Made by a program: the position numbers and the translations under genes. The notes under the pieces are model-generated. The model was given only the letters and a program-made list of their open reading frames with translations. It was not told where the DNA came from and did not search any database. This document shows, one piece after another, positions 1-64,000 of a DNA stretch of 64,000 nucleotides. The first letter of the stretch is position 1. Each line of letters starts with the position of its first letter. The stretch lies in the IMG/VR virus record IMGVR_UViG_3300008262_003982; one strand, given 5' to 3'. The stretch is from a virus. Its lineage: Duplodnaviria > Heunggongvirae > Uroviricota > Caudoviricetes.

Positions 1-81
1 TGCTAACTTCATTGCTGAACGCATCGATGCTCATCAAAAGCATGGCTGGATGCTGAGAAGTTACCTGAAAGAAGAAAGAGC

Positions 82-807
82 ATGAGTTCGGACATTAGAT
101 CAATACTGGAACGCCTTGCGGCGGTAGAAGGTAAACTTACGCCAGTAGGCGTCAAGCATGGGCTTAACACACAACAAAAAGGTGTGCCACAGTTGCCTGC
201 GCTGTTCAAGCCTAAATCAGCCAGTCCTGCGTTGCGTGCCAAAAAAGATCCAGCACATCCAATGGATGGATACATGGTGGGTGATTCTGTAGAGCCCAGA
301 AAATCCGCACTAGAAGAAGCCATGCAAGAAGTTGAAGAAGATATGTTGAGCAAGGTCAAGAAGGACCTTACACAATATCTTGATCAGTTGGAACAAAAAG
401 TTCGAGTTGATCGTGAACTCAAAGACAAAGCAGTTGACGCTGTGGAAAAAGGTCAAGCCGAAGAAGAAATTGAAGAAGATGACTACGAGTTGACAGATCC
501 CAGCACAGTGCATGGCATCGAGGACAAAGTAGACACTCAGCTAGGCAACCCACAACAGCCTATCAATGACATGTCAGAAACATCATCTGCTCCGGTAAAA
601 AGTTACGCCATGGAATATGGTGTTACCTTTGAATGTTATGGCAACGAAAAGGATGGATTTGAACTGCGGCAAGGTAATAGATCCATGCCCAGCAAATTTA
701 AAAACCTAGACCATGCTGACATGGCAGTAAAGTTGTTTCAAAAACGCAGAGCAATGAAACAACAGGCTCAACAAACAAGCCAACAAGATTATTTGGATGA
801 ACGCTAA
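82..807 (+). CDS. hypothetical acidic protein (possible scaffold/assembly protein)
   Basis: 241 aa ORF, Glu/Asp/Lys-rich, coiled-coil-like composition. No catalytic motifs recognised. Confidence 0.45.
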   Translation: MSSDIRSILERLAAVEGKLTPVGVKHGLNTQQKGVPQLPALFKPKSASPALRAKKDPAHPMDGYMVGDSVEPRKSALEEAMQEVEEDMLSKVKKDLTQYLDQLEQKVRVDRELKDKAVDAVEKGQAEEEIEEDDYELTDPSTVHGIEDKVDTQLGNPQQPINDMSETSSAPVKSYAMEYGVTFECYGNEKDGFELRQGNRSMPSKFKNLDHADMAVKLFQKRRAMKQQAQQTSQQDYLDER

Positions 808-2341
808 AATGATATACACTGATCTAATCAAACCAACTACCACAATCAACGAGCAACAGCTTGACGAAATTAGCCTGGACCAGGTTGGTCGAGGCATTGG
901 CGGCCTTGTCGGCGGCATTGGTAAAACAGCAGGCGCTGTGGCAGGTATTCCGCAAGGCCTGGGTCGAGCAATTAAAAAAGGTTATCGTGGATCAGTAAAA
1001 GGCATTGGTGGCGAAGATGATGCTGGCAGCACAGTGCCCGGCGCAGCCTATGGTGACACATCTGGCGCCAAGGCCGGCGGTAAAGCAGAAATGCCAATTG
1101 GATCTAATACGATTAATCCTCGTACCGGCAAGCCCTATGTGCCTAGTGATTTTTCTGGGCCGTCAGGTGGTAGTGCAACAGCAACACCTGCACCTGCTGC
1201 TTCTGGCGGTGGCGGTGGCGCAGCAGCCACACGAGATGCTGACACAGTCAAAACAGAACTGCGCAATTTAGATGCAGCCTACAAAACAAGACGCAATGCG
1301 CTAAACAAAGAACTTGAAGCACTGTCATCAACACCTGCTGGTGATGCTGGCACAGAACCTACTGCAGAACCCGCAACCGGTGCATTGGGATCAGCAATTG
1401 CAGGAACCCCAACTGGTGGCAAGCCTGAAACAGTCAGCATTGGTGGACAAAAGATTTCTCCAAGCGATCCGTTGTATGCCAAAATTGCCGCATCACAAGT
1501 GATGCAAAACAAACCTCTAGTGCAATCCATTCAAGCTCTTGACGCCAAGCAGTTGGAAATAGTCAAACAGATATTGTCTAAAAAGGCCGCTGGTGCATTG
1601 GAAGAACGTTTGCCTCCTACAGTCGCACCTGTGGTACCAAACAAAAGCAGAATGAGCCAAGCATACGACATGGGCAAACAAGCTCTAAAAACCACAGGTT
1701 CAGCAATTGCTGCAACACCACGTGCGCTTTCAACTGCTGCTGGTGCCACAAGAGGTGCATTCACTGGAATGTCACAAGCATACGCTAAAGGCAAACAAGC
1801 TGGTACCAAGTATGTAGGGCAAGGCGAATTGAGCTGGGACGATATACAAGTTGAATTGGCCAATCTGTCAGTAGAAGATGCCAAAGCATTGTTGAGTTTT
1901 GTAAATCAACTGGGAGTCACAGCAGCAGAGCCTGCTCCAGCACCAGCGCCAGCACCAGGAGCGACAGCACATGAACCAAGTGATGTTCAAATAGCTAATT
2001 TAGTTAGAGATGTTCAGAAAGGACCTGATGAAGTATTATCCAGATTTGCCGCAAGAACAGATTTACATCCAAAAATGAAAGCAGTTCTTGATGCTGAGAT
2101 AGCAAAAAGAGCTAGTAGACCACCCGCACCTGCTCCAGCAGACGCCTCTGGCTCAGGAGCAGCCGGCAAGGTTCCTGGATACACAGGTCGCAAGGTCAAA
2201 CTGCCTACAAAGCAAACAAAAACTCTGCCCACAAAGACTAAAAAGAAAAAACTAAGAGAGAAGATTGTTGCAGAAACTTTGACTTGGAGCAAAAACTTTG
2301 ATCCAAGCCGCCACCTAATCAAACAAATCCGTCGTACATAA
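797..2341 (+). CDS. hypothetical Ala/Gly/Pro/Thr-rich protein (possible virion structural/internal protein)
   Basis: 514 aa ORF with low-complexity PAPAPAP and GGGG stretches and a basic C-terminus. Confidence 0.45.
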   Translation: MNAKMIYTDLIKPTTTINEQQLDEISLDQVGRGIGGLVGGIGKTAGAVAGIPQGLGRAIKKGYRGSVKGIGGEDDAGSTVPGAAYGDTSGAKAGGKAEMPIGSNTINPRTGKPYVPSDFSGPSGGSATATPAPAASGGGGGAAATRDADTVKTELRNLDAAYKTRRNALNKELEALSSTPAGDAGTEPTAEPATGALGSAIAGTPTGGKPETVSIGGQKISPSDPLYAKIAASQVMQNKPLVQSIQALDAKQLEIVKQILSKKAAGALEERLPPTVAPVVPNKSRMSQAYDMGKQALKTTGSAIAATPRALSTAAGATRGAFTGMSQAYAKGKQAGTKYVGQGELSWDDIQVELANLSVEDAKALLSFVNQLGVTAAEPAPAPAPAPGATAHEPSDVQIANLVRDVQKGPDEVLSRFAARTDLHPKMKAVLDAEIAKRASRPPAPAPADASGSGAAGKVPGYTGRKVKLPTKQTKTLPTKTKKKKLREKIVAETLTWSKNFDPSRHLIKQIRRT

Positions 2342-2473
2342 GAACTCTGGCCTTAGGACCGAGTGGGCGGCTTCTGCCCGGGTCATTGGATTCGCTACCC
2401 AATGATCCAAAACGAGCAACCATACATTGACTTTCTTTAAATAAATCTATATACTATTGTTTTAGGAGGCTCT

Positions 2474-2734
2474 ATGAGCGGCAAAACATTTAACGGCGAG
2501 CAAAAACTCAAACTCACTCAGATCATCAACGAAGGCATGCAAGTCATGCACGAAATTGAAACTCTCAACGGCGGACTTACTGACACCATCAAGGCTGTGG
2601 CTGAAGAACTGGAAATCAAGCCTGCTGTACTTAAAAAAGCAATCAAGCTGGCACACAAAGCTGAATTTGGCAAAGCCAAACAGGATCACGAAACCCTGGA
2701 AACTATTTTAGAAACAGTTGGTAAAACTCTTTGA
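2474..2734 (+). CDS. hypothetical small protein
   Basis: 86 aa ORF. SD-like AGGAGG sits 7 nt upstream of the ATG, and a TTGACT-N17-TATACT promoter sits at 2427..2455. Confidence 0.5.
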   Translation: MSGKTFNGEQKLKLTQIINEGMQVMHEIETLNGGLTDTIKAVAEELEIKPAVLKKAIKLAHKAEFGKAKQDHETLETILETVGKTL

Positions 2735-3795
2735 GCTATCAAGTTTTTCAACACTGGGATCCATTACAGGTATGCGTGGTCGGTATGACGTACCCGCCGG
2801 ATTATTACTATTGGATCCAAGATCGCAACACACGCCAACGTTTCCAAACGTTGGCAGAAGAAACTGAACAAGATTATCAAGCCCTTATTGCACTATTGCA
2901 AAGCCGGTTCGGAATCCGTGTGTTGCGGCCTCAACTGCCTGAGGATCTCAGTGCTTTGAAAATTCATGATCATTGGGTGCCACCGCCTGTAACTCCAAGA
3001 GATTATTTCATCATGATTCATGATGAACTGTGGGTTCCGCAACAGCCAAACAGCTCACATGCTCAAAGAGCATACGCCAATCAAACTGAACTGACTTGGA
3101 CAGAATTTCAACATAGAGATCTTGCACAACATCGTGCTAAATTGAGTTGTTATCAAAACGTCGTTGAGCATGTGTTGTCACAAGGCAACACAGTACGACA
3201 TACAGATCTTGATGTAGTGTCAGGATGCTTTGTGAGTCGCATTGGTCAAGACTTGTATTTTGCCACTCAAAGTTATGATGAAGATCAAACACAACTGTTG
3301 GCCAAAGTCAATCAACTGTTCCCGCGCACACGCAATCGCATTGTGAATGCTGGCGGTCACGGAGATGCTACCTATTGCCCAGTTACTCCTGGATTGATCA
3401 TTAGCCTACGAGATGTGCCAACTTACGCAGACACTTTTCCTGGATGGGAAGTGGTGTACTTGCCACCAAGTGATTATGCAGACACTGCGGAATTTCGAGC
3501 CAGCATGAAGCACAATCGAGGCCGCTGGAACATTCCGGGCTTTGAATCAGATCCTAATCTTGTACACATGGTTGAACATTACTTTGAGTCTTGGGTAGGC
3601 AATGCTAGTGAAACTGTGTTTGATGTCAACATACTTGTGATAGATCAAAAGAACATTGTGGTATCCAGCCACAATGATCAAGTTGAAAAAGCCTGTGCTA
3701 GACACGGTATTGAAGTTCATGTGTCGCCGTTTAGGCATCGTTATTTTTGGGACGCTGGTATACACTGTATCACAAACGACTTGAGTCGAGCATGA
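2731..3795 (+). CDS. hypothetical protein
   Basis: 354 aa ORF whose start overlaps the upstream stop (ATGA). Confidence 0.5.
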   Translation: MSYQVFQHWDPLQVCVVGMTYPPDYYYWIQDRNTRQRFQTLAEETEQDYQALIALLQSRFGIRVLRPQLPEDLSALKIHDHWVPPPVTPRDYFIMIHDELWVPQQPNSSHAQRAYANQTELTWTEFQHRDLAQHRAKLSCYQNVVEHVLSQGNTVRHTDLDVVSGCFVSRIGQDLYFATQSYDEDQTQLLAKVNQLFPRTRNRIVNAGGHGDATYCPVTPGLIISLRDVPTYADTFPGWEVVYLPPSDYADTAEFRASMKHNRGRWNIPGFESDPNLVHMVEHYFESWVGNASETVFDVNILVIDQKNIVVSSHNDQVEKACARHGIEVHVSPFRHRYFWDAGIHCITNDLSRA

Positions 3796-3891
3796 TAAGA
3801 TTTCCTGTCAACACACTGTCTAATATAAATATCTGCGAGTCGCTCTCGTTACGAGCATGAATCATGGCTTACCGGCCACAAACGGAGAACA

Positions 3892-6552
3892 ATGAGTTAT
3901 ATCGACGCACTTTTTGATCGTGAACACGATCGCATACATGTAGTAGAACGCCGCGATGGCGAACGAGTCTACAAGGAATATCCTGCCAACTACATTTTCT
4001 ATTATGACGATCCTAGAGGCAAGTTTCAAAGCATCTACGGCACACCTGTAAATAGATTCTCATCGCGCAACAACAAAGAATTTCGCAAGGAAGTTCGCAG
4101 CCAGTCGGGCAAGCAGTTGTATGAATCAGACATCAATCCTATCTTTAGATGTTTGGAAGAGAACTACAAAGACCAAGATGCTCCAGAACTGCACACAGCA
4201 TTTTTTGACATCGAAGTTGCGTTTGATGCAGAGCGTGGATTCTCGCCTGTGGCAGATCCCTTCAATCCTATCACTGCTATATCTGTATATTTAGATTGGC
4301 TGGATCAGATGATCACACTGGCGGTGCCGCCTAAACATCTAAGCTGGGATACTGCACAAGAGCTGGTGGCCGAGTTTGAAAATACCATCTTGTTTGAGCG
4401 TGAAGAAGACATGATCAAAATGTTCTTGGATGTGATTGAAGGTGCGGATGTACTTACAGGTTGGAACTCAGAAGGTTACGACATTCCTTACACAGTAAAT
4501 CGTACCACAAGAATACTCAGCAAGGATGACACACGACGCTTTTGTTTGTGGGGACAGTTTCCCAAGCAAAGAATGTTTGAACGCTTTGGCGCAGAGAATC
4601 AAACTTACGACTTAGTCGGTCGTGTGCATATGGACTACATGCAGTTGTATCGCAAGTACACATACGAGGAACGCCACTCATATAGTTTGGATGCTATCGG
4701 CGAGTACGAGCTGGGTGAACGCAAAACACAATTTGAAGGCACACTGGATCAGTTGTACAACCAGCACTTCAAAAAGTTTATTGAGTACAACCGCCAAGAC
4801 ACCATGATCATTGCCAAGTTAGACAAGAAATTGCGTTTCTTGGACCTAGCCAATGAACTGGCACACGCCAATACTGTGTTGCTACAAACCACAATGGGTG
4901 CTGTGGCAGTGACTGAACAGGCCATTATCAATGAAGCACACGAGCGTGGAATGGTTGTGCCCAATCGTAAGCAACGCCTTACAGATGATGACACCCAGGC
5001 CGCAGGTGCTTATGTGGCATATCCTAAAAAGGGCCTGCACATGTGGATTGGGTCAGTGGACATCAACAGTCTATATCCATCTGCAATTCGTGCCATGAAC
5101 ATGGGTCCAGAAACTGTGGTGGGCCAATTGCGGCAAACCATGACTGATCAGTTGATCAAATCCAACATGGCCAAGGGACAAAGTTTTGCGGCTGCATGGG
5201 AAGGCTTGTTTGCCAGTTTAGAGTATACTGCTGTGATGGAACAGCAACGTGGTACAGAAATTACCATTGACTGGGAAGGTGGCGAAGAGTCAGTACACTC
5301 TGCTATGGAAATCTGGCACATGATCTTTGACTCAAATCAACCTTGGATCCTTACTGCCAATGGTACCATTCTCACTTACGAGAAGAAAGGTATCATCCCT
5401 GGCCTGCTGGAACGCTGGTATCGTGAACGACAAGAACTGCAAGCCAAGAAGAAGCAGACCAAGGATCCCAAAGAGATTGCGTTCTGGGACAAACGTCAAT
5501 TGGTCAAGAAGATTAACTTGAATAGCTTGTATGGTGCTATTTTGAATCCAGGCTGTAGATTCTTTGACAAGCGTATTGGGCAGTCAACCACACTGGCAGG
5601 TCGAAGTATTGCCAAGCACATGGATGCTCACATCAATGAGTGCATCACAGGCGAATATGATCACACAGGCAAGGCCATCATCTATGGTGATACAGACTCA
5701 TGCTATTTTTCTGCGTGGCCCATACTGGAAAAAGAAGTTGCAGAAGGACGGATGGAATGGTCAAAAGAAATCTGCATCCAACTGTACGACTCAATTGCTG
5801 ATCAAGTGAATGAGAGCTTTCCAGCGTTTATGGAACAGGCGTTCCATTGTCCCCGAGACATGGGTGCGTTGATCAAAGCAGGTCGTGAACTGGTTGCTGA
5901 CCGCAGTTTGTTCATTACCAAGAAGCGTTATGCTGTGAACATCATTGACTTGGAAGGCAAGCGACTGGATGTAGACGGCAAGATTGGCAAGACCAAGGCC
6001 ATGGGCTTGGATCTCAAGCGTTCAGATACCCCCAAAGTAATTCAAGACTTCCTGTTAGAAATTCTAAATAAAGTACTGGCAGGTACACAACGAGATGAGA
6101 TCATTGAACGCATTAGAGAATTCAAGTATGAGTTTAAAGAGCGTCCAGGCTGGGAAAAAGGATCGCCTAAGCGTGTGAACAACTTGACCAAATATGCGGC
6201 AGAGGAAGCACGCCTGGGCAAAGCAAACATGCCAGGACACGTTCGTGCCGCAATGAATTGGAATCAAATGCGTAGAATGAATTCAGACAACTACTCAATG
6301 CAGGTTGTGGATGGTATGAAAACCATTGTGTGCAAACTCAAATCAAATGCACTTGGATGGACATCAATTGGCTATCCTACAGATGAGCAAAGATTGCCTG
6401 CATGGTTTACTGAACTGCCGTTTGACGATGGGCTAATGGAAGCAACTGTTGTGGATCAAAAGGTCGACAACTTGCTGGGTGTGTTGGAATGGGACCTTGC
6501 GTCTGCTACCAACACAGAAAATACTTTTACATCACTATTTTCATTCGAATGA
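3892..6552 (+). CDS. DNA polymerase, family B (with 3'-5' exonuclease domain)
   Basis: 886 aa. Exo I motif FFDIEV, polymerase motif A DINSLYPSAI and motif C YGDTDS. Confidence 0.9.
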   Translation: MSYIDALFDREHDRIHVVERRDGERVYKEYPANYIFYYDDPRGKFQSIYGTPVNRFSSRNNKEFRKEVRSQSGKQLYESDINPIFRCLEENYKDQDAPELHTAFFDIEVAFDAERGFSPVADPFNPITAISVYLDWLDQMITLAVPPKHLSWDTAQELVAEFENTILFEREEDMIKMFLDVIEGADVLTGWNSEGYDIPYTVNRTTRILSKDDTRRFCLWGQFPKQRMFERFGAENQTYDLVGRVHMDYMQLYRKYTYEERHSYSLDAIGEYELGERKTQFEGTLDQLYNQHFKKFIEYNRQDTMIIAKLDKKLRFLDLANELAHANTVLLQTTMGAVAVTEQAIINEAHERGMVVPNRKQRLTDDDTQAAGAYVAYPKKGLHMWIGSVDINSLYPSAIRAMNMGPETVVGQLRQTMTDQLIKSNMAKGQSFAAAWEGLFASLEYTAVMEQQRGTEITIDWEGGEESVHSAMEIWHMIFDSNQPWILTANGTILTYEKKGIIPGLLERWYRERQELQAKKKQTKDPKEIAFWDKRQLVKKINLNSLYGAILNPGCRFFDKRIGQSTTLAGRSIAKHMDAHINECITGEYDHTGKAIIYGDTDSCYFSAWPILEKEVAEGRMEWSKEICIQLYDSIADQVNESFPAFMEQAFHCPRDMGALIKAGRELVADRSLFITKKRYAVNIIDLEGKRLDVDGKIGKTKAMGLDLKRSDTPKVIQDFLLEILNKVLAGTQRDEIIERIREFKYEFKERPGWEKGSPKRVNNLTKYAAEEARLGKANMPGHVRAAMNWNQMRRMNSDNYSMQVVDGMKTIVCKLKSNALGWTSIGYPTDEQRLPAWFTELPFDDGLMEATVVDQKVDNLLGVLEWDLASATNTENTFTSLFSFE

Positions 6553-7493
6553 AACTGAGCGAACTTGTTGATTACTTGAACCACATTGATGAATTTGAGT
6601 TAGGTCAAATTCATCAAGAAGCCCGTCACAGACTTGATGCTGTGATACACAAAATTGCCAACCACAATGTGCAATTTAACAAATTTACACAAGGCATCAT
6701 TGCCAATGGTAACAAAATTAATGAAAGTTTCCAGCAATTCAATCATACCATTGACGCTATACGCAGTCACGTGATTGACGCTATGACTGCACAGCATCCA
6801 GAATACTTGCGTGAAAGTTTGAGATTGTTCCAGCATGAAATGTGTTATGACACTACCGAACACATTCTTAATCGTAGGCTACGTTGCGATCCCGAAAGTG
6901 CTGAACTACTACAAGGTAGAATTTTACGCTACACAGATTGGCGTGTGCCTGGATTGATTTTCAGACCAGCACTGGAACAACACGTGGAGCAATTGGTACC
7001 ATTGGACCCGTTGTACATGATTGACAACAATCTTGAATTGCTAGAACCTGCCTGTCAAGGATTTACTGAAGAATATCGACGTAGACTGAGATTATACACA
7101 GCTGAAGAGATTCTAGGCAAACCAATACTTGCACTGTTGCCAGATGCTCAGTTTGGATATTGCTTTGCTTACAATTACTTCAATTACAAACCATTGGAAT
7201 TGATATGTCAGTACTTGGATGAGCTGTGGAAAAAACTTCGGCCTGGCGGAGTGGTGTTTTTTACCTACAACGACTGTGATCGTGCTCACGGAGTTGCATT
7301 GGCCGAGCGCAGTTACATGTGCTACACTCCAGGATCGTTGATTCAAGAACATGCTGAAACATTGGGATTTGAGCTCATGCATCGTCACAATGGCCCTGCT
7401 GACGTTGCATGGTTTGAGTTCCAAAAACCTGGAGAAATAGATTCGCTTAGAGGCGGACAAACATTAGCCAGAATAGTTGCAAATTCTAAATAA
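6549..7493 (+). CDS. hypothetical protein
   Basis: ATG at 6549 overlaps the polymerase stop (ATGA). 314 aa. Confidence 0.5.
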   Translation: MKLSELVDYLNHIDEFELGQIHQEARHRLDAVIHKIANHNVQFNKFTQGIIANGNKINESFQQFNHTIDAIRSHVIDAMTAQHPEYLRESLRLFQHEMCYDTTEHILNRRLRCDPESAELLQGRILRYTDWRVPGLIFRPALEQHVEQLVPLDPLYMIDNNLELLEPACQGFTEEYRRRLRLYTAEEILGKPILALLPDAQFGYCFAYNYFNYKPLELICQYLDELWKKLRPGGVVFFTYNDCDRAHGVALAERSYMCYTPGSLIQEHAETLGFELMHRHNGPADVAWFEFQKPGEIDSLRGGQTLARIVANSK

Positions 7494-7526
7494 ACCTGTT
7501 AAACTTAAACATTAGGAGTATACAAA

Positions 7527-8249
7527 ATGAGAGATTATCTATTAGACTTAGTACAACACACACACGATCTTGGCTGCATTGATTTGATCAAGATTGTAGG
7601 CGATGACAAAGCCACACAAATTGTAGGCCTTGCTGAAGACATGAGCGTGGTTGTGGAAGGTGAATTCAAAAATCCACATCCAGACTTTGTGGGCACATTT
7701 GGCATGCCAAACTTGGCCAAGATCAAAATTCTGTTGAACTTGCAGGAGTACAAAGAAAACGCCAAACTCAGCTTGAGTCGCCGAGCAGGCGGCGAGCCAG
7801 ATGGCATCAAGTTTGAAAATGCCGCAGGCGATTTTCAAAACAACTATCGTTTCATGGCCGAAGCCATTGTGACTGAAAAACTCAAGACGCCCAAGTTCAA
7901 AGGTGTAAACTGGCACATTGAATTTGAACCCACTGTGGCTGCCATCCAACGCCTGCGTATGCAAGCACAGGCCAATGCTGAAGAACCACATTTCCAGGCC
8001 AAGACTGAAAACGGAGACTTGAAGTTTTTCTTTGGTGATCATAGCACACATGCTGGTAACTTTGTGTTCCACCCAGGTGTAAATGGTCAATTGAAACGTG
8101 CTTGGTCGTGGCCTGCTCAACAAGTCATGAGTATCCTGTCATTGACTGGGGACAAGACCGTTCGTATCAGTGATGATGGTGCTGCCAAGATCACGGTGGA
8201 TAGTGGCATTGCTGTTTACAATTATATCTTACCAGCACAAAGCAAGTGA
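7527..8249 (+). CDS. hypothetical protein (size and position compatible with a sliding clamp, unproven)
   Basis: 240 aa, AGGAG SD upstream, sits downstream of the polymerase. Only vague similarity to T4 gp45-type clamps. Confidence 0.4.
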   Translation: MRDYLLDLVQHTHDLGCIDLIKIVGDDKATQIVGLAEDMSVVVEGEFKNPHPDFVGTFGMPNLAKIKILLNLQEYKENAKLSLSRRAGGEPDGIKFENAAGDFQNNYRFMAEAIVTEKLKTPKFKGVNWHIEFEPTVAAIQRLRMQAQANAEEPHFQAKTENGDLKFFFGDHSTHAGNFVFHPGVNGQLKRAWSWPAQQVMSILSLTGDKTVRISDDGAAKITVDSGIAVYNYILPAQSK

Positions 8250-8250
8250 T

Positions 8251-9009
8251 ATGTTTAAAAAACCAACAGGACCTAAATTTGTTGATGATGGTGATCCGGC
8301 AGGACCTAACCAAGCTGGGAATGGACAAAGCTATTGCATTGTCAAAGATAATCCATCAAGATGTTTGATTTACGTTCACATTCCTAAAAATGCCAGCAGC
8401 TGGACCAAGCATCATACACCGGGATATTTGTTTAACTACCGTACACAAAAATTTTACGAAGATATTCCAACACAATACAATATCAACGTTTCAACATGGT
8501 CAGAACATTTACAGAATGCCCAGTATGCTGTGATACTTAGAGATCCTATCAATCGGTGGGTGACTGGACTAGCACAGTATCTGCAAGGATGGGATCCAGA
8601 ACATCCATTGCATATAAACAATGTTGATTGGGATATGATATTCGATACTGTAATGTTCGACAGTCACACTCAACCACAATGTGATTTTATTAAAGGTATC
8701 GATCATTCTAAGATCACTTGGTTACGGTGTGATGATGAGCTGGCCAAAAACTTTGGCAAGATGATGGAACAGTTTACTGGTACACCGTTTAATCTCACAA
8801 CAGAAGATCAAGATCCTACCAATGTGTTTAATATTACTAAAAAGATCAACCCCACAGTGACAGAATTGTTCACTACAGAGTTACAACAAAATATAGTAGA
8901 TCGTATCAATGAAAAACTTTCAAGCAATCCAGACTATCTAAATAGACTTCGCAGTTTCTATAAAGAGGACTGTGAACTATTTGAAACAGTAAACTTTTAC
9001 CAAGCATGA
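8251..9009 (+). CDS. sulfotransferase-like protein
   Basis: Internal ATG directly after the upstream stop. The HIPKNASSW segment resembles the 5'-PSB PAPS-binding loop of carbohydrate sulfotransferases. Confidence 0.35.
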   Translation: MFKKPTGPKFVDDGDPAGPNQAGNGQSYCIVKDNPSRCLIYVHIPKNASSWTKHHTPGYLFNYRTQKFYEDIPTQYNINVSTWSEHLQNAQYAVILRDPINRWVTGLAQYLQGWDPEHPLHINNVDWDMIFDTVMFDSHTQPQCDFIKGIDHSKITWLRCDDELAKNFGKMMEQFTGTPFNLTTEDQDPTNVFNITKKINPTVTELFTTELQQNIVDRINEKLSSNPDYLNRLRSFYKEDCELFETVNFYQA

Positions 9010-10544
9010 CCCAAGACGACTTAACTGCCAAGCAATCGGACTACGCTGTGTTCCTTCCGGCCATCAGCGGGTTCTATGCCACGTTCATAGGCAAGCAAAG
9101 GAATGAACCATATGTGGATCCGGCGAGATTGCCTCAGGGCCTTAGTGACATGGAGCAACTTAATTGGCTTAACTCTACCAAAGCACTTTTCCCTTACCGT
9201 TGGTCCCTATACTCTGGAGGGCATGCAAATCTCGATCTTGCTAAACAAGACTGGTCAGAAGACATGGTACGGAACAGAGAGCCTGGCACAATCATGCTGG
9301 GCGACTCTGGTGGTTTCCAGATTGCTAAAGGTGTGTGGGAAGGTGATTGGCGAGCCAACTCAGGTTGTGCCAAGGCTCAGGCCAAACGAGAACAAGCACT
9401 AGCCTGGTTAGATGGTATAGCAGACTATGCTATGACACTTGATATTCCAAGTTTTGTTATCAATGAAAAGAATGGATGGAAGTCTGGCATTAGCACTTTG
9501 GATGAGGCAGTCAAGGCAACACATTACAACAACGAATACTTCATGAAACATCGCAAGGGTGTGGCAAACGGTGGTACCAAGTTCTTGAATGTGTTGCAAG
9601 GTGGTAACCATACTCATGCAGAAGAATGGTATCAGATGATGAAGGATTATTGCGATCCACAAAAATATCCAGATACGCATTTCAATGGCTGGGCCATGGG
9701 CGGACAAAACATGTGTGATGTTCACTTGGTACTCAAACGTATTGTGGCATTGCGCTATGACAATTTACTTCAAGAAGGTGTCCATGATTGGATGCACTTC
9801 TTGGGAACCTCCAAACTGGAGTGGGCTGTTTTATTAACTGTAATCCAAAGGGCCGTGAGAAAATATGTCAATCCAAACTTCACAATCTCGTTTGACTGCG
9901 CCAGTCCGTTCCTTGCAACAGCAAACGGACAGGTCTACTTTGAAAATGTCTTTGAAAACAACTCAAAATGGTCGTATCGCATGGCTCCTACAGCCGACGA
10001 CAAAAAGTACGCCACTGACACACGTGCCTGGGGTACAAGTATAGTTGCCGATGGAGTAGTACCACGTTGGGAAGATAGCCCCATAAGCAAACTTCTCAAG
10101 ATGAAAGACATCTGTATCTACAAGCCAGGCGACCTAAATAAAAATGGTAAAGAAGGCAAGACATCGTGGGACAGTTTCTCATATGCTTTACTCATGGGCC
10201 ATAATGTCTGGATGCACTTGACCGCAGTACAAGAAGCCAATAGACGTTTTGATGCAGGAGAACATCCTGCCATGATGCGTCGTAGCACTGGTGACTATGC
10301 TTACTTTGAAGACATTGTGGAAGATATTTTCACTGCACCCACAAGAGAACAAGCCGAATCTATTGTTGAGAAATACAGTACATATTGGATGGAGATTGTG
10401 GGCACACGAGGCTTTAAGGGCAAGAAGACTGTGAATGCTACTACTCAATTCAATGCATTGTTTGAATATGAGGACAGTGAGTCGGAGCCCGACGAAGTAG
10501 ATTTGGACAGTGACAAATTGGACAACCTGAGCACAGAAATATAA
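9006..10544 (+). CDS. dpdA: tRNA-guanine transglycosylase-like protein (DpdA-like DNA 7-deazaguanine transglycosylase candidate)
   Basis: LGDSGGFQ (the TGT substrate-binding motif) and FDCASPF (catalytic Asp region, like TGT MFDCV). No CxCxxC zinc site, as in DpdA-type proteins. Confidence 0.6.
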   Translation: MTQDDLTAKQSDYAVFLPAISGFYATFIGKQRNEPYVDPARLPQGLSDMEQLNWLNSTKALFPYRWSLYSGGHANLDLAKQDWSEDMVRNREPGTIMLGDSGGFQIAKGVWEGDWRANSGCAKAQAKREQALAWLDGIADYAMTLDIPSFVINEKNGWKSGISTLDEAVKATHYNNEYFMKHRKGVANGGTKFLNVLQGGNHTHAEEWYQMMKDYCDPQKYPDTHFNGWAMGGQNMCDVHLVLKRIVALRYDNLLQEGVHDWMHFLGTSKLEWAVLLTVIQRAVRKYVNPNFTISFDCASPFLATANGQVYFENVFENNSKWSYRMAPTADDKKYATDTRAWGTSIVADGVVPRWEDSPISKLLKMKDICIYKPGDLNKNGKEGKTSWDSFSYALLMGHNVWMHLTAVQEANRRFDAGEHPAMMRRSTGDYAYFEDIVEDIFTAPTREQAESIVEKYSTYWMEIVGTRGFKGKKTVNATTQFNALFEYEDSESEPDEVDLDSDKLDNLSTEI

Positions 10545-10566
10545 TACTTTTATTTTAACAATTTGA

Positions 10567-10595
10567 TTGACTCAAAATTGTTCTTGTGTTATAGT
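10567..10595 (+). promoter_or_regulatory. sigma70-type promoter TTGACT-N17-TATAGT
   Basis: Read directly from the sequence, upstream of a TTG-start gene that has an AGGAG SD. Confidence 0.5.
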
Positions 10596-10619
10596 GTGTG
10601 CATTGTAACAACTTAGGAG

Positions 10620-11543
10620 TTGGTTTTGAATATTCAGAAACTACTTGCACAAGATCCCAACAAAGCCGTTCTAAAGGCTATAACGGCCGGTGTAAGATTA
10701 GCATTTATGGCCGGCGACTTGCGAAAATTTGCTAATCATGTTAAAGCCCGCACAATCGAAGAACTCAAAGAATATTGCTATTACAAAAGATTTTTCAATG
10801 GTGGTTTTGCCGCAGGACCTGAATATAACCAGGCGAGCATTTCTGGTGACACTGTGCATTGGAGTAATGGCGGTATCAGAAAATTTCATTCAGATGTTAT
10901 GGGATTACAACATGCTACCGGCAATAGCGGTACAGATCTAATCACTGGCAAGGCCATTGGAAGAATGCATGAGCTAGGGTTGGCCGGTTTATCAGGTGAT
11001 AACTTTGCCAATGAATGGCATTGCGAGCACACATATCCTATTAAACAAATTGAAAAAGATTTAATTCGAGAAGTGATCGAAAACAGCAGGAGAGTCAGCC
11101 CTAAAGACATGGCTAGATATGCAATGAATCATGCTTTAGCAACGACCGTTCATACGTCAGAAAGAACACACGGTGGTCCCACTACTAACGAAAATTTACG
11201 TCCGTTTGAAAAATATAACGACGGAGTGTTACAGTATGTTGACGGAAGATTCATTGACGTAACCAATGCAACAATACAAGAAGTAACCTATAATAGATGG
11301 AATCGTAATTCTTACTACAAGGAATTTATTTGCTTGTTTGAAGATCTTCCTGATTCAAATTTTGAAGATGTTAGGGAAGAAACAAAGCAGAGTCTCTACA
11401 ATATAACTCCTGGTTCGACAGAACGCAAGTTAATCGATTTGACTCCTGAAGCATTAGATGTATTGGCTCAAAATGATCCAATGGAAATTGCAACCAGATG
11501 GTGCCCTGATGCCTTCAAAGATCGTTGGAAAAAGAAGAAGTAA
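10620..11543 (+). CDS. hypothetical protein
   Basis: 307 aa, TTG start with AGGAG SD. Confidence 0.5.
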   Translation: MVLNIQKLLAQDPNKAVLKAITAGVRLAFMAGDLRKFANHVKARTIEELKEYCYYKRFFNGGFAAGPEYNQASISGDTVHWSNGGIRKFHSDVMGLQHATGNSGTDLITGKAIGRMHELGLAGLSGDNFANEWHCEHTYPIKQIEKDLIREVIENSRRVSPKDMARYAMNHALATTVHTSERTHGGPTTNENLRPFEKYNDGVLQYVDGRFIDVTNATIQEVTYNRWNRNSYYKEFICLFEDLPDSNFEDVREETKQSLYNITPGSTERKLIDLTPEALDVLAQNDPMEIATRWCPDAFKDRWKKKK

Positions 11544-11559
11544 CTCTTGCTTTCTCTCT

Positions 11560-11612
11560 CGTGATCCTGTATACTGTTAAATATGTATGCAGGATTTCTT
11601 TATAAGGCAACA
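11560..11612 (+). terminator. putative rho-independent terminator
   Basis: Inverted repeat TCCTGTATAC/GTATGCAGGA followed by a T-rich tract. Confidence 0.35.
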
Positions 11613-11614
11613 AC

Positions 11615-12592
11615 ATGGCACAACTATTTGATATCAACAACAAAAAACTAGTAACAAACCGCATAGGCAGGCAATATTGGATCTGGGACAATGACAAACT
11701 TTATGAACAGCGTATGGCAAGAGAAAACGGTCCATACCAGGCTCGCAATTTGGTAATGAATCGTCGCTTGCTACCTAATGCAAGAACTGTAATTGACATT
11801 GGTGGCAACATTGGCATGAACGCAATTGAATATGCCACCTGGTGCCAACATGTAAAAACCTTTGAGCCCATGCAGTCTAGCATGGAACTAATGAAACTCA
11901 ATGTAGACATTGCAAAAAATGCAAAACTTCAAGGTCGTTATTGGGATAGCAAACTGCAACAAGTAAGACATCAGCCGGATCGTCCAGATGGCTGGTTCAA
12001 GTTCCCCAATGGCACATTTGCCAGTCTTGACTTGATAGGAGAGATTGAGTTTTTTGAATATGCATTAGGTAAAGTCGCTGGAATTATTACCATGGAACAA
12101 AAAACCAACGAGTGCAGTCGCGGTGATGCTGTGTTACTTGATGGCAAAACTACCAACAATCCCACACAGACTGCAGAGCAACGCACACTTGACAGTTTTG
12201 GGTTTGAAAATGTTGATCTTATTAAGATTGATATTGAAGGTTCTGAACTGTTTGCATTAGAAGGTGCAACACAAACCATTGCTAAGTATCAACCCGTGGT
12301 TCAGGTCGAACTGCGAGATACACATTGTAAACGATTTGGGTACACTTGCAATGATATTATCAATCTTATGATGGGGTTAGGTGATTATGTGATGTGTGAT
12401 TTTAACGGCAATGACCTTGGTAAAAGTTATACCAAAGTATCTGGAGTTATGGATCGTTTCTTTGTGCCAAGATCAATTTTTGATGCTACTGAATTTAAAA
12501 ATAAAAAGGTACACCCTGGCATGAAAAAAACTAAGACAGACAAAAAAGCAAACAACAAACATTTATCTAACTTATTTGAGATTACATTATGA
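11615..12592 (+). CDS. FkbM-family SAM-dependent methyltransferase
   Basis: Motif I VIDIGGNIGMN and the FkbM-typical KIDIEGSE. Confidence 0.6.
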   Translation: MAQLFDINNKKLVTNRIGRQYWIWDNDKLYEQRMARENGPYQARNLVMNRRLLPNARTVIDIGGNIGMNAIEYATWCQHVKTFEPMQSSMELMKLNVDIAKNAKLQGRYWDSKLQQVRHQPDRPDGWFKFPNGTFASLDLIGEIEFFEYALGKVAGIITMEQKTNECSRGDAVLLDGKTTNNPTQTAEQRTLDSFGFENVDLIKIDIEGSELFALEGATQTIAKYQPVVQVELRDTHCKRFGYTCNDIINLMMGLGDYVMCDFNGNDLGKSYTKVSGVMDRFFVPRSIFDATEFKNKKVHPGMKKTKTDKKANNKHLSNLFEITL

Positions 12593-13122
12593 ATAGACCC
12601 GGACACGAAGATACCAATTTCTTTGTAGGTACAGAAGTTGAGGCCAGTCCTGTAGCCGGTCACCGTACATTGTTTGTGGTCGGACTGCAAGATGCAGATC
12701 AAATCATGTGGCAACTGGGTGAGTCAGACCACAAGAGTAAAAATCCAATCACACACATCTACTTTGGCGCCAATCAAAGTTTTCCAAACCCCACTATGAA
12801 CGATGCTGGAGTCTGGACTGCCTGGGAACAGATGATTCAACCGTGGCTGGATCGAGGATACTGGTGTACCTTGGATCTTGATTCAAGTGCTGTGGAAGGA
12901 TTGTGCGAAGGTAGCTTGTGCGAACAAGCACAATTTGTTCCTATGATTTCAGTGAAACTGCCTTATATTAAACTGCTAGGCTACAATGCCACTATCAAGC
13001 TAGACGACAAAGATTTCAAAGCAACCAACCCAGGAGTATGGTGTCACAGCCTGCATGACTTGCTGGATAGAAAAACATTTACCTCTTGGGACCAATACAC
13101 AAAGGATGAAGTAATCAAATGA
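12589..13122 (+). CDS. hypothetical protein
   Basis: 177 aa ORF with an ATGA overlap. Confidence 0.5.
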   Translation: MNRPGHEDTNFFVGTEVEASPVAGHRTLFVVGLQDADQIMWQLGESDHKSKNPITHIYFGANQSFPNPTMNDAGVWTAWEQMIQPWLDRGYWCTLDLDSSAVEGLCEGSLCEQAQFVPMISVKLPYIKLLGYNATIKLDDKDFKATNPGVWCHSLHDLLDRKTFTSWDQYTKDEVIK

Positions 13123-13562
13123 TACAAGATGAACGTGAACAAATTGAAAGAATCAAATATGCCGCACAAAGAAGAATCTGGGTTACCTTCCAAAAAGAAG
13201 GCATCCACTTCTACCCCGCAGCCGCAACAGATCCAGCCCTTAAGACGGGCGATGAGTATGATGTTAGTTTCCTTGGTACTCCTCACCGTCATATCTTCCA
13301 CTTCCGGGTGTGGATTGATGTTGTACACAATGATCGAGACATTGAATTCATCCAGTTCAAACGATGGCTACAAAAACTCTACGAGTCAGGAACCGTCCAA
13401 CTCGACTACAAGTCATGTGAAATGATGTCAGACGATTTGTATTTGCAAATTGCCGCACGGTATCCAGAACGCTCAGTCTGGATTGAGGTCTCCGAAGATG
13501 GTGAAAACGGAGCTCTTATTAAGTATGAAACTCACCGCCCTAGTATTAACATTGCTATCTAA
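13119..13562 (+). CDS. hypothetical protein
   Basis: 147 aa ORF with an ATGA overlap. Confidence 0.5.
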   Translation: MIQDEREQIERIKYAAQRRIWVTFQKEGIHFYPAAATDPALKTGDEYDVSFLGTPHRHIFHFRVWIDVVHNDRDIEFIQFKRWLQKLYESGTVQLDYKSCEMMSDDLYLQIAARYPERSVWIEVSEDGENGALIKYETHRPSINIAI

Positions 13563-13573
13563 TAGGAAACAAA

Positions 13574-13801
13574 ATGGCAAAAATCGCTATTAAATCTAAC
13601 CCACGTGTGGCCGAGCTCTTTGAGCATCTTGAGCACTTCCAGGAGTTCTGCCAAGACTACGGTTATCGTTACAACGAAGCCGATTTGTATAACTTTAAGA
13701 GTTATGCCTGGCAGCAGTTCAACAAGTTTTCACAAGGCAAGAATGCCAAGAACATGTGGGACGAAGACACTCGTCGCTTTGCCGGAGCATTTCGTAACTA
13801 A
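13574..13801 (+). CDS. hypothetical small protein
   Basis: 75 aa ORF with an SD-like GGAAACAAAATG. Confidence 0.45.
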   Translation: MAKIAIKSNPRVAELFEHLEHFQEFCQDYGYRYNEADLYNFKSYAWQQFNKFSQGKNAKNMWDEDTRRFAGAFRN

Positions 13802-13808
13802 GTGGCTG

Positions 13809-14516
13809 ATGAAAAAATTTACATACACTGGACCAAGTTGGGCGGCATCTAGTTGGCCGCTGGATGTACCAACAACTAATCTTGCCAAGGAATGGGGGTT
13901 TGAGTTCTATGACCATGCTCAATCTGGAACTAGTGTGTTGGGAAGTTATATTAGATTGGTACGATCGCCTAATGTACCTGTAATTTGGATCTATAATGAA
14001 CCTATTTTGTGTTTACAAGATGCAACTAAGTTAACTTTCAAAGAATTTATTCAGCGTTCAGACTGGAAAGATATTTGGGAAGAATGCAATCAATTTTGTC
14101 TGAACAAAATCAACAGTTTAAATAAACCTGTGTTGTTAATTGGAGCACACAGTGACATTGTTAATTGCAATTATCCAAACATTACTATAGGACATCTTTC
14201 CTGGCAAAAATTTCTAGCAGACAAAGCCGGAATGACTATTAATAATGGGTCGGTTTGTGTTATACTAAACGATGGCACAGAATTTGATATGCATCATTGT
14301 TGGGGTGCTGAAGTTATACACAGGTTCATGCACGAAACCCCTAACATCGATCCAGAACCAAGTTTGGTAGACAGTGTGTGGGACACATTCTTTTTTTGGA
14401 AACAACTTGAAACACAAGATTTGTTCAACAATGTTCATCCAAACTTCAAAGGCAATGTACTGTTTGCAGAACATTTAAAACCCACAGTGATAAAATTTTT
14501 ACAGGAACATCAATGA
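13809..14516 (+). CDS. hypothetical protein (possible SGNH-like hydrolase paralogue)
   Basis: Internal ATG at 13809 right after the upstream stop. 236 aa. Confidence 0.4.
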   Translation: MKKFTYTGPSWAASSWPLDVPTTNLAKEWGFEFYDHAQSGTSVLGSYIRLVRSPNVPVIWIYNEPILCLQDATKLTFKEFIQRSDWKDIWEECNQFCLNKINSLNKPVLLIGAHSDIVNCNYPNITIGHLSWQKFLADKAGMTINNGSVCVILNDGTEFDMHHCWGAEVIHRFMHETPNIDPEPSLVDSVWDTFFFWKQLETQDLFNNVHPNFKGNVLFAEHLKPTVIKFLQEHQ

Positions 14517-15727
14517 GAAAACTATTTTACATGGGCTTGGAAAGTTATGAAGCCCGCTACACACTACAACTCACAGAGTGGAATCGACGTGTGTTTGACC
14601 GCAGAGGTCTTGATGTTGTGTATGTGCCTGGCACTACAATTGACAACACACAAGCTATCTCAGTAGGTCAAGTGTTAGACGCACACGGACGCAGTTTCTT
14701 TGCCATGAGCCAAATGATGAACTTGGTTCAGCTCATGAAGAACGGCGATGTTACCGGTGACGATGTGATCTACTTTGAAGACATGTTCCAGCCGGGCTTT
14801 GAAAGCCTTGGTTACATCATGAATCAGATTCCACAAGAACAATGTCCAAAGATTTATGTTCGTTGTTTGGCACAGGCCATTGATCCTGATGACTTTGTGC
14901 ATGTGTGGGGTATGGCAAAGTGGATGAACTTGTATGAACAAATGGTCAATGAGATGGTGGCTTTCTCGGGGGGTGCAGTATTGGCTACCAATGAAGAAAT
15001 GGTCGCGCACATGCGCATCGCTGGATGGACTGCTCCAATCTACAACATTTCCGGTCTGGCATTTGGAAAATCAGAGGTTCTGGAAAGAATTGGCGGTACA
15101 GAGAATATCACGCCGTTTGCTGAAAGACCGAGACGAGTGGGTTTTGCAGCCCGTTTCGATCAGGAAAAACAACCTGGATTCTTCATGGACCTTATTGAGA
15201 TGTATGGTGAGCTTACCTCCGAACCGTGTGAGTTTGCAATATACAGTGGCGGACCTCTCCGATCCAACAATCCAGACTATATTGAACGTGCCCTCCGTAT
15301 GGAGGCAGAAGGCAAGCTCAAGATCTACGACAATATAAGCAAGAATGAATACTATAGTCATCTCAACAATACTCGTGTGTTGTTTAATTGTGCTTTACAA
15401 GATTGGGTTTCAAACACCGTATCAGAGGCCGATACTGTTGGATGCAATGTGCTATATCCAGCGTATCGCAGTTTTCCTGAAACCTTCGCGAACGATCCCA
15501 ATAGACTGTATATTCCCTGGAGCATAGATGATGCTTATCACAAAATGCAAAACCTACTTCGCGAGCCGCACCACAACATGGGACTTATTTCAGATTGGAA
15601 CAATGCCACTGTGGATCGCGTTATTGATATTATTAGTGGTAGCGGTGAGCAATGGAATAGAGCGGGCAACCGCTATCGTGACCACGCTTCTCACGAAAAA
15701 TATCAAGTTGTAAAGATTGAAAAATGA
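14513..15727 (+). CDS. hypothetical protein (possible glycosyltransferase)
   Basis: 404 aa ORF in the sugar-enzyme block. No firm motif. Confidence 0.4.
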   Translation: MRKLFYMGLESYEARYTLQLTEWNRRVFDRRGLDVVYVPGTTIDNTQAISVGQVLDAHGRSFFAMSQMMNLVQLMKNGDVTGDDVIYFEDMFQPGFESLGYIMNQIPQEQCPKIYVRCLAQAIDPDDFVHVWGMAKWMNLYEQMVNEMVAFSGGAVLATNEEMVAHMRIAGWTAPIYNISGLAFGKSEVLERIGGTENITPFAERPRRVGFAARFDQEKQPGFFMDLIEMYGELTSEPCEFAIYSGGPLRSNNPDYIERALRMEAEGKLKIYDNISKNEYYSHLNNTRVLFNCALQDWVSNTVSEADTVGCNVLYPAYRSFPETFANDPNRLYIPWSIDDAYHKMQNLLREPHHNMGLISDWNNATVDRVIDIISGSGEQWNRAGNRYRDHASHEKYQVVKIEK

Positions 15728-16686
15728 TTGTAATTGTAACTGGATCAGCCGGGTACATTGGTGGTCAGACCATGCTGGCATTGAAAGATGCCGGGCATGA
15801 AGTATACGGCATTGATCGCAGACAGCCTCCTGAACATCTTAGAGGTGTGCCCGATGGATTCTTGTATCAGGACTTTGCAAGTGATGTAGCACTGAGTTGG
15901 ATCATACAAAAGCAACCCAATGCTATCATTCATTGTGCTGGCACCAGCCTTGTGGGGCCTTCAGTACAGAACCCTTCAGAATACTACAACAACAATGTGG
16001 CCAAAACATTGAAGTTGTTGGATATTGTTAAACAAAGCATGCCTCGTTGTAGATTGGTGTTTTCAAGTTCAGCAGCCACATACGGTGAGCCCGTCATGAA
16101 TCCCATACATGAAGTGGATCCCAACGAACCTGTTAGTCCTTATGGCGAATCTAAACTGATGATTGACATGATGCTGGAAAGCTATCACCGGGCATACGGT
16201 CTTGACTATGTTAGTTTTCGCTATTTCAATGCATGTGGTGCAGACCCCAAAGGCAGGCATGGTCAAGAGCCTGGTGCCACACATATTATTGCTAGAGTGC
16301 TTGAAAGCATAAGGGATCAAAAAGATTTTGTGTTAAACGGAAACGATTTCCCCACTGAGGATGGTACATGTGTGCGTGATTACGTGCATGTGGATGATAT
16401 TGCCCGGGCCCACGTTCTGGCGTTATATCACAAAATCCCTGCGGGCGTTTACAATCTTGGCTCCAGCATGGGCACAAGCAATCACGGCATTATTGAAGCC
16501 GCACTTGATGAAACACAACAACCATTGAATGTTGTTGTTGGCAAGCGTAGAGCCGGTGACCCTCCTGTACTTACTGCCAGTTCAGAAAAGTTTAATTTGA
16601 TAGCAGGAGCATGGCGTCATTATGAGCTAGATGACATGATTCAACACGCATGGAACTGGTATGTTCGACAAGATAAAAAAGTTTGA
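15724..16686 (+). CDS. galE: NAD-dependent epimerase/dehydratase (UDP-glucose 4-epimerase-like)
   Basis: N-terminal Rossmann motif VTGSAGYIGG and the catalytic YGESK (YxxxK). Confidence 0.75.
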   Translation: MIVIVTGSAGYIGGQTMLALKDAGHEVYGIDRRQPPEHLRGVPDGFLYQDFASDVALSWIIQKQPNAIIHCAGTSLVGPSVQNPSEYYNNNVAKTLKLLDIVKQSMPRCRLVFSSSAATYGEPVMNPIHEVDPNEPVSPYGESKLMIDMMLESYHRAYGLDYVSFRYFNACGADPKGRHGQEPGATHIIARVLESIRDQKDFVLNGNDFPTEDGTCVRDYVHVDDIARAHVLALYHKIPAGVYNLGSSMGTSNHGIIEAALDETQQPLNVVVGKRRAGDPPVLTASSEKFNLIAGAWRHYELDDMIQHAWNWYVRQDKKV

Positions 16687-17257
16687 AGAAGAACTAGCAG
16701 AGTTCACAGGAGCACCGTATGCAATCATGACTGATTGCTGTACACATGCCATTGAACTTTGCTTGCGATATGATCGAGTACGAGCTTGTAAGTTTACACC
16801 TTACACTTATTTGAGCATTCCTATGACCATGCACAAGTTAGGCATTCACTATGTCTATCACGATATTGACTGGCAGCATTGGGAAGGCGAGTATGAATTC
16901 ACTTACACTAGAATTTGGGACTCAGCTCGCAGATTGGAACAGGATATGTATCGGCCAGGCACCATGCAGTGTTTGAGTTTTGGACATACAAAGCCATTGG
17001 CTATTGGGCATGGTGGTGCTATATTGTTGGATGATAAAAAAGCATATGAAACCATATTGCGCCAACGCTATGATGGCAGAGACTTGACTGTGGCACCTTG
17101 GCAGGACCAAAAGACATTTCATGTGGGCTATCACTACAAGCCCAGTATTGAAGATGCCATTCAAGGTGTGGCATTGCTACAAGGTGTCAAGGAACACAAT
17201 CCTAAACCTGTGTATGTGCCATATCCTGATCTAAGAAATATCAAGATTGTTGAATGA
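16661..17257 (+). CDS. DegT/DnrJ/EryC1-like N-terminal domain protein (truncated aminotransferase-like)
   Basis: FEEELAEFTGAPYAIMTDCCTHAIELCL resembles the N-terminal segment of DegT-family sugar aminotransferases. Only 198 aa. Confidence 0.3.
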   Translation: MFDKIKKFEEELAEFTGAPYAIMTDCCTHAIELCLRYDRVRACKFTPYTYLSIPMTMHKLGIHYVYHDIDWQHWEGEYEFTYTRIWDSARRLEQDMYRPGTMQCLSFGHTKPLAIGHGGAILLDDKKAYETILRQRYDGRDLTVAPWQDQKTFHVGYHYKPSIEDAIQGVALLQGVKEHNPKPVYVPYPDLRNIKIVE

Positions 17258-18255
17258 AGTGGTTTAGTTTTTCAAGACGCAATCTTGTGCATTATGGTGC
17301 ATTGCACATGGCACAATGGTATCTTGATAACCCTGGTCCTAGAGTAGAACAAGATTTAGCAACCAGCGGAATGTCACGAGCCGACTTGCACGGCAAAAAA
17401 CTCATAGTAGATTTTAGAGCCGAAGGCCAGTGTGACAAAGTGATCGGCAATCTAATTACGTATTTGCAAACACTACCAGTTGAAGATATCCTGGTGGTAT
17501 TCAACGCTGTGGTTGACGTTGATGGCCTTTCGTACAAAGCACTGTCGCAACCTACTTTTCTAACAAATTTTGCCGGTTGGTTTGATCGTCTTGATGCGTC
17601 TGGTGCCGCTACTGGCATTGACACAAAGTTTTTGTGTTTGATTCGTAGGCCCAGTATAAGTCGTGCTAGACTTGCTGCTGGGTTGACGGACATCTCTAGT
17701 GTCAGACTCAGCTTTGGTAGCATGGGTGCCAATAACATTACCAACGAATACCGAGAAATTATACCAAGAGAATTGCCGCTGTTGTTGGATGGGATTGTGG
17801 AACGATCAACTGGGCTAGAACATGACCAAACCAACAGCATGTTCAAAACCTGCATGTTCAATATTGTTGCAGAGTCTGGCAGTCAGTCTGATGTTGGCGT
17901 GTGGCGCAGTCATTTTATCAGTGAAAAAACATTCAAGGCATTTGGCTTGAGACAAATTCCAATTTGGTTTGCAGTTCCTGGTCTGGTTGCTGAAGTGCGT
18001 AAACTGGGGTTTGATGTGTTTGATGACATTGTCACACACAGTTATGACAACATCACAGATGAAGATCAGAGATTACATGCTGTGCTGAAAGAAATACACA
18101 GGCTAGATCAATTGACTGTGGGACAATGTTGTGAGTTAAAACAACAGTTGTCCACACGCATTGAAAACAACTATAATCTGTTGAGAGAATATGCACGAGA
18201 CGTAGATGCTTGGTACAGCCGCGTGGAAACAGAGTTTGATAAGAATGATTCATAG
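17254..18255 (+). CDS. hypothetical protein, member of a 3-gene paralogue family (C-terminal LGFDxFDDxVxHSYD motif)
   Basis: C-terminal similarity to 32939..33898(-) and 36086..37201(-). Confidence 0.5.
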   Translation: MKWFSFSRRNLVHYGALHMAQWYLDNPGPRVEQDLATSGMSRADLHGKKLIVDFRAEGQCDKVIGNLITYLQTLPVEDILVVFNAVVDVDGLSYKALSQPTFLTNFAGWFDRLDASGAATGIDTKFLCLIRRPSISRARLAAGLTDISSVRLSFGSMGANNITNEYREIIPRELPLLLDGIVERSTGLEHDQTNSMFKTCMFNIVAESGSQSDVGVWRSHFISEKTFKAFGLRQIPIWFAVPGLVAEVRKLGFDVFDDIVTHSYDNITDEDQRLHAVLKEIHRLDQLTVGQCCELKQQLSTRIENNYNLLREYARDVDAWYSRVETEFDKNDS

Positions 18256-18916
18256 ACTTGCTATTTTAGGAGACAGTTGGGCATATGGTGCAGAACTTGA
18301 GCCAGGCGAAAAATCATTTGGCCAGATCATTGGTGACCGTTTGAATGTGACCAGTGTGGATAATGTTGCAGTACCTGGATCCAGCATTCCTCACACAGTG
18401 TTGCAACTCAAAGGCTTTTTAGACAAGTACCGCACTGAAAGAGAAAATCCAGACAATAGGTACACTGTATTGGTGTTTTTGACTTCTCAACAACGTCACA
18501 TGACCTGGCATGATCGGCTGGTACATTTGCAACCCAACGGAGTGGCTGTGCCCAATGCCAATCCCACAGAACACAATCTAAACGAATTGTATTACAAGTA
18601 TTTTTCTAGCGATGCCGCACACGATTATGCTGTGAACACTGCTATCTTGACTGTGCAAGGAATTTGCAGAGAAGCCAGGGTAAATGCACTATTTGTTGCT
18701 GGCTGGCAAAAGATAAAATTTTGGTCTGAAGTAGACACTAGATACATGTATGAGAATGGCAAGGTAACTTGTGCTGACATACTGGGAGTGAAATTTACCA
18801 GTATGGAACGAGGACATGAATTGTTTAGCAGTAGTGGTGGCCATCCCAATCAACTGGGCCATCAAGTTATAGCAGATAGGTTAATTAGATGGGTCACAAA
18901 TCAATTAATCTATTGA
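18245..18916 (+). CDS. SGNH/GDSL-like hydrolase
   Basis: N-terminal LAILGDSWAYG (GDS block I). Confidence 0.45.
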   Translation: MIHRLAILGDSWAYGAELEPGEKSFGQIIGDRLNVTSVDNVAVPGSSIPHTVLQLKGFLDKYRTERENPDNRYTVLVFLTSQQRHMTWHDRLVHLQPNGVAVPNANPTEHNLNELYYKYFSSDAAHDYAVNTAILTVQGICREARVNALFVAGWQKIKFWSEVDTRYMYENGKVTCADILGVKFTSMERGHELFSSSGGHPNQLGHQVIADRLIRWVTNQLIY

Positions 18917-18983
18917 CAAGTCAATCTAAATAGTTTACAATTAACACATAGACATCCACGTCTTATAACTCGGAGAATAACAA

Positions 18984-19676
18984 TTGGAAAAAAATCTATC
19001 ACAAGTCCTTCGCGAACGCATGAAGGCAGACGGCAAGAGATTCTGGGCTGGTGACAACATCAGTGATTATGTTGCTGAGTCAGATCGTGAACATTTGATT
19101 ATGGAGGCCACTCAAGCATTTGAACAAGTTCTCGATACACTACTAATTGACAGGGAAAATGATCCTAACTCACAAGGCACGGCGCAACGCCTTGCAAAAA
19201 TGTACTTCAATGAAATTATGGCTGGTCGCTATGAGACGAGCCCTAATGCTACGGCTTTCCCAAACGATACGGACGGAGCATACGAAGGTATGCTTGTGGT
19301 GCGTTCAGAGCTTAAGAGCATGTGTTCGCATCATCACCAGCCTGTTACGGGTGTGGCTTATATTGGAATCATTGCTGGCCCCAAACTTATTGGTCTATCC
19401 AAGTATACCAGGATTGCGCAATGGTGTGCCCGTCGAGGCACTCTCCAAGAAGAGCTATGTATGGATATTGCTCGCGAAATTGAATTCGCGACCGGGTCCA
19501 AGGATGTTGCAGTTTATATACAAGCTACCCATGGTTGTTGTGAGAATCGCGGTATCATGGCTCACTCTAGTCTCACCCAAACAACAGTTTTACACGGTGC
19601 GTTTAAATCAGACCAAAGTGTAAAAAAAGAATTCTTTGACAACATCAAACTACAACAGGACTTTGCACCACGATGA
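18984..19676 (+). CDS. folE: GTP cyclohydrolase I
   Basis: CSHHHQP...VAYIG, GLSKYTRIAQW and HGCCENRGI match the FolE active-site blocks. Confidence 0.8.
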   Translation: MEKNLSQVLRERMKADGKRFWAGDNISDYVAESDREHLIMEATQAFEQVLDTLLIDRENDPNSQGTAQRLAKMYFNEIMAGRYETSPNATAFPNDTDGAYEGMLVVRSELKSMCSHHHQPVTGVAYIGIIAGPKLIGLSKYTRIAQWCARRGTLQEELCMDIAREIEFATGSKDVAVYIQATHGCCENRGIMAHSSLTQTTVLHGAFKSDQSVKKEFFDNIKLQQDFAPR

Positions 19677-20083
19677 TATTTTTTCATGCATTACGAGATG
19701 ATCTGATGGTTCAACAACAAATCTCTAACTCATGGGAACACATGGTTGGAGTGATCATGTTGAATCAAACAGGCCGCAAATCTGTAAAAACAACCTTGCC
19801 AGAATTTTTATACTGGTTCCCAACGCCGGAAGCATTGATCGCAGCCGATGAAGATTTTGTAAAAAGCATTATTGCACCATTAGGTATGGCTAATGTAAGA
19901 TACACCAGATTGAAAAAAATGAGTCAAGACTACATGACTTGGAATGGTGATGATGCTACCGATTTGTACGGCATTGGCAAATACGGCAGTGATAGTTATG
20001 AAATTTTTTTCAAGAAGAACTATACTGTAGAACCCAATGACAAAGAACTCAAACGATATCTCAAAGAGGAAGTTTGCGTATGA
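19673..20083 (+). CDS. hypothetical protein with weak HhH-GPD (DNA glycosylase-like) resemblance
   Basis: IMLNQT...LYGIGKYGSDSYEIF is reminiscent of the Nth-like helix-hairpin-helix. Confidence 0.3.
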   Translation: MIFFHALRDDLMVQQQISNSWEHMVGVIMLNQTGRKSVKTTLPEFLYWFPTPEALIAADEDFVKSIIAPLGMANVRYTRLKKMSQDYMTWNGDDATDLYGIGKYGSDSYEIFFKKNYTVEPNDKELKRYLKEEVCV

Positions 20084-20190
20084 TAATTATTACTAATTAT
20101 ACTGGCAACATTCAATTTCCAGTTGAAGAAGGATTGTTGGAATGGTTGCAAGCGAACTATCCCTACTCACAATACCATTTGGAGGAGATC
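20080..20190 (+). CDS. hypothetical small protein (36 aa)
   Basis: ATGA-coupled to the upstream gene. Ends just before the GGAGGAG SD of the next gene. Confidence 0.3.
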
Positions 20191-20193
20191 TAA

Positions 20194-20532
20194 ATGGCCG
20201 GACGAAAACCAATGGTGTCCAAAGCAGAACTATTAGCTCTTGAAGAGTTAAAACTGGAATTTGAAGCACTAACTACATTTACTACAGAGGAAAATCAAAT
20301 GGCAAAATCAAAAGCAAAAACAAAGACTGAAGGGTCTGTAAAAAAACTCAGCGACAAGCTGGTCAAAGTTAACGAAAACTTTAGCATCAACATGTATGAC
20401 AATGGCTACATGATTGAAGTAAGCGGTAGGGACGATGAAGACAACTGGAAAACTTCCAAGATCATCGTTGACACTGTAGACGAACTGTTGGTGTTGGTTC
20501 GTGAAGCAACTGAAATTGAAAGGGCAGAATAA
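20194..20532 (+). CDS. hypothetical protein
   Basis: 112 aa ORF with a strong GGAGGAG SD. Confidence 0.55.
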   Translation: MAGRKPMVSKAELLALEELKLEFEALTTFTTEENQMAKSKAKTKTEGSVKKLSDKLVKVNENFSINMYDNGYMIEVSGRDDEDNWKTSKIIVDTVDELLVLVREATEIERAE

Positions 20533-20705
20533 TGGCTAAGAAAATCACTCCTTATGAACAAGCGCCTTATCAACAAGGCTATGAGCAGGCCAAGGCCGGC
20601 GAAAAATGCCTCAACCCCTATTTGAAACTGGAAGATGCCGAAGCAGATGCTGACGACTTCCAACGTGGATATGACAATGCTATTGAGGCCTTGGATCAAG
20701 AGTGA
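20532..20705 (+). CDS. hypothetical small protein (57 aa)
   Basis: TAATG overlap with the upstream gene. Its stop overlaps the GTG start of the next gene. Confidence 0.4.
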   Translation: MAKKITPYEQAPYQQGYEQAKAGEKCLNPYLKLEDAEADADDFQRGYDNAIEALDQE

Positions 20706-21148
20706 TTAGATATCTGAATCTGCCTAAAATTCCAGTTGAGATTTTAGACAGCCTCAATTACAATTTTGATCAATACTCGTTTAAGGCCAACTATCTTAAC
20801 GGTGCTTACAAGTGGTCAGACGATTTTACCCAACAGATAGATACATGGTGCAAGCAAAATATTTGTGACACTATGCATTGGGGATTTCAGTTTATGAACA
20901 ACGATATCATTGCACACAAAGATGTTGGTACTGAAGTAAAATTAACGTATTTGATTGACGCTGGTGGAAGCAATGTTAGGACCAATTTTTTTGAAGATGA
21001 TAAAACTACCATAACACACAGTTTTGTTATTCCAACACATCAATGGCACATATTGCATGCCAGCAGATATCATAGTGTAGAAGGCATAGAATCTGGACAT
21101 ACTAGATTCAGCTTGACTGGAAGAGTTTTTCCGTTACCAATTGAATGA
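20702..21148 (+). CDS. hypothetical protein
   Basis: 148 aa ORF with a GTG start. Confidence 0.45.
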   Translation: MIRYLNLPKIPVEILDSLNYNFDQYSFKANYLNGAYKWSDDFTQQIDTWCKQNICDTMHWGFQFMNNDIIAHKDVGTEVKLTYLIDAGGSNVRTNFFEDDKTTITHSFVIPTHQWHILHASRYHSVEGIESGHTRFSLTGRVFPLPIE

Positions 21149-21549
21149 AAACTATTATGACTGATTTAGAAATTGCATATCAACAAGATATTGCACCCTG
21201 GGACGACCGTGTGACAGAACTGTCAGACTATCACGTGGCTGTGTTTCGTGATCGTTATCCTGTCACACCCGGTCATTTGTTGTTTGTGCCACAGTACAAT
21301 AACGATGCGGTAATCATGGACTGTTTTGAATCAGCCATGCTGCATGGTCGCAGAATGGTTGTCAATGGCGAATGTGATGCATTTAATATCGGCATCAACA
21401 TGGGTCGTGAAGCAGGTCAAACTGTGATGTATCCACATGTGCATTTGATTCCACGCCGAGCAGGTGACTGTGCTGACCCAGTGGGCGGAGTACGTGGGGT
21501 TATTATTGGACAAGCTAACTACAAAACAGGTAGTTACCAAAAACCATAA
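21145..21549 (+). CDS. HIT-like nucleotide hydrolase/transferase
   Basis: YPHVHLIPR is a degenerate histidine-triad motif. 134 aa. Confidence 0.35.
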   Translation: MKTIMTDLEIAYQQDIAPWDDRVTELSDYHVAVFRDRYPVTPGHLLFVPQYNNDAVIMDCFESAMLHGRRMVVNGECDAFNIGINMGREAGQTVMYPHVHLIPRRAGDCADPVGGVRGVIIGQANYKTGSYQKP

Positions 21550-21554
21550 TTAAC

Positions 21555-22211
21555 ATGCAAAAAAAAATTATATACAAAAAAAAGTATATTTCATTGAGCG
21601 TTGTCAATGATATAAAATCATACTATGAAAAAATAAATGATTCATTGTTAGACTCAGCTGGACCTTATCCTAATCCAAAATCTAAACTGGGATGGGCAAG
21701 TTGTTGGGATCGTCAGTTGCACTATGAACTGCCCCGAAGTCCTATTCATAAAATAGTCAACCAGTTAAAAACAGACTTTGGTGAGTTTATCATCCACGAT
21801 TCCAGTATCCGATATTTGTCAGCACCAATTTTGCCACATAGCGACATTAGAGGAGTCGATTGGCTCAAAGAAAATAAAAGCAAAGGTTTCAAAGAAGGTC
21901 TTACTTTTTTAATTCCTTTGTGGTGGAAAGACGGTCATACTCCTGGTACTGCATTTTATAGTTGTCCAGCCAATTTGAATGAACCATTATATACAGATAT
22001 GCCAAACATCTTGCCAGCGTATTCTGACCAATACACTGAAGAAGCAAGAAATTTCAGTGTAAGAAAAATCATAAAATGGGAGTCACCTGGTGATCTAATT
22101 GCGTTTGAAAGTTTCCAATGGCACGGATCGTGCCAATGGGGCGATGTCACATATGATCGAGAAACTTGGTCTAAAGAGTTTCTTTCAATAGAAACCTGGC
22201 GTGAACCTTAA
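21555..22211 (+). CDS. hypothetical protein
   Basis: 218 aa ORF. Confidence 0.45.
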   Translation: MQKKIIYKKKYISLSVVNDIKSYYEKINDSLLDSAGPYPNPKSKLGWASCWDRQLHYELPRSPIHKIVNQLKTDFGEFIIHDSSIRYLSAPILPHSDIRGVDWLKENKSKGFKEGLTFLIPLWWKDGHTPGTAFYSCPANLNEPLYTDMPNILPAYSDQYTEEARNFSVRKIIKWESPGDLIAFESFQWHGSCQWGDVTYDRETWSKEFLSIETWREP

Positions 22212-22267
22212 CCTCTGTTGATATTTAATATAAGTATTTCTCTAAGCGGCCTGTCCGGCATCATCCC

Positions 22268-22296
22268 GCTATACAAACTCTGCTGCCTATGCTATA
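22268..22296 (+). promoter_or_regulatory. promoter TATACA-N17-TATAAT upstream of queD
   Basis: Sequence motif, followed by an AGGAGG SD. Confidence 0.45.
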
Positions 22297-22313
22297 ATAC
22301 ATAGGAGGACAAT

Positions 22314-22781
22314 ATGGCAACAAATCAACCAGTACAATACAAGTACACCAGCACCAAAGAGTATCATGATGCTTTTCCCTGCGCATACCGTCAATGGCGT
22401 GCCGACAGCCACTGCAATCTAATTCACGGTTACTCATTCTCAATGAAGTTCTACTTTGGCACAGACAACCTGGATGTGCGTAACTGGGCCGCTGACTATG
22501 GCGGTCTCAAAGAACTTAAAAAGACATTAGAAGATCAATTTGATCATACCTTGCTGGTGTCTGCAGATGATCCAGAGCTGGCGACATACAAGCTCTTGCA
22601 AGAGAAAAAAATGGCCAAACTCACAATCCTGCCACGCTTAGGGTGTGAAGGCTTGGCAGACATGCTGTACAAGTATGTGAACGGTGTTTACATTCCGGAC
22701 CTGTGGGGACCGGGTGAAGCAGAGCGTCTCTGGTGCTATCGTGTGGAAGTGCGCGAAACACAGAGCGATCTATTCGTTTAA
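22314..22781 (+). CDS. queD: 6-carboxy-5,6,7,8-tetrahydropterin synthase (QueD/PTPS family)
   Basis: CNLIHGY in place of the usual CxxxHGH, and DYGGLKELKKTLEDQFDHTLL matching the PTPS block DFgdLk...lDHk.LN. Confidence 0.7.
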   Translation: MATNQPVQYKYTSTKEYHDAFPCAYRQWRADSHCNLIHGYSFSMKFYFGTDNLDVRNWAADYGGLKELKKTLEDQFDHTLLVSADDPELATYKLLQEKKMAKLTILPRLGCEGLADMLYKYVNGVYIPDLWGPGEAERLWCYRVEVRETQSDLFV

Positions 22782-22798
22782 TATAACAAGGAAAAATC

Positions 22799-23419
22799 AT
22801 GTTAGATCGAATCTTAAGTGGCGTTGACCGTGCATTGGCCTACAAGCTCATGCTGGCACATATCATTATCATTGCTATCAGCAACTACATTGTGCAATTC
22901 AAATTCTCAGTGTTTGGTGCACCATTGGCAGCAGCCGCATTCACATTCCCACTAGTGGTTGTGTTGACCGACTTGACTGTGCGAATGTTAGGCAAACAAA
23001 CTGGTCGTGCGGTGATTGCATTGGCATTCATCCCTGCTATCATTGTGTCAATGGCAGTGGTCAAACTGGGCGGTGCTCCTGACTCAGTTGCTTTCCGCAT
23101 TGGTCTTGGCTCGGGTGTTGCATACTTTGTGAGCAACTTGCTTGATGTGTACGTGTTCCAATACATTCGTGAAAAGTACGCCACTTGGTGGATTGCTCCT
23201 GCATTGAGTTCAATTGTGAGCACATTCTTTGATACCTATGTGTTCTTCTTTACTGCCTTTGCTGGTGGCGCAAATGAGTTCATGGCTGCTAACTGGCACA
23301 TTGTTGCAACCAACAATTCAATCAGTAAGATCATTGTGAGTCTGTTGGTTATTCTGCCTGCGTATGGTTTCTTGTTGAATCACTTGCAGAAAAAGCTGGC
23401 TGCAGACAATCAAGCATAA
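22799..23419 (+). CDS. yhhQ: queuosine precursor (preQ0/preQ1) transporter, YhhQ/DUF165 family
   Basis: Multi-TM protein with the SNYIVQ, TDLTVR and FMAANW blocks conserved in E. coli YhhQ. Confidence 0.8.
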   Translation: MLDRILSGVDRALAYKLMLAHIIIIAISNYIVQFKFSVFGAPLAAAAFTFPLVVVLTDLTVRMLGKQTGRAVIALAFIPAIIVSMAVVKLGGAPDSVAFRIGLGSGVAYFVSNLLDVYVFQYIREKYATWWIAPALSSIVSTFFDTYVFFFTAFAGGANEFMAANWHIVATNNSISKIIVSLLVILPAYGFLLNHLQKKLAADNQA

Positions 23420-23442
23420 TTACATCAAATTGGTAGGAATTT

Positions 23443-24312
23443 ATGGCACAAGAATTTGATATATCTTTACTGTTGGCCACTCGAGGTCGTACAGAAGCGT
23501 TGGGCAAAAGTGTTCGCAGTTTGTTTGAACTGGCTGACAATCCTCATCGTTTGCAAATCATGTTTGGATTTGACAAAGACGATGACAAAGGCAAAACGTA
23601 CTTCCAAACTGAATTGCAGCCTTGGTTAGACTCACACGGTTATCACTATACCGCCATGTTGTTTGACCCATTGGGATATATCAGATTGCATATCTACAAC
23701 AACAAGATGGCTGAGAAAGCCCTGGCTCCTTGGTTTGTTATTTGGAATGATGATGCCATCATGCAAACCCAGGGGTGGGACAGTGAGATTTTGAAATACA
23801 ATGGCAAGTTTAGATTGCTGGCATTCCATACTCACAACGACCACCCCTACTCAATTTTTCCAATAGTTCCACGCAAATGGTATGAACTGTTGGGATACAT
23901 CAGTCCCCATCCCACACAAGATGGGTGGTTGAGTCAACAGGCATACATGCTGGACATTTGGGAAAGAATTCCAGTATGGGTAGAACATGATCGCCACGAC
24001 TTGACTGGCAACAACGGCGATGAAACATTTAAAAATCGTGCCATGCTAGAAGGTCGCCCCGATGATCCGTTGGACTTTCACAGCGTTCAGCAAATGGACC
24101 TGCGACACCGAGACTGTGCAAAATTGGCCACATACATGCGCAGTGAATTAGGTATGGATCTTTCATTCTTTACCAACGTGTTCAACGGCAGTCAAGATCC
24201 CTGGGAAAAACTAGCACAGAATGATGTAAACAGTCAAATGGTTCAATTTGCCAACCCGCATACACATTTTGCAAAAAAAGATACTGATCAAAAACAAGTA
24301 AATAATGCATGA
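23443..24312 (+). CDS. hypothetical protein (possible GT-A-like glycosyltransferase; WNDDA motif)
   Basis: 289 aa ORF with a DxD-like motif. Weak. Confidence 0.35.
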   Translation: MAQEFDISLLLATRGRTEALGKSVRSLFELADNPHRLQIMFGFDKDDDKGKTYFQTELQPWLDSHGYHYTAMLFDPLGYIRLHIYNNKMAEKALAPWFVIWNDDAIMQTQGWDSEILKYNGKFRLLAFHTHNDHPYSIFPIVPRKWYELLGYISPHPTQDGWLSQQAYMLDIWERIPVWVEHDRHDLTGNNGDETFKNRAMLEGRPDDPLDFHSVQQMDLRHRDCAKLATYMRSELGMDLSFFTNVFNGSQDPWEKLAQNDVNSQMVQFANPHTHFAKKDTDQKQVNNA

Positions 24313-26291
24313 AAAGAAAAATTGCCTGGGTACAACCAAACTTCCAACAAGGTCCTAAAGAACTCAATGCCTACTACCTGCCATACTCAGCAGGTGTGAT
24401 TTGGAGTTATGCAGTTGCGGAACCCAGCATACGTGATGCATGGCAAGTGACTGAATGGGTGTGGCGCCGGGACAACATAGAGCCAATTGCACAACGACTG
24501 GCTGAAAATGATGTTGTGACTTTTAGCACTTATGTGTGGAATCACAATTTCAACTATGCATTGGCTCGCAGGCTCAAGGAGATCAATCCTGGCGTGTTGA
24601 CCATATTTGGCGGTCCCGAACCTGCAATCACAGACAAAGATCTGTTTCGCAAAGAACCATTCATGGACATTGTGATTTGCTACGAAGGTGAAATCACATT
24701 TAGAAATCTCATGCTGGCATATGACAGCAAAGACTGGGAGTCAATACCTGGCTTGCTGATCAATCGAGACGGCGAAGCTATAAGCACAGGTGATGCCAAG
24801 CGCATTGAAACTCTTGAAGATATTCCTAGCCCGTATCTGGCAGGTGTATTTGATGACCTAATGGCTGCAAATCCTGACATCATGTGGCAAGGCACACTAG
24901 AAACTTCTCGTGGTTGCCCATTTGCTTGTACGTTTTGTGACTGGGGTAGCTTGACATACAACAAGGTCAAGAAGTTTGGTTTAGAACGTGTGTACCATGA
25001 GTTGGAATGGATGGCTAAGCACAACTTTGATTTCATATCAATTACTGACGCTAACTTTGGCATGTTTGCCGAACGTGACAGTTTGATTGCAGACAAGATT
25101 ATTGAATGTCAAGAAAAGTATGGTTCTCCGAGAACTTTCTCTGTGGCCTGGGCCAAGAATCAAAAGAAAGAAGTTGTGGACATTGTTAAAAAATTGCTGG
25201 ATGCCCGAGGCTTCAATCAAGGTCTAACGCTGAGTGTGCAAAGTCTTGACTTGGATGTATTGGAAAACATTCGTCGCAAAAACATGGAAATGAACAAGCT
25301 CAACGAAGTATTTGAGCTGTGTGAGCAACGTAACATTCCAACCTACACTGAACTTATCTTGGGCCTACCTGGTGAAAGTCTTGAGTCTTGGAAGAAAAAC
25401 TTTTGGACTTTGTTTGAAATGGGCAATCATACTGGTCTCACGGTGTTCCAGGCTCAGTTGTTGGAAAATGCCGAAATGAACCTGTTGCAGAAGAAGTTGT
25501 TTAAGATTACCAATCAAAGTGTAACAGACTATTTTTCTGGATCATACTCCAACGAACACATTGAAGAAGCCATTGACATTATCACTGGCACCAAAGACAT
25601 GCCGTTTGATGTCATGATGGAAGCACATATTTTTTCATGGTTTATCAATACCTTCCACATCAATGGCATCAGCACACTGTTGAGTCGATTGGTGTTCAAG
25701 TATCAGGGTGTGCCCTACAGCGAGTTTTATGCAGACCTGTTTGAATACGTGCAAGGTCATGAATGGATCCACCGCGAACAAGAAGAAGTTCGCGAGTACT
25801 ATCGCAGTTGGATGACCAATGGCCGAATCAATCATCCCAAGATTGGCATTGAAATTCACGGATGGAACCTCATACACAGAACTGTGTTGAACATGCATGT
25901 GGAAAAACAAAATCACAATATCTTTGACATGTTAGAAAAGTTCATGAGTCGTTATGATTTACCGCCTGTGTTGTTGGAGAACATCATGCGATTCCAACGC
26001 AGATACCATGTGGCTTACGATGCTATGAACACTTATCCTGAGGTTTTAGAATTAGACTACAACATCTGGGAATATCTCAGCTTTGATCACAAACTTGTAC
26101 ATGCGCCAAGAGAATATCAACTGGAGTTTCCAGAAGATAAAACTATGAGCTTTCCACGTTTCTTAGAACTATTTTATTTTGCTAGACGTAGAAATTTTGG
26201 AAAAGCCACAGTTGAATGCTTGAACGCTGACACGCAGGTAGACGTTGCCAAACGCGGAGATGCTGGCGCCAGGGCAAAACTAGCAGCCTAA
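24309..26291 (+). CDS. B12-binding-domain radical SAM enzyme
   Basis: 660 aa. CPFACTFC (CxxxCxxC) lies after an N-terminal cobalamin-binding-like domain. Confidence 0.65.
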   Translation: MKRKIAWVQPNFQQGPKELNAYYLPYSAGVIWSYAVAEPSIRDAWQVTEWVWRRDNIEPIAQRLAENDVVTFSTYVWNHNFNYALARRLKEINPGVLTIFGGPEPAITDKDLFRKEPFMDIVICYEGEITFRNLMLAYDSKDWESIPGLLINRDGEAISTGDAKRIETLEDIPSPYLAGVFDDLMAANPDIMWQGTLETSRGCPFACTFCDWGSLTYNKVKKFGLERVYHELEWMAKHNFDFISITDANFGMFAERDSLIADKIIECQEKYGSPRTFSVAWAKNQKKEVVDIVKKLLDARGFNQGLTLSVQSLDLDVLENIRRKNMEMNKLNEVFELCEQRNIPTYTELILGLPGESLESWKKNFWTLFEMGNHTGLTVFQAQLLENAEMNLLQKKLFKITNQSVTDYFSGSYSNEHIEEAIDIITGTKDMPFDVMMEAHIFSWFINTFHINGISTLLSRLVFKYQGVPYSEFYADLFEYVQGHEWIHREQEEVREYYRSWMTNGRINHPKIGIEIHGWNLIHRTVLNMHVEKQNHNIFDMLEKFMSRYDLPPVLLENIMRFQRRYHVAYDAMNTYPEVLELDYNIWEYLSFDHKLVHAPREYQLEFPEDKTMSFPRFLELFYFARRRNFGKATVECLNADTQVDVAKRGDAGARAKLAA

Positions 26292-26293
26292 CA

Positions 26294-27004
26294 ATGCGCC
26301 GACTGTTTACGTTTGGTTGTAGTTTTACAAACTATCGCTGGAGCACCTGGGCAGATTGTCTTGCTCCAGAATTTGATCACTTTGAAAATTGGGGCCAGGC
26401 AGGAGGAGGAAATCAATATATTTTCAATTCAGTCATGGAGGCTGATCAAAGGCATTGTTTTGGTGACGGAGATACTGTTGTTGTATGCTGGACCAGTTTA
26501 GATCGAGAGGATCGATATGTTGACGGTCGATGGCACACACCCGGAAATGCACACTTCGCAACCAATGTGTTTAACAAAGAATACCTTAAAACACACATGG
26601 ATGAAAGAGGATTCCTAATTAGAGATCTGGCATGCATCAAAGCAGTTAAAACTCTACTGGAATCTCGACACAATCTAAAATGGGAATTTTTGAGTATGGT
26701 AGAATTAATGGCCATGCCATTTCCGTCCGACAATGTTAGCAAACACAGAGATGTCATGCGATTGTACGAAAATGTGGTTTTAAGTATCAAACCAGGGTAT
26801 GACAAAACTGTATTTAAAAACACTGGATATCCTAATAGAAACGGTGACCCACATCCCAGCCCCGAAGAACATTTGGCCTATTTAGATGCAGTATTACCGG
26901 GTTGGGTGACAAAACAATCTACTCGTGTTAAAATGCATGATGAAAGTATCAATCTAAATAAGAATCCCCGCAAGTCGGGAATGTCAAAGGTAACAAGGTT
27001 ATAA
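26294..27004 (+). CDS. hypothetical protein (GCSxT motif; paralogue of 28898..29626)
   Basis: FTFGCSFTNY compared with YVNGCSHTAA in the paralogue. Confidence 0.45.
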   Translation: MRRLFTFGCSFTNYRWSTWADCLAPEFDHFENWGQAGGGNQYIFNSVMEADQRHCFGDGDTVVVCWTSLDREDRYVDGRWHTPGNAHFATNVFNKEYLKTHMDERGFLIRDLACIKAVKTLLESRHNLKWEFLSMVELMAMPFPSDNVSKHRDVMRLYENVVLSIKPGYDKTVFKNTGYPNRNGDPHPSPEEHLAYLDAVLPGWVTKQSTRVKMHDESINLNKNPRKSGMSKVTRL

Positions 27005-27007
27005 ACA

Positions 27008-27853
27008 ATGAAATTAAAAGTAAGTGAACTATTTTATTCTGCTCAGGGCGAAGGACGCTATATTGGAGTTCCTTCTATCTTCTTACGAACCTTCGGTTGC
27101 AACTTTACGTGTTCGGGATTTGGATGCCAACCCGGTGATAAGAGCACTGAGGCAGATGACGTCGCAAAGAGCGTTCATCTCTACAAGACTTTTGAAGAGC
27201 TCCCGTTGGTTAATACAGGATGCGATTCGTATGCAAGTTGGCATCCTGACTTTAAACATCTAAGTCCCACATACACAGCACAAGAGTTAGTTGACAAAAT
27301 GGCTGCGCTGTTGCCCAATGGCCACTGGCAACAACCAAACGGCAATTCAGTGCATCTTGTGATCACAGGTGGCGAGCCATTGCTAGGTTGGCAACGTGCA
27401 TATCCTGAACTGTTGAATCTGTTGCACGAACGTGGACTGCGACACATTACATTTGAAACCAATGGTACTCAAGAACTCACAAGAGAATTCAAACAGTATC
27501 TGTCTGAATGGTTTGGCGAGATCACATTCTCAGTAAGTCCTAAACTTAGTGTCAGTGGTGAAAAGTATGAAGATGCTATCAAACCTGACATTATTTGGGA
27601 TTACGAAACTCACGGTGTTACCTATTTGAAGTTTGTTGTTGGTCACATTGATGATTTCAAAGAGCTTGATCTAGTAGTTGACGACTATCGAACCCGTGGA
27701 TTTAGCGGACCAGTTTTTGTGATGCCTGTTGGCGGTGTTGTGAGTGTGTATGATGGCAATAGAATTCACGTTGCCGACGAAGCACTCAAACGAGGTTATT
27801 GGTACAGCCCACGATTGCATGTGGACCTCTGGGGTAATGGATGGGGCAAATAA
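27008..27853 (+). CDS. queE: 7-carboxy-7-deazaguanine synthase (QueE-like radical SAM)
   Basis: N-terminal ELFYSAQGEG...FGCNFTCSGFGC matches the QueE hallmark SxQGEG plus a Cys cluster. Confidence 0.7.
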   Translation: MKLKVSELFYSAQGEGRYIGVPSIFLRTFGCNFTCSGFGCQPGDKSTEADDVAKSVHLYKTFEELPLVNTGCDSYASWHPDFKHLSPTYTAQELVDKMAALLPNGHWQQPNGNSVHLVITGGEPLLGWQRAYPELLNLLHERGLRHITFETNGTQELTREFKQYLSEWFGEITFSVSPKLSVSGEKYEDAIKPDIIWDYETHGVTYLKFVVGHIDDFKELDLVVDDYRTRGFSGPVFVMPVGGVVSVYDGNRIHVADEALKRGYWYSPRLHVDLWGNGWGK

Positions 27854-27854
27854 C

Positions 27855-28037
27855 ATGTCAGAAACTCATACAAGAACATGGATCCGAACTCTAACTTATC
27901 GAATTGCTGCATTGCTGATTACTGCATTGTGGACCGGACTGGGTGATGCAGTTGCAATCCATATTGTGTTAGCATTCTTGCAATACAGTATGGAACGTAT
28001 TTGGTTAAAAATTAAATGGGGTAGGATTGATGTTTGA
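27855..28037 (+). CDS. hypothetical small membrane protein (60 aa)
   Basis: ATG directly after the queE stop. One hydrophobic helix. Confidence 0.35.
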   Translation: MSETHTRTWIRTLTYRIAALLITALWTGLGDAVAIHIVLAFLQYSMERIWLKIKWGRIDV

Positions 28038-28428
28038 TTGGTTTAAAAAATCTCAAAAGAAACCACCACCTGTGGTAGAAAAAGTCACTAAGCCTAGAGT
28101 TGCCGAACCACCAGCTAAAACTGAAAAACAACTTGCTACTGAAAAGGGAGAACCTTACGTGGCTGTGCTCAGTATGGATGTGGATCCTGACAATCTGCAT
28201 CAAGGTGCATTTGAGTTGGATTGGAATGAAATCTTTGTGGCTCGACTGGTAAAGGCTGGCTATATGATGAAACCTACAGACACTGATGGGGACATTGTTG
28301 ACCGTTGGTTTCAAAATGTATGCCGCCATGTTGTGATGGAAACATGGGAACAAGAACAAGCCATCAAGAACTCCGGCATGTATGTTCAAAAGCGAGATCT
28401 TGGCGATGGCAGGAGCGAGGTATCATGA
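28027..28428 (+). CDS. hypothetical protein
   Basis: 133 aa ORF. Confidence 0.45.
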   Translation: MMFDWFKKSQKKPPPVVEKVTKPRVAEPPAKTEKQLATEKGEPYVAVLSMDVDPDNLHQGAFELDWNEIFVARLVKAGYMMKPTDTDGDIVDRWFQNVCRHVVMETWEQEQAIKNSGMYVQKRDLGDGRSEVS

Positions 28429-28901
28429 TATTCAATCACATCAAACAACTCAAAGCAGAAGGCAAAAAAATTGGCATCACTTTCTCAACCTTTGACATGC
28501 TCCACGCAGGCCACATTGCCATGCTTTCTGAAGCAAAAAATCACTGTGACTACCTCATCTGTGGGCTCCAAACGGACCCAACTATCGATAGGCCTGAGAC
28601 TAAGAATCGTCCGATACAAAGTATTGTGGAGAGACAGATACAGCTGGCTGCATGCCGTTACGTTGATGAAGTTGTTGTGTACCAAACCGAACAAGATCTA
28701 CGTGACCTTCTACTAATTCTGCCATTAGATGTTCGAGTACTGGGAGTAGAATACGAACACAAAGACTTTACCGGTCGCGACGAATGCTATGACCGCGGGA
28801 TTGAACTAGTATTCAACGGCCGAGATCACTCATTCTCATCCAGTAGCCTGCGCAAGCGTGTGGTTGCCGCAGAGACCGAAAAAGTACTGCTACAAAAATG
28901 A
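28425..28901 (+). CDS. cytidylyltransferase-like nucleotidyltransferase (TagD/RfaE domain II-like)
   Basis: FSTFDMLHAGH (HxGH motif). ATGA-coupled internal start. Confidence 0.65.
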   Translation: MIFNHIKQLKAEGKKIGITFSTFDMLHAGHIAMLSEAKNHCDYLICGLQTDPTIDRPETKNRPIQSIVERQIQLAACRYVDEVVVYQTEQDLRDLLLILPLDVRVLGVEYEHKDFTGRDECYDRGIELVFNGRDHSFSSSSLRKRVVAAETEKVLLQK

Positions 28902-29626
28902 TCTTGTATGTAAATGGATGCAGCCATACAGCGGCTGCCGAAGCAGTGGTGCCTGATTGCTTTGCTGTGGATGATGGTAGATATGGCATTGACCGTAGAC
29001 CTCATCCAATCAACTTGGAAGCCAGCTGGGGCAAGCAATTGAGCCGAATGCTCAACACTGAATTTTACTGTGATGCTGAGTCAGCAGCCAGCAATGACCG
29101 CATACTGCGTACCACTAACAAGTGGATTCATGAGAACTATAGCCGTTTGTATGACACTGTGATGGTAATCCAATGGACCACTTGGGAACGAGAAGAATGG
29201 GAGTATGAAGGCCGATGCTATCAAGTAAACGCCAGTGGTGTGGACATGGTACCACCAGAGCTTGAAGATAGGTATCGTCAGTACATTTTGGATGTCAACT
29301 GGACTCAAAAAACAGATGAATGGCATAACAAAATATGGCACCTGCATTGTCGGTTGAAAGATCTAAATGTACGACATTTATTCTACAGTGGCAACAGTAC
29401 ATTTAGTGATTTATTTAATCTAAGAGATTGGCAAGGGCATTACATTGAGCCATATTCAAGAGACCACAGTTGGAATGCCATACTAAAAAACAACGGATTT
29501 GAGCATGTGAATCCCAAAAGTTATCACTTTGGAGCCGATGGTCATAGATTTTGGTCGGAATATGTGTTACAATACTTGAAGGAACACAAACTTCTGGACC
29601 GCCCTAATGAAATATCTACTGATTGA
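28898..29626 (+). CDS. hypothetical protein (GCSHT motif paralogue)
   Basis: 242 aa ORF. Confidence 0.45.
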   Translation: MILYVNGCSHTAAAEAVVPDCFAVDDGRYGIDRRPHPINLEASWGKQLSRMLNTEFYCDAESAASNDRILRTTNKWIHENYSRLYDTVMVIQWTTWEREEWEYEGRCYQVNASGVDMVPPELEDRYRQYILDVNWTQKTDEWHNKIWHLHCRLKDLNVRHLFYSGNSTFSDLFNLRDWQGHYIEPYSRDHSWNAILKNNGFEHVNPKSYHFGADGHRFWSEYVLQYLKEHKLLDRPNEISTD

Positions 29627-30641
29627 TACTGCTAACATGTTTTTCCGTGCCCGCCATTCAGCACACAGGGCCAGCGACACATGGACTAAATTAGGCTTTG
29701 CACTGCACTTGACCATGATGAGTGCAAATAAAGTAGCTAGGCGTTTTGGTGTAGACCATGTGGTTTTTGCACTAGAAGGGCGTAGCTGGCGTAAAGATCA
29801 CTACAAGCCCTACAAAGCTAATCGTGCTGTGGCCCGTGGTGCCATGAGTGAAACTGAAGCAGAAGAGGACAAGTTGTTTTGGGAAACCTATGATGAGCTG
29901 ACTAAATACTTGTCTGAGAAAACAAATTGTAGCGTGATTCGTTGCGCAACAGCAGAAGCGGACGATATCATAGGCCGCTGGATTGCACTACACCCCCAAG
30001 ATGAACATATTATTGTCAGCAGTGATTCAGACTTCGTTCAGTTGGTTGCACCAAATGTGCAATTGTACAATGGCATAAACGACCACCTGTTCAGTATTGA
30101 TGGCGTAACTGATGCCAAAGGCAACAAATTGAGTTTCACAATCGAAAGCAATTCAAAGATCAAAGTAGGCAAAGCCGACCGGAGCTTTGTGGCCCCAACT
30201 GACTATCAGAAATGGGTGCTGTTCTTGAAATGTGTGCGCGGTGATCCCGGCGACAATGTGTTCTCAGCATACCCTGGTGCACCAGTAAAAGGCACAAAGA
30301 ATCGTGTAGGCATTACAGAAGCATTTGAAGATCGCAACAAAAAAGGCTACAATTGGAACAATCTCATGTTGCAACGTTGGACCGACCACGAAGAAAAAGA
30401 ACACAAGGTGCTCGAAGACTACGAACGCAATGTCACACTAATTGACCTTACTGCACAACCACAAGAAGTAAAAGATACTGTGGATGCTGTGATTGGTGAA
30501 CAAGTCAGTAACAAAGACATAGGGATGGTGGGCGCACACTTTCTCAAGTTCTGTGGCAAGTATGAGCTTACCAAGCTGAGTGACCAAGCCGAACCAATTG
30601 GTCGCTGGCTGAATCAAACATATCAAGGAGTGTTAAAATGA
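29607..30641 (+). CDS. 5'-3' exonuclease / flap endonuclease (RNase H-like)
   Basis: N-terminal LLIDTANMFFRARHSA resembles the Pol I 5'-exo/FEN block LLIDGnsLayRAf. Acidic clusters follow. Confidence 0.65.
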   Translation: MKYLLIDTANMFFRARHSAHRASDTWTKLGFALHLTMMSANKVARRFGVDHVVFALEGRSWRKDHYKPYKANRAVARGAMSETEAEEDKLFWETYDELTKYLSEKTNCSVIRCATAEADDIIGRWIALHPQDEHIIVSSDSDFVQLVAPNVQLYNGINDHLFSIDGVTDAKGNKLSFTIESNSKIKVGKADRSFVAPTDYQKWVLFLKCVRGDPGDNVFSAYPGAPVKGTKNRVGITEAFEDRNKKGYNWNNLMLQRWTDHEEKEHKVLEDYERNVTLIDLTAQPQEVKDTVDAVIGEQVSNKDIGMVGAHFLKFCGKYELTKLSDQAEPIGRWLNQTYQGVLK

Positions 30642-31081
30642 TAGTAGCAAAACCGGTAATTGACAATCAATACTGGATACTCAAACAAGACGATGAAAAA
30701 ATTGGCAACGTTCAAGCTGTAGATGGTGGGTTTGCTCTTACCATCCGCAACAAGGTTGCTAAATTTAAAACCATTCGAATGTTGCGCCGACAGGCCAACA
30801 TTGAATTTGCTGAACCAGAACATGTCACGCCTATTCCAAAAGATTGTGTGCATGGTTATCCTACAGGTTGCCGAACACACAATGGCATGTGGAATGTGCA
30901 GTTAAAATTGCCGTTGTTTACCAAAACAACCAAAAGCAAATCATGGTTTGCTGCCGGATGGTATTCGATCAAACAACATCGCAGTTGGAAAGTGCTACAG
31001 AATCCCAAACTAATTGTGCTAGAACGTTATACCTATCAAGGACCATTTTACACCGAGGAGCAAGCAAATGCATCCTTATGA
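30638..31081 (+). CDS. hypothetical protein
   Basis: 147 aa ORF. Confidence 0.45.
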   Translation: MIVAKPVIDNQYWILKQDDEKIGNVQAVDGGFALTIRNKVAKFKTIRMLRRQANIEFAEPEHVTPIPKDCVHGYPTGCRTHNGMWNVQLKLPLFTKTTKSKSWFAAGWYSIKQHRSWKVLQNPKLIVLERYTYQGPFYTEEQANASL

Positions 31082-31694
31082 CTTTAAAGAAGATGTAAAA
31101 ACTGTTACTGGTAATGAGACTGAATATTATAATTTTATAGATGAAAACTATTTGAAGGTATGTGCTAATGCTCGAGTACTTGAAGTAGGGCCGCATGTTG
31201 GAAAACACACTAAATTAATTGCAAAACATGCACCATGTTACTTAGAATGCATTGAAGGGAATATAGTTCACCAATCTACATTAGAAGATATTCCTGGAGT
31301 AGACAAAGTTGTGGTTGATGATGTTTGGCTTATGAGAGATGCTAAACCATTTGATGTTGTAATTTGTTTTGGTGTGTTGTATCATCATCATAGTTCATTG
31401 CATCTGTTGGAACTATTTGTAAATTATAATACACCAAAATACATAATGCTTGATTGTGTAACTGCCGAGCATCCGTTAGCTTATCTACCAGAAGATATTA
31501 ATATCAGCGGGTCGAGACAACTTCGAAAATCTTGGAAGCATTGTGGGGTCAATTTTAAAACTCCCTTCTTTATTATTAATCAATCACTGTCAAATATGGG
31601 ATATGATTTAAAAATATCACATAAATTACAAACCAGTTATTTTCCAAAATCTAATGGCTGGGTAGCACTTTGGGAACTTCGGGAGAACTTATGA
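31068..31694 (+). CDS. class I SAM-dependent methyltransferase
   Basis: Motif I VLEVGPHVG and motif II FDVVICFGVLYH. Confidence 0.55.
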   Translation: MHPYDFKEDVKTVTGNETEYYNFIDENYLKVCANARVLEVGPHVGKHTKLIAKHAPCYLECIEGNIVHQSTLEDIPGVDKVVVDDVWLMRDAKPFDVVICFGVLYHHHSSLHLLELFVNYNTPKYIMLDCVTAEHPLAYLPEDINISGSRQLRKSWKHCGVNFKTPFFIINQSLSNMGYDLKISHKLQTSYFPKSNGWVALWELRENL

Positions 31695-32059
31695 CCAATC
31701 CGTTTAGAGATCAAGAAAAATTTATGAAGGCTTGCGACCAAAGTGTCAACGAGTTTAACAAAGATCAATTTAACTTGTATGTTACATTGATTGAAGAAGA
31801 AGCCAACGAATTGGCTGATGCAATCACAGCACACGACCAAGTCGAAACTGTTGATGCACTTATTGACATTTTGGTTGTTACTATTGGTGCATTACACAGT
31901 ATGGGCGCAGATGCCGAAGGTGCTTGGAAAGAAGTCATGAAAACTAACTTTGCCAAGATTGATCGAGACACCGGCAAGGTTCGCAAGCGCGAAGATGGTA
32001 AGGTACTCAAACCTGTAGGCTGGACGCCACCTGATCTCAACCCATATCTTAAAAAATGA
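31691..32059 (+). CDS. mazG: MazG-like nucleoside triphosphate pyrophosphohydrolase
   Basis: EEEANELADAI...DALIDILVV is the MazG EExxE metal-binding helix pattern. Confidence 0.6.
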   Translation: MTNPFRDQEKFMKACDQSVNEFNKDQFNLYVTLIEEEANELADAITAHDQVETVDALIDILVVTIGALHSMGADAEGAWKEVMKTNFAKIDRDTGKVRKREDGKVLKPVGWTPPDLNPYLKK

Positions 32060-32271
32060 GTTTACACATACACCGATTTGTTGATTCTATCAAGGCGCAT
32101 GAGTCACGCAACCAACGTGATTTTATCATGACACTTCGTGACGCTAAGGATCTGCATGCAGACATTACCAAGCTATTGGTAACTTTGGAAGAACTACGGT
32201 CAAACACTGCTACAAATTCCAATGAAGTGATTACGGTAGAACTCGCAGGCGGAAGCTTCAAAAACACCTAG
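32056..32271 (+). CDS. hypothetical small protein
   Basis: 71 aa ORF. Confidence 0.4.
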   Translation: MSLHIHRFVDSIKAHESRNQRDFIMTLRDAKDLHADITKLLVTLEELRSNTATNSNEVITVELAGGSFKNT

Positions 32272-32289
32272 TTTATTAGATAAATAAAC

Positions 32290-32598
32290 TTGGGAGAAAA
32301 TATGAGTAGACCCAAACCGCTAGTTCTAATTGAGCACACTGAGAAACAAACCTATAAGACCGAACAAGTATTGGCCTCTGAAGGTGTGTGGGCGGTCTTT
32401 TACGATCAAAAGCCAATCAATCTCAAGACTGGTAACATGCTTACGCAATACCCCGGACCCAAGTACAAAAAAGTCAGTTTCTCAAATCCAGGGCATGCTA
32501 AAAATTTGGCAAAAAAATTAAATGCACAGTTCAAGACTGACAAATTCACAGTCATGCTGTTAACACAAGGGGAACAAGTGTACCCCAATGTTAACTAA
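32290..32598 (+). CDS. hypothetical protein
   Basis: 102 aa ORF with a GGGAG SD. Confidence 0.45.
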   Translation: MGENMSRPKPLVLIEHTEKQTYKTEQVLASEGVWAVFYDQKPINLKTGNMLTQYPGPKYKKVSFSNPGHAKNLAKKLNAQFKTDKFTVMLLTQGEQVYPNVN

Positions 32599-32953
32599 AC
32601 AACAGATTACCGAACGCATACTGACAGGTCTTCCGTCGGAAGACCAACTGACCTACGACGAAGCCTGCAAGTCATGGTGGATGAACTTTAGAGATGGCGG
32701 CGGATTCAGACTGACCAATGCTGGATATACAGCAATTGGTACTTGTGACTTAGAAACATACGCATTTGATGCTCCTTCTGACTTGGTTGCTAAACCCAAA
32801 CATTTACTGACCTTGGATAAAAAGTTAGATTGCCCTTACTACATTAAAATTGGCAAGCATCCGCAAATTGTTTTGTTTGGCAGTCAGCAGGCAGTGATGT
32901 TGGCCATGTACGGCGATCTAGAAAAGTGGTTGAAGTTTTTAAATCGCACTTAG
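32588..32953 (+). CDS. hypothetical protein
   Basis: 121 aa ORF. Confidence 0.45.
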   Translation: MLTKQQITERILTGLPSEDQLTYDEACKSWWMNFRDGGGFRLTNAGYTAIGTCDLETYAFDAPSDLVAKPKHLLTLDKKLDCPYYIKIGKHPQIVLFGSQQAVMLAMYGDLEKWLKFLNRT

Positions 32954-33898
32954 TTTTTTAGCCAACTGTTCAACGTCTTGAATGTACCGTTGTTGTGTGC
33001 CAGTTATAAATTCATCAAGCAAAAAACTTCTTTGTTTTTGCAGTCGCTCTTGGTATGGCGCAAGGTTAATTTTTCCCAGTATGAGATCTTGATTTTTCAT
33101 TATGGCTTGTTCGACTCGAACGTCATTGGACATGCTATCATAGCTGGTGTCCACCAGGTCGTCAAACATGTCAAACCCAAGCTCTCTACAGTCTTGCACA
33201 ATACCTTGGTGACCAATCACAATGGGTACCTGCTGTGCAATCATCGCCATCAATGTTTTTTCGCTCACAATGCCTGGCGGCTCATCATACTGTGTTTCAG
33301 TCACAATGTTCACTTGACATTTTGCATATACCGGCAACAGTCGCATGAAGTTATCTTCGTTTTCTGTGCCGCGATAGGTGTCATAAGCCCAAGCATCAAG
33401 TGGAATGTCGTTGCCGTAACTTAACACACCATTAGGCCAATGTTGCAAGATGTCCACAGCACGTCGACGATGCAAGCACATGCGACCATTGAGGCATTGC
33501 CATGCTGAAGTTTTTGCATTTATTGAATTGGTCCATTGTGACTCACGAGCTTGGATAGCAGTCACAGTGGCCATGTTGTGATTGCTGAATTCGATAAGGT
33601 TCACTGGTCCTTGATAGTATTTTTGTAAATTATGACTCCAATAAGTTACCAGCACACGATGTGCATTGGCGCCATAGTGGCGTTCTACTTGTTCCAGTTC
33701 AAGTATGCGACCCTGACATGGTGTTATGAAATCTTGAAAATGCAACAACAGCAGTGTGTTGTGTTTGAATTCAATGTTGGGCAACTTTAACGGCCAACCA
33801 GTTTCTGGACGATATGGCGGATCAAAGCAGTTGTAAACTGCATGCAGATCAAACCCCAAGCCAGAGAGTGTGTTGGCAAACAAAGATGTATAGTCCAT
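32939..33898 (-). CDS. hypothetical protein, paralogue family (LGFDMFDDLVDTSYD)
   Basis: 319 aa. C-terminal motif shared with 17254..18255 and 36086..37201. Confidence 0.5.
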   Translation of the reverse strand: MDYTSLFANTLSGLGFDLHAVYNCFDPPYRPETGWPLKLPNIEFKHNTLLLLHFQDFITPCQGRILELEQVERHYGANAHRVLVTYWSHNLQKYYQGPVNLIEFSNHNMATVTAIQARESQWTNSINAKTSAWQCLNGRMCLHRRRAVDILQHWPNGVLSYGNDIPLDAWAYDTYRGTENEDNFMRLLPVYAKCQVNIVTETQYDEPPGIVSEKTLMAMIAQQVPIVIGHQGIVQDCRELGFDMFDDLVDTSYDSMSNDVRVEQAIMKNQDLILGKINLAPYQERLQKQRSFLLDEFITGTQQRYIQDVEQLAKKLSAI

Positions 33899-34613
33899 GA
33901 CCTATTTACTAAGTAGATCTATGTATTGGAATAATCCTCTTGTGGAATTTCACTGGCCCAGCAAACAAGATCCCATTCAGATCAGTTCAAATCAAGGCAT
34001 GCATTGCTTGTTCTGGAATCCCAGTTGCGAATTTCGACACTTTTCAACCAACCAACGACTGAATGATCTTTGCGAATGGGCCAATCAGTGGCTAGATCAT
34101 GATGGGCCAGCAGGGTTTCTAGCTGAGCCGCGCAATCACTATGACATTGCCAATCTTGTCAAGCTCAACATGTGGATACGAGACATACGAGCACAGGGCA
34201 TTATAAAACCATTTTTGGTGTTAGATCAGGGTGATGGCACATATCTTGCTGGCAATGGAGATTCACGATTGCGATGTCTAGAACGATTGCCCGAAATACA
34301 AACTGTGCCAGGATTTATTACCACACATCACAGTCGAGCACACTTGTATTCAGACTTTGAACCAATCACAACTTTTGATAGATTTGCCAAACTGTGCGGA
34401 GCAGATCCCGGACAGTTGTTTACTTTTAGATTTACAGATTCTCAGGCACCATACGGGTTGTACTGGTATGAATTCAACAGTTCTCGCACTAGGTCAGTGA
34501 CTCCTAGCGAATCACAATGCTTGGATTGGGTTGAAAAATATTTCAAGCAACATCCGCATGTGCGGATAAGTCCTGAGTGGTTTGATCAAGATATTGATTG
34601 GCATAATATCTAA
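33897..34613 (+). CDS. ParB/Sulfiredoxin-like domain protein (DpdB-like candidate)
   Basis: DGTYLAGNGDSRLRCL resembles the ParB N-terminal GxxR box. Confidence 0.35.
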   Translation: MTYLLSRSMYWNNPLVEFHWPSKQDPIQISSNQGMHCLFWNPSCEFRHFSTNQRLNDLCEWANQWLDHDGPAGFLAEPRNHYDIANLVKLNMWIRDIRAQGIIKPFLVLDQGDGTYLAGNGDSRLRCLERLPEIQTVPGFITTHHSRAHLYSDFEPITTFDRFAKLCGADPGQLFTFRFTDSQAPYGLYWYEFNSSRTRSVTPSESQCLDWVEKYFKQHPHVRISPEWFDQDIDWHNI

Positions 34614-36084
34614 ATCCAGTTTTGACAATTTGCTTCCACTGTGGTGCCCGAGCCTGATCTGGCACAGTGAATTTCATCCAAGGCAATGAATCATTGCAAT
34701 GTCCAGTGAATCCTTTTTTGGGAAGTATCATTTCTTCAGGCCAGGAGGCCAAAAACTGTCGACGAATCAAAGGTTTGCCGCGCCTCAGGTGCATGGGAAG
34801 GCCAAGTGCAAACCGAATGATCTTAGGATGCACAAATGGCGAGCGTGGTTCAATGCCATGTGCCATGGTACAAACGTCAATGCCACGCATGTCTATTGCA
34901 CAAATTTGAGTGATATAATCCATCAACAGAGTGGCTGGCTCTGCTTGACCTTGATGTGCATGCAAACATTGTTGCCACAGTTGTTGAGCGTGAGTGTCAT
35001 TGCCAAATGAACTGTAAGGACTTGCACTTGTTTGTGTGGTGTATTCAAGCTGTGAGTAAACGCCATAGCCACCAAACAGTTCATCAGCGCCTACACCAGT
35101 AAACAACACACGTTCTTTGCAGTGTTGAGCAATTATCCACTGGCCAACAAAACTGTAGCTTTGAACTGGCATCAGTGTGCGACGACACACTTGCTCAAAT
35201 GCATCGGCCCATTGCTGTTCTGTAACACCAATGTTGATGATTTTGTCTCGTTGACTGCCTTCCAACATACGTTGAGATTGTTCACTCACTGGGTCTTTGC
35301 CCAGCATGTTGGTGGTATAATAGTGCTGACTTTGTGGAAGACTTTTTGCAACCACGCCAGAATCAAGCCCACCACTGAATGTGCAGGCATAAGATGTTTC
35401 TGGCCGCATGTCAGTGATTACCCGTTCCCACAAGGGTTGATATTCTTCCCAGGCCTGGTCCAATGTTTGAATACTACTGGGTTTGGCCCATGAAAAGATA
35501 CTGTCAATCACTGTGGTGTTGCCCGACTGATCATACATCACACCTGGCACACATCGTTCAATTCCTTGCCAAGGCGTGTTTTGCCAAATTGGATAGTGTT
35601 TGGTTGTGTAATCAATGTCTTGTAATTTTGGTCGGATGTATACCAAAATAGCTGCCACCTCAGAACTCACAATCAGTATGTTGTTGTCTTGATATCTGTA
35701 CAGGCATCTTTCGCCTTGTGGATCAGTGGCATATATCACTTGGTCGCCTTGAGCATACACCCACGCCCACGGTCCTTCAAAGTATTTGAGTTTTTTTACT
35801 GGTGCGTCTTTTACAGCACGATACATCAGCTCAGTGTCGTTGCTGTAGGAACCAAACCAGCGATAGTTGTAGATTTCGCCATTGAATGCAAAAAAATCAT
35901 CTGACTGTCGATTGTAAAATTGTGTGTTGCCAGTGATGTGCAGAACTGTTTGCGCACAGAACACACGACCATGATGTTGGTAACAGGTAAAATCTGGACC
36001 GCGATCTTTTAAAATTTCTAGAGCTTGGTTGTGCTTTTCTAGCGGTATATCAGTGGTGCTTTTTACGTATAGAACACCACACAT
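34543..36084 (-). CDS. asparagine synthetase B-like glutamine amidotransferase with PP-loop ATPase domain (Gat-QueC-like)
   Basis: N-terminal MCGV (Ntn class-II GATase Cys2) and FSGGLDSGVV (the SGGxDS PP-loop). 513 aa. Confidence 0.75.
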   Translation of the reverse strand: MCGVLYVKSTTDIPLEKHNQALEILKDRGPDFTCYQHHGRVFCAQTVLHITGNTQFYNRQSDDFFAFNGEIYNYRWFGSYSNDTELMYRAVKDAPVKKLKYFEGPWAWVYAQGDQVIYATDPQGERCLYRYQDNNILIVSSEVAAILVYIRPKLQDIDYTTKHYPIWQNTPWQGIERCVPGVMYDQSGNTTVIDSIFSWAKPSSIQTLDQAWEEYQPLWERVITDMRPETSYACTFSGGLDSGVVAKSLPQSQHYYTTNMLGKDPVSEQSQRMLEGSQRDKIINIGVTEQQWADAFEQVCRRTLMPVQSYSFVGQWIIAQHCKERVLFTGVGADELFGGYGVYSQLEYTTQTSASPYSSFGNDTHAQQLWQQCLHAHQGQAEPATLLMDYITQICAIDMRGIDVCTMAHGIEPRSPFVHPKIIRFALGLPMHLRRGKPLIRRQFLASWPEEMILPKKGFTGHCNDSLPWMKFTVPDQARAPQWKQIVKTGFRYYANQYLDQTTQDLSAHADVA

Positions 36085-36085
36085 G

Positions 36086-37201
36086 TTATTTGATATGGTC
36101 TATAACAGCCGGCAACCAAGCGGCAAACTCTGCAGGCCAACGAGCACTCATGTCTTTGAGCACCTTTTGATTTTGTCTGCTGGCAGTAAGGCAACGATGT
36201 CGCAGTTCTGTGCGATCCATAGCACTGAGTTTGGTAAATGTATCTGCGCCAGCAAAGATGTATTCAACCAGTTTGTCACCATAGGCAGCAGTTTTGTTTT
36301 CCATCATGACATCGTAACTGTGATTGACAATGTCTTTGAGTGTGTCAAATCCTAGACTTTCCAGATAGGCCACTGCATGGCGGCCAGCATACACTTGCCA
36401 GGGTGCCGGAGTGACCAATGCACGGAATATCTTCTCGCTGAGAGCAATTGAACTGTCACTGGAGTAGGTTTCAATTACCATGTTCACATAAGCACTGAGG
36501 TGTGCCTGCTCAACTGACATGTCATGATTTTTAAATGGCATGGTTTGAGCAATGCGTTCAAAAGTGTCACCATACACTGCTTTGTATTGTGGCTCTAGTT
36601 TTTCGTAGGCATCTCTGAAATTTTGATTGCATCCTTCAGCTGTGGAATTGTCACCTTCCCAACTCCAGCAGTTGAAATTGATAAAGTCCAACGTTTCAGC
36701 ATCTGGATACTTTTCACAACGCAACGCAATTTCCAGCATGGTCAACATGCGTTTGGAATCAATGCGATTGACTGAAAAATTAAATCTGCGTGTGGGATTG
36801 AAATTGGTCAGCTTGGGTTCATAATGATAGATGCCAAAGAAACTGGATGGCAGTTGAAACACCTTGTACAAGGTTGGACTGGTAACATAGTTGTCTGTGA
36901 TCACTGTGGTATTGCGATCAAATCGATATGCCACTGGTGTGTCATAGTCGTATGTGGTAGAGATGTAGTCGTCTACCAGACACAGCACCACAGTACGGTC
37001 TCCACGGCGCCATGTTTTGTGTCCATCTTGCACAGGCTCATATCCCAGTTTGATCAACAAACTGTGAAAGAAATTCATGGTATTATTTTCGTGCCATATG
37101 CATTGGCTGGTGTCAAAAATTTCGCTAGTGTAAATGTCGTGGTAAAGATCAGTGTCCATGCTGTTACTTATAGCCCACACTTTGGTTGACCAAATATTCA
37201 A
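36086..37201 (-). CDS. hypothetical protein, paralogue family (LGFDTLKDIVNHSYD)
   Basis: 371 aa. A TTG start at 37201 lies inside a promoter-like repeat. The alternative ATG at 37159 is more plausible. Confidence 0.45.
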   Translation of the reverse strand: MNIWSTKVWAISNSMDTDLYHDIYTSEIFDTSQCIWHENNTMNFFHSLLIKLGYEPVQDGHKTWRRGDRTVVLCLVDDYISTTYDYDTPVAYRFDRNTTVITDNYVTSPTLYKVFQLPSSFFGIYHYEPKLTNFNPTRRFNFSVNRIDSKRMLTMLEIALRCEKYPDAETLDFINFNCWSWEGDNSTAEGCNQNFRDAYEKLEPQYKAVYGDTFERIAQTMPFKNHDMSVEQAHLSAYVNMVIETYSSDSSIALSEKIFRALVTPAPWQVYAGRHAVAYLESLGFDTLKDIVNHSYDVMMENKTAAYGDKLVEYIFAGADTFTKLSAMDRTELRHRCLTASRQNQKVLKDMSARWPAEFAAWLPAVIDHIK

Positions 37202-37216
37202 TTTTTGCTGAAAAAA

Positions 37217-37258
37217 GTACTACTTTTAGGGCTAAAAAAAGTAGTACTTTTGTTGTAT
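37217..37258. terminator. bidirectional hairpin (16 bp stem AAAAAGTACTACTTTT / AAAAGTAGTACTTTTT)
   Basis: Perfect inverted repeat with A/T runs on both sides, sitting in a divergent intergenic region. Confidence 0.45.
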
Positions 37259-37278
37259 TTTTGCAACAGGCATTTCGG

Positions 37279-37313
37279 TTGACCAAAAATGCCCAAAATG
37301 CTATAATACACAC
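37279..37313 (+). promoter_or_regulatory. conserved early-type promoter GGTTGACCAAAAAT-N-GCTATAAT-ACACACAT (copy 1)
   Basis: TTGACC-N17-TATAAT. Near-identical copies at 37640, 37893 and 58619. Confidence 0.6.
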
Positions 37314-37643
37314 ATGATGAGAAAGAAACGTACTGATCGCAGCCACATAGTGTACATGATCCAAATTGGATTTGAGTACTACATTGGTATTACCGCAAAA
37401 ACCCAGCGCACAATCAACATGTCGCTCCGTAGCCGTGTGAACAAGCACATCTACCGTAGCCGCACAGAAGACAAAGGCTGGAACTTGTACGAAGCAATTC
37501 GCGCAAACGGTACTGAAGCAATGAACGTGGCTATCGTGGACATTGTGCGTGGCAAAGATGCCGCACATAAGTTGGAGCGCGAGTTAATACAAAAGTATGC
37601 ACCTGCGCTGAACACGGACGTTCGCGTGAAGCAAAACGGTTGA
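37314..37643 (+). CDS. GIY-YIG nuclease domain protein
   Basis: HIVYMIQ...YYIGIT...RVNKH fits the GIY-YIG core. 109 aa. Confidence 0.45.
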
Positions 37644-37676
37644 CACCAAATCACCGTTTTGCTATAATACACACAT
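37640..37676 (+). promoter_or_regulatory. conserved promoter copy 2 (TTGACA-N17-TATAAT-ACACACATAGACA)
   Basis: The stop codon TGA of the upstream gene lies inside the -35 box. Confidence 0.55.
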
Positions 37677-37695
37677 AGACAACAGAGGAGCCACC

Positions 37696-37896
37696 ATGCA
37701 CAAGATGATTCGCGGCAAATATGACTCGCTGTGGAAATGGAAGCTCAATCCGGTAGGATTAGCTCGCAAAACACATCGTCAGCGTGGCAAATTTGCCACA
37801 GCCATGCAGTATGCCTGCAGGGTTAAAGGTGGTGTTAAGGCAATACAATACATTCGCGATCAGCCCTGGGAAACCTGGACTGCTCTGCACGGTTGA
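37696..37896 (+). CDS. hypothetical small basic protein
   Basis: 66 aa ORF with a GAGGAG SD. Confidence 0.45.
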   Translation: MHKMIRGKYDSLWKWKLNPVGLARKTHRQRGKFATAMQYACRVKGGVKAIQYIRDQPWETWTALHG

Positions 37897-37930
37897 CCAA
37901 AAATTCCCAATTTGCTATAATACACACATA
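37893..37930 (+). promoter_or_regulatory. conserved promoter copy 3
   Basis: TTGACC-N17-TATAAT-ACACACATAGACA. The upstream stop lies inside the -35 box. Confidence 0.55.
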
Positions 37931-37948
37931 GACACTAAGGAGCTTGAG

Positions 37949-38149
37949 ATGACCACTATAACTGTAGCACAAATGATTGAGGCACTCCGTGCCCTGCCCG
38001 CTGATGCTCGCTTGGTAGTGACCGAGTCTGGTTATTACTCCTACGGTGAGTTTGCGGATATCATGTTGCCGGAAGTGTATACTCCGGAAAATGATTTGAC
38101 GCCAGGCGCACCCGTGTATCGTATCGGACATTCACATCAATCTTATTAA
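37949..38149 (+). CDS. hypothetical small protein
   Basis: ATG after an AAGGAG SD. 66 aa. Confidence 0.45.
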   Translation: MTTITVAQMIEALRALPADARLVVTESGYYSYGEFADIMLPEVYTPENDLTPGAPVYRIGHSHQSY

Positions 38150-38159
38150 GGAGCCCAAC

Positions 38160-38552
38160 ATGACCAACTGGACTGACCCTATCATACACTGGAATCAACT
38201 GCCCGGCACTGAAGTTCGCCGACTACTGGCCACATGGGGCATGGATGAAAAAGCCATTGCCAAGTATGATAAGAAACATGGCTTTGAGCATCGTCCGCTT
38301 GCAGTGCCTGCACCTGCAAAGGCAGTGACAGCAAAGCCTGTGGTGGCCGCAGTGCCTAAAGCACCTGCAAAAAAGGCAGTGCCTGCAAAGCCAGCGGCTC
38401 GTCAAAAGCATACTGGTGCTGACGGTGAAGTGAAGTTTGTGGAGCACCGCAGTCTGTATGTGGGCTTCTGGGGTGGCCGGGTGGTAGTGACCAAGCGCAC
38501 CGAGGCCGCATGTGTGGAGTTTTTGAAAGCCCTGCAGACACAAGGAGAGTAA
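38160..38552 (+). CDS. hypothetical protein with AKP-rich (histone H1-like) repeat segment
   Basis: VPAPAKAVTAKPVVAAVPKAPAKKAVPAKPAA. Confidence 0.45.
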   Translation: MTNWTDPIIHWNQLPGTEVRRLLATWGMDEKAIAKYDKKHGFEHRPLAVPAPAKAVTAKPVVAAVPKAPAKKAVPAKPAARQKHTGADGEVKFVEHRSLYVGFWGGRVVVTKRTEAACVEFLKALQTQGE

Positions 38553-38553
38553 C

Positions 38554-38967
38554 ATGCCCTGTAGAGATTATGCATCAGACAGTTATTCCAGCCCCACTGA
38601 CAGTTGGCAGTATCGCGATCTCAAAGACCGTGCTGACATGCTGGCTCGCATTGCCTGCAAGGCCATGACTGAACTGGAAAACAACAAGATTGAAGATCTG
38701 TTGTTGCTCCGTGATGACGAGGTGCGTGAATGGTGGGCTAAACACAAAGAAGCAGACCGCAAGGCCCGCGAAAAGGAAGAACGCAAACAAGAGCGTCTGC
38801 GCCTGCGGCGTGCGGCCCTGCGTAAACTCACAGCAGAAGAAAAGGTTGCACTAGGACTCAAAAAGAGCACTGACCCAGACACTGCGGAAGATGTCACGCA
38901 AGCCCTGTCGGCAGTGATTGACCCAACAACTTTCAAACGCAAAACAAAAAAGGAATGGCAAATATGA
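38554..38967 (+). CDS. hypothetical protein (Arg/Glu-rich coiled coil)
   Basis: 137 aa ORF. Confidence 0.45.
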   Translation: MPCRDYASDSYSSPTDSWQYRDLKDRADMLARIACKAMTELENNKIEDLLLLRDDEVREWWAKHKEADRKAREKEERKQERLRLRRAALRKLTAEEKVALGLKKSTDPDTAEDVTQALSAVIDPTTFKRKTKKEWQI

Positions 38968-39233
38968 GTAAAGAAATTGAACTGGTGCCTGGTGGTGGCC
39001 GTTACTACCGTGCCATGACATTTCATTGGGTGGTTGTGGCTGTGCTGATTGTGCCTGTGGCGGCAGCACTGATTGTGGCCATTGTGAATCCCTTGTGGTT
39101 CCGCAGTGCCATGTTTGACTGGGTCGAGCGTGGTGTGAACCGACTGAGCCAGTGGCGCAATTATCAAAAGTATCGCATCTACTTGGGCACCGATCCCAAA
39201 ATGTGGCACACCCTGCGTGGCGATTTGAAATGA
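38955..39233 (+). CDS. hypothetical membrane protein
   Basis: Contains a hydrophobic helix VVVAVLIVPVAAALIVAIV. Confidence 0.4.
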   Translation: MANMSKEIELVPGGGRYYRAMTFHWVVVAVLIVPVAAALIVAIVNPLWFRSAMFDWVERGVNRLSQWRNYQKYRIYLGTDPKMWHTLRGDLK

Positions 39234-39340
39234 AGAAATACCCATCATACTGTTGCCAAAATTGCGGTGAACTGATTGGATGGCTTGGTCGTATTATGCC
39301 ATTTCACAAATGTAAAAAACATTTTGGAGTTAAAGAATGA
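39152..39340 (+). CDS. hypothetical small protein ending KKHFGVKE
   Basis: C-terminal motif shared with 39441..39734 and 40101..40328. Uncertain ORF. Confidence 0.25.
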   Translation: MAQLSKVSHLLGHRSQNVAHPAWRFEMKKYPSYCCQNCGELIGWLGRIMPFHKCKKHFGVKE

Positions 39341-39440
39341 TTGAAATTGTTATTGTTATTGCAGTCGTTGTTATTATTGGCATAAATGTGCTAACAACAG
39401 TATCAACAAGATTCCGCCGATGGTTATATAAGGATGTAAA

Positions 39441-39734
39441 ATGAACGAACAAATTAAACTACTTGCGGTTGAGGCTGGCGCAGTATACAGCAATGACCAT
39501 GCTGTTTCATTGTTAGATGACGAAATTGAAAAGTTCGCCGAGTTGATTGTGCGGGAATGTTGCATAGCATTGAATCCCATGTTGCGTGACATGATCAGTC
39601 GCGGTCAGGGAGTAGATTTGATTAAATTGCATTTTGGAATGAATCCCAAAGAAATCACAACTGCTATGCTTGACGCCTCCATTGCTCAATGCGAACAAGA
39701 ATTAGCGAAAAAGAAATTTGGAGTTGAAGAATGA
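39441..39734 (+). CDS. hypothetical protein, paralogue A (FAELIVREC...HFGVEE)
   Basis: Shares the N-terminal MNEqIkxLA, the central KFAELIVREC and the C-terminal HFG(M/V) with 40101..40328. Confidence 0.5.
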   Translation: MNEQIKLLAVEAGAVYSNDHAVSLLDDEIEKFAELIVRECCIALNPMLRDMISRGQGVDLIKLHFGMNPKEITTAMLDASIAQCEQELAKKKFGVEE

Positions 39735-40100
39735 AAGTCTACGGCTATGCTGTTCAAACATTTGACAAAGACAGTGAAGTGCCCGATGTGAGTGTCCGTG
39801 TGTTTGCATCCAGGAACAATTTAGAATACGCACTAGAAAGTCTGGATCTGACAGAAGATCAAGAAATTTCTACTTTTGAAACAGAGGTTGAAGAATGAAC
39901 AAGCGTAAAATCACTACACGGGTTATCTTTGATGGTGCTGTGGATAAAACCTATACACAGATGCGACAAGTGTATACTGATGACAAGGGTGAGTATGTAA
40001 ATTGCAACCGCAATCGGTATCACATTGAGAATGATAGTTTTGATATTGTTTATACTACAGGTCAGGCGATATCGGTTAAAAAATTGTTTGAGGGTATGAT

Positions 40101-40328
40101 ATGAACGAACGAATTCGACAACTTGCTGAACAGGCTGGCTACGAAAAAGATATGTTTGGCATTGGACACTGGGATATGCCAGAGTGTAAAAAATTCGCCG
40201 AGTTGATTGTGAGAGAATGTATTGAACAAGCAAGCATTGGTAACGGGCACGGTAATAATCAATGGGATAGAGCGTTGACCTTTTCTGCAAAGAATATCAA
40301 AGAACATTTTGGAGTTGAAAGTGCCTAA
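40101..40328 (+). CDS. hypothetical protein, paralogue B
   Basis: See 39441..39734. Confidence 0.5.
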   Translation: MNERIRQLAEQAGYEKDMFGIGHWDMPECKKFAELIVRECIEQASIGNGHGNNQWDRALTFSAKNIKEHFGVESA

Positions 40329-40782
40329 ATTGTACATGTTGGTAGGAGTGCCAGGATCAGGCAAAAGCACCTGGATCAAAGACCAGGTCTGGGCCTTGGG
40401 CTTGAGTGTGGTCAGCACAGACCCCTGGGTGGAAGATTATGCCCGGAGCCAAGGCAAGACCTATTCAGAAGTGTTTGAAGAATACATGCCTATTGCTGTT
40501 CGCCTGATGACCAACCATGCGTTGACTGCACAGGCTAACAACAACGACATCATCTGGGATCAGACCAGCACCACACGGGCAAGCCGGGCCAAAAAGTTTC
40601 GCATGTTGCCGGAATACTCGGCCATTGCTGTGGTATTTCGAACGCCCGAGCCTGAAGAATTGGCTAGACGATTGGCCGGCCGTCCGGGCAAAACAATCCC
40701 ATCTGAGGTGATTGCTCGCATGATTCGGGACTGGGAAGAGCCAGACTTGTCGGAAGGTTTTGAAGAAATTTGGAGAGTGTGA
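40309..40782 (+). CDS. P-loop NTPase / nucleotide kinase-like (AAA_33/zeta-toxin-like fold)
   Basis: Walker A GVPGSGKST. 157 aa. Confidence 0.55.
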   Translation: MELKVPKLYMLVGVPGSGKSTWIKDQVWALGLSVVSTDPWVEDYARSQGKTYSEVFEEYMPIAVRLMTNHALTAQANNNDIIWDQTSTTRASRAKKFRMLPEYSAIAVVFRTPEPEELARRLAGRPGKTIPSEVIARMIRDWEEPDLSEGFEEIWRV

Positions 40783-40958
40783 TGATTAGAATCCTATTGG
40801 CTTTTGTTGTTGTGTTTGGCATGTTCTTTTTCGGCATTCAGTACCTACGGAACATGTCCGGAAAAGAATCGTGGAGTTTGGTAAAACTCTTGACTTACAG
40901 TGCATTTTGTGCTATACTTACTTTTGGTAGTCTACTTGCCCTTGTGGTACTTTTTTAA
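40770..40958 (+). CDS. small membrane protein (2 TM)
   Basis: 62 aa with two hydrophobic helices. Confidence 0.4.
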   Translation: MESVMIRILLAFVVVFGMFFFGIQYLRNMSGKESWSLVKLLTYSAFCAILTFGSLLALVVLF

Positions 40959-40967
40959 GGAAATAAA

Positions 40968-41762
40968 ATGAAACGTATTTTGACTCTCTCCGTTCTTGCC
41001 GCGGCTGTGCTGGCAACAGGTTGTACTCGTATCGAAACAGGTGAAGTTGGTGTACGTGTTGGCTTTGATAAACAAGTCCAGCAAGGTGAATTAATGCCTG
41101 GCTCGTTTAATCAAACCTTTTGGGGTGATGTTCTTACATTCCCAATCAAGGACGTTAATGTCAAACTGGAGGACATGACACCTGTTGCTAAAGATAACTC
41201 AACAATGAAAGACTTTGATGCAGTGGTTATCTATAACATCAATCAAGCACAGGTAGCCGAGTTGTATAGCCAAAAGAGTCAAGCATTCCATGCTCGGCAC
41301 AACGGCGACATCTACTTGATGTACAACTATATGGTTCAAACCACTCGTAATGCCATCTACAAAGAAGCCCGAAAGTACGAGGCACTAGACATGGCTGATA
41401 ATCGCCAAGTGATGGAACAAGCAATTAAAGAACAAATTCAAAAGAGTTTGGCTGATGAAAAACTTGATGGTAGTTTGGTTGTTGGTCAAGTGTTGATTCG
41501 GAATATTGTACCTGCAGATTCTGTGGTTGCGAGTGCAAATGAGTTGGTTCGTGCCAAGAATGAATTGAAACAAAAAGAAGTTGAAGTTAAGACTGCTAAG
41601 ATGGAAGCAGAACGTATGCAAGCATTGAGTAATCAAGGTGCTCAGTCAATTGCTTACATGCAAGCGCAGGCTATGATGAATATCTCAGAAGGTATCAAGA
41701 ACGGTCGTGTGCAAACAATTGTTGTTCCTGCAAACTTCAATGCGCTGATGATGCAAAAATGA
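40968..41762 (+). CDS. lipoprotein with SPFH/band-7 (prohibitin/stomatin-like) domain
   Basis: Signal peptide plus lipobox LATGC. VGQVLIRNIVPADSVVASANELVRAKNELKQ resembles the HflK/C-stomatin core. Confidence 0.5.
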   Translation: MKRILTLSVLAAAVLATGCTRIETGEVGVRVGFDKQVQQGELMPGSFNQTFWGDVLTFPIKDVNVKLEDMTPVAKDNSTMKDFDAVVIYNINQAQVAELYSQKSQAFHARHNGDIYLMYNYMVQTTRNAIYKEARKYEALDMADNRQVMEQAIKEQIQKSLADEKLDGSLVVGQVLIRNIVPADSVVASANELVRAKNELKQKEVEVKTAKMEAERMQALSNQGAQSIAYMQAQAMMNISEGIKNGRVQTIVVPANFNALMMQK

Positions 41763-42055
41763 ACCGATTTAGACCACAAGATATATCTAAAAAGTATATC
41801 ATGCAAGAACGCCGAATGGGTGTCTGGGTAAACTACAATTGGCAAACTCGCGACAAATGGTATCCTGCAGGCTGGAAGCCCAATCACATCAGCATTGGGC
41901 GCAGATTTGGCCACTTGCATTATCTTGCTTGCCATGCGCCAGCACCTGTCCAAAAGCGTTGGCGTGCGGCATACCAACGGTTCTGTAATCAGCACATTCC
42001 CAGCCGTGCCAGCATGCGATATCTTGCTGCCTTCACTTATGATTCCAGGCTATGA
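41759..42055 (+). CDS. hypothetical protein
   Basis: 98 aa ORF. Confidence 0.4.
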   Translation: MNRFRPQDISKKYIMQERRMGVWVNYNWQTRDKWYPAGWKPNHISIGRRFGHLHYLACHAPAPVQKRWRAAYQRFCNQHIPSRASMRYLAAFTYDSRL

Positions 42056-42209
42056 ATACTGAACTTGAACGCCTGGTGCGGGCCGCTGGCGCACCCGAAG
42101 AAGCGATGGACCAACTTTGGTTTGCTATCTTCTGTCAGCAATTTGCTGACCTGCTGATTACCGAAATGGAAATGGATCAAGAGGCTGACCTACTGCAAGT
42201 AGATGCATA
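42054..42209 (+). CDS. hypothetical small acidic protein (51 aa)
   Basis: ATGA-coupled ORF MNTELERLVRAAGAPEEAMDQLW... Confidence 0.3.
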
Positions 42210-42218
42210 AGTATCTGC

Positions 42219-42983
42219 ATGAAAAAGAAAAACTGGTTTGTGCCTTCGCACAACGAAATGATTGCATACAGTGCCTGTCTACATGTGATCCTGGTCTACT
42301 TTATCTTCAACAGTGAAGCATGGCAGTGGGCAATATGTCTGTTGGTCTACTATATCAAGATGGTAGTCGGAACTGTAACAGTTCATCGGCTGATCACCCA
42401 TCGTTCTTTTCAAGCACCAAAATGGTTTGAATATCTAGGAACATTGATTGCTATTCCTGGCACAACTTTACCAATGTTGTATTGGGTAGCAATACATCGA
42501 GCGCATCATAGACACTCTGACACAAAAGATGATCCGCACTCACCTGCGGTATACGGTTATCTAGCCGTGCAATTTAGACTCACACCTGCTACTCCAAAAT
42601 TAAGTTATGCTCCAGAGATTGTGAAATCCAAATTTCACATGCACATGTACTACAATCATTGGTTGTACACTATCTTGGTCGGGGTGGCAGTTTACATGAT
42701 AGATCCTTATGCAGTAGTGTATGCTTATTTGGTTCCGTCACTATTGTTGCAACATGCCAGTTCACTGACCAACTCTCTCACTCACAGTCCATCAGGATAT
42801 AGAAATTTTGACACACGTGATCAAAGTTCAAATAACCTGCTGGTAGGATATTTGACTGGTGGAGAGGGCTGGCACAACAATCATCACGCCGCTGCCGCAG
42901 ATCCACAGTTTGGCAAAAAATGGTGGGAATTTGATCCTGGATACCGCTTAATTCAATTGGTAAGAACTGACAAAGACCGTTGA
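42219..42983 (+). CDS. membrane fatty-acid (acyl-lipid/acyl-CoA delta-9-type) desaturase, paralogue 1
   Basis: Three His boxes: HRLITHRSF, HRAHHRHSD and GEGWHNNHHA. Multiple TM helices. Confidence 0.8.
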   Translation: MKKKNWFVPSHNEMIAYSACLHVILVYFIFNSEAWQWAICLLVYYIKMVVGTVTVHRLITHRSFQAPKWFEYLGTLIAIPGTTLPMLYWVAIHRAHHRHSDTKDDPHSPAVYGYLAVQFRLTPATPKLSYAPEIVKSKFHMHMYYNHWLYTILVGVAVYMIDPYAVVYAYLVPSLLLQHASSLTNSLTHSPSGYRNFDTRDQSSNNLLVGYLTGGEGWHNNHHAAAADPQFGKKWWEFDPGYRLIQLVRTDKDR

Positions 42984-43008
42984 CAAACACTTAGCATTTT
43001 TGTATAAT
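42980..43008 (+). promoter_or_regulatory. promoter TTGACA-N17-TATAAT
   Basis: Sequence motif upstream of 43038. Confidence 0.5.
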
Positions 43009-43037
43009 AATTCTATACAAAATAGAAAGGGTATGCT

Positions 43038-43418
43038 ATGGAATTTCTTCCAGTATTAGAACTAATTGATCGACTCTGCATTGCCAGAGTAAAACATGCA
43101 CGAACCAAAGGCGCCAACCAAGTTGAACTTGATTGGTACGAGGACAAGTTTCGACAACTACCACAAAGCGCAGAACTAGATGAGGACATTCAAGCAATGA
43201 CCGACATCCATCATGCTATCTGGGATCTAGAATGGCAGCTCAAATCAGGCGTGGAGCAAATGTTGAGCCTTCAGGAGATTGGTCGCCGAGCCATTGCCAT
43301 TAGAGATCATAACAACAAACGTATTGCTTACAAAAATTCTGTTGCCAGCATTTTAGGGCATCCTGTAAAAGAAATCAAACATGACCACCTGGCCGACGGA
43401 ACAGTTGACACTAAATAG
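43038..43418 (+). CDS. hypothetical protein
   Basis: 126 aa ORF with an AAAGGG SD. Confidence 0.45.
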   Translation: MEFLPVLELIDRLCIARVKHARTKGANQVELDWYEDKFRQLPQSAELDEDIQAMTDIHHAIWDLEWQLKSGVEQMLSLQEIGRRAIAIRDHNNKRIAYKNSVASILGHPVKEIKHDHLADGTVDTK

Positions 43419-43441
43419 TTTTCCTGCTACAATGTAGCACA

Positions 43442-43513
43442 GGGCCAATAGCTTAATGGTAAAGCAACCGACTCATAATCGGTCGAGTCTTGGTTCAATT
43501 CCAAGTTGGCCCA
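43442..43513 (+). tRNA. tRNA-Met (anticodon CAT)
   Basis: Acceptor GGGCCAA/TTGGCCC, anticodon loop cuCAUaa, T-loop TTCAATT, CCA encoded. Confidence 0.8.
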
Positions 43514-43521
43514 CCAAACAT

Positions 43522-43593
43522 CTGGCGTTCGTTCAACGGATAGGACATGATTCTTCTAAAGTCATTATAGAGGTTCGATTCCTCTACGCCGGA
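43522..43593 (+). tRNA. tRNA-Arg (TCT)
   Basis: Acceptor CTGGCGT/ACGCCGG, anticodon loop cuUCUaa, T-arm AGAGGTTCGATTCCTCT. Confidence 0.75.
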
Positions 43594-43614
43594 CCATGTA
43601 TTAAATAACGCAAA

Positions 43615-43697
43615 GCCAGAGTGGTGGAATGGTATACACAGCAGACTTAAAATCTGCCGCTTGCAAGGGCATACGGGTTCGAGTCCCGTCTCTGGTA
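43615..43697 (+). tRNA. tRNA-Leu (TAA), type II
   Basis: Acceptor GCCAGAG/CTCTGGT, anticodon loop cuUAAaa, long variable arm, T-arm ACGGGTTCGAGTCCCGT. Confidence 0.8.
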
Positions 43698-43706
43698 CCA
43701 AACATT

Positions 43707-44240
43707 ATGAACAAAAGTCCTACTCGCGGAACCTTTCACAGTCAATGCAGAATTGAAGATGTCATTGCGGAAGGAGGAGATCCTGCCACTGACGAAGATG
43801 TTCAACGAGCTTTAGATCTTGAACGCATGATCAACGAACATCAGGCTCAACGCGAAGCCGACGAACGGTGGCGAGAAAACAATCTTGAATATGATTTGCG
43901 TAGCACCAAGTGGGTTTGCGACAAAGCCAAGGCCAGCGATACCTACGCTCAAAACATCTACGCAGCCTTGTGCAATCAAGACTGGCAACGCAACGAAGTA
44001 TGGCCTTTGCTAAAGGGAGAGACCTACAGTTGTTCGTGGCGCTATGCCGGGGGTATTGTTGCCGACATGCGTGAACAAGGTGACTATATTGATTGGTACT
44101 GTTCGGGCATAGGCGATGGACTGGGCAATGGTGATGCTGACGGTGTTAAAAGATATGTACCCGAAGGACATGTCACAGAAGAAATCCAGGAAGACTTTTT
44201 TAAGTTGGGCTGGATCCCAGTAGATAGCGGGGATGAATAA
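43707..44240 (+). CDS. hypothetical protein
   Basis: The listed ORF starts inside tRNA-Leu. The first ATG after the tRNA is at 43707. 177 aa. Confidence 0.45.
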   Translation: MNKSPTRGTFHSQCRIEDVIAEGGDPATDEDVQRALDLERMINEHQAQREADERWRENNLEYDLRSTKWVCDKAKASDTYAQNIYAALCNQDWQRNEVWPLLKGETYSCSWRYAGGIVADMREQGDYIDWYCSGIGDGLGNGDADGVKRYVPEGHVTEEIQEDFFKLGWIPVDSGDE

Positions 44241-44390
44241 ATAGGTATGTGCTCAATCCCATAAAAAAACTACAAGAAAATCTAGCCCGAGACTTGGTCA
44301 GTCTGGAGGACACAGACTTGGTGTCGGAACAACAACTAGACAAAATTACTGATGCATACGCACAAGTGTATGACATCATCTCCAAAGCAG

Positions 44391-44419
44391 TTGACAAGCC
44401 CAAAGAATAAATATATACT
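44391..44419 (+). promoter_or_regulatory. promoter TTGACA-N17-TATACT driving tmRNA precursor
   Basis: Sequence motif immediately upstream of the acceptor piece. Confidence 0.5.
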
Positions 44420-44455
44420 GCGAGTTATTGCTGTATGAAGCCGAGAGAAAAGTGT

Positions 44456-44490
44456 TCTGGACGGGGGTGCGAATCCCCCCAGGTCCACCA
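44456..44490 (+). ncRNA. ssrA: tmRNA acceptor piece 3' end (T-arm plus 3' acceptor strand plus CCA)
   Basis: T-stem GGGGG/CCCCC with loop TGCGAAT. CAGGTCC pairs with GGGCCTG at 44706, with one G·U. Discriminator A and an encoded CCA. Confidence 0.7.
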
Positions 44491-44705
44491 TAAGGAAGTT
44501 TAATGATAGGTTATGTTTTATTTTTGTTATTTTGGTTAGTGTTTGGTGTATTTTATTTTACACGTGATACCACATTGGACGAAGAGAAAATAAAAAACTG
44601 TGAGTTATGGTAATATGGAAAATTTAGCAAAATTTTTATTAATTGTTTTTCCAATATTATGCTTGTTGTTAACAACATTAAGCGTAGATTAAGTTTCTTT
44701 ATGAT

Positions 44706-44866
44706 GGGCCTGACCTAGATTCGACAGGGCAAAGAGTAACAGAGTGGACAGCACGGTAGGCGATGACCGTAAATCAAGCAAAACTTTTATCTGCAAATGA
44801 TGAAAAATTCTTGATGGCCGCTTAAGGTCGTCTAGGGTAGGAAATACCTCGTAACAGAAACCACCA
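44706..44866 (+). ncRNA. ssrA: tmRNA coding piece (5' acceptor strand, D-like GAUUCGAC, tag ORF)
   Basis: GGGCCUGACCUAGAUUCGACAGGG matches the tmRNA 5' consensus GGGGCUGAUUCUGGAUUCGACGGG. Tag frame GCA AAT GAT GAA AAA TTC TTG ATG GCC GCT TAA gives ANDEKFLMAA. Confidence 0.7.
44793..44825 (+). other. tmRNA tag-peptide reading frame (A)NDEKFLMAA-stop
   Basis: Resume codon GCA. The ...AA-stop ending is typical of SsrA degradation tags. Confidence 0.65.
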
Positions 44867-44894
44867 AAATGGCTGCGAAAGTAGCCATTTTCTT
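44867..44894 (+). terminator. rho-independent terminator
   Basis: AAAATGGCT-GCGAAAGT-AGCCATTTT hairpin followed by TTTCTTT. Confidence 0.6.
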
Positions 44895-44921
44895 TGACAT
44901 TCTCAGTGTTTGTGCTATATA
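44893..44921 (+). promoter_or_regulatory. promoter TTGACA-N17-(T)ATATAAT for porin gene
   Basis: Sequence motif. Confidence 0.5.
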
Positions 44922-44971
44922 ATACTCTATGATCGACATTTGATCATTTCATTAACAAGGAAAAATTACTT

Positions 44972-45862
44972 ATGAAGAAAGTTCTAATTGCGTTGACCCT
45001 GGCAGTTGCTGGTGTTGCAAGCGCACAAGTTGGTATCTATGGTCGTGTTGGCACTTACCTTGACAACACCAAAACTGGTGCTTCCACCGTGCAAGGCATG
45101 GCCAATGACTTGAGTCACTTTGGCATTCGTGCTACTGAAAACTTAGGTGGCGGATTAACAGCTCGTGCCACATACGAGACCGGCATCCAAGCCAACAGCC
45201 CAGACACTGGTACTGACACTAGACTTGGCGATCGCCAAAGCACCGTGGGTATTGCTCACAAAATGGGTAGCGTTGATCTTGGTCGCAATGTTCACACTCA
45301 CTTCTTGGCCATCAGCGACAATGATCCATTTGGCACATTGATTGGTAGCTCAGCTGCCGACGTGCATAACCTGCGTGGTTTGCGTTTGAGCAATGCCGCT
45401 TTCACTTCTGTGAACTTTGGCAATGTCTCTGCTAACTTTGATCGTAGCACTGGTGCTGTTGGCACTGCCGCTGATCCTTATGCCGCATCCGTGATTGCCG
45501 CAGTTGGACCTGCTGTGTTGACTTATGCTCGTTACGAAGCTGGCGCAGAAACCAGTGACGTGTTGGCTGCTCGTGCTAAATTTGGTGCAACCACTGTGTT
45601 TGCCAGCGCAAGCGACAACAAAGGCGTTGCTGCCAACACCAACCGTGCTCAGTTGGTCGGCGTGGCACACAAACTTGGTGGACCAGTCACAGTGAAGGCC
45701 AGCTATGGTCGCATTGAAAATGGCATCAAGAGTTACAACGTAGGTGCTGAGTATGCTTTCAGCAAAAAGACCTATGCACAAGTTTTGTATCGTACAGTTG
45801 AGGGAACCTCAGCAGCCACTGATGTCAAACAAGTAGCAGGCGGGTTGGTCGTACAGTTCTAA
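44972..45862 (+). CDS. outer-membrane general porin (Gram-negative Porin_4-like beta-barrel)
   Basis: Signal peptide MKKVLIALTLAVAGVASA. AQVGIYGRVGTYLDN...ATENLGGGL matches the N-terminal strands of Neisseria/Burkholderia-type porins. C-terminal ...VVQF (terminal Phe). Confidence 0.7.
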   Translation: MKKVLIALTLAVAGVASAQVGIYGRVGTYLDNTKTGASTVQGMANDLSHFGIRATENLGGGLTARATYETGIQANSPDTGTDTRLGDRQSTVGIAHKMGSVDLGRNVHTHFLAISDNDPFGTLIGSSAADVHNLRGLRLSNAAFTSVNFGNVSANFDRSTGAVGTAADPYAASVIAAVGPAVLTYARYEAGAETSDVLAARAKFGATTVFASASDNKGVAANTNRAQLVGVAHKLGGPVTVKASYGRIENGIKSYNVGAEYAFSKKTYAQVLYRTVEGTSAATDVKQVAGGLVVQF

Positions 45863-45884
45863 AACAGAAGTAGTACAAACCAAA

Positions 45885-45913
45885 AAACCCGCCAAGTAGG
45901 CGGGTTTTTTTAT
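45885..45913 (+). terminator. rho-independent terminator
   Basis: AAACCCGCC-AAGTA-GGCGGGTTTTTTT. Confidence 0.8.
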
Positions 45914-45928
45914 GGCAGTAGACCAATA

Positions 45929-46070
45929 ATTGGATTGGTGCTATACTAGACACAAGTTAGAAAAACAGCGAAGTTTGTAAAGACCCTGCAACAAGGCGGG
46001 GCATTTACAAAACAAGTTGACCAGTAAAGCAGGAGATGCTATACTAGAGACTAGTTAGAAAACAAAGGCA
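45929..46070 (+). promoter_or_regulatory. tandem repeated promoter-like elements (...GGTGCTATACTAGACACAAGTTAGAAAAACA / TTGACC-N17-GATGCTATACTAGAGACTAGTTAGAAAACA)
   Basis: Two copies of about 30 nt starting GCTATACTAGA. Each is followed by a strong hairpin (46001..46038 and 46106..46140). Confidence 0.4.
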
Positions 46071-46380
46071 GTTGATCGAAACTACTTTGAAGTTCGTTAA
46101 AAATTTAATTTTGTATAGTGCCCCAGATTAAGTTCTGGGCACTATATGTAAACACATTAGGGTTACCTAGTCCGTTAGGGGTGAACAAAGGCTGATTCGA
46201 GCCGGATACCCATGAAGCAGGAGGGCCTAAGAGTAGCGCGAGACACCATCGAGCGTGAGGGATAAGGCTACACCAAACTCCAGGAAGGCGGCGGAACTAC
46301 TGGGCCTGTAATGAGGTCTTGATGCAAGTTGGTGATGCGTGTCAAGAACTTCCCTAATGTGTTTTCATATAGTGAACTAT

Positions 46381-46452
46381 GGAGCGTTCGTCTATCGGTT
46401 AGGACACAAGCCTTTCACGCCTGTAAGAGGGGTTCGATTCCCCTACGCTCTA
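46381..46452 (+). tRNA. tRNA-Glu (TTC)
   Basis: Acceptor GGAGCGT/ACGCTCT, anticodon loop cuUUCac (one mismatch in the anticodon stem), T-arm AGGGGTTCGATTCCCCT, CCA encoded. Confidence 0.6.
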
Positions 46453-46658
46453 CCAAATCCCGTTACTACTTTCGTTAAAGTAGCGTTTGATTAGCGATAG
46501 AGATCCGGTGGCAGAAGACCGTAAGCGTAAGGATGGAGACTACCCTTACAGACTCTGATAGGCAGAATCTCACTGCACACAGACTTTGAATAAATGAGAT
46601 GGACAGAGTAACTGCTCAATTAAGGGCTGGCGTGGAACCCAGTAGCTTATCCTAATTT

Positions 46659-46730
46659 GGTCTCAAGGTGTTCATGGACGCACACAGCACTGTCACTGCT
46701 GAGGAGGGGGATCGTTACCCCCTGGGACCG
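46659..46730 (+). tRNA. tRNA-Asp (GTC)
   Basis: Acceptor GGTCTCA/TGGGACC, anticodon stem CAGCA/TGCTG with loop cuGUCac. T-loop is the unusual ATCGTTA. CCA encoded. Confidence 0.6.
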
Positions 46731-46740
46731 CCAAGTTTAT

Positions 46741-46828
46741 GGACATGATGTGTCAATTACCTGAGGCTGGTATGAAACTTCGTAATAGCATACGAGGAAG
46801 AAGTGGGTTAGATTCCCATTGTTGTCCA
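46741..46828 (+). ncRNA. tRNA-like element (T-arm plus 3' acceptor plus CCA recognisable; non-canonical body)
   Basis: 3' end GTGGGTTAGATTCCCATTGTTGTCCACCA followed by the same AAGTTTATGG tail as tRNA-Asp. The 5' strand GGACATG pairs only 5 of 7. Confidence 0.3.
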
Positions 46829-46839
46829 CCAAGTTTATG

Positions 46840-46928
46840 GCGTCATAGGATGTAACGGAGTGTGGTTTGCTTCAACCTTGAATGATCATCAAGGTTTTCT
46901 TGCGTGGGTTCGAATCCCACATGATGCC
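46840..46928 (+). ncRNA. tRNA-like element (89 nt; acceptor GCGTCAT/ATGATGC and T-arm GTGGGTTCGAATCCCAC present; body contains 23-nt perfect palindrome)
   Basis: AACCTTGAATGATCATCAAGGTT palindrome at 46866..46888 where the anticodon arm should be. No clean D-arm. Confidence 0.3.
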
Positions 46929-47532
46929 TCAAGTTTGAAGCCACATCGCCTGGACACTTCCTCGCAAGAGCACTAGGTCCTGCAACCGTGGCTTCTCCCC
47001 GACGTTCCGCTTGGTTAGCGGATACTGTGACCCGCAGGATAAGAAGTGAGGTGACTCTCAAGGGTGGTAGTCTTCTTACCGAAAGGCCGTTAGCAACACG
47101 ATAGCGGTCCCTGTCGGGAAGCGGGTGGAAGGTGTGTGAGAATTGCGGGGCAACCCAAGAGATGATGCACTACAATTACCGCCGGGGGATGCAGAGCAAC
47201 TAATTTTCCTGATGCTGGGCAGGACAAGGCCCAGCAGTCCTATCCCAAGGATCACCTGAGCCAGAACTCAGGGCCGATGAGCATCGCAAGCCCTACCACG
47301 GGTGCCGATGGACGATAAATTGGGAAGCAGTAGTTAGCAGTGGGAGGATTTGATTTTCAAATCCGAACTTTTAGTTTTTATAGTCAAGCACCGATAAAGG
47401 TATCGTGTAAGGACGCTTACGCTATTCGGGTCCAACCGGCCGGGAACGGATCCTAATATAACTGCTATCGGCTATTGCACTCTTAGCGGAGGACGCATAA
47501 ATTGAGCATCTCTCGGTGCTTGACTATAGAAT

Positions 47533-48504
47533 CTATTCAATGTCAATTTGGCAAAAACTGTTTTTGCCGCCAAATCCAAAATTGGCCTTGAGTATGCGTT
47601 TGCCCGGAAACGGCACAGCATCTACGATGATCCTTGAATCTTTGACTATGAGATCACCAGCTAACACATTGGGTCTTAGGGTTTTTGCACGGTAATCGTC
47701 AAAACTCATGCACATTTCAATGGCGCCGCTGGCTGAGATACAGTGCCCTATGCGGCTTTTGTAGCTGACAATAGGTATGTCTTTGTGAACTAAAGAATTA
47801 AAAACATTGTACTCAAATTGATCTCCCACTGGAGTGCCTGTTGCATGTGCATTCCAAAAATCAATGGTGTCAAAATTGATGCCAGAAATATCTCTGGCCA
47901 ATTGGTGCGCATCACCTGGATTGGCTATGAGTGTGGGGTTGGTACGAAAGATATAATTGCTGATTGTGGCAAATGCACTCATGTTGAATTTTACACTTGG
48001 ATGTTTTATCAACATTGCAGCCATGCCTCTACCCATTCGAAATCCAGTACTGGTTGAGTCAAATGCTCTTCCTGAGGATTGATCCAATGCACCCATACTG
48101 GCAAATCGCCACATGTGAAGTTCGTCATCAACTAAATTATCAGCACAAAAAACAATCACTGGTAATTGGTGTTGCAAGCTCACCATGGATGCAGTGTACA
48201 AGGCATGCATGCTTCCACTGCATTCTGCTACCACATTCGTAACAAATCCGTTGAGATGCAATTTTGTTGCCACAAGACTGACCAAGGCGTCAATGGTACT
48301 GTTCCTAAGTTCAGTAGGACGTCCTCGTTTTTTATTGAGCTCAAAAAAGTCTCGGCTGGGTTTATTTGTTGGTATCAATCCTCCTTTGGAAGAAGTTACC
48401 ATTGGCCAGTGTGGCTGAACAATGTTTGCTAGACATGTGCTATCAACGAATTGTTCAATGTTCCAGTCGAGACTGTGGTGATAGGTTAAGATTTCAGTGA
48501 TCAT
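47533..48504 (-). CDS. beta-ketoacyl-(ACP) synthase-like condensing enzyme (KAS; thiolase fold)
   Basis: FWNAHATGTPVGD (the HGTGT-type His motif), C-terminal NFGFGGKNS (the GFGG motif), and a candidate active-site Cys in AECSGS. 323 aa, shorter than FabF. Confidence 0.65.
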   Translation of the reverse strand: MITEILTYHHSLDWNIEQFVDSTCLANIVQPHWPMVTSSKGGLIPTNKPSRDFFELNKKRGRPTELRNSTIDALVSLVATKLHLNGFVTNVVAECSGSMHALYTASMVSLQHQLPVIVFCADNLVDDELHMWRFASMGALDQSSGRAFDSTSTGFRMGRGMAAMLIKHPSVKFNMSAFATISNYIFRTNPTLIANPGDAHQLARDISGINFDTIDFWNAHATGTPVGDQFEYNVFNSLVHKDIPIVSYKSRIGHCISASGAIEMCMSFDDYRAKTLRPNVLAGDLIVKDSRIIVDAVPFPGKRILKANFGFGGKNSFCQIDIE

Positions 48505-48595
48505 GTGGGGTACTTATTTGCCCACTGTAACACGACTGCAGAAAACTGTTACAGACTATTTTGGATAGATAAACAACAAATTTATCCAAAACTGT

Positions 48596-48624
48596 TTGAC
48601 AACAAAAGACGTTTGTCTTACAAT
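48596..48624 (+). promoter_or_regulatory. promoter TTGACA-N17-TACAAT
   Basis: Sequence motif. Transcribes into the ORF-poor GC-rich region. Confidence 0.5.
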
Positions 48625-48625
48625 A

Positions 48626-49620
48626 GATACATAGGGCAGTTTATTGTCCTGTGCAGTATGGTTCGCCCAGCTGTACGAAGAATAACTGGGGTGACCCAGC
48701 CAAAGGATGTATGCCTACATAAGTCCGCCAGCAATGGTTCATGTAAACAAGCCTGCTCAGGTCCGTGAGGATCCGATCACTGATAAGACCGGTGGTTGTA
48801 ACAATGACGCTGGGAGTATAGGAAAGAGCTGTAACTTACCGGCCCGCAAGGGTAACCGGAGTTGCAGAAAAGTAACAGGTGGTGCTGACTTCTATACAAA
48901 ACCAGCCCAGTTAATTGGTATGAGAAAGGGTAGCGTATCGGTCCGAGGGGTTGCACCCAAGGGCTCGTATGCAGTTTGAGTGGTTGGTGGAGGTACGCGA
49001 AAGCCGAGACCCGACACTGATCGCAAAAGACGTCTGAGTAGTTCGCAAGACAAAAGGAACGTGGTGTGTTGTATTTTGTATTCCAAAAGAGTATGAAGCA
49101 ACTGAGTCAGCACATCGCAGTAGGTTGATATAGCTCATCGTAGAGCAATTCCCTGTTAAGGAATAGGCTGTGGCTTCAAAACCACTATCTAACATAAAAG
49201 CAAAGACTGACTCGGTCATGTGTGAAAAGTATCTAATGCTGTAGCCGCAAGGCAATACAGTCAGACGTAACTCGCAAGGTGAAATCTGTTTATACTGGAA
49301 GTTTCGTAACTGTTTAGCGACAGTGAATGGCTCTAAAGGTCAACGGGATAGATGGTGTAGAGTAGCATGTGATGACAAGACTACTGCCTGTCTTTAAAAA
49401 CGGCGATACTGGTAACAGACTGTGATACATAGCAATATGGTTGCAGTGGAAATCGGAAGAAAGCAGACTCGCAAGGTTTGTAATAATGTCCGAGGTGTTA
49501 CTGGGTTAGGATGTATTCTCAGTCCGCCACTTTATATACAAACGCACTCCGTACCCGTTGGTGGTTGCTCAATTCAATGAATTGTTCCCCAAGCATAGAG
49601 TGTGTTTCTATATAAATAAT
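48626..49620 (+). ncRNA. candidate large structured ncRNA (about 1 kb, GNRA tetraloop-rich)
   Basis: Sits downstream of the promoter at 48596. No credible ORF. Repeated cGCAAg/cGAAAg hairpins: CCCGCAAGGG, GCGAAAGC, GCCGCAAGGC and CTCGCAAGG, the last occurring twice. Confidence 0.4.
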
Positions 49621-49624
49621 TCAA

Positions 49625-49696
49625 TCGCGGGGTACGTCAGCGGTAGACCACCAGGCTCATAACCTGGGAGACGGAGGTTCGATTCCTTCCCCCGCA
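49625..49696 (+). tRNA. tRNA-fMet (initiator-like, CAT)
   Basis: C1·A72 mismatch (CGCGGGG/CCCCGCA), which is typical of bacterial initiators. Anticodon arm CCAGG-cuCAUaa-CCTGG. CCA encoded. Confidence 0.7.
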
Positions 49697-49735
49697 ACCA
49701 ATTCAGCCGAAAGGCTAAATAACTTTAACACAGTG

Positions 49736-49764
49736 GTTGACCTCAAAAGGTAAATACTGTACAA
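49736..49764 (+). promoter_or_regulatory. promoter TTGACC-N17-TACAAT
   Basis: Sequence motif. Confidence 0.5.
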
Positions 49765-49765
49765 T

Positions 49766-49946
49766 AGGACTTATGATGAAAACACAATATTGTTCACTGC
49801 TACCCAAGTTTGCCCAGACACCAGTTTGGTCACACGCCTATGGTCGCATGAATAGCATTCCAGGAGGCAGAGGGTCCTAAGTAGTATACAACCGTATCTT
49901 ACCCAAGGACCCAGGCGTAAAAACCCTGGGTTTTTTCATTTAGTGC
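49766..49946 (+). ncRNA. candidate small RNA (promoter-to-terminator unit, about 180 nt)
   Basis: Bounded by the promoter at 49736 and the terminator hairpin CCCAGG-CGTAAAAA-CCCTGGGTTTTTT at 49918..49946. Could alternatively encode a 35-aa peptide starting MMKTQYCS... Confidence 0.4.
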
Positions 49947-50118
49947 AACGGCAACGCGAGCCTGTATCACTCTAAACTACAAATGGGCGGCCTCGGGGAT
50001 GGCTTATGTTCTTGTACATAAAAAAATCCGAGCGTATTAAAACATTCTTTACAAACAGGCAGCCTAAGTAGTTTAGAATGTTTTAATACACACATTCGCA
50101 AGAGTGTGTTAAAATTAT

Positions 50119-50189
50119 GTCTCGGTGGTGTAATGGCAGCATGACGGTCTCCAAAACCGTTCGTGGGGGTTCGAGTCCCTCCCGGGATG
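50119..50189 (+). tRNA. tRNA-Trp (CCA)
   Basis: Anticodon arm ACGGT-cuCCAaa-ACCGT, T-arm GGGGGTTCGAGTCCCTC, acceptor GTCTCGG/CCGGGAT. Confidence 0.75.
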
Positions 50190-50198
50190 CCAAAATTT

Positions 50199-50270
50199 GG
50201 GCTGGTAGTGATAATGGGAGCACAGGGGCTTTGCAAGCCTTTAGTCGGGGTTCGATCCCCCGCCGGTCCA
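50199..50270 (+). tRNA. tRNA-Ala (TGC)
   Basis: Acceptor GGGCTGG/CCGGTCC, anticodon loop uuUGCaa, T-arm CGGGGTTCGATCCCCG. Confidence 0.75.
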
Positions 50271-50278
50271 CCAAATAT

Positions 50279-50368
50279 GGAGCAATTGATGCTATGGCGT
50301 GTGCATCGGCGGACTGTAAATCCGTCCCCTCGTGGTAAACATTCTTGGTTCGACTCCAAGTTGCTCCA
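50279..50368 (+). tRNA. tRNA-Tyr (GTA), type II
   Basis: Acceptor GGAGCAA/TTGCTCC, anticodon loop cuGUAaa, long variable arm, T-arm CTTGGTTCGACTCCAAG. Confidence 0.8.
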
Positions 50369-50411
50369 CCATATTTTTGTAGTAGGCTCGAGTGCCTACT
50401 AAGTAGATTAT

Positions 50412-50484
50412 TCCCTAGTAGCACAGCGGTAGTTGCACTTGACTGTTAATCAAGGTGTCCGTGGTTCGATCCCACGCTGGGGAG
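50412..50484 (+). tRNA. tRNA-Asn (GTT)
   Basis: Anticodon arm CTTGA-cuGUUaa-TCAAG, T-arm CGTGGTTCGATCCCACG. Confidence 0.8.
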
Positions 50485-50492
50485 CCAAGTCA

Positions 50493-50579
50493 GGAAGACG
50501 GGCAGGACGGTAATGCAGCAGATTGCTAATCTGTAGATTCTAGTAATAGGGTCATAGGGTTCGACTCCCTAGTCTTCCA
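50493..50579 (+). tRNA. tRNA-Ser (GCT), type II
   Basis: Acceptor GGAAGAC/GTCTTCC, anticodon loop uuGCUaa, long variable arm. Confidence 0.75.
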
Positions 50580-50588
50580 CCACAATTC

Positions 50589-50659
50589 GCCCTACTAGTA
50601 CAATGGTAGTACACTGGTTTTGTAATCCTGTGATGGCAGTTCGATTCTGTCGTGGGGCA
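50589..50659 (+). tRNA. tRNA-Thr (TGT) (anticodon stem with two mismatches)
   Basis: Acceptor GCCCTAC/GTGGGGC, D-arm GTAC/GTAC, loop uuUGUaa, T-arm GGCAGTTCGATTCTGTC. Confidence 0.55.
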
Positions 50660-50873
50660 CCAAGTTTTGAGAGTGTCAGCAAGAGAAAGACACGCTAGGA
50701 AGATTCTTCGAAGGTCAACCTAGTGTAAAGCACGGGCGGCGTGATTCCGTACACAACTAAGTAATCAATCTGTGTGTTAAGTATTCCAAGTGACGTATCA
50801 CCCTCCCGGCCGGCTTTATTACACGGGTCAATGGTAGCAATAACAGTGATGCTACTACTCTCAAATTCAATAC

Positions 50874-50948
50874 ACCACCTTAGCTCATTTGGATTAGAGC
50901 ACTGTGCTACGAACGCAGGGGCGGGGAGTTCGAATCTCTCAGGTGGTA
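50874..50948 (+). tRNA. tRNA-Arg (ACG)
   Basis: Acceptor ACCACCT/AGGTGGT, anticodon loop cuACGaa, T-arm GGGAGTTCGAATCTCTC. Confidence 0.75.
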
Positions 50949-50991
50949 CCAACACATAGCCATACTCTCCCTTGACGAGTTAGGTCCCTGG

Positions 50992-52116
50992 CTATTGTAT
51001 AACTTCTTGCGCTAAATTTTCTAGCACACCAAACACTGAGTTGATTGTGTGTTGTGTGATGTTGCGCAGTCGAATCAGCTGGCTTGTTCGAGACACAAAC
51101 TGTTCTCGTTGAGCAGGTGAGTGCTGTATTGTTTCTAGCATACTACATGTATCAGTCATTAACTGTTTTTGTGTTTTGGTAAGTTTTGCAACTGTTAGTT
51201 GTTTTTGTATAACTGCAATCAACTGCTGACGTTCGAGAGTGGTAAGCACTTCTGACTGTAGCCAAACAGGATAAGATAAAGGGATCACATTAAATGGCAG
51301 TCGACGGACATTGGCGTATTCAAACAGTTCAATGATATTTTGCAAATTTAAAAATTGCAACACTGCCGACAAATGTATCTTTGCTCCGGGCAATGCCTGT
51401 TGTAGTGCAACAATGTTTGATTGCACAACTGACCATTGTGCCGGATAGCGTAAAAATTCAAATGTTGGCCCAGTACCGTCTACACTAACCATCACATCAA
51501 GGTCAGATATTTTTTGTAACCGCTCAAGATGTTTTTTGGTTAGTTGAGTGGCATTGGTAATAATTCGTGTTTTAAGATTTTTTTCAATAACCGCATCGAG
51601 CAATTCAATATTGTGTTTGGTTACAAAAAATTCGCCGCCAATAAAACCTATTGATTTAAGGTCTGGCAACTGTTTAATAACTTCAAGTGCATGATCTTCG
51701 TGATTGATCACTATTGATTGTTTAATCCATCCAAGTTTGGCATATTCCTGACCTGATTTGGTACTATGAGAAGGATTGCACGACAAGCAACTGAGATTAC
51801 ATGCGTTGCCAGGGAAAATTTCCAAGTCAACAATTTTAGTTTTGGTTTCATGCTCAAACACTTTAATATACTTGTTTCGGATACTAGGCAAGTTATTATC
51901 TTCGTCTACTTTGCATGCCTTGCATCCATCTGGCAATGATTCTTTTGTAAGCAAATGTTGCTGAAGAGACGCTAGTTCAGATGATTGCAAATAATCATTA
52001 ATCGTTGCGTACTGCTTGATAGGTTTGTAATTGCAACAAGGCCTAACAGTTGGATTGAGATCTTTATCAGTATACATATGAATACTAACAAATGGTTTTG
52101 GACAATATTTGTTCAT
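50992..52116 (-). CDS. radical SAM protein (additional N-terminal Cys cluster; function unknown)
   Basis: CNLSCLSC (CxxxCxxC) plus an N-terminal CPKPF...RPCC. 374 aa. Confidence 0.6.
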   Translation of the reverse strand: MNKYCPKPFVSIHMYTDKDLNPTVRPCCNYKPIKQYATINDYLQSSELASLQQHLLTKESLPDGCKACKVDEDNNLPSIRNKYIKVFEHETKTKIVDLEIFPGNACNLSCLSCNPSHSTKSGQEYAKLGWIKQSIVINHEDHALEVIKQLPDLKSIGFIGGEFFVTKHNIELLDAVIEKNLKTRIITNATQLTKKHLERLQKISDLDVMVSVDGTGPTFEFLRYPAQWSVVQSNIVALQQALPGAKIHLSAVLQFLNLQNIIELFEYANVRRLPFNVIPLSYPVWLQSEVLTTLERQQLIAVIQKQLTVAKLTKTQKQLMTDTCSMLETIQHSPAQREQFVSRTSQLIRLRNITQHTINSVFGVLENLAQEVIQ

Positions 52117-52177
52117 TCAAATACTTATTTTAAAAAGGAGAGTCTGTCATGAATAGTGACAAGAGTGACAAGATACC

Positions 52178-52249
52178 GGGGGTGTGGTGAAACGGTATCA
52201 CAGCAGACTTTTAATCTGCCAATTTCGGGTTCGAATCCCGGCGCCCCTA
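52178..52249 (+). tRNA. tRNA-Lys (TTT)
   Basis: Anticodon arm GCAGA-cuUUUaa-TCTGC, T-arm TCGGGTTCGAATCCCGG. Confidence 0.8.
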
Positions 52250-52340
52250 CCATATAAAAACACATTCAACTAATGACACGGGTGGTAGCCGTGTATCTTA
52301 GTGGGCTAACGAACTACTACGCCTGAGTGTGTTCCTATAT

Positions 52341-52412
52341 GGTGACGTTAGTTTAGTGGCAAAACCGCGGGTTGTGATTCCGCTGTCATGAGTTCGATTC
52401 TCATACGACACC
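52341..52412 (+). tRNA. tRNA-His (GTG) with encoded G-1
   Basis: The extra 5' G pairs with discriminator C. Anticodon arm GCGGG-uuGUGau-TCCGC. D-stem GTTT/AAAC. Confidence 0.75.
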
Positions 52413-52420
52413 CCAGACAT

Positions 52421-52509
52421 GCCCCTATAGTTTAATGGTAAAACGGCGGATTTATATCCCGTAAGCAACAGATAATTGGTTCATCTGGGTTCGACTCCCG
52501 GTGGGGGTA
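52421..52509 (+). tRNA. type-II tRNA, anticodon uncertain (possibly TAT)
   Basis: Acceptor GCCCCTA/TGGGGGT and T-arm CTGGGTTCGACTCCCGG are good. The anticodon arm is irregular. Confidence 0.4.
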
Positions 52510-52517
52510 CCAAACAT

Positions 52518-52589
52518 GGATGTATAGCATAATGGTAGTGCGCCTCCTTCATACGGAGTCAAGTGGTAGTTCGACTCTACTTACATCCA
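52518..52589 (+). tRNA. tRNA with CAT anticodon (elongator Met or Ile2/lysidine type)
   Basis: Acceptor GGATGTA/TACATCC, loop uuCAUac, T-arm GGTAGTTCGACTCTACT. Confidence 0.7.
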
Positions 52590-52604
52590 CCAAATAGTTT
52601 TTGT

Positions 52605-52675
52605 TCGGGTATAGTGTAATGGTAACACTACAGACTTTGACTCTGTCATTCTAGGTTCGAGCCCTAGTACCCGTG
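52605..52675 (+). tRNA. tRNA-Gln (TTG)
   Basis: Anticodon arm ACAGA-cuUUGac-TCTGT, D-stem GTGT/ACAC, T-arm CTAGGTTCGAGCCCTAG. U1·U72 mismatch. Confidence 0.7.
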
Positions 52676-52685
52676 CCAAGTTTTT

Positions 52686-52752
52686 GCCGTGTAGCTCAGA
52701 GGAAGAGCAATCGCTTGATAAGCGATAGGTCGACATTTCGAAACAAGCGGCT
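52686..52752 (+). tRNA. tRNA-Ile (GAT)-like with aberrant T-arm (possible pseudogene)
   Basis: Acceptor 5' strand, D-arm GCTC/GAGC and anticodon arm ATCGC-uuGAUaa-GCGAT are canonical. No pairable T-stem. Confidence 0.35.
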
Positions 52753-52794
52753 GTATTCTTAGCTGGTAGTATTTTGACAGCAATAGGATTTGTA

Positions 52795-52950
52795 GTGATT
52801 GTGGCGGCGGCTGTTGCTGTCAACAACATCATAAGTCGTTACTGGAAGCCTGTAAAAATTTTCACAGCAGACAGTTGGAATCTGGGCCACGGCACAAGAT
52901 TTGCTGAACCCCATGAACTTGACAAAAGTCAAGAACCCAAAGTAAAATAA
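52795..52950 (+). CDS. possible small hydrophobic peptide (about 52 aa, GTG start)
   Basis: An AGGA SD lies 6 nt upstream of the GTG. Hydrophobic N-terminal segment VIVAAAVAVNNII. Lies between tRNAs. Confidence 0.2.
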   Translation: MIVAAAVAVNNIISRYWKPVKIFTADSWNLGHGTRFAEPHELDKSQEPKVK

Positions 52951-52956
52951 AATACA

Positions 52957-53030
52957 CGGAGTATAGCACAGCCTGGTAGTGCGCCTGGTTTGGGACCAGG
53001 AGGTCCGAGGTTCGAACCCTCGTACTCCGA
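52957..53030 (+). tRNA. tRNA-Pro (TGG)
   Basis: Acceptor CGGAGTA/TACTCCG, anticodon arm CCTGG-uuUGGga-CCAGG. Confidence 0.8.
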
Positions 53031-53039
53031 CCAATAGAT

Positions 53040-53112
53040 GTAGGTGTGTGCCGAATGGCTAGGCGCCGGATTGCAAATCCGTATAATGCAGGTTCGAGTC
53101 CTGTCACCTACT
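53040..53112 (+). tRNA. tRNA-Cys (GCA)
   Basis: Acceptor GTAGGTG/CACCTAC, loop uuGCAaa. Confidence 0.7.
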
Positions 53113-53309
53113 CCAAGTTTAGAAAAGATGTGTGAAAAACTCATTGACTATGGGCCCAACTGCTAGGGACCTTAACGTTATCCAGGTGCCGCTGGGATTA
53201 AGTTCCAGACTGCTAGTCACAGTCGAACCATGTGCCAGGAAGGATGTGAGCTACCCGAAAGGATGTTCAGTACCTTTAAACGCAAAGCAGTATCTTTTTT
53301 AATTTTTTA

Positions 53310-53397
53310 GGAAGTGTGGCAGAGTTGGTTGATTGCAGCAGTCTTGAAAACTGCCGGCTCCGAAAGGGGTCCGTGAGTTCGAATCTCACCACTTCCA
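53310..53397 (+). tRNA. tRNA-Ser (TGA), type II
   Basis: Acceptor GGAAGTG/CACTTCC, anticodon arm GCAGT-cuUGAaa-ACTGC, long variable arm. Confidence 0.8.
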
Positions 53398-53405
53398 CCA
53401 TATAC

Positions 53406-53477
53406 GGGTGATTAGCTCAGCGGTAGAGTCGCTGCCTTACACGCAGTTTGTCGGGAGTTCGATCCTCTCATCACCCA
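53406..53477 (+). tRNA. tRNA-Val (TAC)
   Basis: Acceptor GGGTGAT/ATCACCC, loop cuUACac. Confidence 0.7.
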
Positions 53478-53485
53478 CCATTCAT

Positions 53486-53558
<73 letters not shown>

Positions 53559-53562
53559 CCAG

Positions 53563-53766
53563 TTAGATTTTAGGTGTAAGATGTTTGATGCGTTGATTCA
53601 CCACATGCTCGACTGAATTGTCGTTGTAGGCCATAGCAGCCAGCAAGCCTGTTAGATATCCGCGCTCGTAGGCCAACTGTTGTTGTTTGGTCACAAACGT
53701 TTTGCCCAATGTTTCCATTGCAAGCAAACGCTCTATTTTTTTGATGGAGTCTTGTTTGGTTTGCAT
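53563..53766 (-). CDS. hypothetical small protein (67 aa)
   Basis: Minus-strand ATG at 53766. The longer listed ORF runs across a tRNA. Confidence 0.3.
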   Translation of the reverse strand: MQTKQDSIKKIERLLAMETLGKTFVTKQQQLAYERGYLTGLLAAMAYNDNSVEHVVNQRIKHLTPKI

Positions 53767-53777
53767 GATGTATTTAA

Positions 53778-53851
53778 GCCCCGGTGACGGAATTGGTATA
53801 CGTGTTGGTCTTAGAAGCCAAATTTTAGGAGTTCGAGTCTCCTCTGGGGCA
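53778..53851 (+). tRNA. tRNA with Leu anticodon TAG but short (type-I) variable loop
   Basis: 74 nt. Acceptor GCCCCGG/CTGGGGC, anticodon arm TTGGT-cuUAGaa-GCCAA, discriminator A. Paralogue of the tRNA at 55057. Confidence 0.6.
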
Positions 53852-53892
53852 CCAAATTTAATGTAGCTTGCACAGACTTTTAAATACACTGT

Positions 53893-54666
53893 ATGGCTAC
53901 AATTACTCAAATAGAACAGTACTGGGATCAACAACCTTGTAATATAAAGCATGGGTTGGCACCAGAAGGCACAGAAGAATTTTGGAACAACATCAATCGT
54001 CGTAGATGGTTTGTTGGGCCGCATTTGTGGCAGTTGGCCGACTTTGAAAACTGCAAGGGACGGCGGGTGCTAGAACTAGGATGCGGCATTGGATCTGATG
54101 CTGAACAATTTGTACGGCATGGTGCTGAATACGTTGGGATTGATCTTAGCAGTCGTAGCATAGAACTTTGTGAGCAGAGATTTACTGTTATGGGATTAGA
54201 TGCTGAATTCTATCACATGGACGCAGGCGACAGTCAGCGTGTTGCAGGGCTAGGACAATTTGATATGGTGTATGCTTGTGGTGTATTGCATCACTATCCC
54301 AATGTAGAACAAGTGGTCAGCAATGCTTACGCAAGTCTAGCATCTGATGGGGAGTTTCGTTTCCTAGTGTATGCTCGCAACAGTTGGAAATGGGCAATGA
54401 TTCAGTCTGGGCTGGACCAGTTTGAAGCGCAAGACAACTGCCCATATGCCAGAGTTTACAGTCAAGGAGAAATACAAAAACTGCTGGACGTACACTTTGA
54501 TATCAAAAGCATCAAGCAAGATTACTGTTTTATGTACAATGTAGAGCAGTACAAACAAGGAAATTATGTGTTGGAACCATGGTTTGCTGCCATGAGCGAT
54601 GCACAACGCCAGGCTGTCAATCAACAGCTAGGTTGGCATTTAAGCGTGATTGCCGCAAAGCAATAA
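53893..54666 (+). CDS. class I SAM-dependent methyltransferase
   Basis: Motif I VLELGCGIGSD. 257 aa. Confidence 0.6.
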   Translation: MATITQIEQYWDQQPCNIKHGLAPEGTEEFWNNINRRRWFVGPHLWQLADFENCKGRRVLELGCGIGSDAEQFVRHGAEYVGIDLSSRSIELCEQRFTVMGLDAEFYHMDAGDSQRVAGLGQFDMVYACGVLHHYPNVEQVVSNAYASLASDGEFRFLVYARNSWKWAMIQSGLDQFEAQDNCPYARVYSQGEIQKLLDVHFDIKSIKQDYCFMYNVEQYKQGNYVLEPWFAAMSDAQRQAVNQQLGWHLSVIAAKQ

Positions 54667-54685
54667 ATACAAAAAGGAGATTATT

Positions 54686-54985
54686 ATGGCTATAGTTGCT
54701 AAAACTGTGTTGGTGTATGCGTCTGTAGAAGATCGAGAAACAGCAAGAACTATTATCCCTTGGAGTAATTATTTACAAATTGTTGGAGACGGTGGGCATG
54801 ATGACTTTACTGTGGTTGGTACCGCAGGTCTCGACCCGTCAGAACTAGGTCCCACCCATTTAACTGTAACTCGAAAATGGGAAAACAAAAAAAATGCAGA
54901 AGACTTTGTTGAATGGATGACTGCACAACTTTCAACTTTTAGTGTTGTTCCTGTGTCATTTACTGTAGAAGATTATACAGAATAA
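54686..54985 (+). CDS. hypothetical protein
   Basis: ATG after an AAGGAG SD. 99 aa. Confidence 0.45.
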   Translation: MAIVAKTVLVYASVEDRETARTIIPWSNYLQIVGDGGHDDFTVVGTAGLDPSELGPTHLTVTRKWENKKNAEDFVEWMTAQLSTFSVVPVSFTVEDYTE

Positions 54986-55016
54986 CGCATGATCAGATTG
55001 TCTGACACAAGTTATA

Positions 55017-55050
55017 AAAACAGTAGGCCAGTCCTACTGTTTTTTTTTTT
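55017..55050 (+). terminator. rho-independent terminator
   Basis: ACAGTAGG-CCAGT-CCTACTGT followed by eleven T residues. Confidence 0.75.
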
Positions 55051-55056
55051 GCAAAT

Positions 55057-55130
55057 GCCCCGGTGACGGAACTGGAATACGTGTCTCTCTCAAAAGGAGA
55101 ATTCTGAGGGTTCGAATCCCTCCTGGGGTA
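55057..55130 (+). tRNA. tRNA with Leu anticodon CAA, type-I body (paralogue of 53778)
   Basis: The first 27 nt are almost identical to 53778. Anticodon arm TCTCT-cuCAAaa-GGAGA, discriminator A. Confidence 0.6.
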
Positions 55131-55156
55131 CCACTATCAATAAATATTTTTGAAAG

Positions 55157-55633
55157 TTGAAAATGAAAAAGCTCGATATAGCATCAGTAGCAGAATTTAT
55201 CCAGAAACAAACGCCCGAAACTCGCATCTACCTTGGCTGCGACTCTGAACGAATCAAAATTGACGGTACCTGGTATGCCGACTATGTGTTGGCCATTGTG
55301 GTACACATCAACGGCAACAACGGCTGCAAACTGTTTGGCGAAGTTCAACGCGAGCGTGTGTGGGACGTGAAACCAGGCAAACCTGCCATGCGTTTGATGA
55401 CCGAAGTGTACAAGGTTTCAGAACTGTATTTGAAACTGGCTGACGTACTAGAAGGCCGTCAAGTTGAAGTTCACTTGGACATCAACCCAGACGAACAATA
55501 CGGTTCAAGTTGTGTGATCTCGCAAGCTGTGGGCTACATCAAAGGAACATGCAATGTGATTCCGTTTGTGAAGCCAGAAGCATTTGCAGCATCATACGCG
55601 GCAGATAGATTTAAGAGTTTACGAGCTGCCTAA
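55157..55633 (+). CDS. hypothetical protein
   Basis: 158 aa ORF. Confidence 0.45.
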   Translation: MKMKKLDIASVAEFIQKQTPETRIYLGCDSERIKIDGTWYADYVLAIVVHINGNNGCKLFGEVQRERVWDVKPGKPAMRLMTEVYKVSELYLKLADVLEGRQVEVHLDINPDEQYGSSCVISQAVGYIKGTCNVIPFVKPEAFAASYAADRFKSLRAA

Positions 55634-55646
55634 TAAGTAACGGAAT

Positions 55647-55717
55647 GCAGGATTAGTTTAGGGGTAAAATAGAACCTTGCCAAGGTCCAGTCACCAGTTC
55701 GATTCTGGTATCCTGCT
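55647..55717 (+). tRNA. tRNA-Gly (GCC)
   Basis: Acceptor GCAGGAT/ATCCTGC, loop uuGCCaa, T-arm ACCAGTTCGATTCTGGT. Confidence 0.65.
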
Positions 55718-55724
55718 CCACTTA

Positions 55725-55795
55725 GCTCTCATAGTATAAAGGCATTACACTACATTGGTAATGTAGAAACACTGGATCGTTACCAGTTGGGAGCA
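55725..55795 (+). tRNA. tRNA-Thr (GGT)
   Basis: Anticodon arm CTACA-uuGGUaa-TGTAG. T-loop is the unusual ATCGTTA. Confidence 0.65.
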
Positions 55796-55803
55796 CCAAT
55801 TCT

Positions 55804-55875
55804 CGGCCCTTGGTGAAATGGATATCATGCTTGTCTTCGAAACAAGCGGTGGGAGTTCGATCCTCTCAGGGCCGG
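55804..55875 (+). tRNA. tRNA-Arg (TCG)
   Basis: Acceptor CGGCCCT/AGGGCCG, anticodon arm CTTGT-cuUCGaa-ACAAG. Confidence 0.75.
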
Positions 55876-55924
55876 CCAATAAAAAACCTCAAACTCCGTC
55901 ATAGAAAAATACAATAGCAAAATG

Positions 55925-55955
55925 CCTTGACTTAGGTATGTTCTATACTATATAC
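55925..55955 (+). promoter_or_regulatory. promoter TTGACT-N16/18-TATATA/TATACT
   Basis: Sequence motif upstream of the rubrerythrin gene, followed by an AGGAGG SD. Confidence 0.45.
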
Positions 55956-55980
55956 TAGTGATGTCACTATAGGAGGAAAC

Positions 55981-56418
55981 ATGACACAATCTGTAAAAGG
56001 TACCCGTACCGAAGAAAACTTGAAGGCGGCATTTGCCGGAGAATCGCAAGCCAATCGTCGATACTTGTATTTCGCAAACATGGCCGACGTAGCAGGCGAC
56101 AATGACGTTGCTGCCTTGTTCCGTTCAACTGCCGAAGGCGAAACTGGACATGCACACGGTCATATGGAATACTTGATCGAAGGTGGTGCTGGAGATCCCG
56201 CCACTGGCATGAGTGCCAAATCTGTTGAGCAGGCTCTGGAAAGTGCTATTCATGGCGAAACACATGAATACACTGACATGTATCCTGGCATGGCCAAAAC
56301 TGCCAGAGACGAAGGCTTAGACGAGATTGCTGACTGGTTTGAAACACTGGCCAAAGCCGAACGCTCACATGCCAATCGTTTCACCAAAGCCCTGGCTGCT
56401 CACAAAGAAGCACAATAA
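55981..56418 (+). CDS. rubrerythrin ferritin-like di-iron domain protein
   Basis: N-terminal [23 protein letters not shown] is the rubrerythrin signature. ExxH pairs are present ([13 protein letters not shown]). Confidence 0.7.
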
Positions 56419-56428
56419 GGAGACGGAA

Positions 56429-56557
56429 ATGGAATACGTATGCACTGTATGTGGCCATGTCCACAATGAAGAGACAGATGGTAAATTTGACGATTTGCCA
56501 AAATACTATAACTGTCCAGAGTGTGGTTGCGGTAAGGAAGAATTCCAGGCAATGTAA
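56429..56557 (+). CDS. rubredoxin-like zinc/iron-ribbon protein (42 aa)
   Basis: CTVCGH...NCPECGC gives two CxxC pairs. AGGAG SD. Corresponds to the C-terminal domain of fused rubrerythrins. Confidence 0.55.
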   Translation: MEYVCTVCGHVHNEETDGKFDDLPKYYNCPECGCGKEEFQAM

Positions 56558-56558
56558 C

Positions 56559-56590
56559 TTGACAACAATGTAGAACTGTGTTATACTGGT
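56559..56590 (+). promoter_or_regulatory. promoter TTGACA-N17-TATACT overlapped by an 11 bp perfect inverted repeat (candidate operator)
   Basis: ACAATGTAGAAC-N12-GTTCTACATTG spans the -35 to -10 region. Confidence 0.45.
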
Positions 56591-56596
56591 TCTACA

Positions 56597-56785
56597 TTGT
56601 TAAATAGTTATATGAACGATCCAAAATCTTCCAAACTCACTGACGCTGTGCGAGAGGCTCTTGCCAAAAAGCATGAGGCTGCTCGACCCACAGTAAAAAC
56701 CAAAACTACCAAGACCAAACAAAACTACGGCGCACCAATGATCAAAGGAGCACCTGTTAGAAAAGCCAGCGGAAGAGGTGGCTGA
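56597..56785 (+). CDS. hypothetical small basic protein
   Basis: 62 aa, Lys/Thr-rich. Confidence 0.4.
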   Translation: MLNSYMNDPKSSKLTDAVREALAKKHEAARPTVKTKTTKTKQNYGAPMIKGAPVRKASGRGG

Positions 56786-57090
56786 TGGCTAACGACTTTG
56801 CTAAATTCAAAAACTCAGCTCGCCGTCATAAAACAGATGTTGCAATTGCTAGACAAGTCAAAATTGCCAAAAGTCATAGCACCTACAACTTACGAAGCAT
56901 TAGGCAAACACATCGCCTGGCCAAACATCATGCCATGGACTGCGGCAATCCTGCATGTTACTTGTGTGGCAATCCACGTAAGACACATAAAGACAAACTT
57001 ACAGCCCAAGAGAAAAAACTATTTCAAGATTTAGATTCCCTCAACCACCATCACTCAAACGGAAACAACAATGAAAATTATTCACAGTAA
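56785..57090 (+). CDS. hypothetical protein with Cys4 zinc-ribbon (CGNPACYLCGNP)
   Basis: 101 aa ORF. Confidence 0.4.
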   Translation: MANDFAKFKNSARRHKTDVAIARQVKIAKSHSTYNLRSIRQTHRLAKHHAMDCGNPACYLCGNPRKTHKDKLTAQEKKLFQDLDSLNHHHSNGNNNENYSQ

Positions 57091-57340
57091 CGACAGAACA
57101 GCCGGGTTGACCAGCGAAGCCGCAGTAGCCGCAATTGGCAATCGCTATGACTTGGTGCTAGTGGCTTCTCGACGATTGCGCGAACTCAATCGCGGCGACA
57201 TGCGAAAAGTTGCAAGTAAAAACAGCAACTCAGTGGCAGTACTTGAAGAAATTGAACAAGGCAAAATCACAAGAGACTATCTCTATCGCGAACAAGATTT
57301 AGAACCCCGACGTAGACGTAGAACCAATGGATCTATCTAA
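57071..57340 (+). CDS. rpoZ: DNA-directed RNA polymerase omega subunit (RpoZ) homologue
   Basis: AVAAIGNRYDLVLVASRRLRELN...VAVLEEIEQGKI aligns with E. coli RpoZ [22 protein letters not shown]...VIALREIEEGLI. Confidence 0.7.
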   Translation: MKIIHSNDRTAGLTSEAAVAAIGNRYDLVLVASRRLRELNRGDMRKVASKNSNSVAVLEEIEQGKITRDYLYREQDLEPRRRRRTNGSI

Positions 57341-57752
57341 AGAAGACGGAGATAGAAGAAACAGTCTGCCTTACCCAATGGAGTTGGGCAGTCCTGCGTT
57401 TGCCCCTGTTCCTGTTGAACGAGAAAAAGATGTCATACTCAATGTAGGGCGAATGCATGCTCAACAAGAATATGACAGGATCATGCAACAAGTTGAAGTG
57501 TTAAAACAACAGGCCGACGCACTTCAACAACGCCTGCATGTTAGTGAGATCATGCACGGCGTCAAGTACGGCTTACAACCTCGACATGGTAAAACTTACT
57601 ATGTGTATTTTAACTCAATAAAAAACGAGCATTGGTTGAGTATGAATCATCCGCATCACTGGTGCGCTGGCCCTGGAGAACAGCACACCTACGTGATGGC
57701 AGTTAAAATGCTCGGCGACTCGACCTGGCAAGAAGTGCAATTAGACACATGA
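57327..57752 (+). CDS. hypothetical protein
   Basis: 141 aa ORF. Confidence 0.4.
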   Translation: MDLSKEDGDRRNSLPYPMELGSPAFAPVPVEREKDVILNVGRMHAQQEYDRIMQQVEVLKQQADALQQRLHVSEIMHGVKYGLQPRHGKTYYVYFNSIKNEHWLSMNHPHHWCAGPGEQHTYVMAVKMLGDSTWQEVQLDT

Positions 57753-58618
57753 AAATACAACTACACGAAAATGGTTGGACTTCAATCATTACTGATATTG
57801 ATTTACGTTCTGCTTCACAGCAAGAGATGAATACCATTGCTTGGCTTGCTGCCAAAGACACCGTGGTTGTGATACGCGATCAACACCTTTTGCCCGGAGA
57901 CGAAGTTGACATCTGTGAAAAAATTGGTGCATGTGAGCAAGTGGCGCCGGCTAATACGCCAACACCGGGCACAAAATTAGTACAAGGCGGGCGTGGTAAA
58001 ATTGTCAGAGTAGGTGGCGGTGGTCACCATCATGGACAACCAGGTGTGTTTGAACATGTGAGTGATCTAGATTGGCACTGCAATAGAACCGGTAGTGAAG
58101 ACCGAGATCCGTTGATTTGGTTGTATTCAGTAAAAGATTCTGTTGGCAGCCGAACCAGTTGGATCAACAACATTTTGAGTTATCAAGATCTTGACCAAGA
58201 ACTCAAAGAACAAATCAAAGATTTAAAACTGGTCATGGGGTTTGATGCTAGGGTGATCTCTGAAGACACTTACACAATCACCAGTCGAGATTCAAATGCC
58301 ATCAACCACAATTGGTATCCAAGTTTGTTACACACCAACCAGGCTGGTGTCACAGGCATGTTTTTTTCGTTTTTACAAATTCATCAGATACTGGGTTTTG
58401 ACAAAGACAAAAGCGATGCCCTAATTCAAAAATTACGACAACATGTGGAGCAAGAAAAATACACATATCACCACGATTGGCAAGACGGTGACATTGTGTT
58501 AAGTGAACAATGGTTAAGTATTCACAAAAGATGGCGCTGTGAAAACATTCAGAATCGAGTGGTGCATCGCATTGCTCTTAACTTTGATCACTGCAACATT
58601 TCTAATACTTTAGTGTGA
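57749..58618 (+). CDS. TauD/TfdA-family Fe(II)/2-oxoglutarate dioxygenase-like, paralogue 1
   Basis: DWHCNRTG compares with TauD WHTD. The C-terminal HHDWQDGDIVLSEQWLSIHKR compares with TauD RxxWxxGDlvxWDNRxxxHRA. Confidence 0.5.
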   Translation: MKIQLHENGWTSIITDIDLRSASQQEMNTIAWLAAKDTVVVIRDQHLLPGDEVDICEKIGACEQVAPANTPTPGTKLVQGGRGKIVRVGGGGHHHGQPGVFEHVSDLDWHCNRTGSEDRDPLIWLYSVKDSVGSRTSWINNILSYQDLDQELKEQIKDLKLVMGFDARVISEDTYTITSRDSNAINHNWYPSLLHTNQAGVTGMFFSFLQIHQILGFDKDKSDALIQKLRQHVEQEKYTYHHDWQDGDIVLSEQWLSIHKRWRCENIQNRVVHRIALNFDHCNISNTLV

Positions 58619-58650
58619 TTGACCAAAAATTCCTGATCTGCTATAATTAC
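58619..58650 (+). promoter_or_regulatory. conserved promoter copy 4 (TTGACC-N17-TATAAT)
   Basis: The upstream stop TGA lies inside the -35 box, as in the copies near 37.3–37.9 kb. Confidence 0.55.
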
Positions 58651-58673
58651 ACATTAACAGAAAGGAGTGCAAA

Positions 58674-58907
58674 ATGAGAATTGAAACTGTAAACGGTCGC
58701 AACCTTGTTTGTGGCCACTTCTTCCCGGCCGACGAGCTTGCAAGCGGTCAACGCTGGGCACCTGCCGACGGCAGTAACCGCGAAGTCAAAATTGTCACAG
58801 TAGACGGTGACTGGATTGAATACGAATGGCAAGACAATGGTGAGAGAAAAACTCATCAAAAATTAGCATTTGCATTTCAGTGCCGTTATTGTAAAGTAGT
58901 AGAATAA
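58674..58907 (+). CDS. hypothetical small protein
   Basis: 77 aa ORF with a GGAG SD. Confidence 0.45.
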   Translation: MRIETVNGRNLVCGHFFPADELASGQRWAPADGSNREVKIVTVDGDWIEYEWQDNGERKTHQKLAFAFQCRYCKVVE

Positions 58908-58918
58908 AAAGGAGGCAC

Positions 58919-59539
58919 ATGATGCCAGCAACATTTTTGGTAAGCGACACGCATTTTGGTCATGTTGGCGTGTGCAAGTTTACACACCCAGATGATGACA
59001 CTGTGAAATTGCGTCCGTGGGATGATCCTGCAGAGATGGATGAGGAAATGATCCGCCGTTGGAACGACCGTGTTCGTCCATCAGACAAGGTCTACCATTT
59101 GGGTGACGTGGTTATTAACCGCAAGGCATTGCCTACGTTACATCGCTTGAACGGCGACAAGGTATTGATCCGCGGCAACCATGATATCTTCCGTGATGAT
59201 GAGTACCGCAGGTACTTTCGTGAATTGCGAGCATATCATGTGTTGAACGGAATGATCTTGAGTCACATTCCTGTGCATGAATCTAGCTTGGGTCGCTTTG
59301 GTGTAAACATCCACGGACACTTGCACGCCACTCGAGTTAAGAAAGCTCGTGGTGTTGATGCCCGTACAGGAGAGATCTTGTATGGCACAGAACTGGATGT
59401 GCGGTATCATTGCGTATGTGTGGAGCAGACTGATTTTGCGCCTATCTTGTTGGAAGATGTGTACAAACGCATTGAAGCAGAAGGTGGACGGATTGGCTTG
59501 CAAAACGGCAATTTCAAAACTGAGCATCATGTAGATTAA
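58919..59539 (+). CDS. calcineurin-like metallophosphoesterase (Ser/Thr phosphatase-like)
   Basis: Motifs DTHFGH, HLGDVV and RGNHD. Confidence 0.7.
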   Translation: MMPATFLVSDTHFGHVGVCKFTHPDDDTVKLRPWDDPAEMDEEMIRRWNDRVRPSDKVYHLGDVVINRKALPTLHRLNGDKVLIRGNHDIFRDDEYRRYFRELRAYHVLNGMILSHIPVHESSLGRFGVNIHGHLHATRVKKARGVDARTGEILYGTELDVRYHCVCVEQTDFAPILLEDVYKRIEAEGGRIGLQNGNFKTEHHVD

Positions 59540-59658
59540 AGGCGGCTTTCTGCCTAGCCCTCTGCTTGTGAAAGTATGGTGAAGTGATAGGGTACAGATC
59601 AGAACGGCTGACACCATAGTTCAGCACCGGAGTCGTAACCGGTAATTTTATTACAATT

Positions 59659-60570
59659 ATGAAATTAACTTTAGATCCAAACGGCTGGGTAGTGCATGTA
59701 GATCAACTAAACGTGCTAGATGTAAACAGCACCGAACGCGATCAATTAAGAACGCTACCTTATACCAACTTGCTGGTTGTAATCCATAACACGCAACCGT
59801 TAACCATTGATCAATATCATCAATTTACTTCTGGTGTGTTTGATGATCTCAATAACGATCTTCCAGCCAAAGAAAAAATATTTGTCGAACAAACCAACAA
59901 AGAAATTATCAGAGTCACTGGTAAGAAAGATGTCCACGGTGAAATCACTGGATTATTTGGCATGCCAGATGATTTGCCTTGGCACTGCAACGAACCAGGA
60001 AGAACTGCCGCAGAACGTCCCGATGCTTTGTGTTTGTACGGGGTAGAACATACTGAAGGCAGCATCACAGGATTTACCAACAGCATACAAGCATTAAACG
60101 ATCTTAGGCAAGCAACCGATACACCAGTTGGACTATTAAGAAGTCTGGATCAGCTCATGTGTTATTACAATTACTCAGGCAGTACAGATAACGGGCCTAT
60201 GGCTGCAGACGTTAACTATCAAGGCAGAACAGGATTTAACAAATTTGTTACTCAAAACAAATCAGGGGCCACGGGCATCCATTGGTCACCCATGCAAAAT
60301 CCAATATTCTATATTGGCAAAACACCAGTTCCAAACGCTGGACAACAAGCATGGTTCAGTTATCTGTACAAATTTCTAACTCAGCCCAAGTACCAGTACG
60401 CTCATCATTGGCAAGACTATGAAATAATTATCAATTGCCAGTGGTTGAGCATGCATGCTCGTCCTGCATTTGAAAATATTGAAAACCGTCTGTTGTGGAG
60501 AGCCATGGGCTATGTTAGCCCATTTGATGGGTCAGCGATTGATACTGGCCAGCTTGAATTGCGCCAGTAG
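59659..60570 (+). CDS. TauD/TfdA-family dioxygenase-like, paralogue 2
   Basis: Paralogue of 57749..58618: PWHCNEPG and the C-terminal YAHHWQDYEIIINCQWLSMHAR. Confidence 0.5.
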   Translation: MKLTLDPNGWVVHVDQLNVLDVNSTERDQLRTLPYTNLLVVIHNTQPLTIDQYHQFTSGVFDDLNNDLPAKEKIFVEQTNKEIIRVTGKKDVHGEITGLFGMPDDLPWHCNEPGRTAAERPDALCLYGVEHTEGSITGFTNSIQALNDLRQATDTPVGLLRSLDQLMCYYNYSGSTDNGPMAADVNYQGRTGFNKFVTQNKSGATGIHWSPMQNPIFYIGKTPVPNAGQQAWFSYLYKFLTQPKYQYAHHWQDYEIIINCQWLSMHARPAFENIENRLLWRAMGYVSPFDGSAIDTGQLELRQ

Positions 60571-61314
60571 TTCAATTATTCTGGCAGGTGGGTCAATTTC
60601 ATACCAGCGTTGACTGAATCTATAGTTGGCTGCATTTTGATGATGGTTCTTGTGCCAAGCTTCGCCATTGTTGATGTTTAATAACACCATCAGCACACTG
60701 TTACTGCTGGTGTCATCATTGTGTATAGGTAGCAAGAACCAAGGTGTGCGATGACACAATGAATTGATTGTGTGAAGTTTGAACACTGTGAGTCCAATTA
60801 CTGCTATCCATAATCCTACCAGGGCAGGATCAATTGCAAATAACAATGCAAACCAAACTATGTTGAGGGCCCAGTACCAATGATAAAACCAAAGATGGCG
60901 AGAATCTCTACCAAGGTCCACAATGTATTTGGTTTTGACTTGATTGAAATAGCTCAAAAATTGAATAGCCCACCGACTCTTATGATATGGAGAATGTGGA
61001 TCACGGTCAGTGTCACAATGTGCATGATGTTCGCGATGAATTCCCACCCATCCAATGCTGTTGCCTACTAGGCACAAGGTAAATACAACAAGTCCATACA
61101 AATCAACTACTGAACTAGGTTTCCAGGCGCGATGACACCAGGCGCGATGCGCAAACATAGTGATGTGAATTCCCATAAACCAACTGGTCAATAGCACAAC
61201 AAAAAATGTAGTCCATGACCAGTTTATTGTCAACCAGATCACTGTCCAAATTGGAAATAACATGCCAACGGAACTGAGTGCCACTGGGTCGATCAAGGAG
61301 CGAGAGATTTTCAT
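60532..61314 (-). CDS. membrane fatty-acid desaturase, paralogue 2
   Basis: His boxes HRAWCHRAW, HREHHAHCDTDRDPHSP and EAWHKNHHQ. Confidence 0.75.
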   Translation of the reverse strand: MKISRSLIDPVALSSVGMLFPIWTVIWLTINWSWTTFFVVLLTSWFMGIHITMFAHRAWCHRAWKPSSVVDLYGLVVFTLCLVGNSIGWVGIHREHHAHCDTDRDPHSPYHKSRWAIQFLSYFNQVKTKYIVDLGRDSRHLWFYHWYWALNIVWFALLFAIDPALVGLWIAVIGLTVFKLHTINSLCHRTPWFLLPIHNDDTSSNSVLMVLLNINNGEAWHKNHHQNAANYRFSQRWYEIDPPARIIELLAQFKLASINR

Positions 61315-61355
61315 ATGAAATATTTATTTGCTCGCACACTAACTTAAATAATCGC

Positions 61356-62057
61356 ATGCACAAACCAATTGTTTTTTTAGGCACCAGTACAAACTTAGAA
61401 ATTTTTATAAGAGTGTGTACTCTTCGTAACATACCCGTTGCAGGTATTGTTGACAGTGATTATTACAGGAACACTGATACTAAAAATGGATTGCCTGTGA
61501 TTGGAAGCGAAGACTCGTTTGATTTTGAGGCTGCTCGAGACCAGTATGATTTTTTTGTTGGAATGTCTTGGTCAAGTCTTGATCTAAGATCGAAATCCAA
61601 AAGACTTGCGTATATTGATCTGATTGATCAACATAAACTCAACTGTGCAACGCTGATACATCCAGCCAGTGAGGTGTATGACGAAGCAGAAATTGGCCCA
61701 GGGTGCTATATTGGATTCAACGCCGGAGTAGCACATTATACAAAGATTGGTGCTCACAGCCGAATACATAATTCTACTACTGTTGCGCATCATACCACTA
61801 TTGGAAAAAATTGCATCCTACATGAATTTGTAAAAATTTGTAGTAGAGTAACATTAGGTGACAATGTGTTAATTCACCCTGACACTGCAATTGTAGGGTA
61901 CGGCAAATTTAACAATGAGCGCGGACCAAATATTGGTAGTAATGCTGAACTACATCCTCGAATCACTGTTACTAGAGATGTAGAACCGGGAGAGATTGTT
62001 TCTTTGGCTGGTGGCAACAACACTAGAAGAATCTATGGCGAGGTAGTAAGATCATGA
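61356..62057 (+). CDS. NeuD/PglD-family hexapeptide-repeat sugar O-/N-acetyltransferase
   Basis: The N-terminal Rossmann-like IVFLGTSTN...GIVDSD followed by left-handed beta-helix repeats, for example IGKNCILHEFVKICSRVTLGDNVLI. Confidence 0.6.
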   Translation: MHKPIVFLGTSTNLEIFIRVCTLRNIPVAGIVDSDYYRNTDTKNGLPVIGSEDSFDFEAARDQYDFFVGMSWSSLDLRSKSKRLAYIDLIDQHKLNCATLIHPASEVYDEAEIGPGCYIGFNAGVAHYTKIGAHSRIHNSTTVAHHTTIGKNCILHEFVKICSRVTLGDNVLIHPDTAIVGYGKFNNERGPNIGSNAELHPRITVTRDVEPGEIVSLAGGNNTRRIYGEVVRS

Positions 62058-62785
62058 AACGCATAAACTGGTTGTTTGTTTTTCAAACCATGTGCATAGC
62101 TGCCTTGGTGTGCCTAATGGTGAATGGTGAATGGTGGCAATGGGCCGTAGCGTTTGGCGTATACGTTGTAACTGGCAGTATTGGTGCCAGTGCAACTTTT
62201 CACAGACTATTGAGTCATAGAAGTTATAAAGCACCTGCTTGGTGGGAATACCTTGGCACCATAATTGGCACTCTCGGTGGAGTGGGCTCTAGTATTGCTT
62301 GGGTTGCCATACATCGTGAACATCATAAATTTGTGGATACCGAACGCGATCCCCACAGTCCCTTGCACAAAGGATTCTTCCGTGTGCAATTTTTAATCAT
62401 GTTCAATCAGCCCAGTCTTAGAATGGTTACTGATCTCATGCGCAGTAGATTTCATGCATTCATGCACAATTACTATTGGGCCATACACGGTGCGTATGCT
62501 GTGATACTGTATGCTATAGATCCAATGGCTGTGGTCTATGCTCACTTGGTGCCTGCTTTGTTTTTATTCCATGCAGGCGGTTTGATCAACAACATTGGTC
62601 ACACCATAGGCTGGCAAGATTATCCTGGCAAAGATACCAGTGTTAACAATCCTATTTTAGGTGTACTTGTGTGGGGCGAAGGATGGCACAACAATCATCA
62701 TGCCAATCCCAGTGACTGGCGCTTTGGACTAAAGTGGTGGCAAATTGATGTTGCTGGATATTTAATTAGACTGGTCAAACAATGA
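62054..62785 (+). CDS. membrane fatty-acid desaturase, paralogue 3
   Basis: His boxes HRLLSHRSY, HREHHKFVDTERDPHSP and GEGWHNNHHANP. Confidence 0.8.
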   Translation: MKRINWLFVFQTMCIAALVCLMVNGEWWQWAVAFGVYVVTGSIGASATFHRLLSHRSYKAPAWWEYLGTIIGTLGGVGSSIAWVAIHREHHKFVDTERDPHSPLHKGFFRVQFLIMFNQPSLRMVTDLMRSRFHAFMHNYYWAIHGAYAVILYAIDPMAVVYAHLVPALFLFHAGGLINNIGHTIGWQDYPGKDTSVNNPILGVLVWGEGWHNNHHANPSDWRFGLKWWQIDVAGYLIRLVKQ

Positions 62786-63513
62786 AAACACGAAAACAAC
62801 TTCCAGCGTTTGGCTATCTGAACAATTTTCACATAGACACACCACAATTGATCAAACACTTGAAAGACAACAGTCTCCTAGACTGGGATCACTATGTTGA
62901 TGTCAAGGCCAGTACTGATGGTGCATTCACTCCATTCATCAAAGCCAACCAATGGACCTTGGATAATTTGTTTAAAGAAGCAGATGCACCCAGTTTGGAA
63001 AGTGAAAAATTTAGACAGATACAACTTACTGAGTTTGACAAAACAAAAAGCCGTGGGCCTGTGGAAGTTAAAGCCACAACCATGATAGAACGAGTCAAGC
63101 GTCAGGATCCCAATGATCCTCGGTATGTGCCCGAAGCTGACGATCTCAACTACGGAGTACGCACCAACATGGTGACTGGTGAGATTGAACGGATTTTTGA
63201 CATGTTTACCAGTCGAATTACTAGAGCAAGACTGGCATACCTAGGAGCAGGTCACGAAATCAAACCGCACTTTGATTATGACCCCAGTTATGTCACAAGG
63301 TTTCACATTCCTGTGCTGACTCACCCTGACGTCAGTATGTTTATGCTAACCAAACAAGGCATACAAGAACAGCACCTACCAGCAGACGGTCGTGTTTATT
63401 TTTTCAACGCAGGTCTAAAGCACTGGGTAAAAAATAACAGCCCACATCCAAGACTGCACTTTATCATTGATGTGCATGGGCAAAGCGAGCTGGAGCATTT
63501 GATCCCAATGTAA
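62782..63513 (+). CDS. cupin-type 2OG-Fe(II) oxygenase-like (aspartyl/asparaginyl beta-hydroxylase-like) protein
   Basis: HEIKPHFDYD...RFHIPV...GLKHWVKN fits a loose HxD...H pattern. Weak. Confidence 0.3.
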   Translation: MKTRKQLPAFGYLNNFHIDTPQLIKHLKDNSLLDWDHYVDVKASTDGAFTPFIKANQWTLDNLFKEADAPSLESEKFRQIQLTEFDKTKSRGPVEVKATTMIERVKRQDPNDPRYVPEADDLNYGVRTNMVTGEIERIFDMFTSRITRARLAYLGAGHEIKPHFDYDPSYVTRFHIPVLTHPDVSMFMLTKQGIQEQHLPADGRVYFFNAGLKHWVKNNSPHPRLHFIIDVHGQSELEHLIPM

Positions 63514-63558
63514 TACTAGAGTACTACATTTCAAAAGGTAATACTCAAGTGTTACAAT

Positions 63559-63590
63559 AGCCCTACAACATGTAGGGCTTTTTTTTTGGT
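63559..63590 (+). terminator. rho-independent terminator
   Basis: AGCCCTACA-ACATG-TAGGGCT followed by nine T residues. Confidence 0.75.
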
Positions 63591-63619
63591 TTGACCAATA
63601 AATCCCTATCTGCTACAAT
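63591..63619 (+). promoter_or_regulatory. promoter TTGACC-N17-TACAAT
   Basis: Sequence motif, then an AAGGAG SD before 63650. Confidence 0.5.
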
Positions 63620-63649
63620 AGTGGCATACAAAGCAAAAAGGAGCCTGGA

Positions 63650-63913
63650 ATGAAGCAACTAAATGAAAGTCAAAAACGCGATATCCACATGTATGGCATG
63701 ACCGAAGCAGAATTGCGCGAAGAAGTTGAGCAAGACCTGATCTATCGTTATTCTAGTCCTGCTACGTTGGTAGCCAGTTTGATGAGTGATGCCCAGGAAA
63801 TGATCGACTCGGAATATGGTAAGGTTAACGCCAAGCGTGCCGACTATGCTCGTCAATTTTTGAACCGCGCCAAGTGGGTTTTGTTTGAATATTGCATGAA
63901 GGAGACTGCATAA
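63650..63913 (+). CDS. hypothetical protein
   Basis: 87 aa ORF. Confidence 0.5.
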   Translation: MKQLNESQKRDIHMYGMTEAELREEVEQDLIYRYSSPATLVASLMSDAQEMIDSEYGKVNAKRADYARQFLNRAKWVLFEYCMKETA

Positions 63914-64000
63914 TGAGTAATTTTTCTGAACTAAGAGATTTCTACGTGGAGCTGGTCACACAGACGCATTTTTACGATCCTTACACTCGCCTTGTCAAGG

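What the first reader, a model, noticed from the sequence alone, without database searches (positions are those of the whole stretch)
8251..18916. Sugar/sulfate/methyl-modifying enzyme block directly following the DpdA-like gene
Downstream of dpdA there is a run of: a sulfotransferase-like protein, an FkbM methyltransferase, a GalE-type epimerase, a DegT-like fragment, two SGNH-like proteins and several unknown proteins of about 300–400 aa. Elsewhere in the deazaguanine neighbourhood there is a cytidylyltransferase (28425), a B12-radical SAM enzyme (24309), a HIT-like protein (21145), a NeuD acetyltransferase (61356) and three paralogous LGFDxFDD-motif proteins. This could encode further decoration of the modified base, for example a glycosylated, sulfated or methylated 7-deazaguanine. 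Alternatively it could encode a nucleotide-sugar pathway for modifying a host surface glycan. Either would be a new combination.
Basis: inference. Interest (0 to 1): 0.65.

Follow-up and report, generated by a model that had tools for sequence, protein, structure and literature searches.

The report
Glycosyltransferase-linked deazaguanine DNA-modification island
In this large phage, the genes that replace guanine in DNA with a 7-deazaguanine base are interleaved with a glycosyltransferase and sugar-tailoring enzymes, and because that glycosyltransferase sits beside the same DNA-modification genes in every related locus surveyed in several phage lineages, it predicts a sugar-bearing deazaguanine in phage DNA that I could not find reported.

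Summary
The block is real, but its anatomy needed correcting. The DpdA-like gene is 9006-10544, inside the block; its model has a tRNA-guanine-transglycosylase fold. The gene upstream (7527-8249) is the sliding clamp. The unknown at 14513 is a retaining GT-B (GT4-like) glycosyltransferase. GalE is genuine. The DegT-like protein is a conserved short form.

Across 46 related metagenomic loci the backbone is DpdA, 177-aa protein, DpdL, GT, GalE, DegT-like, FolE. The sulfotransferase-like, FkbM, 307-aa, 235-aa, 333-aa and SGNH-like genes are rare accessories, though several recur in the same slots.

When the GT alone is used as the probe, 40 of 40 loci carry DpdL and a DpdA, with DpdL directly upstream in the 40 gene orders printed. 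With DpdL as the probe, the GT is present in all 13 loci with the window-type DpdA and in none of 9 loci with phiST-type DpdA3. Cultured phages PA5oct, ACP17, BUDD/X1, BUCT-ZZ01 and Phosso share the module.

The best reading is a glycosylated 7-deazaguanine hypermodification with variable sugar tailoring. The chemistry and the acceptor atom are unproven. I found no report of it. Nucleoside LC-MS on PA5oct or ACP17 DNA would decide it.

The parts
7527..8249 (+). Sliding-clamp homolog. This is context: it marks the left border of the module and is not DpdA.
   Evidence: BLASTP 29% identity, 3e-35 to the Phosso protein annotated 'DNA polymerase III sliding clamp beta'. phrog_12062. The PolB-clamp-DpdA order is conserved.
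8251..9009 (+). Sulfotransferase-like accessory protein (ATG at 8251; the ORF lister extends it to a GTG at 8170).
   Evidence: Pfam Sulfotransfer_2 E 1.8e-4, 22.1 bits against a cutoff of 22. Distant homologs (25-32% identity) are present in 11 related loci, always in the clamp-DpdA slot. They occur in 8 of 46 complete intervals.
9006..10544 (+). DpdA-like DNA-guanine transglycosylase of a divergent subfamily ('window type').
   Evidence: AlphaFold2 model has pLDDT 86 and pTM 0.88. All top 10 PDB matches are tRNA-guanine transglycosylases (E 8e-7 to 2e-3, prob 1.00). D100-S-G-G-F-Q, D146 and S295-x-D297 are invariant in 74 homologs. hhalign gives 87.5% probability to the BUDD/BUCT-ZZ01 DpdA type. 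There is no Pfam, NCBIfam, PADLOC or PDB sequence hit.
10620..11543 (+). Accessory protein of 307 aa, function unknown.
   Evidence: No hit in Pfam, PHROGs, NCBIfam, PADLOC or the PDB. Found in 0 of 46 complete intervals. One 25%-identical counterpart sits in the same slot in L025.
11615..12592 (+). FkbM-family methyltransferase (accessory).
   Evidence: Pfam Methyltransf_21 1.1e-16, TIGR01444 8e-16. Found in 0 of 46 complete intervals. One 95%-identical copy sits in the same DpdA-u177 slot in L025.
12589..13122 (+). Conserved 177-aa partner protein ('u177'), fold unknown.
   Evidence: Present in 44 of 46 related intervals. Also present in the marine lineage and, just upstream of dpdA, in Acidovorax phage ACP17 (7e-39). 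No family or PDB hit. The 'Cake' matches are repeat artefacts.
13119..13562 (+). DpdL, a QueD/PTPS paralog proposed to be a 7-carboxy-7-deazaguanine decarboxylase.
   Evidence: It carries the published DpdL signature LxxxHRHxF ('LGTPHRHIF'). It is homologous to phiST CGPG_00067 (DpdL), 32.5% identity, 3e-9. phrog_17812 7e-36.
13574..13801 (+). Conserved 75-aa protein between DpdL and the GT.
   Evidence: ORF listing. A 72-81-aa ORF occupies this slot in most relatives.
13809..14516 (+). Accessory 235-aa protein.
   Evidence: No family hit. The ORF start was corrected. Homologs (28-58% identity) lie in the same DpdL-GT slot in 3 loci and downstream of FolE in a fourth. It is not similar to 18206.
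14513..15727 (+). Retaining-type GT-B (GT4-like) glycosyltransferase, the obligate neighbour of DpdL.
   Evidence: The model (pLDDT 78.7) matches BshA, MshA, glycogen synthase, sucrose-phosphate synthase and PimA at E 1e-11 to 1e-8. Its homologs hit Pfam Glycos_transf_1 (BUDD 6.8e-12; the 64%-identical BUCT-ZZ01 protein just above cutoff). R214, E218, K219 and E305 are invariant in 63 sequences. For the synteny.
15724..16686 (+). UDP-glucose 4-epimerase GalE.
   Evidence: TIGR01179 3e-84, 282.7 bits against a cutoff of 262.3. Pfam Epimerase 3e-54. Present in 40 of 46 intervals.
16661..17257 (+). Short (198 aa) DegT/DnrJ/EryC1-like protein.
   Evidence: Pfam 2.4e-16 in two stretches. PseC and WecE models match weakly. 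By eye, 'SFGHTK' keeps the Schiff-base lysine context. Present in 40 of 46 intervals at a constant length.
17254..18255 (+). Accessory 333-aa protein of the 'LGFDxFDD' family, a possible GT10-like glycosyltransferase.
   Evidence: Paralogs lie at 32939-33898(-) and 36086-37201(-). The family profile's only PDB matches are two GT10 fucosyltransferases, aligned at the ...E...(T/S)EK... motif, but the E-values are 0.44 and 1.2. No Pfam hit. A homolog is in the same slot in L074, and others lie between the GT and DegT-like genes in L077 and L017.
18206..18916 (+). Weak SGNH/GDSL-like accessory protein.
   Evidence: Lipase_GDSL_2 3.3e-4 (21.6 bits against 32.9) and Lipase_GDSL 6.5e-4 (20.3 against 23.6). 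'GDSWAYG' is visible by eye. Found in 0 of 82 related loci.
18984..19676 (+). GTP cyclohydrolase I (FolE), which marks the right border of the plastic interval.
   Evidence: Pfam 2.8e-39.
22314..22781 (+). QueD (6-carboxytetrahydropterin synthase).
   Evidence: Pfam PTPS 5.4e-15.
24309..26291 (+). B12-binding radical SAM C-methyltransferase (KedN5-like). In some relatives it lies between GalE and the DegT-like gene.
   Evidence: Pfam B12-binding plus Radical_SAM. NF033712 1.8e-76, below its cutoff. For its positions in L041 and L078.
27008..27853 (+). QueE-like 7-carboxy-7-deazaguanine synthase.
   Evidence: Five QueE NCBIfam models match at 1e-10 to 3e-14, all below their cutoffs. 31-47% identity to the annotated QueE of PA5oct, BUCT-ZZ01 and BUDD.
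28305..28901 (+). RfaE-domain-II-like sugar-phosphate nucleotidyltransferase. It lies between GalE and the DegT-like gene in L072.
   Evidence: Pfam CTP_transf_like 2.9e-12. TIGR02199 1.7e-24, below its cutoff. Position.

Best explanation
The block is the variable middle of a 7-deazaguanine DNA-hypermodification island. FolE, QueD and QueE make 7-carboxy-7-deazaguanine. DpdL processes it; its proposed role is decarboxylation to 7-deazaguanine. The divergent DpdA-like transglycosylase exchanges the base for guanine in phage DNA. The GT4-like glycosyltransferase, which is always encoded next to DpdL, adds a sugar to the deazaguanine, either on the free base before insertion or on the DNA afterwards. 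The sugar is probably drawn from a UDP-hexose pool that the phage GalE interconverts. The DegT-like protein and the lineage-variable enzymes then tailor that sugar, so related phages would carry different glyco-deazaguanines. In this phage the variable enzymes are the sulfotransferase-like protein, FkbM, the 235-aa, 307-aa, GT10-like 333-aa and SGNH-like proteins, the B12-radical SAM enzyme and the nucleotidyltransferase.

Shown: the folds and families of DpdA-like, DpdL, GT and GalE, and the conserved linkage between them.
Inferred: that the GT's acceptor is the deazaguanine, the identity of the sugar, the order of steps, and any role for the accessory enzymes.
For: 1. The anchor genes are real.
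- The DpdA-like protein has a TGT fold with invariant catalytic-type motifs.
- DpdL carries the published signature.
- FolE, QueD and QueE are present.
- No QueC or QueF relative was detected in the window.

2. The GT is a catalytically plausible GT-B enzyme. Its fold neighbours (BshA, MshA, sucrose-phosphate synthase, PimA, BH4 glucosyltransferase) are the same ones reported for the DLP3 and RB69 DNA arabinosyltransferases, two of which (DLP3 gp76/gp77) are marked as experimentally confirmed (PMC13326640).

3. The linkage is exclusive.
- All 12 isolate-phage records with a detectable homolog belong to three groups (BUCT-ZZ01, PA5oct-like phages, Xanthomonas BUDD/X1). In one inspected record of each group the homolog lies in a dpdA/dpdL cluster.
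- An HMM adds ACP17 and Phosso.
- The GT slot is filled in 46 of 46 intervals of this lineage.
- With the GT as the only probe, 40 of 40 IMG/VR loci with at least 5 kb on each side have DpdL and a DpdA. DpdL lies directly upstream of the GT in the 40 gene orders printed (L103 shows a second arrangement as well).

4. The GT co-varies with the transglycosylase type. With DpdL as the probe in genome contigs, the GT is present in 13 of 13 loci with the window-type DpdA and in 0 of 9 loci with DpdA3 (Fisher p = 2e-6, not corrected for phylogeny). phiST has DpdA3, has no GT in the 12-kb region fetched around its cluster, and is measured to contain plain dDG.

5. GalE overlaps the GT stop codon. GalE and the DegT-like gene are kept in 40 of 46 intervals. 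Extra tailoring enzymes are inserted between them in relatives: rSAM-SPASM, B12-rSAM, nucleotidyltransferase and the u333 family.

6. Accessory genes recur in fixed slots, or move, but remain inside the module in the loci where they were found.

7. PA5oct DNA resists several restriction enzymes with G-containing sites, and nucleases that sense hypermodified DNA target the phage. The modification itself is unidentified (PMC12191111).

8. ACP17 dpdA plus dpdL alone gave no dDG in E. coli, and the authors suspected missing enzymes (PMC10516641). The GT and u177 lie in that same ACP17 cluster.
Against: - There are no chemical data for any GT-carrying phage.
- If DpdL is a decarboxylase, the base is 7-deazaguanine. 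It has no hydroxyl, amine side chain or carboxyl at C7 for a normal O-glycosylation. An N2-, C- or hydroxylation-dependent linkage has to be assumed.
- The GT family and the DpdA-like proteins are both acidic (pI 5.1-6.4). Neither T4 DNA glucosyltransferase is among the top 50 PDB matches. Nothing therefore points specifically to DNA as the acceptor.
- Most surveyed loci belong to one broad clade that shares the PolB-clamp-DpdA order, so the counts are not independent events.
- The window-specific accessory genes are absent even from 90%-identical relatives such as L009.
- Other sugar genes lie far from the block: 32939-37201 on the other strand, and 61278.
- GalE plus a DegT-like enzyme, without a 4,6-dehydratase, is not a canonical amino-sugar pair.
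Confidence: 0.4

Rival explanations
1. Only the conserved core (DpdA-like, u177, DpdL, GT, perhaps GalE and the DegT-like gene) belongs to the deazaguanine pathway. The window-specific genes (sulfotransferase-like, 307-aa, FkbM, 235-aa, 333-aa, SGNH-like) are unrelated cargo that accumulated in a recombination-prone stretch of the replication module. They may act on host or virion glycans.
For: The accessory genes occur in 0 to 8 of 46 complete intervals. The interval length ranges from 4.7 to 12.2 kb with insertions at many points. The closest relative, L009, lacks them. FkbM is 95% identical in L025 while its neighbour is only 25% identical, which suggests recent exchange. u333 paralogs and other sugar genes also lie outside the interval. 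The window holds many metabolic cargo genes of other kinds, such as a porin, desaturases and TauD enzymes.
Against: The sulfotransferase-like gene is old (25-32% identity) yet sits in the clamp-DpdA slot in all 11 loci that have it. Homologs of the 235-aa, 333-aa and FkbM/307-aa genes reuse the same slots. The B12-rSAM, nucleotidyltransferase and u333 genes are found between GalE and the DegT-like gene in other relatives. Of the ten inserted gene families scanned, seven had domain hits and all seven were small-molecule-tailoring types; none was a typical moron or homing-endonuclease gene.
Confidence: 0.25
2. The whole sugar set, GT included, builds or remodels a glycan on the host envelope or on virion proteins. 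Its position beside dpdA and dpdL reflects shared early or middle expression rather than shared chemistry.
For: GT4 enzymes, GalE, DegT-like enzymes, FkbM, sulfotransferases, SGNH esterases and RfaE-like nucleotidyltransferases are typical of O-antigen and capsule loci (general knowledge). JGI names some homologs 'glycosyltransferase involved in cell wall biosynthesis'. The GT is acidic.
Against: This reading does not explain several observations. The GT subfamily was seen only next to DpdL and DpdA, in 40 of 40 GT-probed loci. It is present in 13 of 13 window-type DpdA loci and in none of 9 DpdA3 loci. The DpdL-GT pair persists in unrelated genome backbones: a T4-like cyanophage, Busanvirus, Xanthomonas phages, and contigs of Methylobacterium isolate assemblies. 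No flippase, polymerase or lipid-carrier glycosyltransferase was seen among the ORFs that were scanned against Pfam.
Confidence: 0.1
3. DpdL and the GT make a soluble glycoside of a deazapurine or pterin that is not incorporated into DNA. Possible analogies are cyanobacterial biopterin glucosides or, from my own recollection rather than anything checked here, glycosylated preQ0 antibiotics. Such a product could serve as an inhibitor, a cofactor or a storage form.
For: The nearest solved folds are small-molecule glycosyltransferases. UDP-glucose:tetrahydrobiopterin glucosyltransferase is among the matches (rank 47, E 2e-8). T-fold enzymes bind free pterins and purines (PMC10516641). FolE and a PTPS-like enzyme are also the first steps of pterin synthesis.
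Against: The pair co-varies with the DNA transglycosylase subtype and is embedded between the clamp, DpdA and QueE. The same fold neighbours are reported for DNA glycosyltransferases of other phages. PA5oct DNA is demonstrably modified at G.
Confidence: 0.1
4. The GT-fold protein does not transfer a sugar to the base at all. It could be a structural or regulatory partner of DpdA and DpdL, or act on another DNA base or on the sugar-phosphate backbone, so that the final base is plain dDG as in phiST.
For: dDG is the only product measured for a DpdL phage. In the window and BUCT-ZZ01 branch the first Glu of the EX7E motif is Asp. The window protein itself does not reach Pfam significance.
Against: The donor-binding and catalytic positions R214, E218, K219 and E305 are invariant in 63 diverse homologs. 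A bona fide GalE is translationally coupled to it. phiST-type phages make dDG without this protein.
Confidence: 0.1

Closest known systems
The phiST-type 2'-deoxy-7-deazaguanine (dDG) system: FolE, QueD, QueE, DpdL, DpdA3 (Cui et al. 2023, PMC10516641)
   Same: It has the same precursor genes and the same DpdL family with the LxxxHRHxF signature. It has no QueC. A divergent TGT-fold transglycosylase sits next to DpdL, in the replication gene neighbourhood.
   Different: The transglycosylase here is a different, larger subfamily (512-596 aa) that my DpdA3 HMM does not detect. A GT4-like glycosyltransferase, a 177-aa partner and, in this lineage, GalE and a DegT-like gene are added. The phiST type has no GT in the region examined.
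Glycosylated pyrimidines in phage DNA: T4 glucosyl-5hmC and the arabinosyl-5-hydroxycytosine of RB69 and DLP3 (PMC13326640)
   Same: The phage encodes GT-B glycosyltransferases with the same fold neighbours (BshA, MshA, sucrose-phosphate synthase, PimA, BH4 glucosyltransferase). It also encodes its own nucleotide-sugar supply genes, clustered with the base-modification genes.
   Different: Those systems glycosylate a hydroxyl on a pyrimidine that is made at the nucleotide level by a thymidylate-synthase homolog. Here the partner pathway makes a deazapurine that is inserted by base exchange. No hydroxyl handle is evident, and no sequence similarity to those GTs was detected.
Bacterial Dpd system and the phage DpdA1/DpdA2 systems (dPreQ0, dADG, dG+, dPreQ1)
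   Same: A TGT-superfamily enzyme exchanges guanine in DNA for a 7-deazaguanine made from GTP by FolE, QueD and QueE.
   Different: No QueC, QueF, Gat-QueC, ArcS, DpdB or DpdC was found in the window. There is no PADLOC or Pfam TGT hit. A DpdL plus GT branch takes their place.
Glycosylated queuosine in eukaryotic tRNA (galQ, manQ), and glycosylated preQ0 natural products such as huimycin and dapiramicin (my own knowledge, not checked here)
   Same: They are precedents for glycosyltransferases that use a 7-deazaguanine derivative as acceptor.
   Different: In those cases the acceptor is a cyclopentenediol hydroxyl on tRNA, or the exocyclic N2 of a free base. None of them is in DNA, and no homology was tested.
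Cyanobacterial UDP-glucose:tetrahydrobiopterin alpha-glucosyltransferase (PDB 5ze7)
   Same: It is a GT4-fold enzyme that acts on the product of a FolE plus PTPS pathway, and it appears among the structural matches (rank 47).
   Different: It is one of 315 matches with E of 0.001 or less and is not specially close. That pathway has no QueE or transglycosylase.

Membership tests
TGT/DpdA superfamily (9006-10544) | TIM-barrel tRNA-guanine-transglycosylase fold | tested here: met
   The AF2 model has pLDDT 86. All top 10 PDB Foldseek matches are TGTs, prob 1.00, TM-score normalised to the target 0.35-0.58.
TGT/DpdA superfamily (9006-10544) | Catalytic Asp in a DSGGFQ-type motif, and a second Asp in the (I/F)S(F/Y)D position corresponding to the TGT nucleophile | tested here: inconclusive
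   D100-S-G-G-F-Q, D146 and D297 are invariant in 74 homologs and align with the BUDD/BUCT-ZZ01 DpdA motifs. Residue-level equivalence to the Z. mobilis TGT residues D102 and D280 (numbering from memory) was not checked by superposition.
TGT/DpdA superfamily (9006-10544) | Match to the curated sequence models (Pfam PF01702 TGT, NCBIfam, PADLOC DpdA) | tested here: not met
   No hits. A profile search against PDB sequences also found nothing. Membership therefore rests on fold and motifs only.
TGT/DpdA superfamily (9006-10544) | Exchange of guanine in DNA for a 7-deazaguanine base | not testable with these tools
   This needs biochemistry or LC-MS.
DpdL (13119-13562) | QueD paralog in which the CxxxHGH motif is replaced by LxxxHRHxF | tested here: met
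   'LGTPHRHIF' is present. H56, H58 and F60 are invariant in the six-member family alignment A5. The motif definition comes from PMC10516641.
DpdL (13119-13562) | Homology to phiST CGPG_00067 and ACP17 DpdL | tested here: met
   tblastn gives 55% identity to ACP17 (1e-39) and 32.5% to phiST (3e-9).
DpdL (13119-13562) | Occurs with DpdA, FolE, QueD and QueE but without QueC | tested here: met
   All four are present in the window. No QueC or QueF was found by Pfam scans of the larger ORFs or by BLAST with phage QueC/QueF-like queries. Only 64 kb of the genome is visible.
DpdL (13119-13562) | CDG decarboxylase activity | not testable with these tools
   The activity is also unproven in the literature; heterologous tests failed.
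GT-B retaining glycosyltransferases, GT4-like (14513-15727) | Two-Rossmann-domain GT-B fold | tested here: met
   The model has pLDDT 78.7. 315 PDB matches have E of 0.001 or less, led by glycogen synthase, BshA and MshA, with TM-scores up to about 0.7.
GT-B retaining glycosyltransferases, GT4-like (14513-15727) | Match to Pfam Glycos_transf_1 or Glyco_trans_1_4 | tested here: inconclusive
   The window protein has no hit at E of 0.01 or less. The 64%-identical BUCT-ZZ01 homolog is just above cutoff (28.3 against 27). The BUDD homolog scores 6.8e-12.
GT-B retaining glycosyltransferases, GT4-like (14513-15727) | Donor-binding R/K pair and the EX7E motif | tested here: met
   R214, E218, K219 and E305 are invariant in 63 sequences. 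Most homologs have E-x7-E; the window and BUCT-ZZ01 branch has D-x7-E.
Phage DNA glucosyltransferases of the T4 type (alpha-GT and beta-GT) | Specific structural or sequence similarity to T4 AGT or BGT | tested here: not met
   Neither is in the top 50 PDB matches. One viral protein annotated 'DNA alpha-glucosyltransferase' appears only at rank 43 of the BFVD search.
UDP-glucose 4-epimerase GalE (15724-16686) | Score above the curated equivalog cutoff | tested here: met
   TIGR01179 scores 282.7 bits against a cutoff of 262.3.
DegT/DnrJ/EryC1 sugar aminotransferases (16661-17257) | Full-length fold-type-I PLP domain of about 360 aa with the catalytic Lys | tested here: inconclusive
   The protein is only 198 aa and matches profile positions 24-98 plus a second stretch. 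The Lys context 'SFGHTK' is present by eye. The length is conserved in relatives.
Sulfotransfer_2 (8251-9009) | Pfam match above the gathering score, and PAPS-binding motifs | tested here: inconclusive
   22.1 bits against a cutoff of 22, E 1.8e-4. The motifs were judged by eye only.
FkbM methyltransferases (11615-12592) | Match to Pfam PF05050 and TIGR01444 above cutoff | tested here: met
   61.8 bits against 22.7, and 58.8 bits against 37.7.
SGNH/GDSL hydrolases (18206-18916 and 13809-14516) | Pfam match above cutoff and the conserved sequence blocks | tested here: not met
   18206 scores 21.6 against 32.9 and 20.3 against 23.6. 13809-14516 has no hit. The two are not similar to each other.
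GT10 fucosyltransferase-like (17254-18255, 32939-33898, 36086-37201) | Significant profile or fold match to GT10 | tested here: inconclusive
   The only PDB profile matches are two GT10 enzymes, aligned at their signature motif, but the E-values are 0.44 and 1.2. No Pfam hit in 10 family members.

The most novel reading that the evidence does not exclude
Phages carrying the DpdA (non-DpdA3) / DpdL / GT4-like module replace guanine with a glycosylated 7-deazaguanine. To my knowledge that would be the first glycosylated purine analogue found in any genome. Because 7-deazaguanine lacks a side-chain handle, the linkage would be unusual: a C-glycoside at C7 or C8, an N2-glycoside, or an O-glycoside after hydroxylation. 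The sugar would be diversified between close relatives by epimerisation, amination, C- and O-methylation, sulfation, acylation and extension, producing a hypervariable 'DNA O-antigen'. The window phage would carry a sulfated and/or methylated version.
Probability: 0.3. Interest if true: 0.9.

Novelty: new variant of a known kind. Interest (0 to 1): 0.72.

Why it matters
Seven-deazaguanine DNA modifications are a well-studied anti-restriction strategy. All eight derivatives described in the 2023 survey I read are small, and I found no report of a sugar-bearing one.

This analysis shows that a dedicated glycosyltransferase is an obligate neighbour of DpdL and a non-DpdA3 transglycosylase in very abundant freshwater and marine phage lineages; each of the two searches with a glycosyltransferase of this family filled its 8,000-candidate limit with significant matches. 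The same module is present in culturable phages, including PA5oct, ACP17, BUDD/X1, BUCT-ZZ01 and Phosso.

This gives a concrete candidate for three open points:
- what the unidentified G modification of PA5oct-like therapeutic phages is;
- why ACP17 dpdA plus dpdL could not be reconstituted in E. coli;
- what decides the split between DpdA3 and the other DpdL-associated transglycosylases.

If the sugar is real, purines join pyrimidines as glycosylated DNA bases. It would also show natural-product-style sugar tailoring applied to DNA. That would bear on restriction and END-nuclease evasion, on sequencing bias, and on enzymatic tools for DNA glyco-labelling. All three points are directly testable by LC-MS on phages already in culture.

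Tried and rejected
- **Near-identical DNA in isolate phages:** none found, so the phage itself is known only from metagenomes.
- **Sequence-only identification of the DpdA-like protein:** this failed in Pfam, NCBIfam, PADLOC, a PDB phmmer search and a PDB profile search. Only profile-profile comparison and structure prediction resolved it.
- **Vibrio phage 2.275.O gp469 as a GT homolog:** rejected. It shows no similarity and instead has a weak Amidoligase_2 hit.
- **Phosso 'glycosylase' gp222 as a homolog of the 177-aa protein:** rejected.
- **PDB profile search for the 177-aa family:** it returned only designed 'Cake' repeat proteins, built from many 3-bit repeats. I treat these as artefacts.
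- **PDB search for the 307-aa protein:** nothing found.
- **The two 'SGNH-like' proteins as paralogs:** rejected.
- **23443 as a member of the LGFDxFDD family:** rejected.
- **Isoelectric points as a hint of DNA binding:** uninformative. Both the GT and the DpdA-like proteins are acidic.
- **Fold neighbours as a way to tell a DNA acceptor from a small-molecule acceptor:** uninformative. Known and proposed DNA glycosyltransferases of other phages have the same neighbours.
- **A nine-sequence GT alignment as a probe for IMG/VR:** too divergent to give a search pattern. A six-sequence subset worked.
- **Literature searches for a glycosylated deazaguanine in DNA, or for the GT next to dpdA:** no report found. 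The library is incomplete, so this does not prove absence.
- **AsnB-like enzyme (34543-36084, minus strand) as a CDG-to-ADG amidotransferase:** considered but not pursued. It is flanked by u333 paralogs, which fits sugar-carboxylate amidation equally well.

Full report
**What the window is.** All large ORFs from 82 to about 32 kb are co-directional, and GC content is even at 0.39-0.48. There is no near-identical isolate phage. The family-B DNA polymerase (3892-6552) is 51% identical to that of Sinorhizobium jumbo phage Phosso and 42-47% identical to those of Atu_ph07, Vibrio phage 2.275.O and Rak2-like phages. Related metagenomic contigs reach 240-350 kb. The window is therefore part of a jumbo, or at least large, myovirus-like genome known only from metagenomes.

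**Checking the observation.** Family scans gave the following results.
- FkbM (11615-12592) and GalE (15724-16686) are solid. GalE scores above the TIGR01179 equivalog cutoff.
- The DegT-like protein (16661-17257, 198 aa) is real.
- The sulfotransferase-like protein (8251-9009) sits exactly at the Pfam threshold.
- The GDSL match of 18206-18916 is below threshold.
- The other 'SGNH' has no support. Its 303-aa ORF runs over a conserved 75-aa gene in another frame, so the real gene is probably 13809-14516.
- The gene ending at 8249 is the sliding clamp.
- The DpdA-like gene is 9006-10544, inside the block.

**The DpdA-like protein.** It contains GDSGGFQ but matches no curated model and no PDB sequence, even as a profile. 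Its isolate-phage homologs are hypothetical proteins of PA5oct-like Pseudomonas jumbo phages (36% identity), Phosso and Vibrio phage 2.275.O. I built an alignment of 74 diverse homologs. It gave an AlphaFold2 model with pLDDT 86 and pTM 0.88. All ten best PDB matches are tRNA-guanine transglycosylases, with E from 8e-7 and probability 1.00. D100-SGGFQ, D146 and S295-x-D297 are invariant. hhalign links the family at 87.5% probability, through the same motifs, to the protein annotated 'queuine tRNA-ribosyltransferase' in Xanthomonas phage BUDD and to its BUCT-ZZ01 homolog. I therefore accept it as a divergent DpdA-type transglycosylase. The basis is fold and motifs, not curated models.

[quoted passage not shown] In phiST the match is CGPG_00067. 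Cui et al. named that protein DpdL: a QueD paralog with CxxxHGH changed to LxxxHRHxF, proposed to decarboxylate 7-carboxy-7-deazaguanine to 7-deazaguanine (PMC10516641). The window protein reads LGTPHRHIF.

The window also encodes FolE (18984), QueD (22314) and QueE (27008). I found no QueC or QueF. That is exactly the gene set described for DpdL phages. In phiST, all G is replaced by dDG.

**The unknown at 14513 is a glycosyltransferase.**
- tblastn finds it in only 12 isolate records: BUCT-ZZ01 (64% identity), nine PA5oct-like phages and two Xanthomonas phages.
- The BUDD homolog hits Pfam Glycos_transf_1 at 6.8e-12, and the BUCT-ZZ01 homolog is just above cutoff.
- A model built on 63 sequences (pLDDT 78.7) matches retaining GT-B enzymes: glycogen synthase, BshA, MshA, GlgM, sucrose-phosphate synthase and PimA, at E 1e-11 to 1e-8.
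- R214, E218, K219 and E305 are invariant.
- Most members have the EX7E motif; the window branch has D-x7-E.
- In BFVD the second-best match is the ACP17 'Glycosyl transferase family 1' protein.

**Synteny in cultured phages.**
- PA5oct: PolB, clamp-like gp314, gp316 (DpdA-like), gp317 (GT), gp318 (DpdL), then QueE and RNase H.
- BUDD: FolE, a QueC-like gene, the GT, DpdA, DpdL, QueE.
- BUCT-ZZ01: QueE, QueD, FolE, a second GT, DpdA, DpdL, the GT.
- Phosso: PolB, clamp, a 177-aa protein, DpdL, 'glycosyltransferase', FolE, QueE, with the DpdA-like gene elsewhere in the genome.
- ACP17: QueD, FolE, u177, DpdA, GT (HMM 2.5e-83), DpdL, QueE.

**Population survey of the window's own lineage.** Using DpdL as a probe in IMG/VR, plus two metagenomic contigs, gave 82 related loci. 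Of these, 46 contain the whole DpdA-FolE interval.

| Gene | Present in the 46 intervals |
|---|---|
| DpdL | 46 |
| GT | 42 close homologs plus 4 divergent ones in the same slot |
| u177 | 44 |
| GalE | 40 |
| DegT-like | 40 |
| Sulfotransferase-like | 8 |
| 13605 gene | 2 |
| 333-aa protein | 1 |
| FkbM, 307-aa protein, 18206 | 0 |

The interval ranges from 4.7 kb (DpdA, DpdL, GT, FolE) to 12.2 kb. Ten inserted gene families were scanned against Pfam. Seven had hits: three to radical SAM families, and one each to an ADH-like enzyme, a GFO/IDH/MocA oxidoreductase, an AMP-binding enzyme and DUF6071. A B12-radical SAM gene is also inserted in some relatives.

The accessory genes are not placed at random.
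- The sulfotransferase-like gene, at only 25-32% identity, is in the clamp-DpdA slot in all 11 loci that have it.
- L025 repeats the order DpdA, 307-like, FkbM, u177.
- Homologs of 13809-14516 sit between DpdL and the GT in three loci.
- u333 homologs sit after the DegT-like gene, or between the GT and the DegT-like gene.
- The B12-rSAM and the RfaE-like nucleotidyltransferase lie beyond FolE in the window, but between GalE and the DegT-like gene in other relatives.

**Is the GT-DpdL link exclusive?**
- A search with PA5oct gp317 shows that the GT family is very large and includes Tara Oceans sequences.
- Three abundant marine contigs show the same order, with 2OG-Fe(II) oxygenases and a phosphoribosyltransferase interleaved.
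- I probed IMG/VR with the GT alone, using an alignment headed by the ACP17 protein. Of the 40 loci with at least 5 kb on both sides, 40 have DpdL, 40 have a DpdA, 39 have FolE and 36 have QueE. DpdL lies directly upstream of the GT in the 40 gene orders printed; L103 also shows a second arrangement.
- I probed 185,579 species genomes with DpdL and obtained 30 loci. Most are phage contigs binned into MAGs. They also include contigs of Methylobacterium isolate assemblies and a 3.2-Mb alphaproteobacterial contig.
- Among those loci, 13 with the window-type DpdA all carry the GT, while 9 with the phiST-type DpdA3 all lack it. In eight of those nine, dpdA3 directly follows dpdL in the slot the GT otherwise fills. 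Fisher p is 2e-6.

These counts are inflated by shared ancestry. Even so, the DpdL-GT pair is kept in at least five different genome backbones.

**Interpretation.** The GT is part of the deazaguanine system, and the split by DpdA subtype suggests that the sugar matters for what the transglycosylase handles or produces. GalE is translationally coupled to the GT (15724 overlaps the stop at 15727), which points to a UDP-hexose or UDP-HexNAc donor. The conserved short DegT-like protein and the inserted tailoring enzymes resemble natural-product sugar tailoring.

Phage-encoded nucleotide-sugar pathways combined with GT4-like DNA glycosyltransferases have a precedent in the arabinosyl-5-hydroxycytosine of RB69 and DLP3. 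The GTs of those phages have the same fold neighbours as this one (PMC13326640, compared).

Two experimental loose ends fit this reading.
- PA5oct DNA resists several restriction enzymes with G-containing sites and is sensed by nucleases specific for hypermodified DNA, but its modification is unidentified (PMC12191111).
- ACP17 dpdA plus dpdL gave no dDG in E. coli.

**What remains weak.**
- No chemistry exists for any GT-carrying phage.
- If DpdL yields plain 7-deazaguanine, there is no conventional acceptor group. An N2-, C7/C8- or post-hydroxylation linkage, or a different role for DpdL, must be assumed.
- Neither the fold neighbours nor the charge distinguish DNA from a free base or another small molecule as the acceptor.
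- The 333-aa family's GT10-like character rests on non-significant matches at a signature motif.

**Verdict.** The core of the block is a conserved dpdA / u177 / dpdL / GT / galE / degT-like module that I could not find described in the literature. It most likely makes a glycosylated 7-deazaguanine. The window-specific sulfo-, methyl- and acyl-type genes are plausible but unproven tailoring steps.

Noticed in passing
window 13574-13801 and 13605-14516: The 303-aa ORF is an over-extension. Its N-terminal ~68 aa overlap, in another frame, a conserved 75-aa gene that lies between dpdL and the GT in most relatives. The accessory gene probably starts at the ATG at 13809.
   Followed up: yes
window 32939-37201 (mostly minus strand): This is a second sugar-like cluster. 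Two paralogs of the 333-aa 'LGFDxFDD' protein flank an asparagine-synthase-like glutamine amidotransferase (34543-36084) and a weak ParB-N-like ORF (33897-34613, plus strand). The amidotransferase could amidate a sugar carboxylate, or convert CDG to ADG.
   Followed up: partly
window 19673-20083: A small (136 aa) HhH-GPD/EndoIII-like protein lies next to FolE. It is present in 4 relatives, once between u177 and DpdL (L017). Host END nucleases use inactive EndoIII domains to sense hypermodified bases, so this protein could be a repair enzyme, a decoy or a processing factor.
   Followed up: partly
window 22799-23419; L005 12844-13473: The phage encodes a Vut_1-family membrane transporter inside the deazaguanine cluster. 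From memory, this family includes YhhQ-type importers of queuosine precursors. The same family is found in Vibrio phage 2.275.O and in four relatives.
   Followed up: no
window 40968-63513: This stretch is dense with metabolic cargo: an SPFH protein, two fatty-acid-desaturase-like proteins, a Gram-negative porin, a truncated ketoacyl-synthase-like protein, a radical SAM enzyme, two TauD-family dioxygenases, a hexapeptide acetyltransferase and an Asp/Arg-hydroxylase-like protein. The dioxygenases could in principle create a hydroxyl handle on the base.
   Followed up: no
L094-L097 (marine contigs, including Tara samples): A very abundant marine lineage keeps the order PolB, clamp, DpdA-like, u177, DpdL, GT. 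It interleaves two 2OG-Fe(II) oxygenases, a phosphoribosyltransferase and a HIT protein, and has a short SDR between PolB and the clamp.
   Followed up: partly
L005 10723-11835 (Vibrio phage 2.275.O): Where DpdL and the GT are absent and QueF and a QueC-like gene are present, the gene after the DpdA-like gene has a weak Amidoligase_2 match. This suggests a different elaboration, such as an amide-linked group, in that phage.
   Followed up: no
L025 5226-7200: FkbM is 95% identical to the window copy, while the adjacent 307-aa-like gene is only 25% identical. This suggests recent exchange of the methyltransferase cassette between related phages.
   Followed up: no
L196, L198, L199 (Methylobacterium isolates); L200 (3.18-Mb alphaproteobacterial contig): The DpdA-like, DpdL and GT genes occur on contigs of bacterial isolate assemblies and on a 3.18-Mb contig of an alphaproteobacterial MAG. 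The module may therefore also reside in prophages or other resident elements.
   Followed up: no
L092 4212-5363 (Vibrio phage Bakedbeans gp176): The DpdL-like sequence forms the C-terminal part of a 383-aa annotated protein, so it may be a DpdL fusion. Neither a GT nor a DpdA was detected within 5 kb.
   Followed up: no
L003 5010-6353 (Synechococcus phage BUCT-ZZ01): A second, unrelated GT1-family glycosyltransferase (447 aa) lies directly upstream of dpdA, and an annotated xanthine-guanine phosphoribosyltransferase sits between QueE and QueD.
   Followed up: no
window 6489-7493: A conserved 334-aa protein lies between PolB and the clamp (65 of 82 relatives). It has no family assignment apart from a weak PADLOC PDC-M14B match (E 9e-4).
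   Followed up: no

Follow-up and report, generated by a model that had tools for sequence, protein, structure and literature searches.

We found that the gene referred to here as rSAM, which lies in the 64,000-nucleotide stretch of Caudoviricetes DNA that we analysed (the window), most likely encodes a C-methyltransferase of the TokK/ThnK/CysS type. It belongs to an optional cassette and would probably act on a sugar, outside 7-deazaguanine synthesis; we give this reading a probability of about 0.5. The original prediction described a B12-binding radical SAM enzyme embedded between queD/yhhQ and queE. The enzyme and its coordinates were confirmed by the open reading frame (ORF) and by two domain matches above their cutoffs. 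The neighbours were also named correctly, except that the two genes directly flanking rSAM, called X and Y below, had been omitted.

rSAM is a single ORF of 660 amino acids with an ATG start, and it includes SRGCPFACTFCDW. The gene is genuine, as it has more than 4,000 homologues and an identical protein occurs with the same neighbours in at least 51 assembly blocks. Both domains proposed earlier as a check were detected with Pfam, which found no others: B12-binding (PF02310; E 1.2e-11, 45 bits against a cutoff of 32.1) and Radical_SAM (PF04055, residues 198-362; E 1.5e-10, 41.9 bits against a cutoff of 29.5). No PHROG family matched the protein. The cysteine motif, spelled C203-PFA-C207-TF-C210, follows the cobalamin-binding domain, just as the note on its CPFACTFC sequence had stated. 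In the alignment with TokK, W77 (nucleotides 24537-24539), inside the Rossmann domain, is equivalent to Trp76, and W212 (nucleotides 24942-24944), just after CxxxCxxC, is equivalent to the active-site Trp215. The first of these residues (W76 in TokK, W75 in CysS) sits under the cobalt on its lower face, and both tryptophans are specific to the clade. W77 is invariant in subtypes A-C and in the GC-rich MAG homologues, and W212 is invariant across the rSAM family. The C-terminal domain carries three further invariant motifs, FHING, GWN and RxRNFG, that are common to all rSAM subtypes. An AF2 model of rSAM had a mean pLDDT of 69.9, with core and linker below 50, and was excluded from the fold search and from active-site inference.

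Table 1. Features of the window discussed in the text.
Feature	Position	Strand	Evidence
Probable divergent DpdA	9006-10544		Motifs DSGGFQ, LGTS, FDCASP; hhalign
DpdL	13119-13562		LxxxHRHxF signature; E 5.9e-14 to phiST, 1.1e-42 to ACP17
QueD (CPH4 synthase), upstream boundary of the slot, context only	22314-22781	+	Pfam PTPS; ACP17 QueD E 2.5e-47
YhhQ-type preQ0/preQ1 transporter, optional slot cargo	22799-23419	+	Pfam Vut_1; NCBIfam preQ0/preQ1 transporter
X, predicted GT-A (GT2-type) glycosyltransferase fold, 289 aa	23443-24312	+	AF2, Foldseek, PHROG
rSAM, cobalamin-dependent radical SAM enzyme, TokK/CysS-like, predicted C-methyltransferase	24309-26291	+	ORF, Pfam, NCBIfam, PDB
Cobalamin-binding Rossmann domain, rSAM residues 58-134	24480-24710	+	Pfam B12-binding PF02310
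CxxxCxxC motif for [4Fe-4S] cluster, C203/C207/C210	24915-24938	+	Sequence; aligned to TokK C206/C210/C213
Family-specific C-terminal domain, about residues 400-640	25506-26228	+	TokK/CysS alignment and family comparison
Y, SGNH/DUF6071-like, 236 aa	26294-27004	+	Motif; DUF6071 in relatives
QueE (CDG synthase), downstream boundary of the slot, context only	27008-27853	+	NCBIfam QueE; BUCT-ZZ01 QueE E 8.4e-78

Sequence comparisons support the view that rSAM is a class B enzyme (cobalamin plus radical SAM) whose nearest characterised relatives are true C-methylases. In a search of PDB sequences, TokK matched residues 19-484 with E 6.6e-85 and 289 bits, at 36% identity over 464 aligned positions, and CysS matched with E 2.6e-50. 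The best NCBIfam match was the KedN5 model NF033712 (257.7 bits, E 1.8e-76, rSAM residues 13-392), which rSAM meets at model positions 5-389 of 624 and below the curated cutoff of 700 bits. The PhpK family scored E 6.8e-12. BchE (E 2.5e-14) and HpnR (E 6.7e-08), whose non-methylating architecture had been raised as a counter-case, are thus not the match, and the class B C-methylase type proposed at the outset agrees with these results. More than 100 uncharacterised clusters at 50% identity are nearer to rSAM than TokK is. Given that no characterised enzymes are closer to rSAM than TokK and CysS, and that both clade-specific tryptophans are kept, the label 'methylase' is well supported, and we infer that rSAM transfers methyl groups.

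TokK and ThnK, which alkylate carbapenems at C6 (PDB 7KDX), have in common with rSAM the cobalamin Rossmann domain, the radical SAM core, the C-terminal domain, the CxxxCxxC motif and the two tryptophans, whereas no carbapenem context surrounds rSAM. CysS and KedN5, which convert methoxy iteratively to ethoxy, isopropoxy and butoxy groups, contribute the best NCBIfam model and the lower-face Trp, but only the N-terminal 390 of the 624 model positions match; by analogy with them, iterative methylation by rSAM may be possible. Among the known class B methylases that had been suggested earlier for comparison, GenK and Fom3, like GenD1, show no close sequence relation to rSAM and are not among its strong matches. 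According to the literature consulted, GenK and GenD1 (gentamicin) and Fom3 carry out cobalamin-dependent sp3 C-methylation of sugars or nucleotide-activated substrates, and they serve here as functional analogues and not as family members. The substrate of Fom3 is cytidylylated.

The genes on either side of rSAM are tightly joined to it. A 4-nt overlap joins the stop of X to the start of rSAM, and the two genes are translationally coupled; Y begins 2 nt past the rSAM stop, and 3 nt separate its end from queE. The AF2 model of X (pLDDT 81.5, pTM 0.81) gave RmlT, TarP, PcManGT and TarS as top Foldseek matches in the PDB, with probability 1.0 and TMq 0.44-0.54. X also matched PHROG 14945, 'glycosyltransferase', with E 3.3e-9, and its invariant residues are W-N-D-D, while no Pfam family matched it. 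The idea that X is a hidden DpdA was rejected on account of its GT-A fold. Y has the invariant motif GCSFT...D185-x-H187-P. Pfam DUF6071 was matched by 2 of 16 aligned Y-family members (best E 4.9e-9) and not by the Y of the window, and a Y homologue lies directly 3' of rSAM at a further locus (L033, E 1.2e-29). Profile searches with X and Y against PDB sequences returned nothing useful, as did a PDB search with the L033 protein u436. Within the QueD-QueE interval rSAM always occurs with X, and X is also found without rSAM. X is limited to this interval, being present at 9 of 10 loci in a Que context and at none of the other 24. X, rSAM and Y form an optional three-gene cassette, and their products probably cooperate.

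Comparison of about 200 related loci revealed that the stretch from QueD to QueE serves as a slot for variable cargo. The gap measures 48 bp at one locus (L117), 620 bp at another (L099) and up to 5.2 kb elsewhere. It holds nothing, YhhQ, X alone, X and Y, X-rSAM-Y or X-rSAM-X-Y, and most related loci lack YhhQ. The original prediction had held that absence from related dpdA phages would speak against it. We found no rSAM in the clusters of ACP17, phiST and BUCT-ZZ01, and at least nine close relatives lack it with the QueD...QueE pair intact. The deazaguanine core u512-u177-DpdL-404aa-FolE-QueD-QueE is kept in relatives without rSAM. In subtypes A and B rSAM is always within the interval, tightly packed and co-directional, and no + strand terminator was predicted there, with promoter and terminator counts at chance level. 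From this packing and the absence of a predicted + strand terminator, rSAM is probably co-expressed with the deazaguanine genes in both subtypes. Synteny in the first 43 loci was rejected as proof of a functional link, since the whole region is collinear in close relatives and shared ancestry accounts for that. The interval being a cargo slot, a position between queD and queE does not place a gene in the deazaguanine pathway, and annotators should be warned accordingly.

The homologues outside this slot point to sugars. No Que gene was present within 5 kb at 24 of 34 well-flanked metagenomic loci, and 16 of these 24 homologues lie among genes of sugar or radical SAM islands; about 13 loci with unrecognised neighbours were left unannotated. 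Together with the MAG homologues in glycan clusters, these loci speak against the earlier deduction, made from the neighbourhood, that the enzyme may act on the deazapurine. Full-length homologues in Que-less islands and MAG clusters retain about 48-55% identity. Subtype C, at 52-54% identity over the full length, has no Que gene within the 8-10 kb of flank examined, so that such genes may lie further out in those genomes. Around it lie an epimerase, a UDP-Glc dehydrogenase, DegT, a carbamoyltransferase and DUF6071, together with as many as six further radical SAM genes. Some of its islands (L145, L167 and L204) border directly on deazaguanine genes. Two MAG homologues at 48-49% identity, L133 (66% GC) and L134 (58% GC), lie directly 3' of a GT41-like glycosyltransferase, near DegT, a MocA oxidoreductase, a xylose-isomerase-like TIM barrel, FkbM, an SDR, GT1-like transferases, a GDP-mannose-dehydratase-like gene and a TPP-E1 pair. 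They are taken to be bacterial only from their GC content, their MAG labels and the size of the contigs, and the scan that found them used family-specific N-terminal peptide patterns able to recover this subfamily only. In no domain is subtype A closer to subtype B, with which it has the Que context in common, than to subtype C or the MAG homologues. Across the set of roughly 200 loci, the genes that recur beside rSAM homologues encode sugar enzymes and glycosyltransferases.

We therefore infer that rSAM is an accessory sugar or glycan C-methylase. By analogy with TokK, ThnK and CysS, a first SAM would methylate cob(I)alamin to methylcobalamin, and a second would be cleaved at the [4Fe-4S] cluster to yield a 5'-deoxyadenosyl radical. 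This radical would abstract hydrogen from an unactivated sp3 carbon, and the substrate radical would then receive the methyl of methylcobalamin, possibly more than once. The most likely substrate would be a sugar, in the form of an NDP-sugar or of a glycosyl residue that X has transferred. This would place rSAM among nucleotide-sugar and glycan tailoring genes, which include an epimerase, a short DegT, FkbM, a sulfotransferase and a cytidylyltransferase; the island has a conserved cytidylyltransferase-like gene. Against the sugar reading, the known substrates of TokK and CysS are pantetheinylated small molecules, not sugars.

The window also carries a deazaguanine system, with FolE, QueD and QueE found by Pfam and NCBIfam, and DpdL. 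Family searches with Pfam and NCBIfam detected neither QueC nor QueF in the window. The ORF listed as a probable divergent DpdA matched an alignment of DpdA proteins with E 8e-5 and a probability of 61% (hhalign). Pfam TGT had no match in the window, and probes with phiST DpdA3 and ACP17 DpdA gave no significant match in the window or in any locus, apart from one marginal match that pointed to u512, the candidate DpdA. A scan of viral contigs with ACP17 DpdA alone recovered only ACP17 itself. A 404-aa protein encoded beside DpdL and DpdA is conserved in three phage lineages (ACP17 E 1.9e-10; BUCT-ZZ01 E 5.6e-179). Sugar-type and deazaguanine genes are interleaved over 9-29 kb of the window, and elsewhere the window encodes a ketoacyl synthase and fatty-acid desaturases.

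Because of this interleaving and the conservation of the 404-aa protein next to DpdL and DpdA, the two gene sets could form one hypermodification pathway, in which X, the 404-aa protein or both add a sugar to the base or DNA and rSAM methylates the appended group. The confinement of X to the slot and its constant company with rSAM there are consistent with such a pathway. However, an obvious glycosyl acceptor is missing from both 7-deazaguanine and CDG, phiST makes dDG without any of these genes, and both subtype C and the MAG homologues occur in Que-less contexts. Furthermore, the 'GT-B-like' label of the 404-aa protein, and with it any glycosyltransferase role, is a motif impression, as Pfam, PHROGs and the PDB returned nothing. 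We regard a single pathway as unlikely, though it fares best among the alternatives. A narrower form, in which X-rSAM-Y, possibly with the 404-aa protein, decorates the phage's 7-deazaguanine-type base, for example by attaching a glycosyl or other group that is then C-methylated, appears a little less probable. [quoted passage not shown]

Direct C-methylation of the deazapurine ring or of an intermediate (CPH4, CDG or 7-deazaguanine), giving a methylated DNA base, is doubtful to the same degree. Such a role would fit the place of rSAM, which subtypes A and B carry between queD and queE, its probable co-transcription there and the complete-looking system of the window with its probable DpdA. 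Tailoring of phage deazaguanines also has precedents in neighbourhoods of this kind: DpdN is a formyltransferase, and DpdM, a DUF3109 metalloprotein with CxxxCxxCC, methylates the aminomethyl nitrogen of dPreQ1. rSAM differs from DpdM in being unrelated in fold and in having neither DUF3109 nor the CxxxCxxCC metal site, and the preQ1 branch is absent from the window. A search of 50,697 phage records with tblastn found rSAM in no cultured deazaguanine phage, and many close relatives keep the pathway without it; its homologues in phage sugar islands and MAG glycan clusters are Que-less. The window appears to hold a phiST/ACP17-type system without QueC, and since DpdL is present and QueC and QueF are absent, the expected bases would be CDG and 7-deazaguanine, which have no sp3 C-H open to attack by TokK-type enzymes. 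The characterised members of the TokK/CysS clade all take hydrogen from sp3 carbons. CPH4 does have sp3 carbons, yet a methylated CPH4 would have to stay compatible with QueE.

It is very improbable that the substrate is neither sugar nor DNA but a pantetheine- or carrier-linked small molecule, as for TokK, CysS and KedN5, despite their standing as the closest characterised relatives and the ketoacyl synthase and desaturase genes of the window. In TokK and CysS the C-terminal domain recognises the substrate, with contacts at R280, N515 and Y652 in TokK and at F485 and the gate residue W271 in CysS. The positions of R280, which binds substrate, and W271 are occupied by Ser278 in rSAM. N515 and Y652 cannot be aligned, as the TokK alignment covers rSAM only up to residue 484, and identity to TokK falls to 21% beyond residue 400, so rSAM appears to lack the pantetheine-binding part of the TokK C-terminal domain. 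No carrier-protein, NRPS or PKS gene flanks rSAM homologues at the roughly 200 loci, where sugar enzymes and glycosyltransferases recur. Least probable of all is a non-methylating reaction such as OxsB-like ring contraction, BchE-like cyclisation or AprD4-like dehydration, for although the literature describes class B enzymes as mechanistically diverse and NCBIfam gave weak matches to BchE (53 bits) and AprD4 (29 bits), TokK and KedN5 reached 289 and 258 bits and both clade-specific tryptophans are retained.

Phages have so far yielded hardly any cobalamin-dependent radical SAM methylases, and rSAM occurs in no cultured phage; its tblastn search of the phage records gave two weak matches at 28-30% identity, both in uncultured gut phages, and a megablast search of phages with the 6-kb region gave none. 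In our literature search, no B12 radical SAM enzyme turned up in connection with phage deazaguanines or glycans. rSAM defines a large, nearly phage-restricted subfamily, and its lineage is an abundant uncultured jumbo phage. If a sugar is methylated, these phages would encode elaborate B12-dependent glycan chemistry, with islands of up to seven radical SAM genes, and the target could be the virion, the host surface or DNA. For the deazaguanine field, the DpdL-type clusters are of interest because they encode two conserved partner proteins besides what is probably a new, divergent DpdA. Such clusters are very common in viral contigs, with at least 588 matches.

The predicted gene is real and recurrent. 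Its ORF starts with ATG, carries SRGCPFACTFCDW in the ORF listing and encodes a protein of 660 aa (rSAM), in which a Pfam search found both of the domains proposed in the original prediction, B12-binding and Radical_SAM, above their gathering scores. There are more than 4000 homologues, and at least 51 assembly blocks, some on contigs longer than 200 kb, encode an identical protein with the same neighbours every time. rSAM matched no PHROG family, and 50,697 phage records gave two weak matches only. The neighbours first described, QueD, YhhQ and QueE, were confirmed, but two genes lying between them and rSAM had gone unmentioned: X, with a predicted GT-A glycosyltransferase fold, and the SGNH/DUF6071-like Y.

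Positions of features in the window and, where named, in comparison loci (L handles)
Feature	Position	Strand	Remark
Family B DNA polymerase	3892-6552
u512 (512 aa)	9006-10544	+	always directly upstream of u177-DpdL
u177 (177 aa)	12589-13122	+	stop overlaps DpdL start
DpdL homologue	13119-13562	+
404-aa protein	14513-15727	+
198-aa DegT	16661-17257
SGNH/GDSL/DUF6071-like paralogue	18206-18916	+
HhH-GPD protein (136 aa)	19673-20083	+	directly 3' of FolE
QueD	22314-22781
QueD-QueE slot	22781-27008
YhhQ-type transporter	22799-23419
X	23443-24312		stop codon overlaps rSAM start by 4 nt
rSAM	24309-26291	+
B12-binding domain of rSAM	residues 58-134		Pfam E 1.2e-11
Radical_SAM domain of rSAM	residues 198-362		Pfam E 1.5e-10
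Y	26294-27004	+	starts 2 nt past rSAM stop; ends 3 nt before queE
QueE	27008-27853
SGNH/GDSL/DUF6071-like paralogue	28898-29626	+
MazG-like gene	31670-32059
AsnB-like amidotransferase	34543-36084	-
Downstream auxiliary-gene region	40968-63513
SPFH/Band 7 protein	40968-41762
Fatty-acid desaturases (two)	42219-42983, 62054-62785
Gram-negative porin	44972-45862
Ketoacyl synthase	47533-48504	-
Additional radical SAM protein	50992-52116	-
Class I methyltransferase	53893-54666
TauD dioxygenases (two)	57749-58618, 59659-60570
Hexapeptide transferase	61278-62057
Phosphoribosyltransferase, L002	11949-12458
Phosphoribosyltransferase, BUCT-ZZ01 (L216)	13303-13764
Phosphoribosyltransferase, phiST (L047)	28218-28646
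Radical SAM island, L033	1-21899
Radical SAM island, L036	1-21959

The closest solved structure to rSAM is TokK (E 6.6e-85, residues 19-484), followed by CysS (E 2.6e-50). The top NCBIfam model describes KedN5 family methylcobalamin-dependent C-methyltransferases (E 1.8e-76); the score is 257.7 bits, where the cutoff is 700, and the match is confined to positions 5-389 of the 624 in the model. Overall identity to TokK is 36 %; it is highest in the core (42 %), equals the overall value in the Cbl domain (36 %) and drops to 21 % past residue 400. In the alignment, the two Trp residues of TokK, whose lower-face Trp is also that of CysS, are present as W77 and W212, and we found these clade markers to be invariant over the whole rSAM family. 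The class B methylase that had been proposed is thus well supported. An exhaustive search with a limit of E <= 1e-30 returned 1573 clusters of 50 % identity. Over 100 of the cluster representatives outscore TokK against rSAM, and many of them align as far as residue ~635. Judged by these alignments, the rSAM group is a distinct, uncharacterised subfamily. Our literature search found no B12 radical SAM enzyme described for phage deazaguanine or glycan islands, and in practice rSAM is a new, nearly phage-restricted subfamily of a known kind of enzyme, with the ordinary chemistry of its class in an unusual host.

Probing with genes of the Cellulophaga phage phiST revealed a DpdL homologue (E 5.9e-14, 37 % identity to phiST DpdL; E 1.1e-42 to ACP17 gp125). 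Its LGTPHRHIF is an exact LxxxHRHxF signature, nothing in Pfam matched it, and PHROG 17812 is of 'unknown function'. DpdL is a proposed CDG decarboxylase yielding 7-deazaguanine, and viral contigs abound in its relatives, with at least 588 matches. Neither QueC nor QueF was found in any scanned ORF. The presence of FolE, QueD, QueE and the DpdL homologue, together with the absence of QueC, predicts a phiST-type dDG pathway, and the phage most likely makes the base of phiST and ACP17, 7-deazaguanine or CDG. The ACP17 cluster runs QueD-FolE-gp122-DpdA-gp124-DpdL-QueE. Its gp122 matches u177 (E 7e-8), which is also homologous to gp121 of the Pseudomonas jumbo phage PA5oct (E 7.8e-45), where annotated Que genes are absent nearby. 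Its gp124 matches the 404-aa protein (E 1.9e-10), which closely resembles a BUCT-ZZ01 protein adjoining that phage's DpdL and DpdA (E 5.6e-179) and is kept inside DpdL-type clusters of three lineages (BUCT-ZZ01, ACP17 and nearly all jumbo-phage relatives); it gives a GT-B-like impression, which no tool confirmed. u512 had no match in Pfam, PHROG or PDB. Its family consensus contains the TGT-superfamily motifs GDSGGFQ, VLQG, GWxMGG, HFLGTS and FDCASP, and hhalign placed it in register against a DpdA2-like profile (E 8e-5, probability 61 %), suggesting that it is probably a divergent DpdA of a new subfamily.

Phosphoribosyltransferase genes recur near deazaguanine genes; in two comparison loci (L002 and L003) one lies between rSAM and Y, and in BUCT-ZZ01 an XGPRT adjoins QueE. 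MazG-like genes are recurrent too, and both hint that the deazapurine is handled at the nucleotide level. The AsnB-like glutamine amidotransferase (GATase_7 and Asn_synthase), also near the island in L004, L021, L042, L043 and L002, might, in theory, amidate a carboxylate, for example CDG. The gene for the HhH-GPD base-excision-type protein shifts position, lying after u147 in L013/L015, ahead of DpdL in L058 and in the QueD-QueE interval in L125/L189.

QueD-(YhhQ)-X-rSAM-Y-QueE is the invariable gene order in at least 40 loci that share 70 % identity or more. Throughout these loci, everything from the epimerase to MazG is collinear, so that shared ancestry suffices for their constant order, and three wider comparisons (DpdL-anchored loci, subtypes and species genomes) carry more weight. 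The first comprised 80 loci with 10-kb flanks, anchored on DpdL and not on rSAM; gene maps depend on tblastn and phmmer thresholds, and some neighbours are unannotated. We found a conserved core, u512-u177-DpdL-404aa-epimerase-DegT-FolE-(HIT)-QueD...QueE, in which the interval from QueD to QueE varies. This interval is hypervariable in loci L050-L129 (48 bp to 5.2 kb, at least seven gene contents): 48 bp in L117, 620 bp in L099, YhhQ only (L068, L090), X only (L071, L113), X with another ORF and Y (L062), other ORFs (L126, L128), X-rSAM-Y, or X-rSAM-X-Y. Among scorable slots rSAM was absent from about 9-11 and present in 6, with the 10-kb flank limit disfavouring long slots; X occurs there without rSAM, and rSAM never without X. 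The QueD-QueE interval of this phage group is a cargo slot.

The rSAM family falls into full-length subtypes of about 52-55 % mutual identity. Besides subtype A, that of the window, subtype B lies beside QueD with X and subtype C in another island. Besides rSAM, this island contains a second B12-dependent radical SAM gene (753 aa) and five further radical SAM genes, three of them SPASM. They are accompanied by an epimerase, a Y-like gene, UDP-glucose dehydrogenase, a carbamoyltransferase, a short DegT and DUF6071, with no Que gene, DpdL or X within 10 kb. A subtype C-led metagenome scan gave 80 more loci, and the counts that follow use the 34 whose flanks both reach 3 kb or more. A Que gene lay within 5 kb in 10 of them and none in 24, and in 16 of these 24 rSAM was among sugar or rSAM-island genes. 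X adjoined rSAM in nine of the ten Que-context loci and in 0/24 others, and is specific to the QueD-QueE slot.

A scan of 185,579 species genomes found only five MAG contigs with an rSAM homologue. Three are phage-like and have the context of subtype B or C. The remaining two, L133 (66 % GC, on a 505-kb contig) and L134 (58 %), are GC-rich next to the phage loci (29-45 %) and are taken to be bacterial solely on their GC content, their MAG labels and the size of the contigs. Their homologues (48-49 % identity) lie directly 3' of a GT41-like glycosyltransferase, in clusters with DegT, MocA oxidoreductase, a xylose-isomerase-like TIM barrel, FkbM, SDR, GT1-like transferases, a GDP-mannose-dehydratase-like gene, a TPP-E1 pair and no Que genes. 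Subtype A is equidistant from subtype B, subtype C and the MAG homologues in every domain, and the C-terminal motifs FHING, GWN and RxRNFG are common to all; by these comparisons the rSAM sequence does not sort by genomic context. The deazaguanine role first read from position is weakened by the cargo nature of the slot, by the DpdL loci lacking rSAM and by the homologues in Que-less contexts. Some jumbo-phage islands (L033, L036, L136, L138, L156, L159) hold up to seven consecutive radical SAM genes, of which three are SPASM-type paralogues, two are B12-dependent and two are others, a density unusual for a virus; epimerase, UDP-Glc dehydrogenase, short DegT, DUF6071 and carbamoyltransferase genes accompany them.

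X had no Pfam match. Its AF2 model (pLDDT 81.5, pTM 0.81) matches the GT-A glycosyltransferases RmlT, TarP, TarS and PcManGT with probability 1.0 and moderate TM-scores (0.44-0.54); X also matches PHROG 14945 "glycosyltransferase" (E 3.3e-9) and has an invariant W-N-D-D motif. Y has the SGNH-like blocks GCSFT...DxHP; divergent family members match DUF6071, the window Y does not, and a homologue lies 3' of rSAM in L033 (E 1.2e-29). Two of the three types of context have a glycosyltransferase (predicted for X) directly upstream of rSAM, and sugar-nucleotide enzymes occur in all three.

We propose, with a probability of about 0.5, that rSAM is an accessory enzyme, a cobalamin-dependent radical SAM C-methyltransferase whose substrate is a sugar. 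It would methylate an NDP-sugar, or a glycosyl residue put on by X, and would cooperate with X and Y as an accessory cassette carried as cargo between queD and queE. It is unlikely that rSAM instead methylates a group appended within a single DNA-hypermodification pathway, and a little less likely again that it directly methylates the deazapurine or a precursor. Both of these DNA-linked readings draw on the tight packing and probable co-transcription of rSAM with que genes, on the intermingling of sugar-type genes with those for deazaguanine, on the confinement of X to the Que slot and on the view of subtype C loci through 8-10 kb flanks only. Direct methylation meets a chemical objection: 7-deazaguanine and CDG have no sp3 C-H, all characterised enzymes of the TokK/CysS clade attack sp3 C-H carbons, and the expected bases would thus lack the type of carbon attacked. 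A pantetheinylated small molecule is an improbable substrate, as TokK R280 and CysS W271 align with Ser278 at this substrate-contact position and the C-terminal substrate-recognition domain diverges from that of TokK, so that a substrate other than those of TokK and CysS is expected. Non-methylating class B chemistry is slightly more improbable still, since BchE (53 bits), HpnR (31.5 bits) and AprD4 (29 bits) score far below the methylase relatives, and the concern that rSAM might be such a paralogue falls away.

The family B DNA polymerase is nearest to those of jumbo myoviruses (Sinorhizobium phage Phosso, 51 %; Agrobacterium phage Atu_ph07, 47 %; GAP32/CBB, ~42 %), and contigs carrying homologous loci measure 250-365 kb. 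A DNA-level search of deposited phages found none close to the window. Auxiliary genes are numerous in the window and include sulfotransferase, FkbM, epimerase, short DegT, GDSL/DUF6071 proteins, cytidylyltransferase, HIT, MazG, the AsnB-like protein, porin, desaturases and TauD. The 198-aa DegT has the same short size in all relatives and is therefore not a fragment, and three SGNH/GDSL/DUF6071-like paralogues, Y among them, lie within 11 kb.
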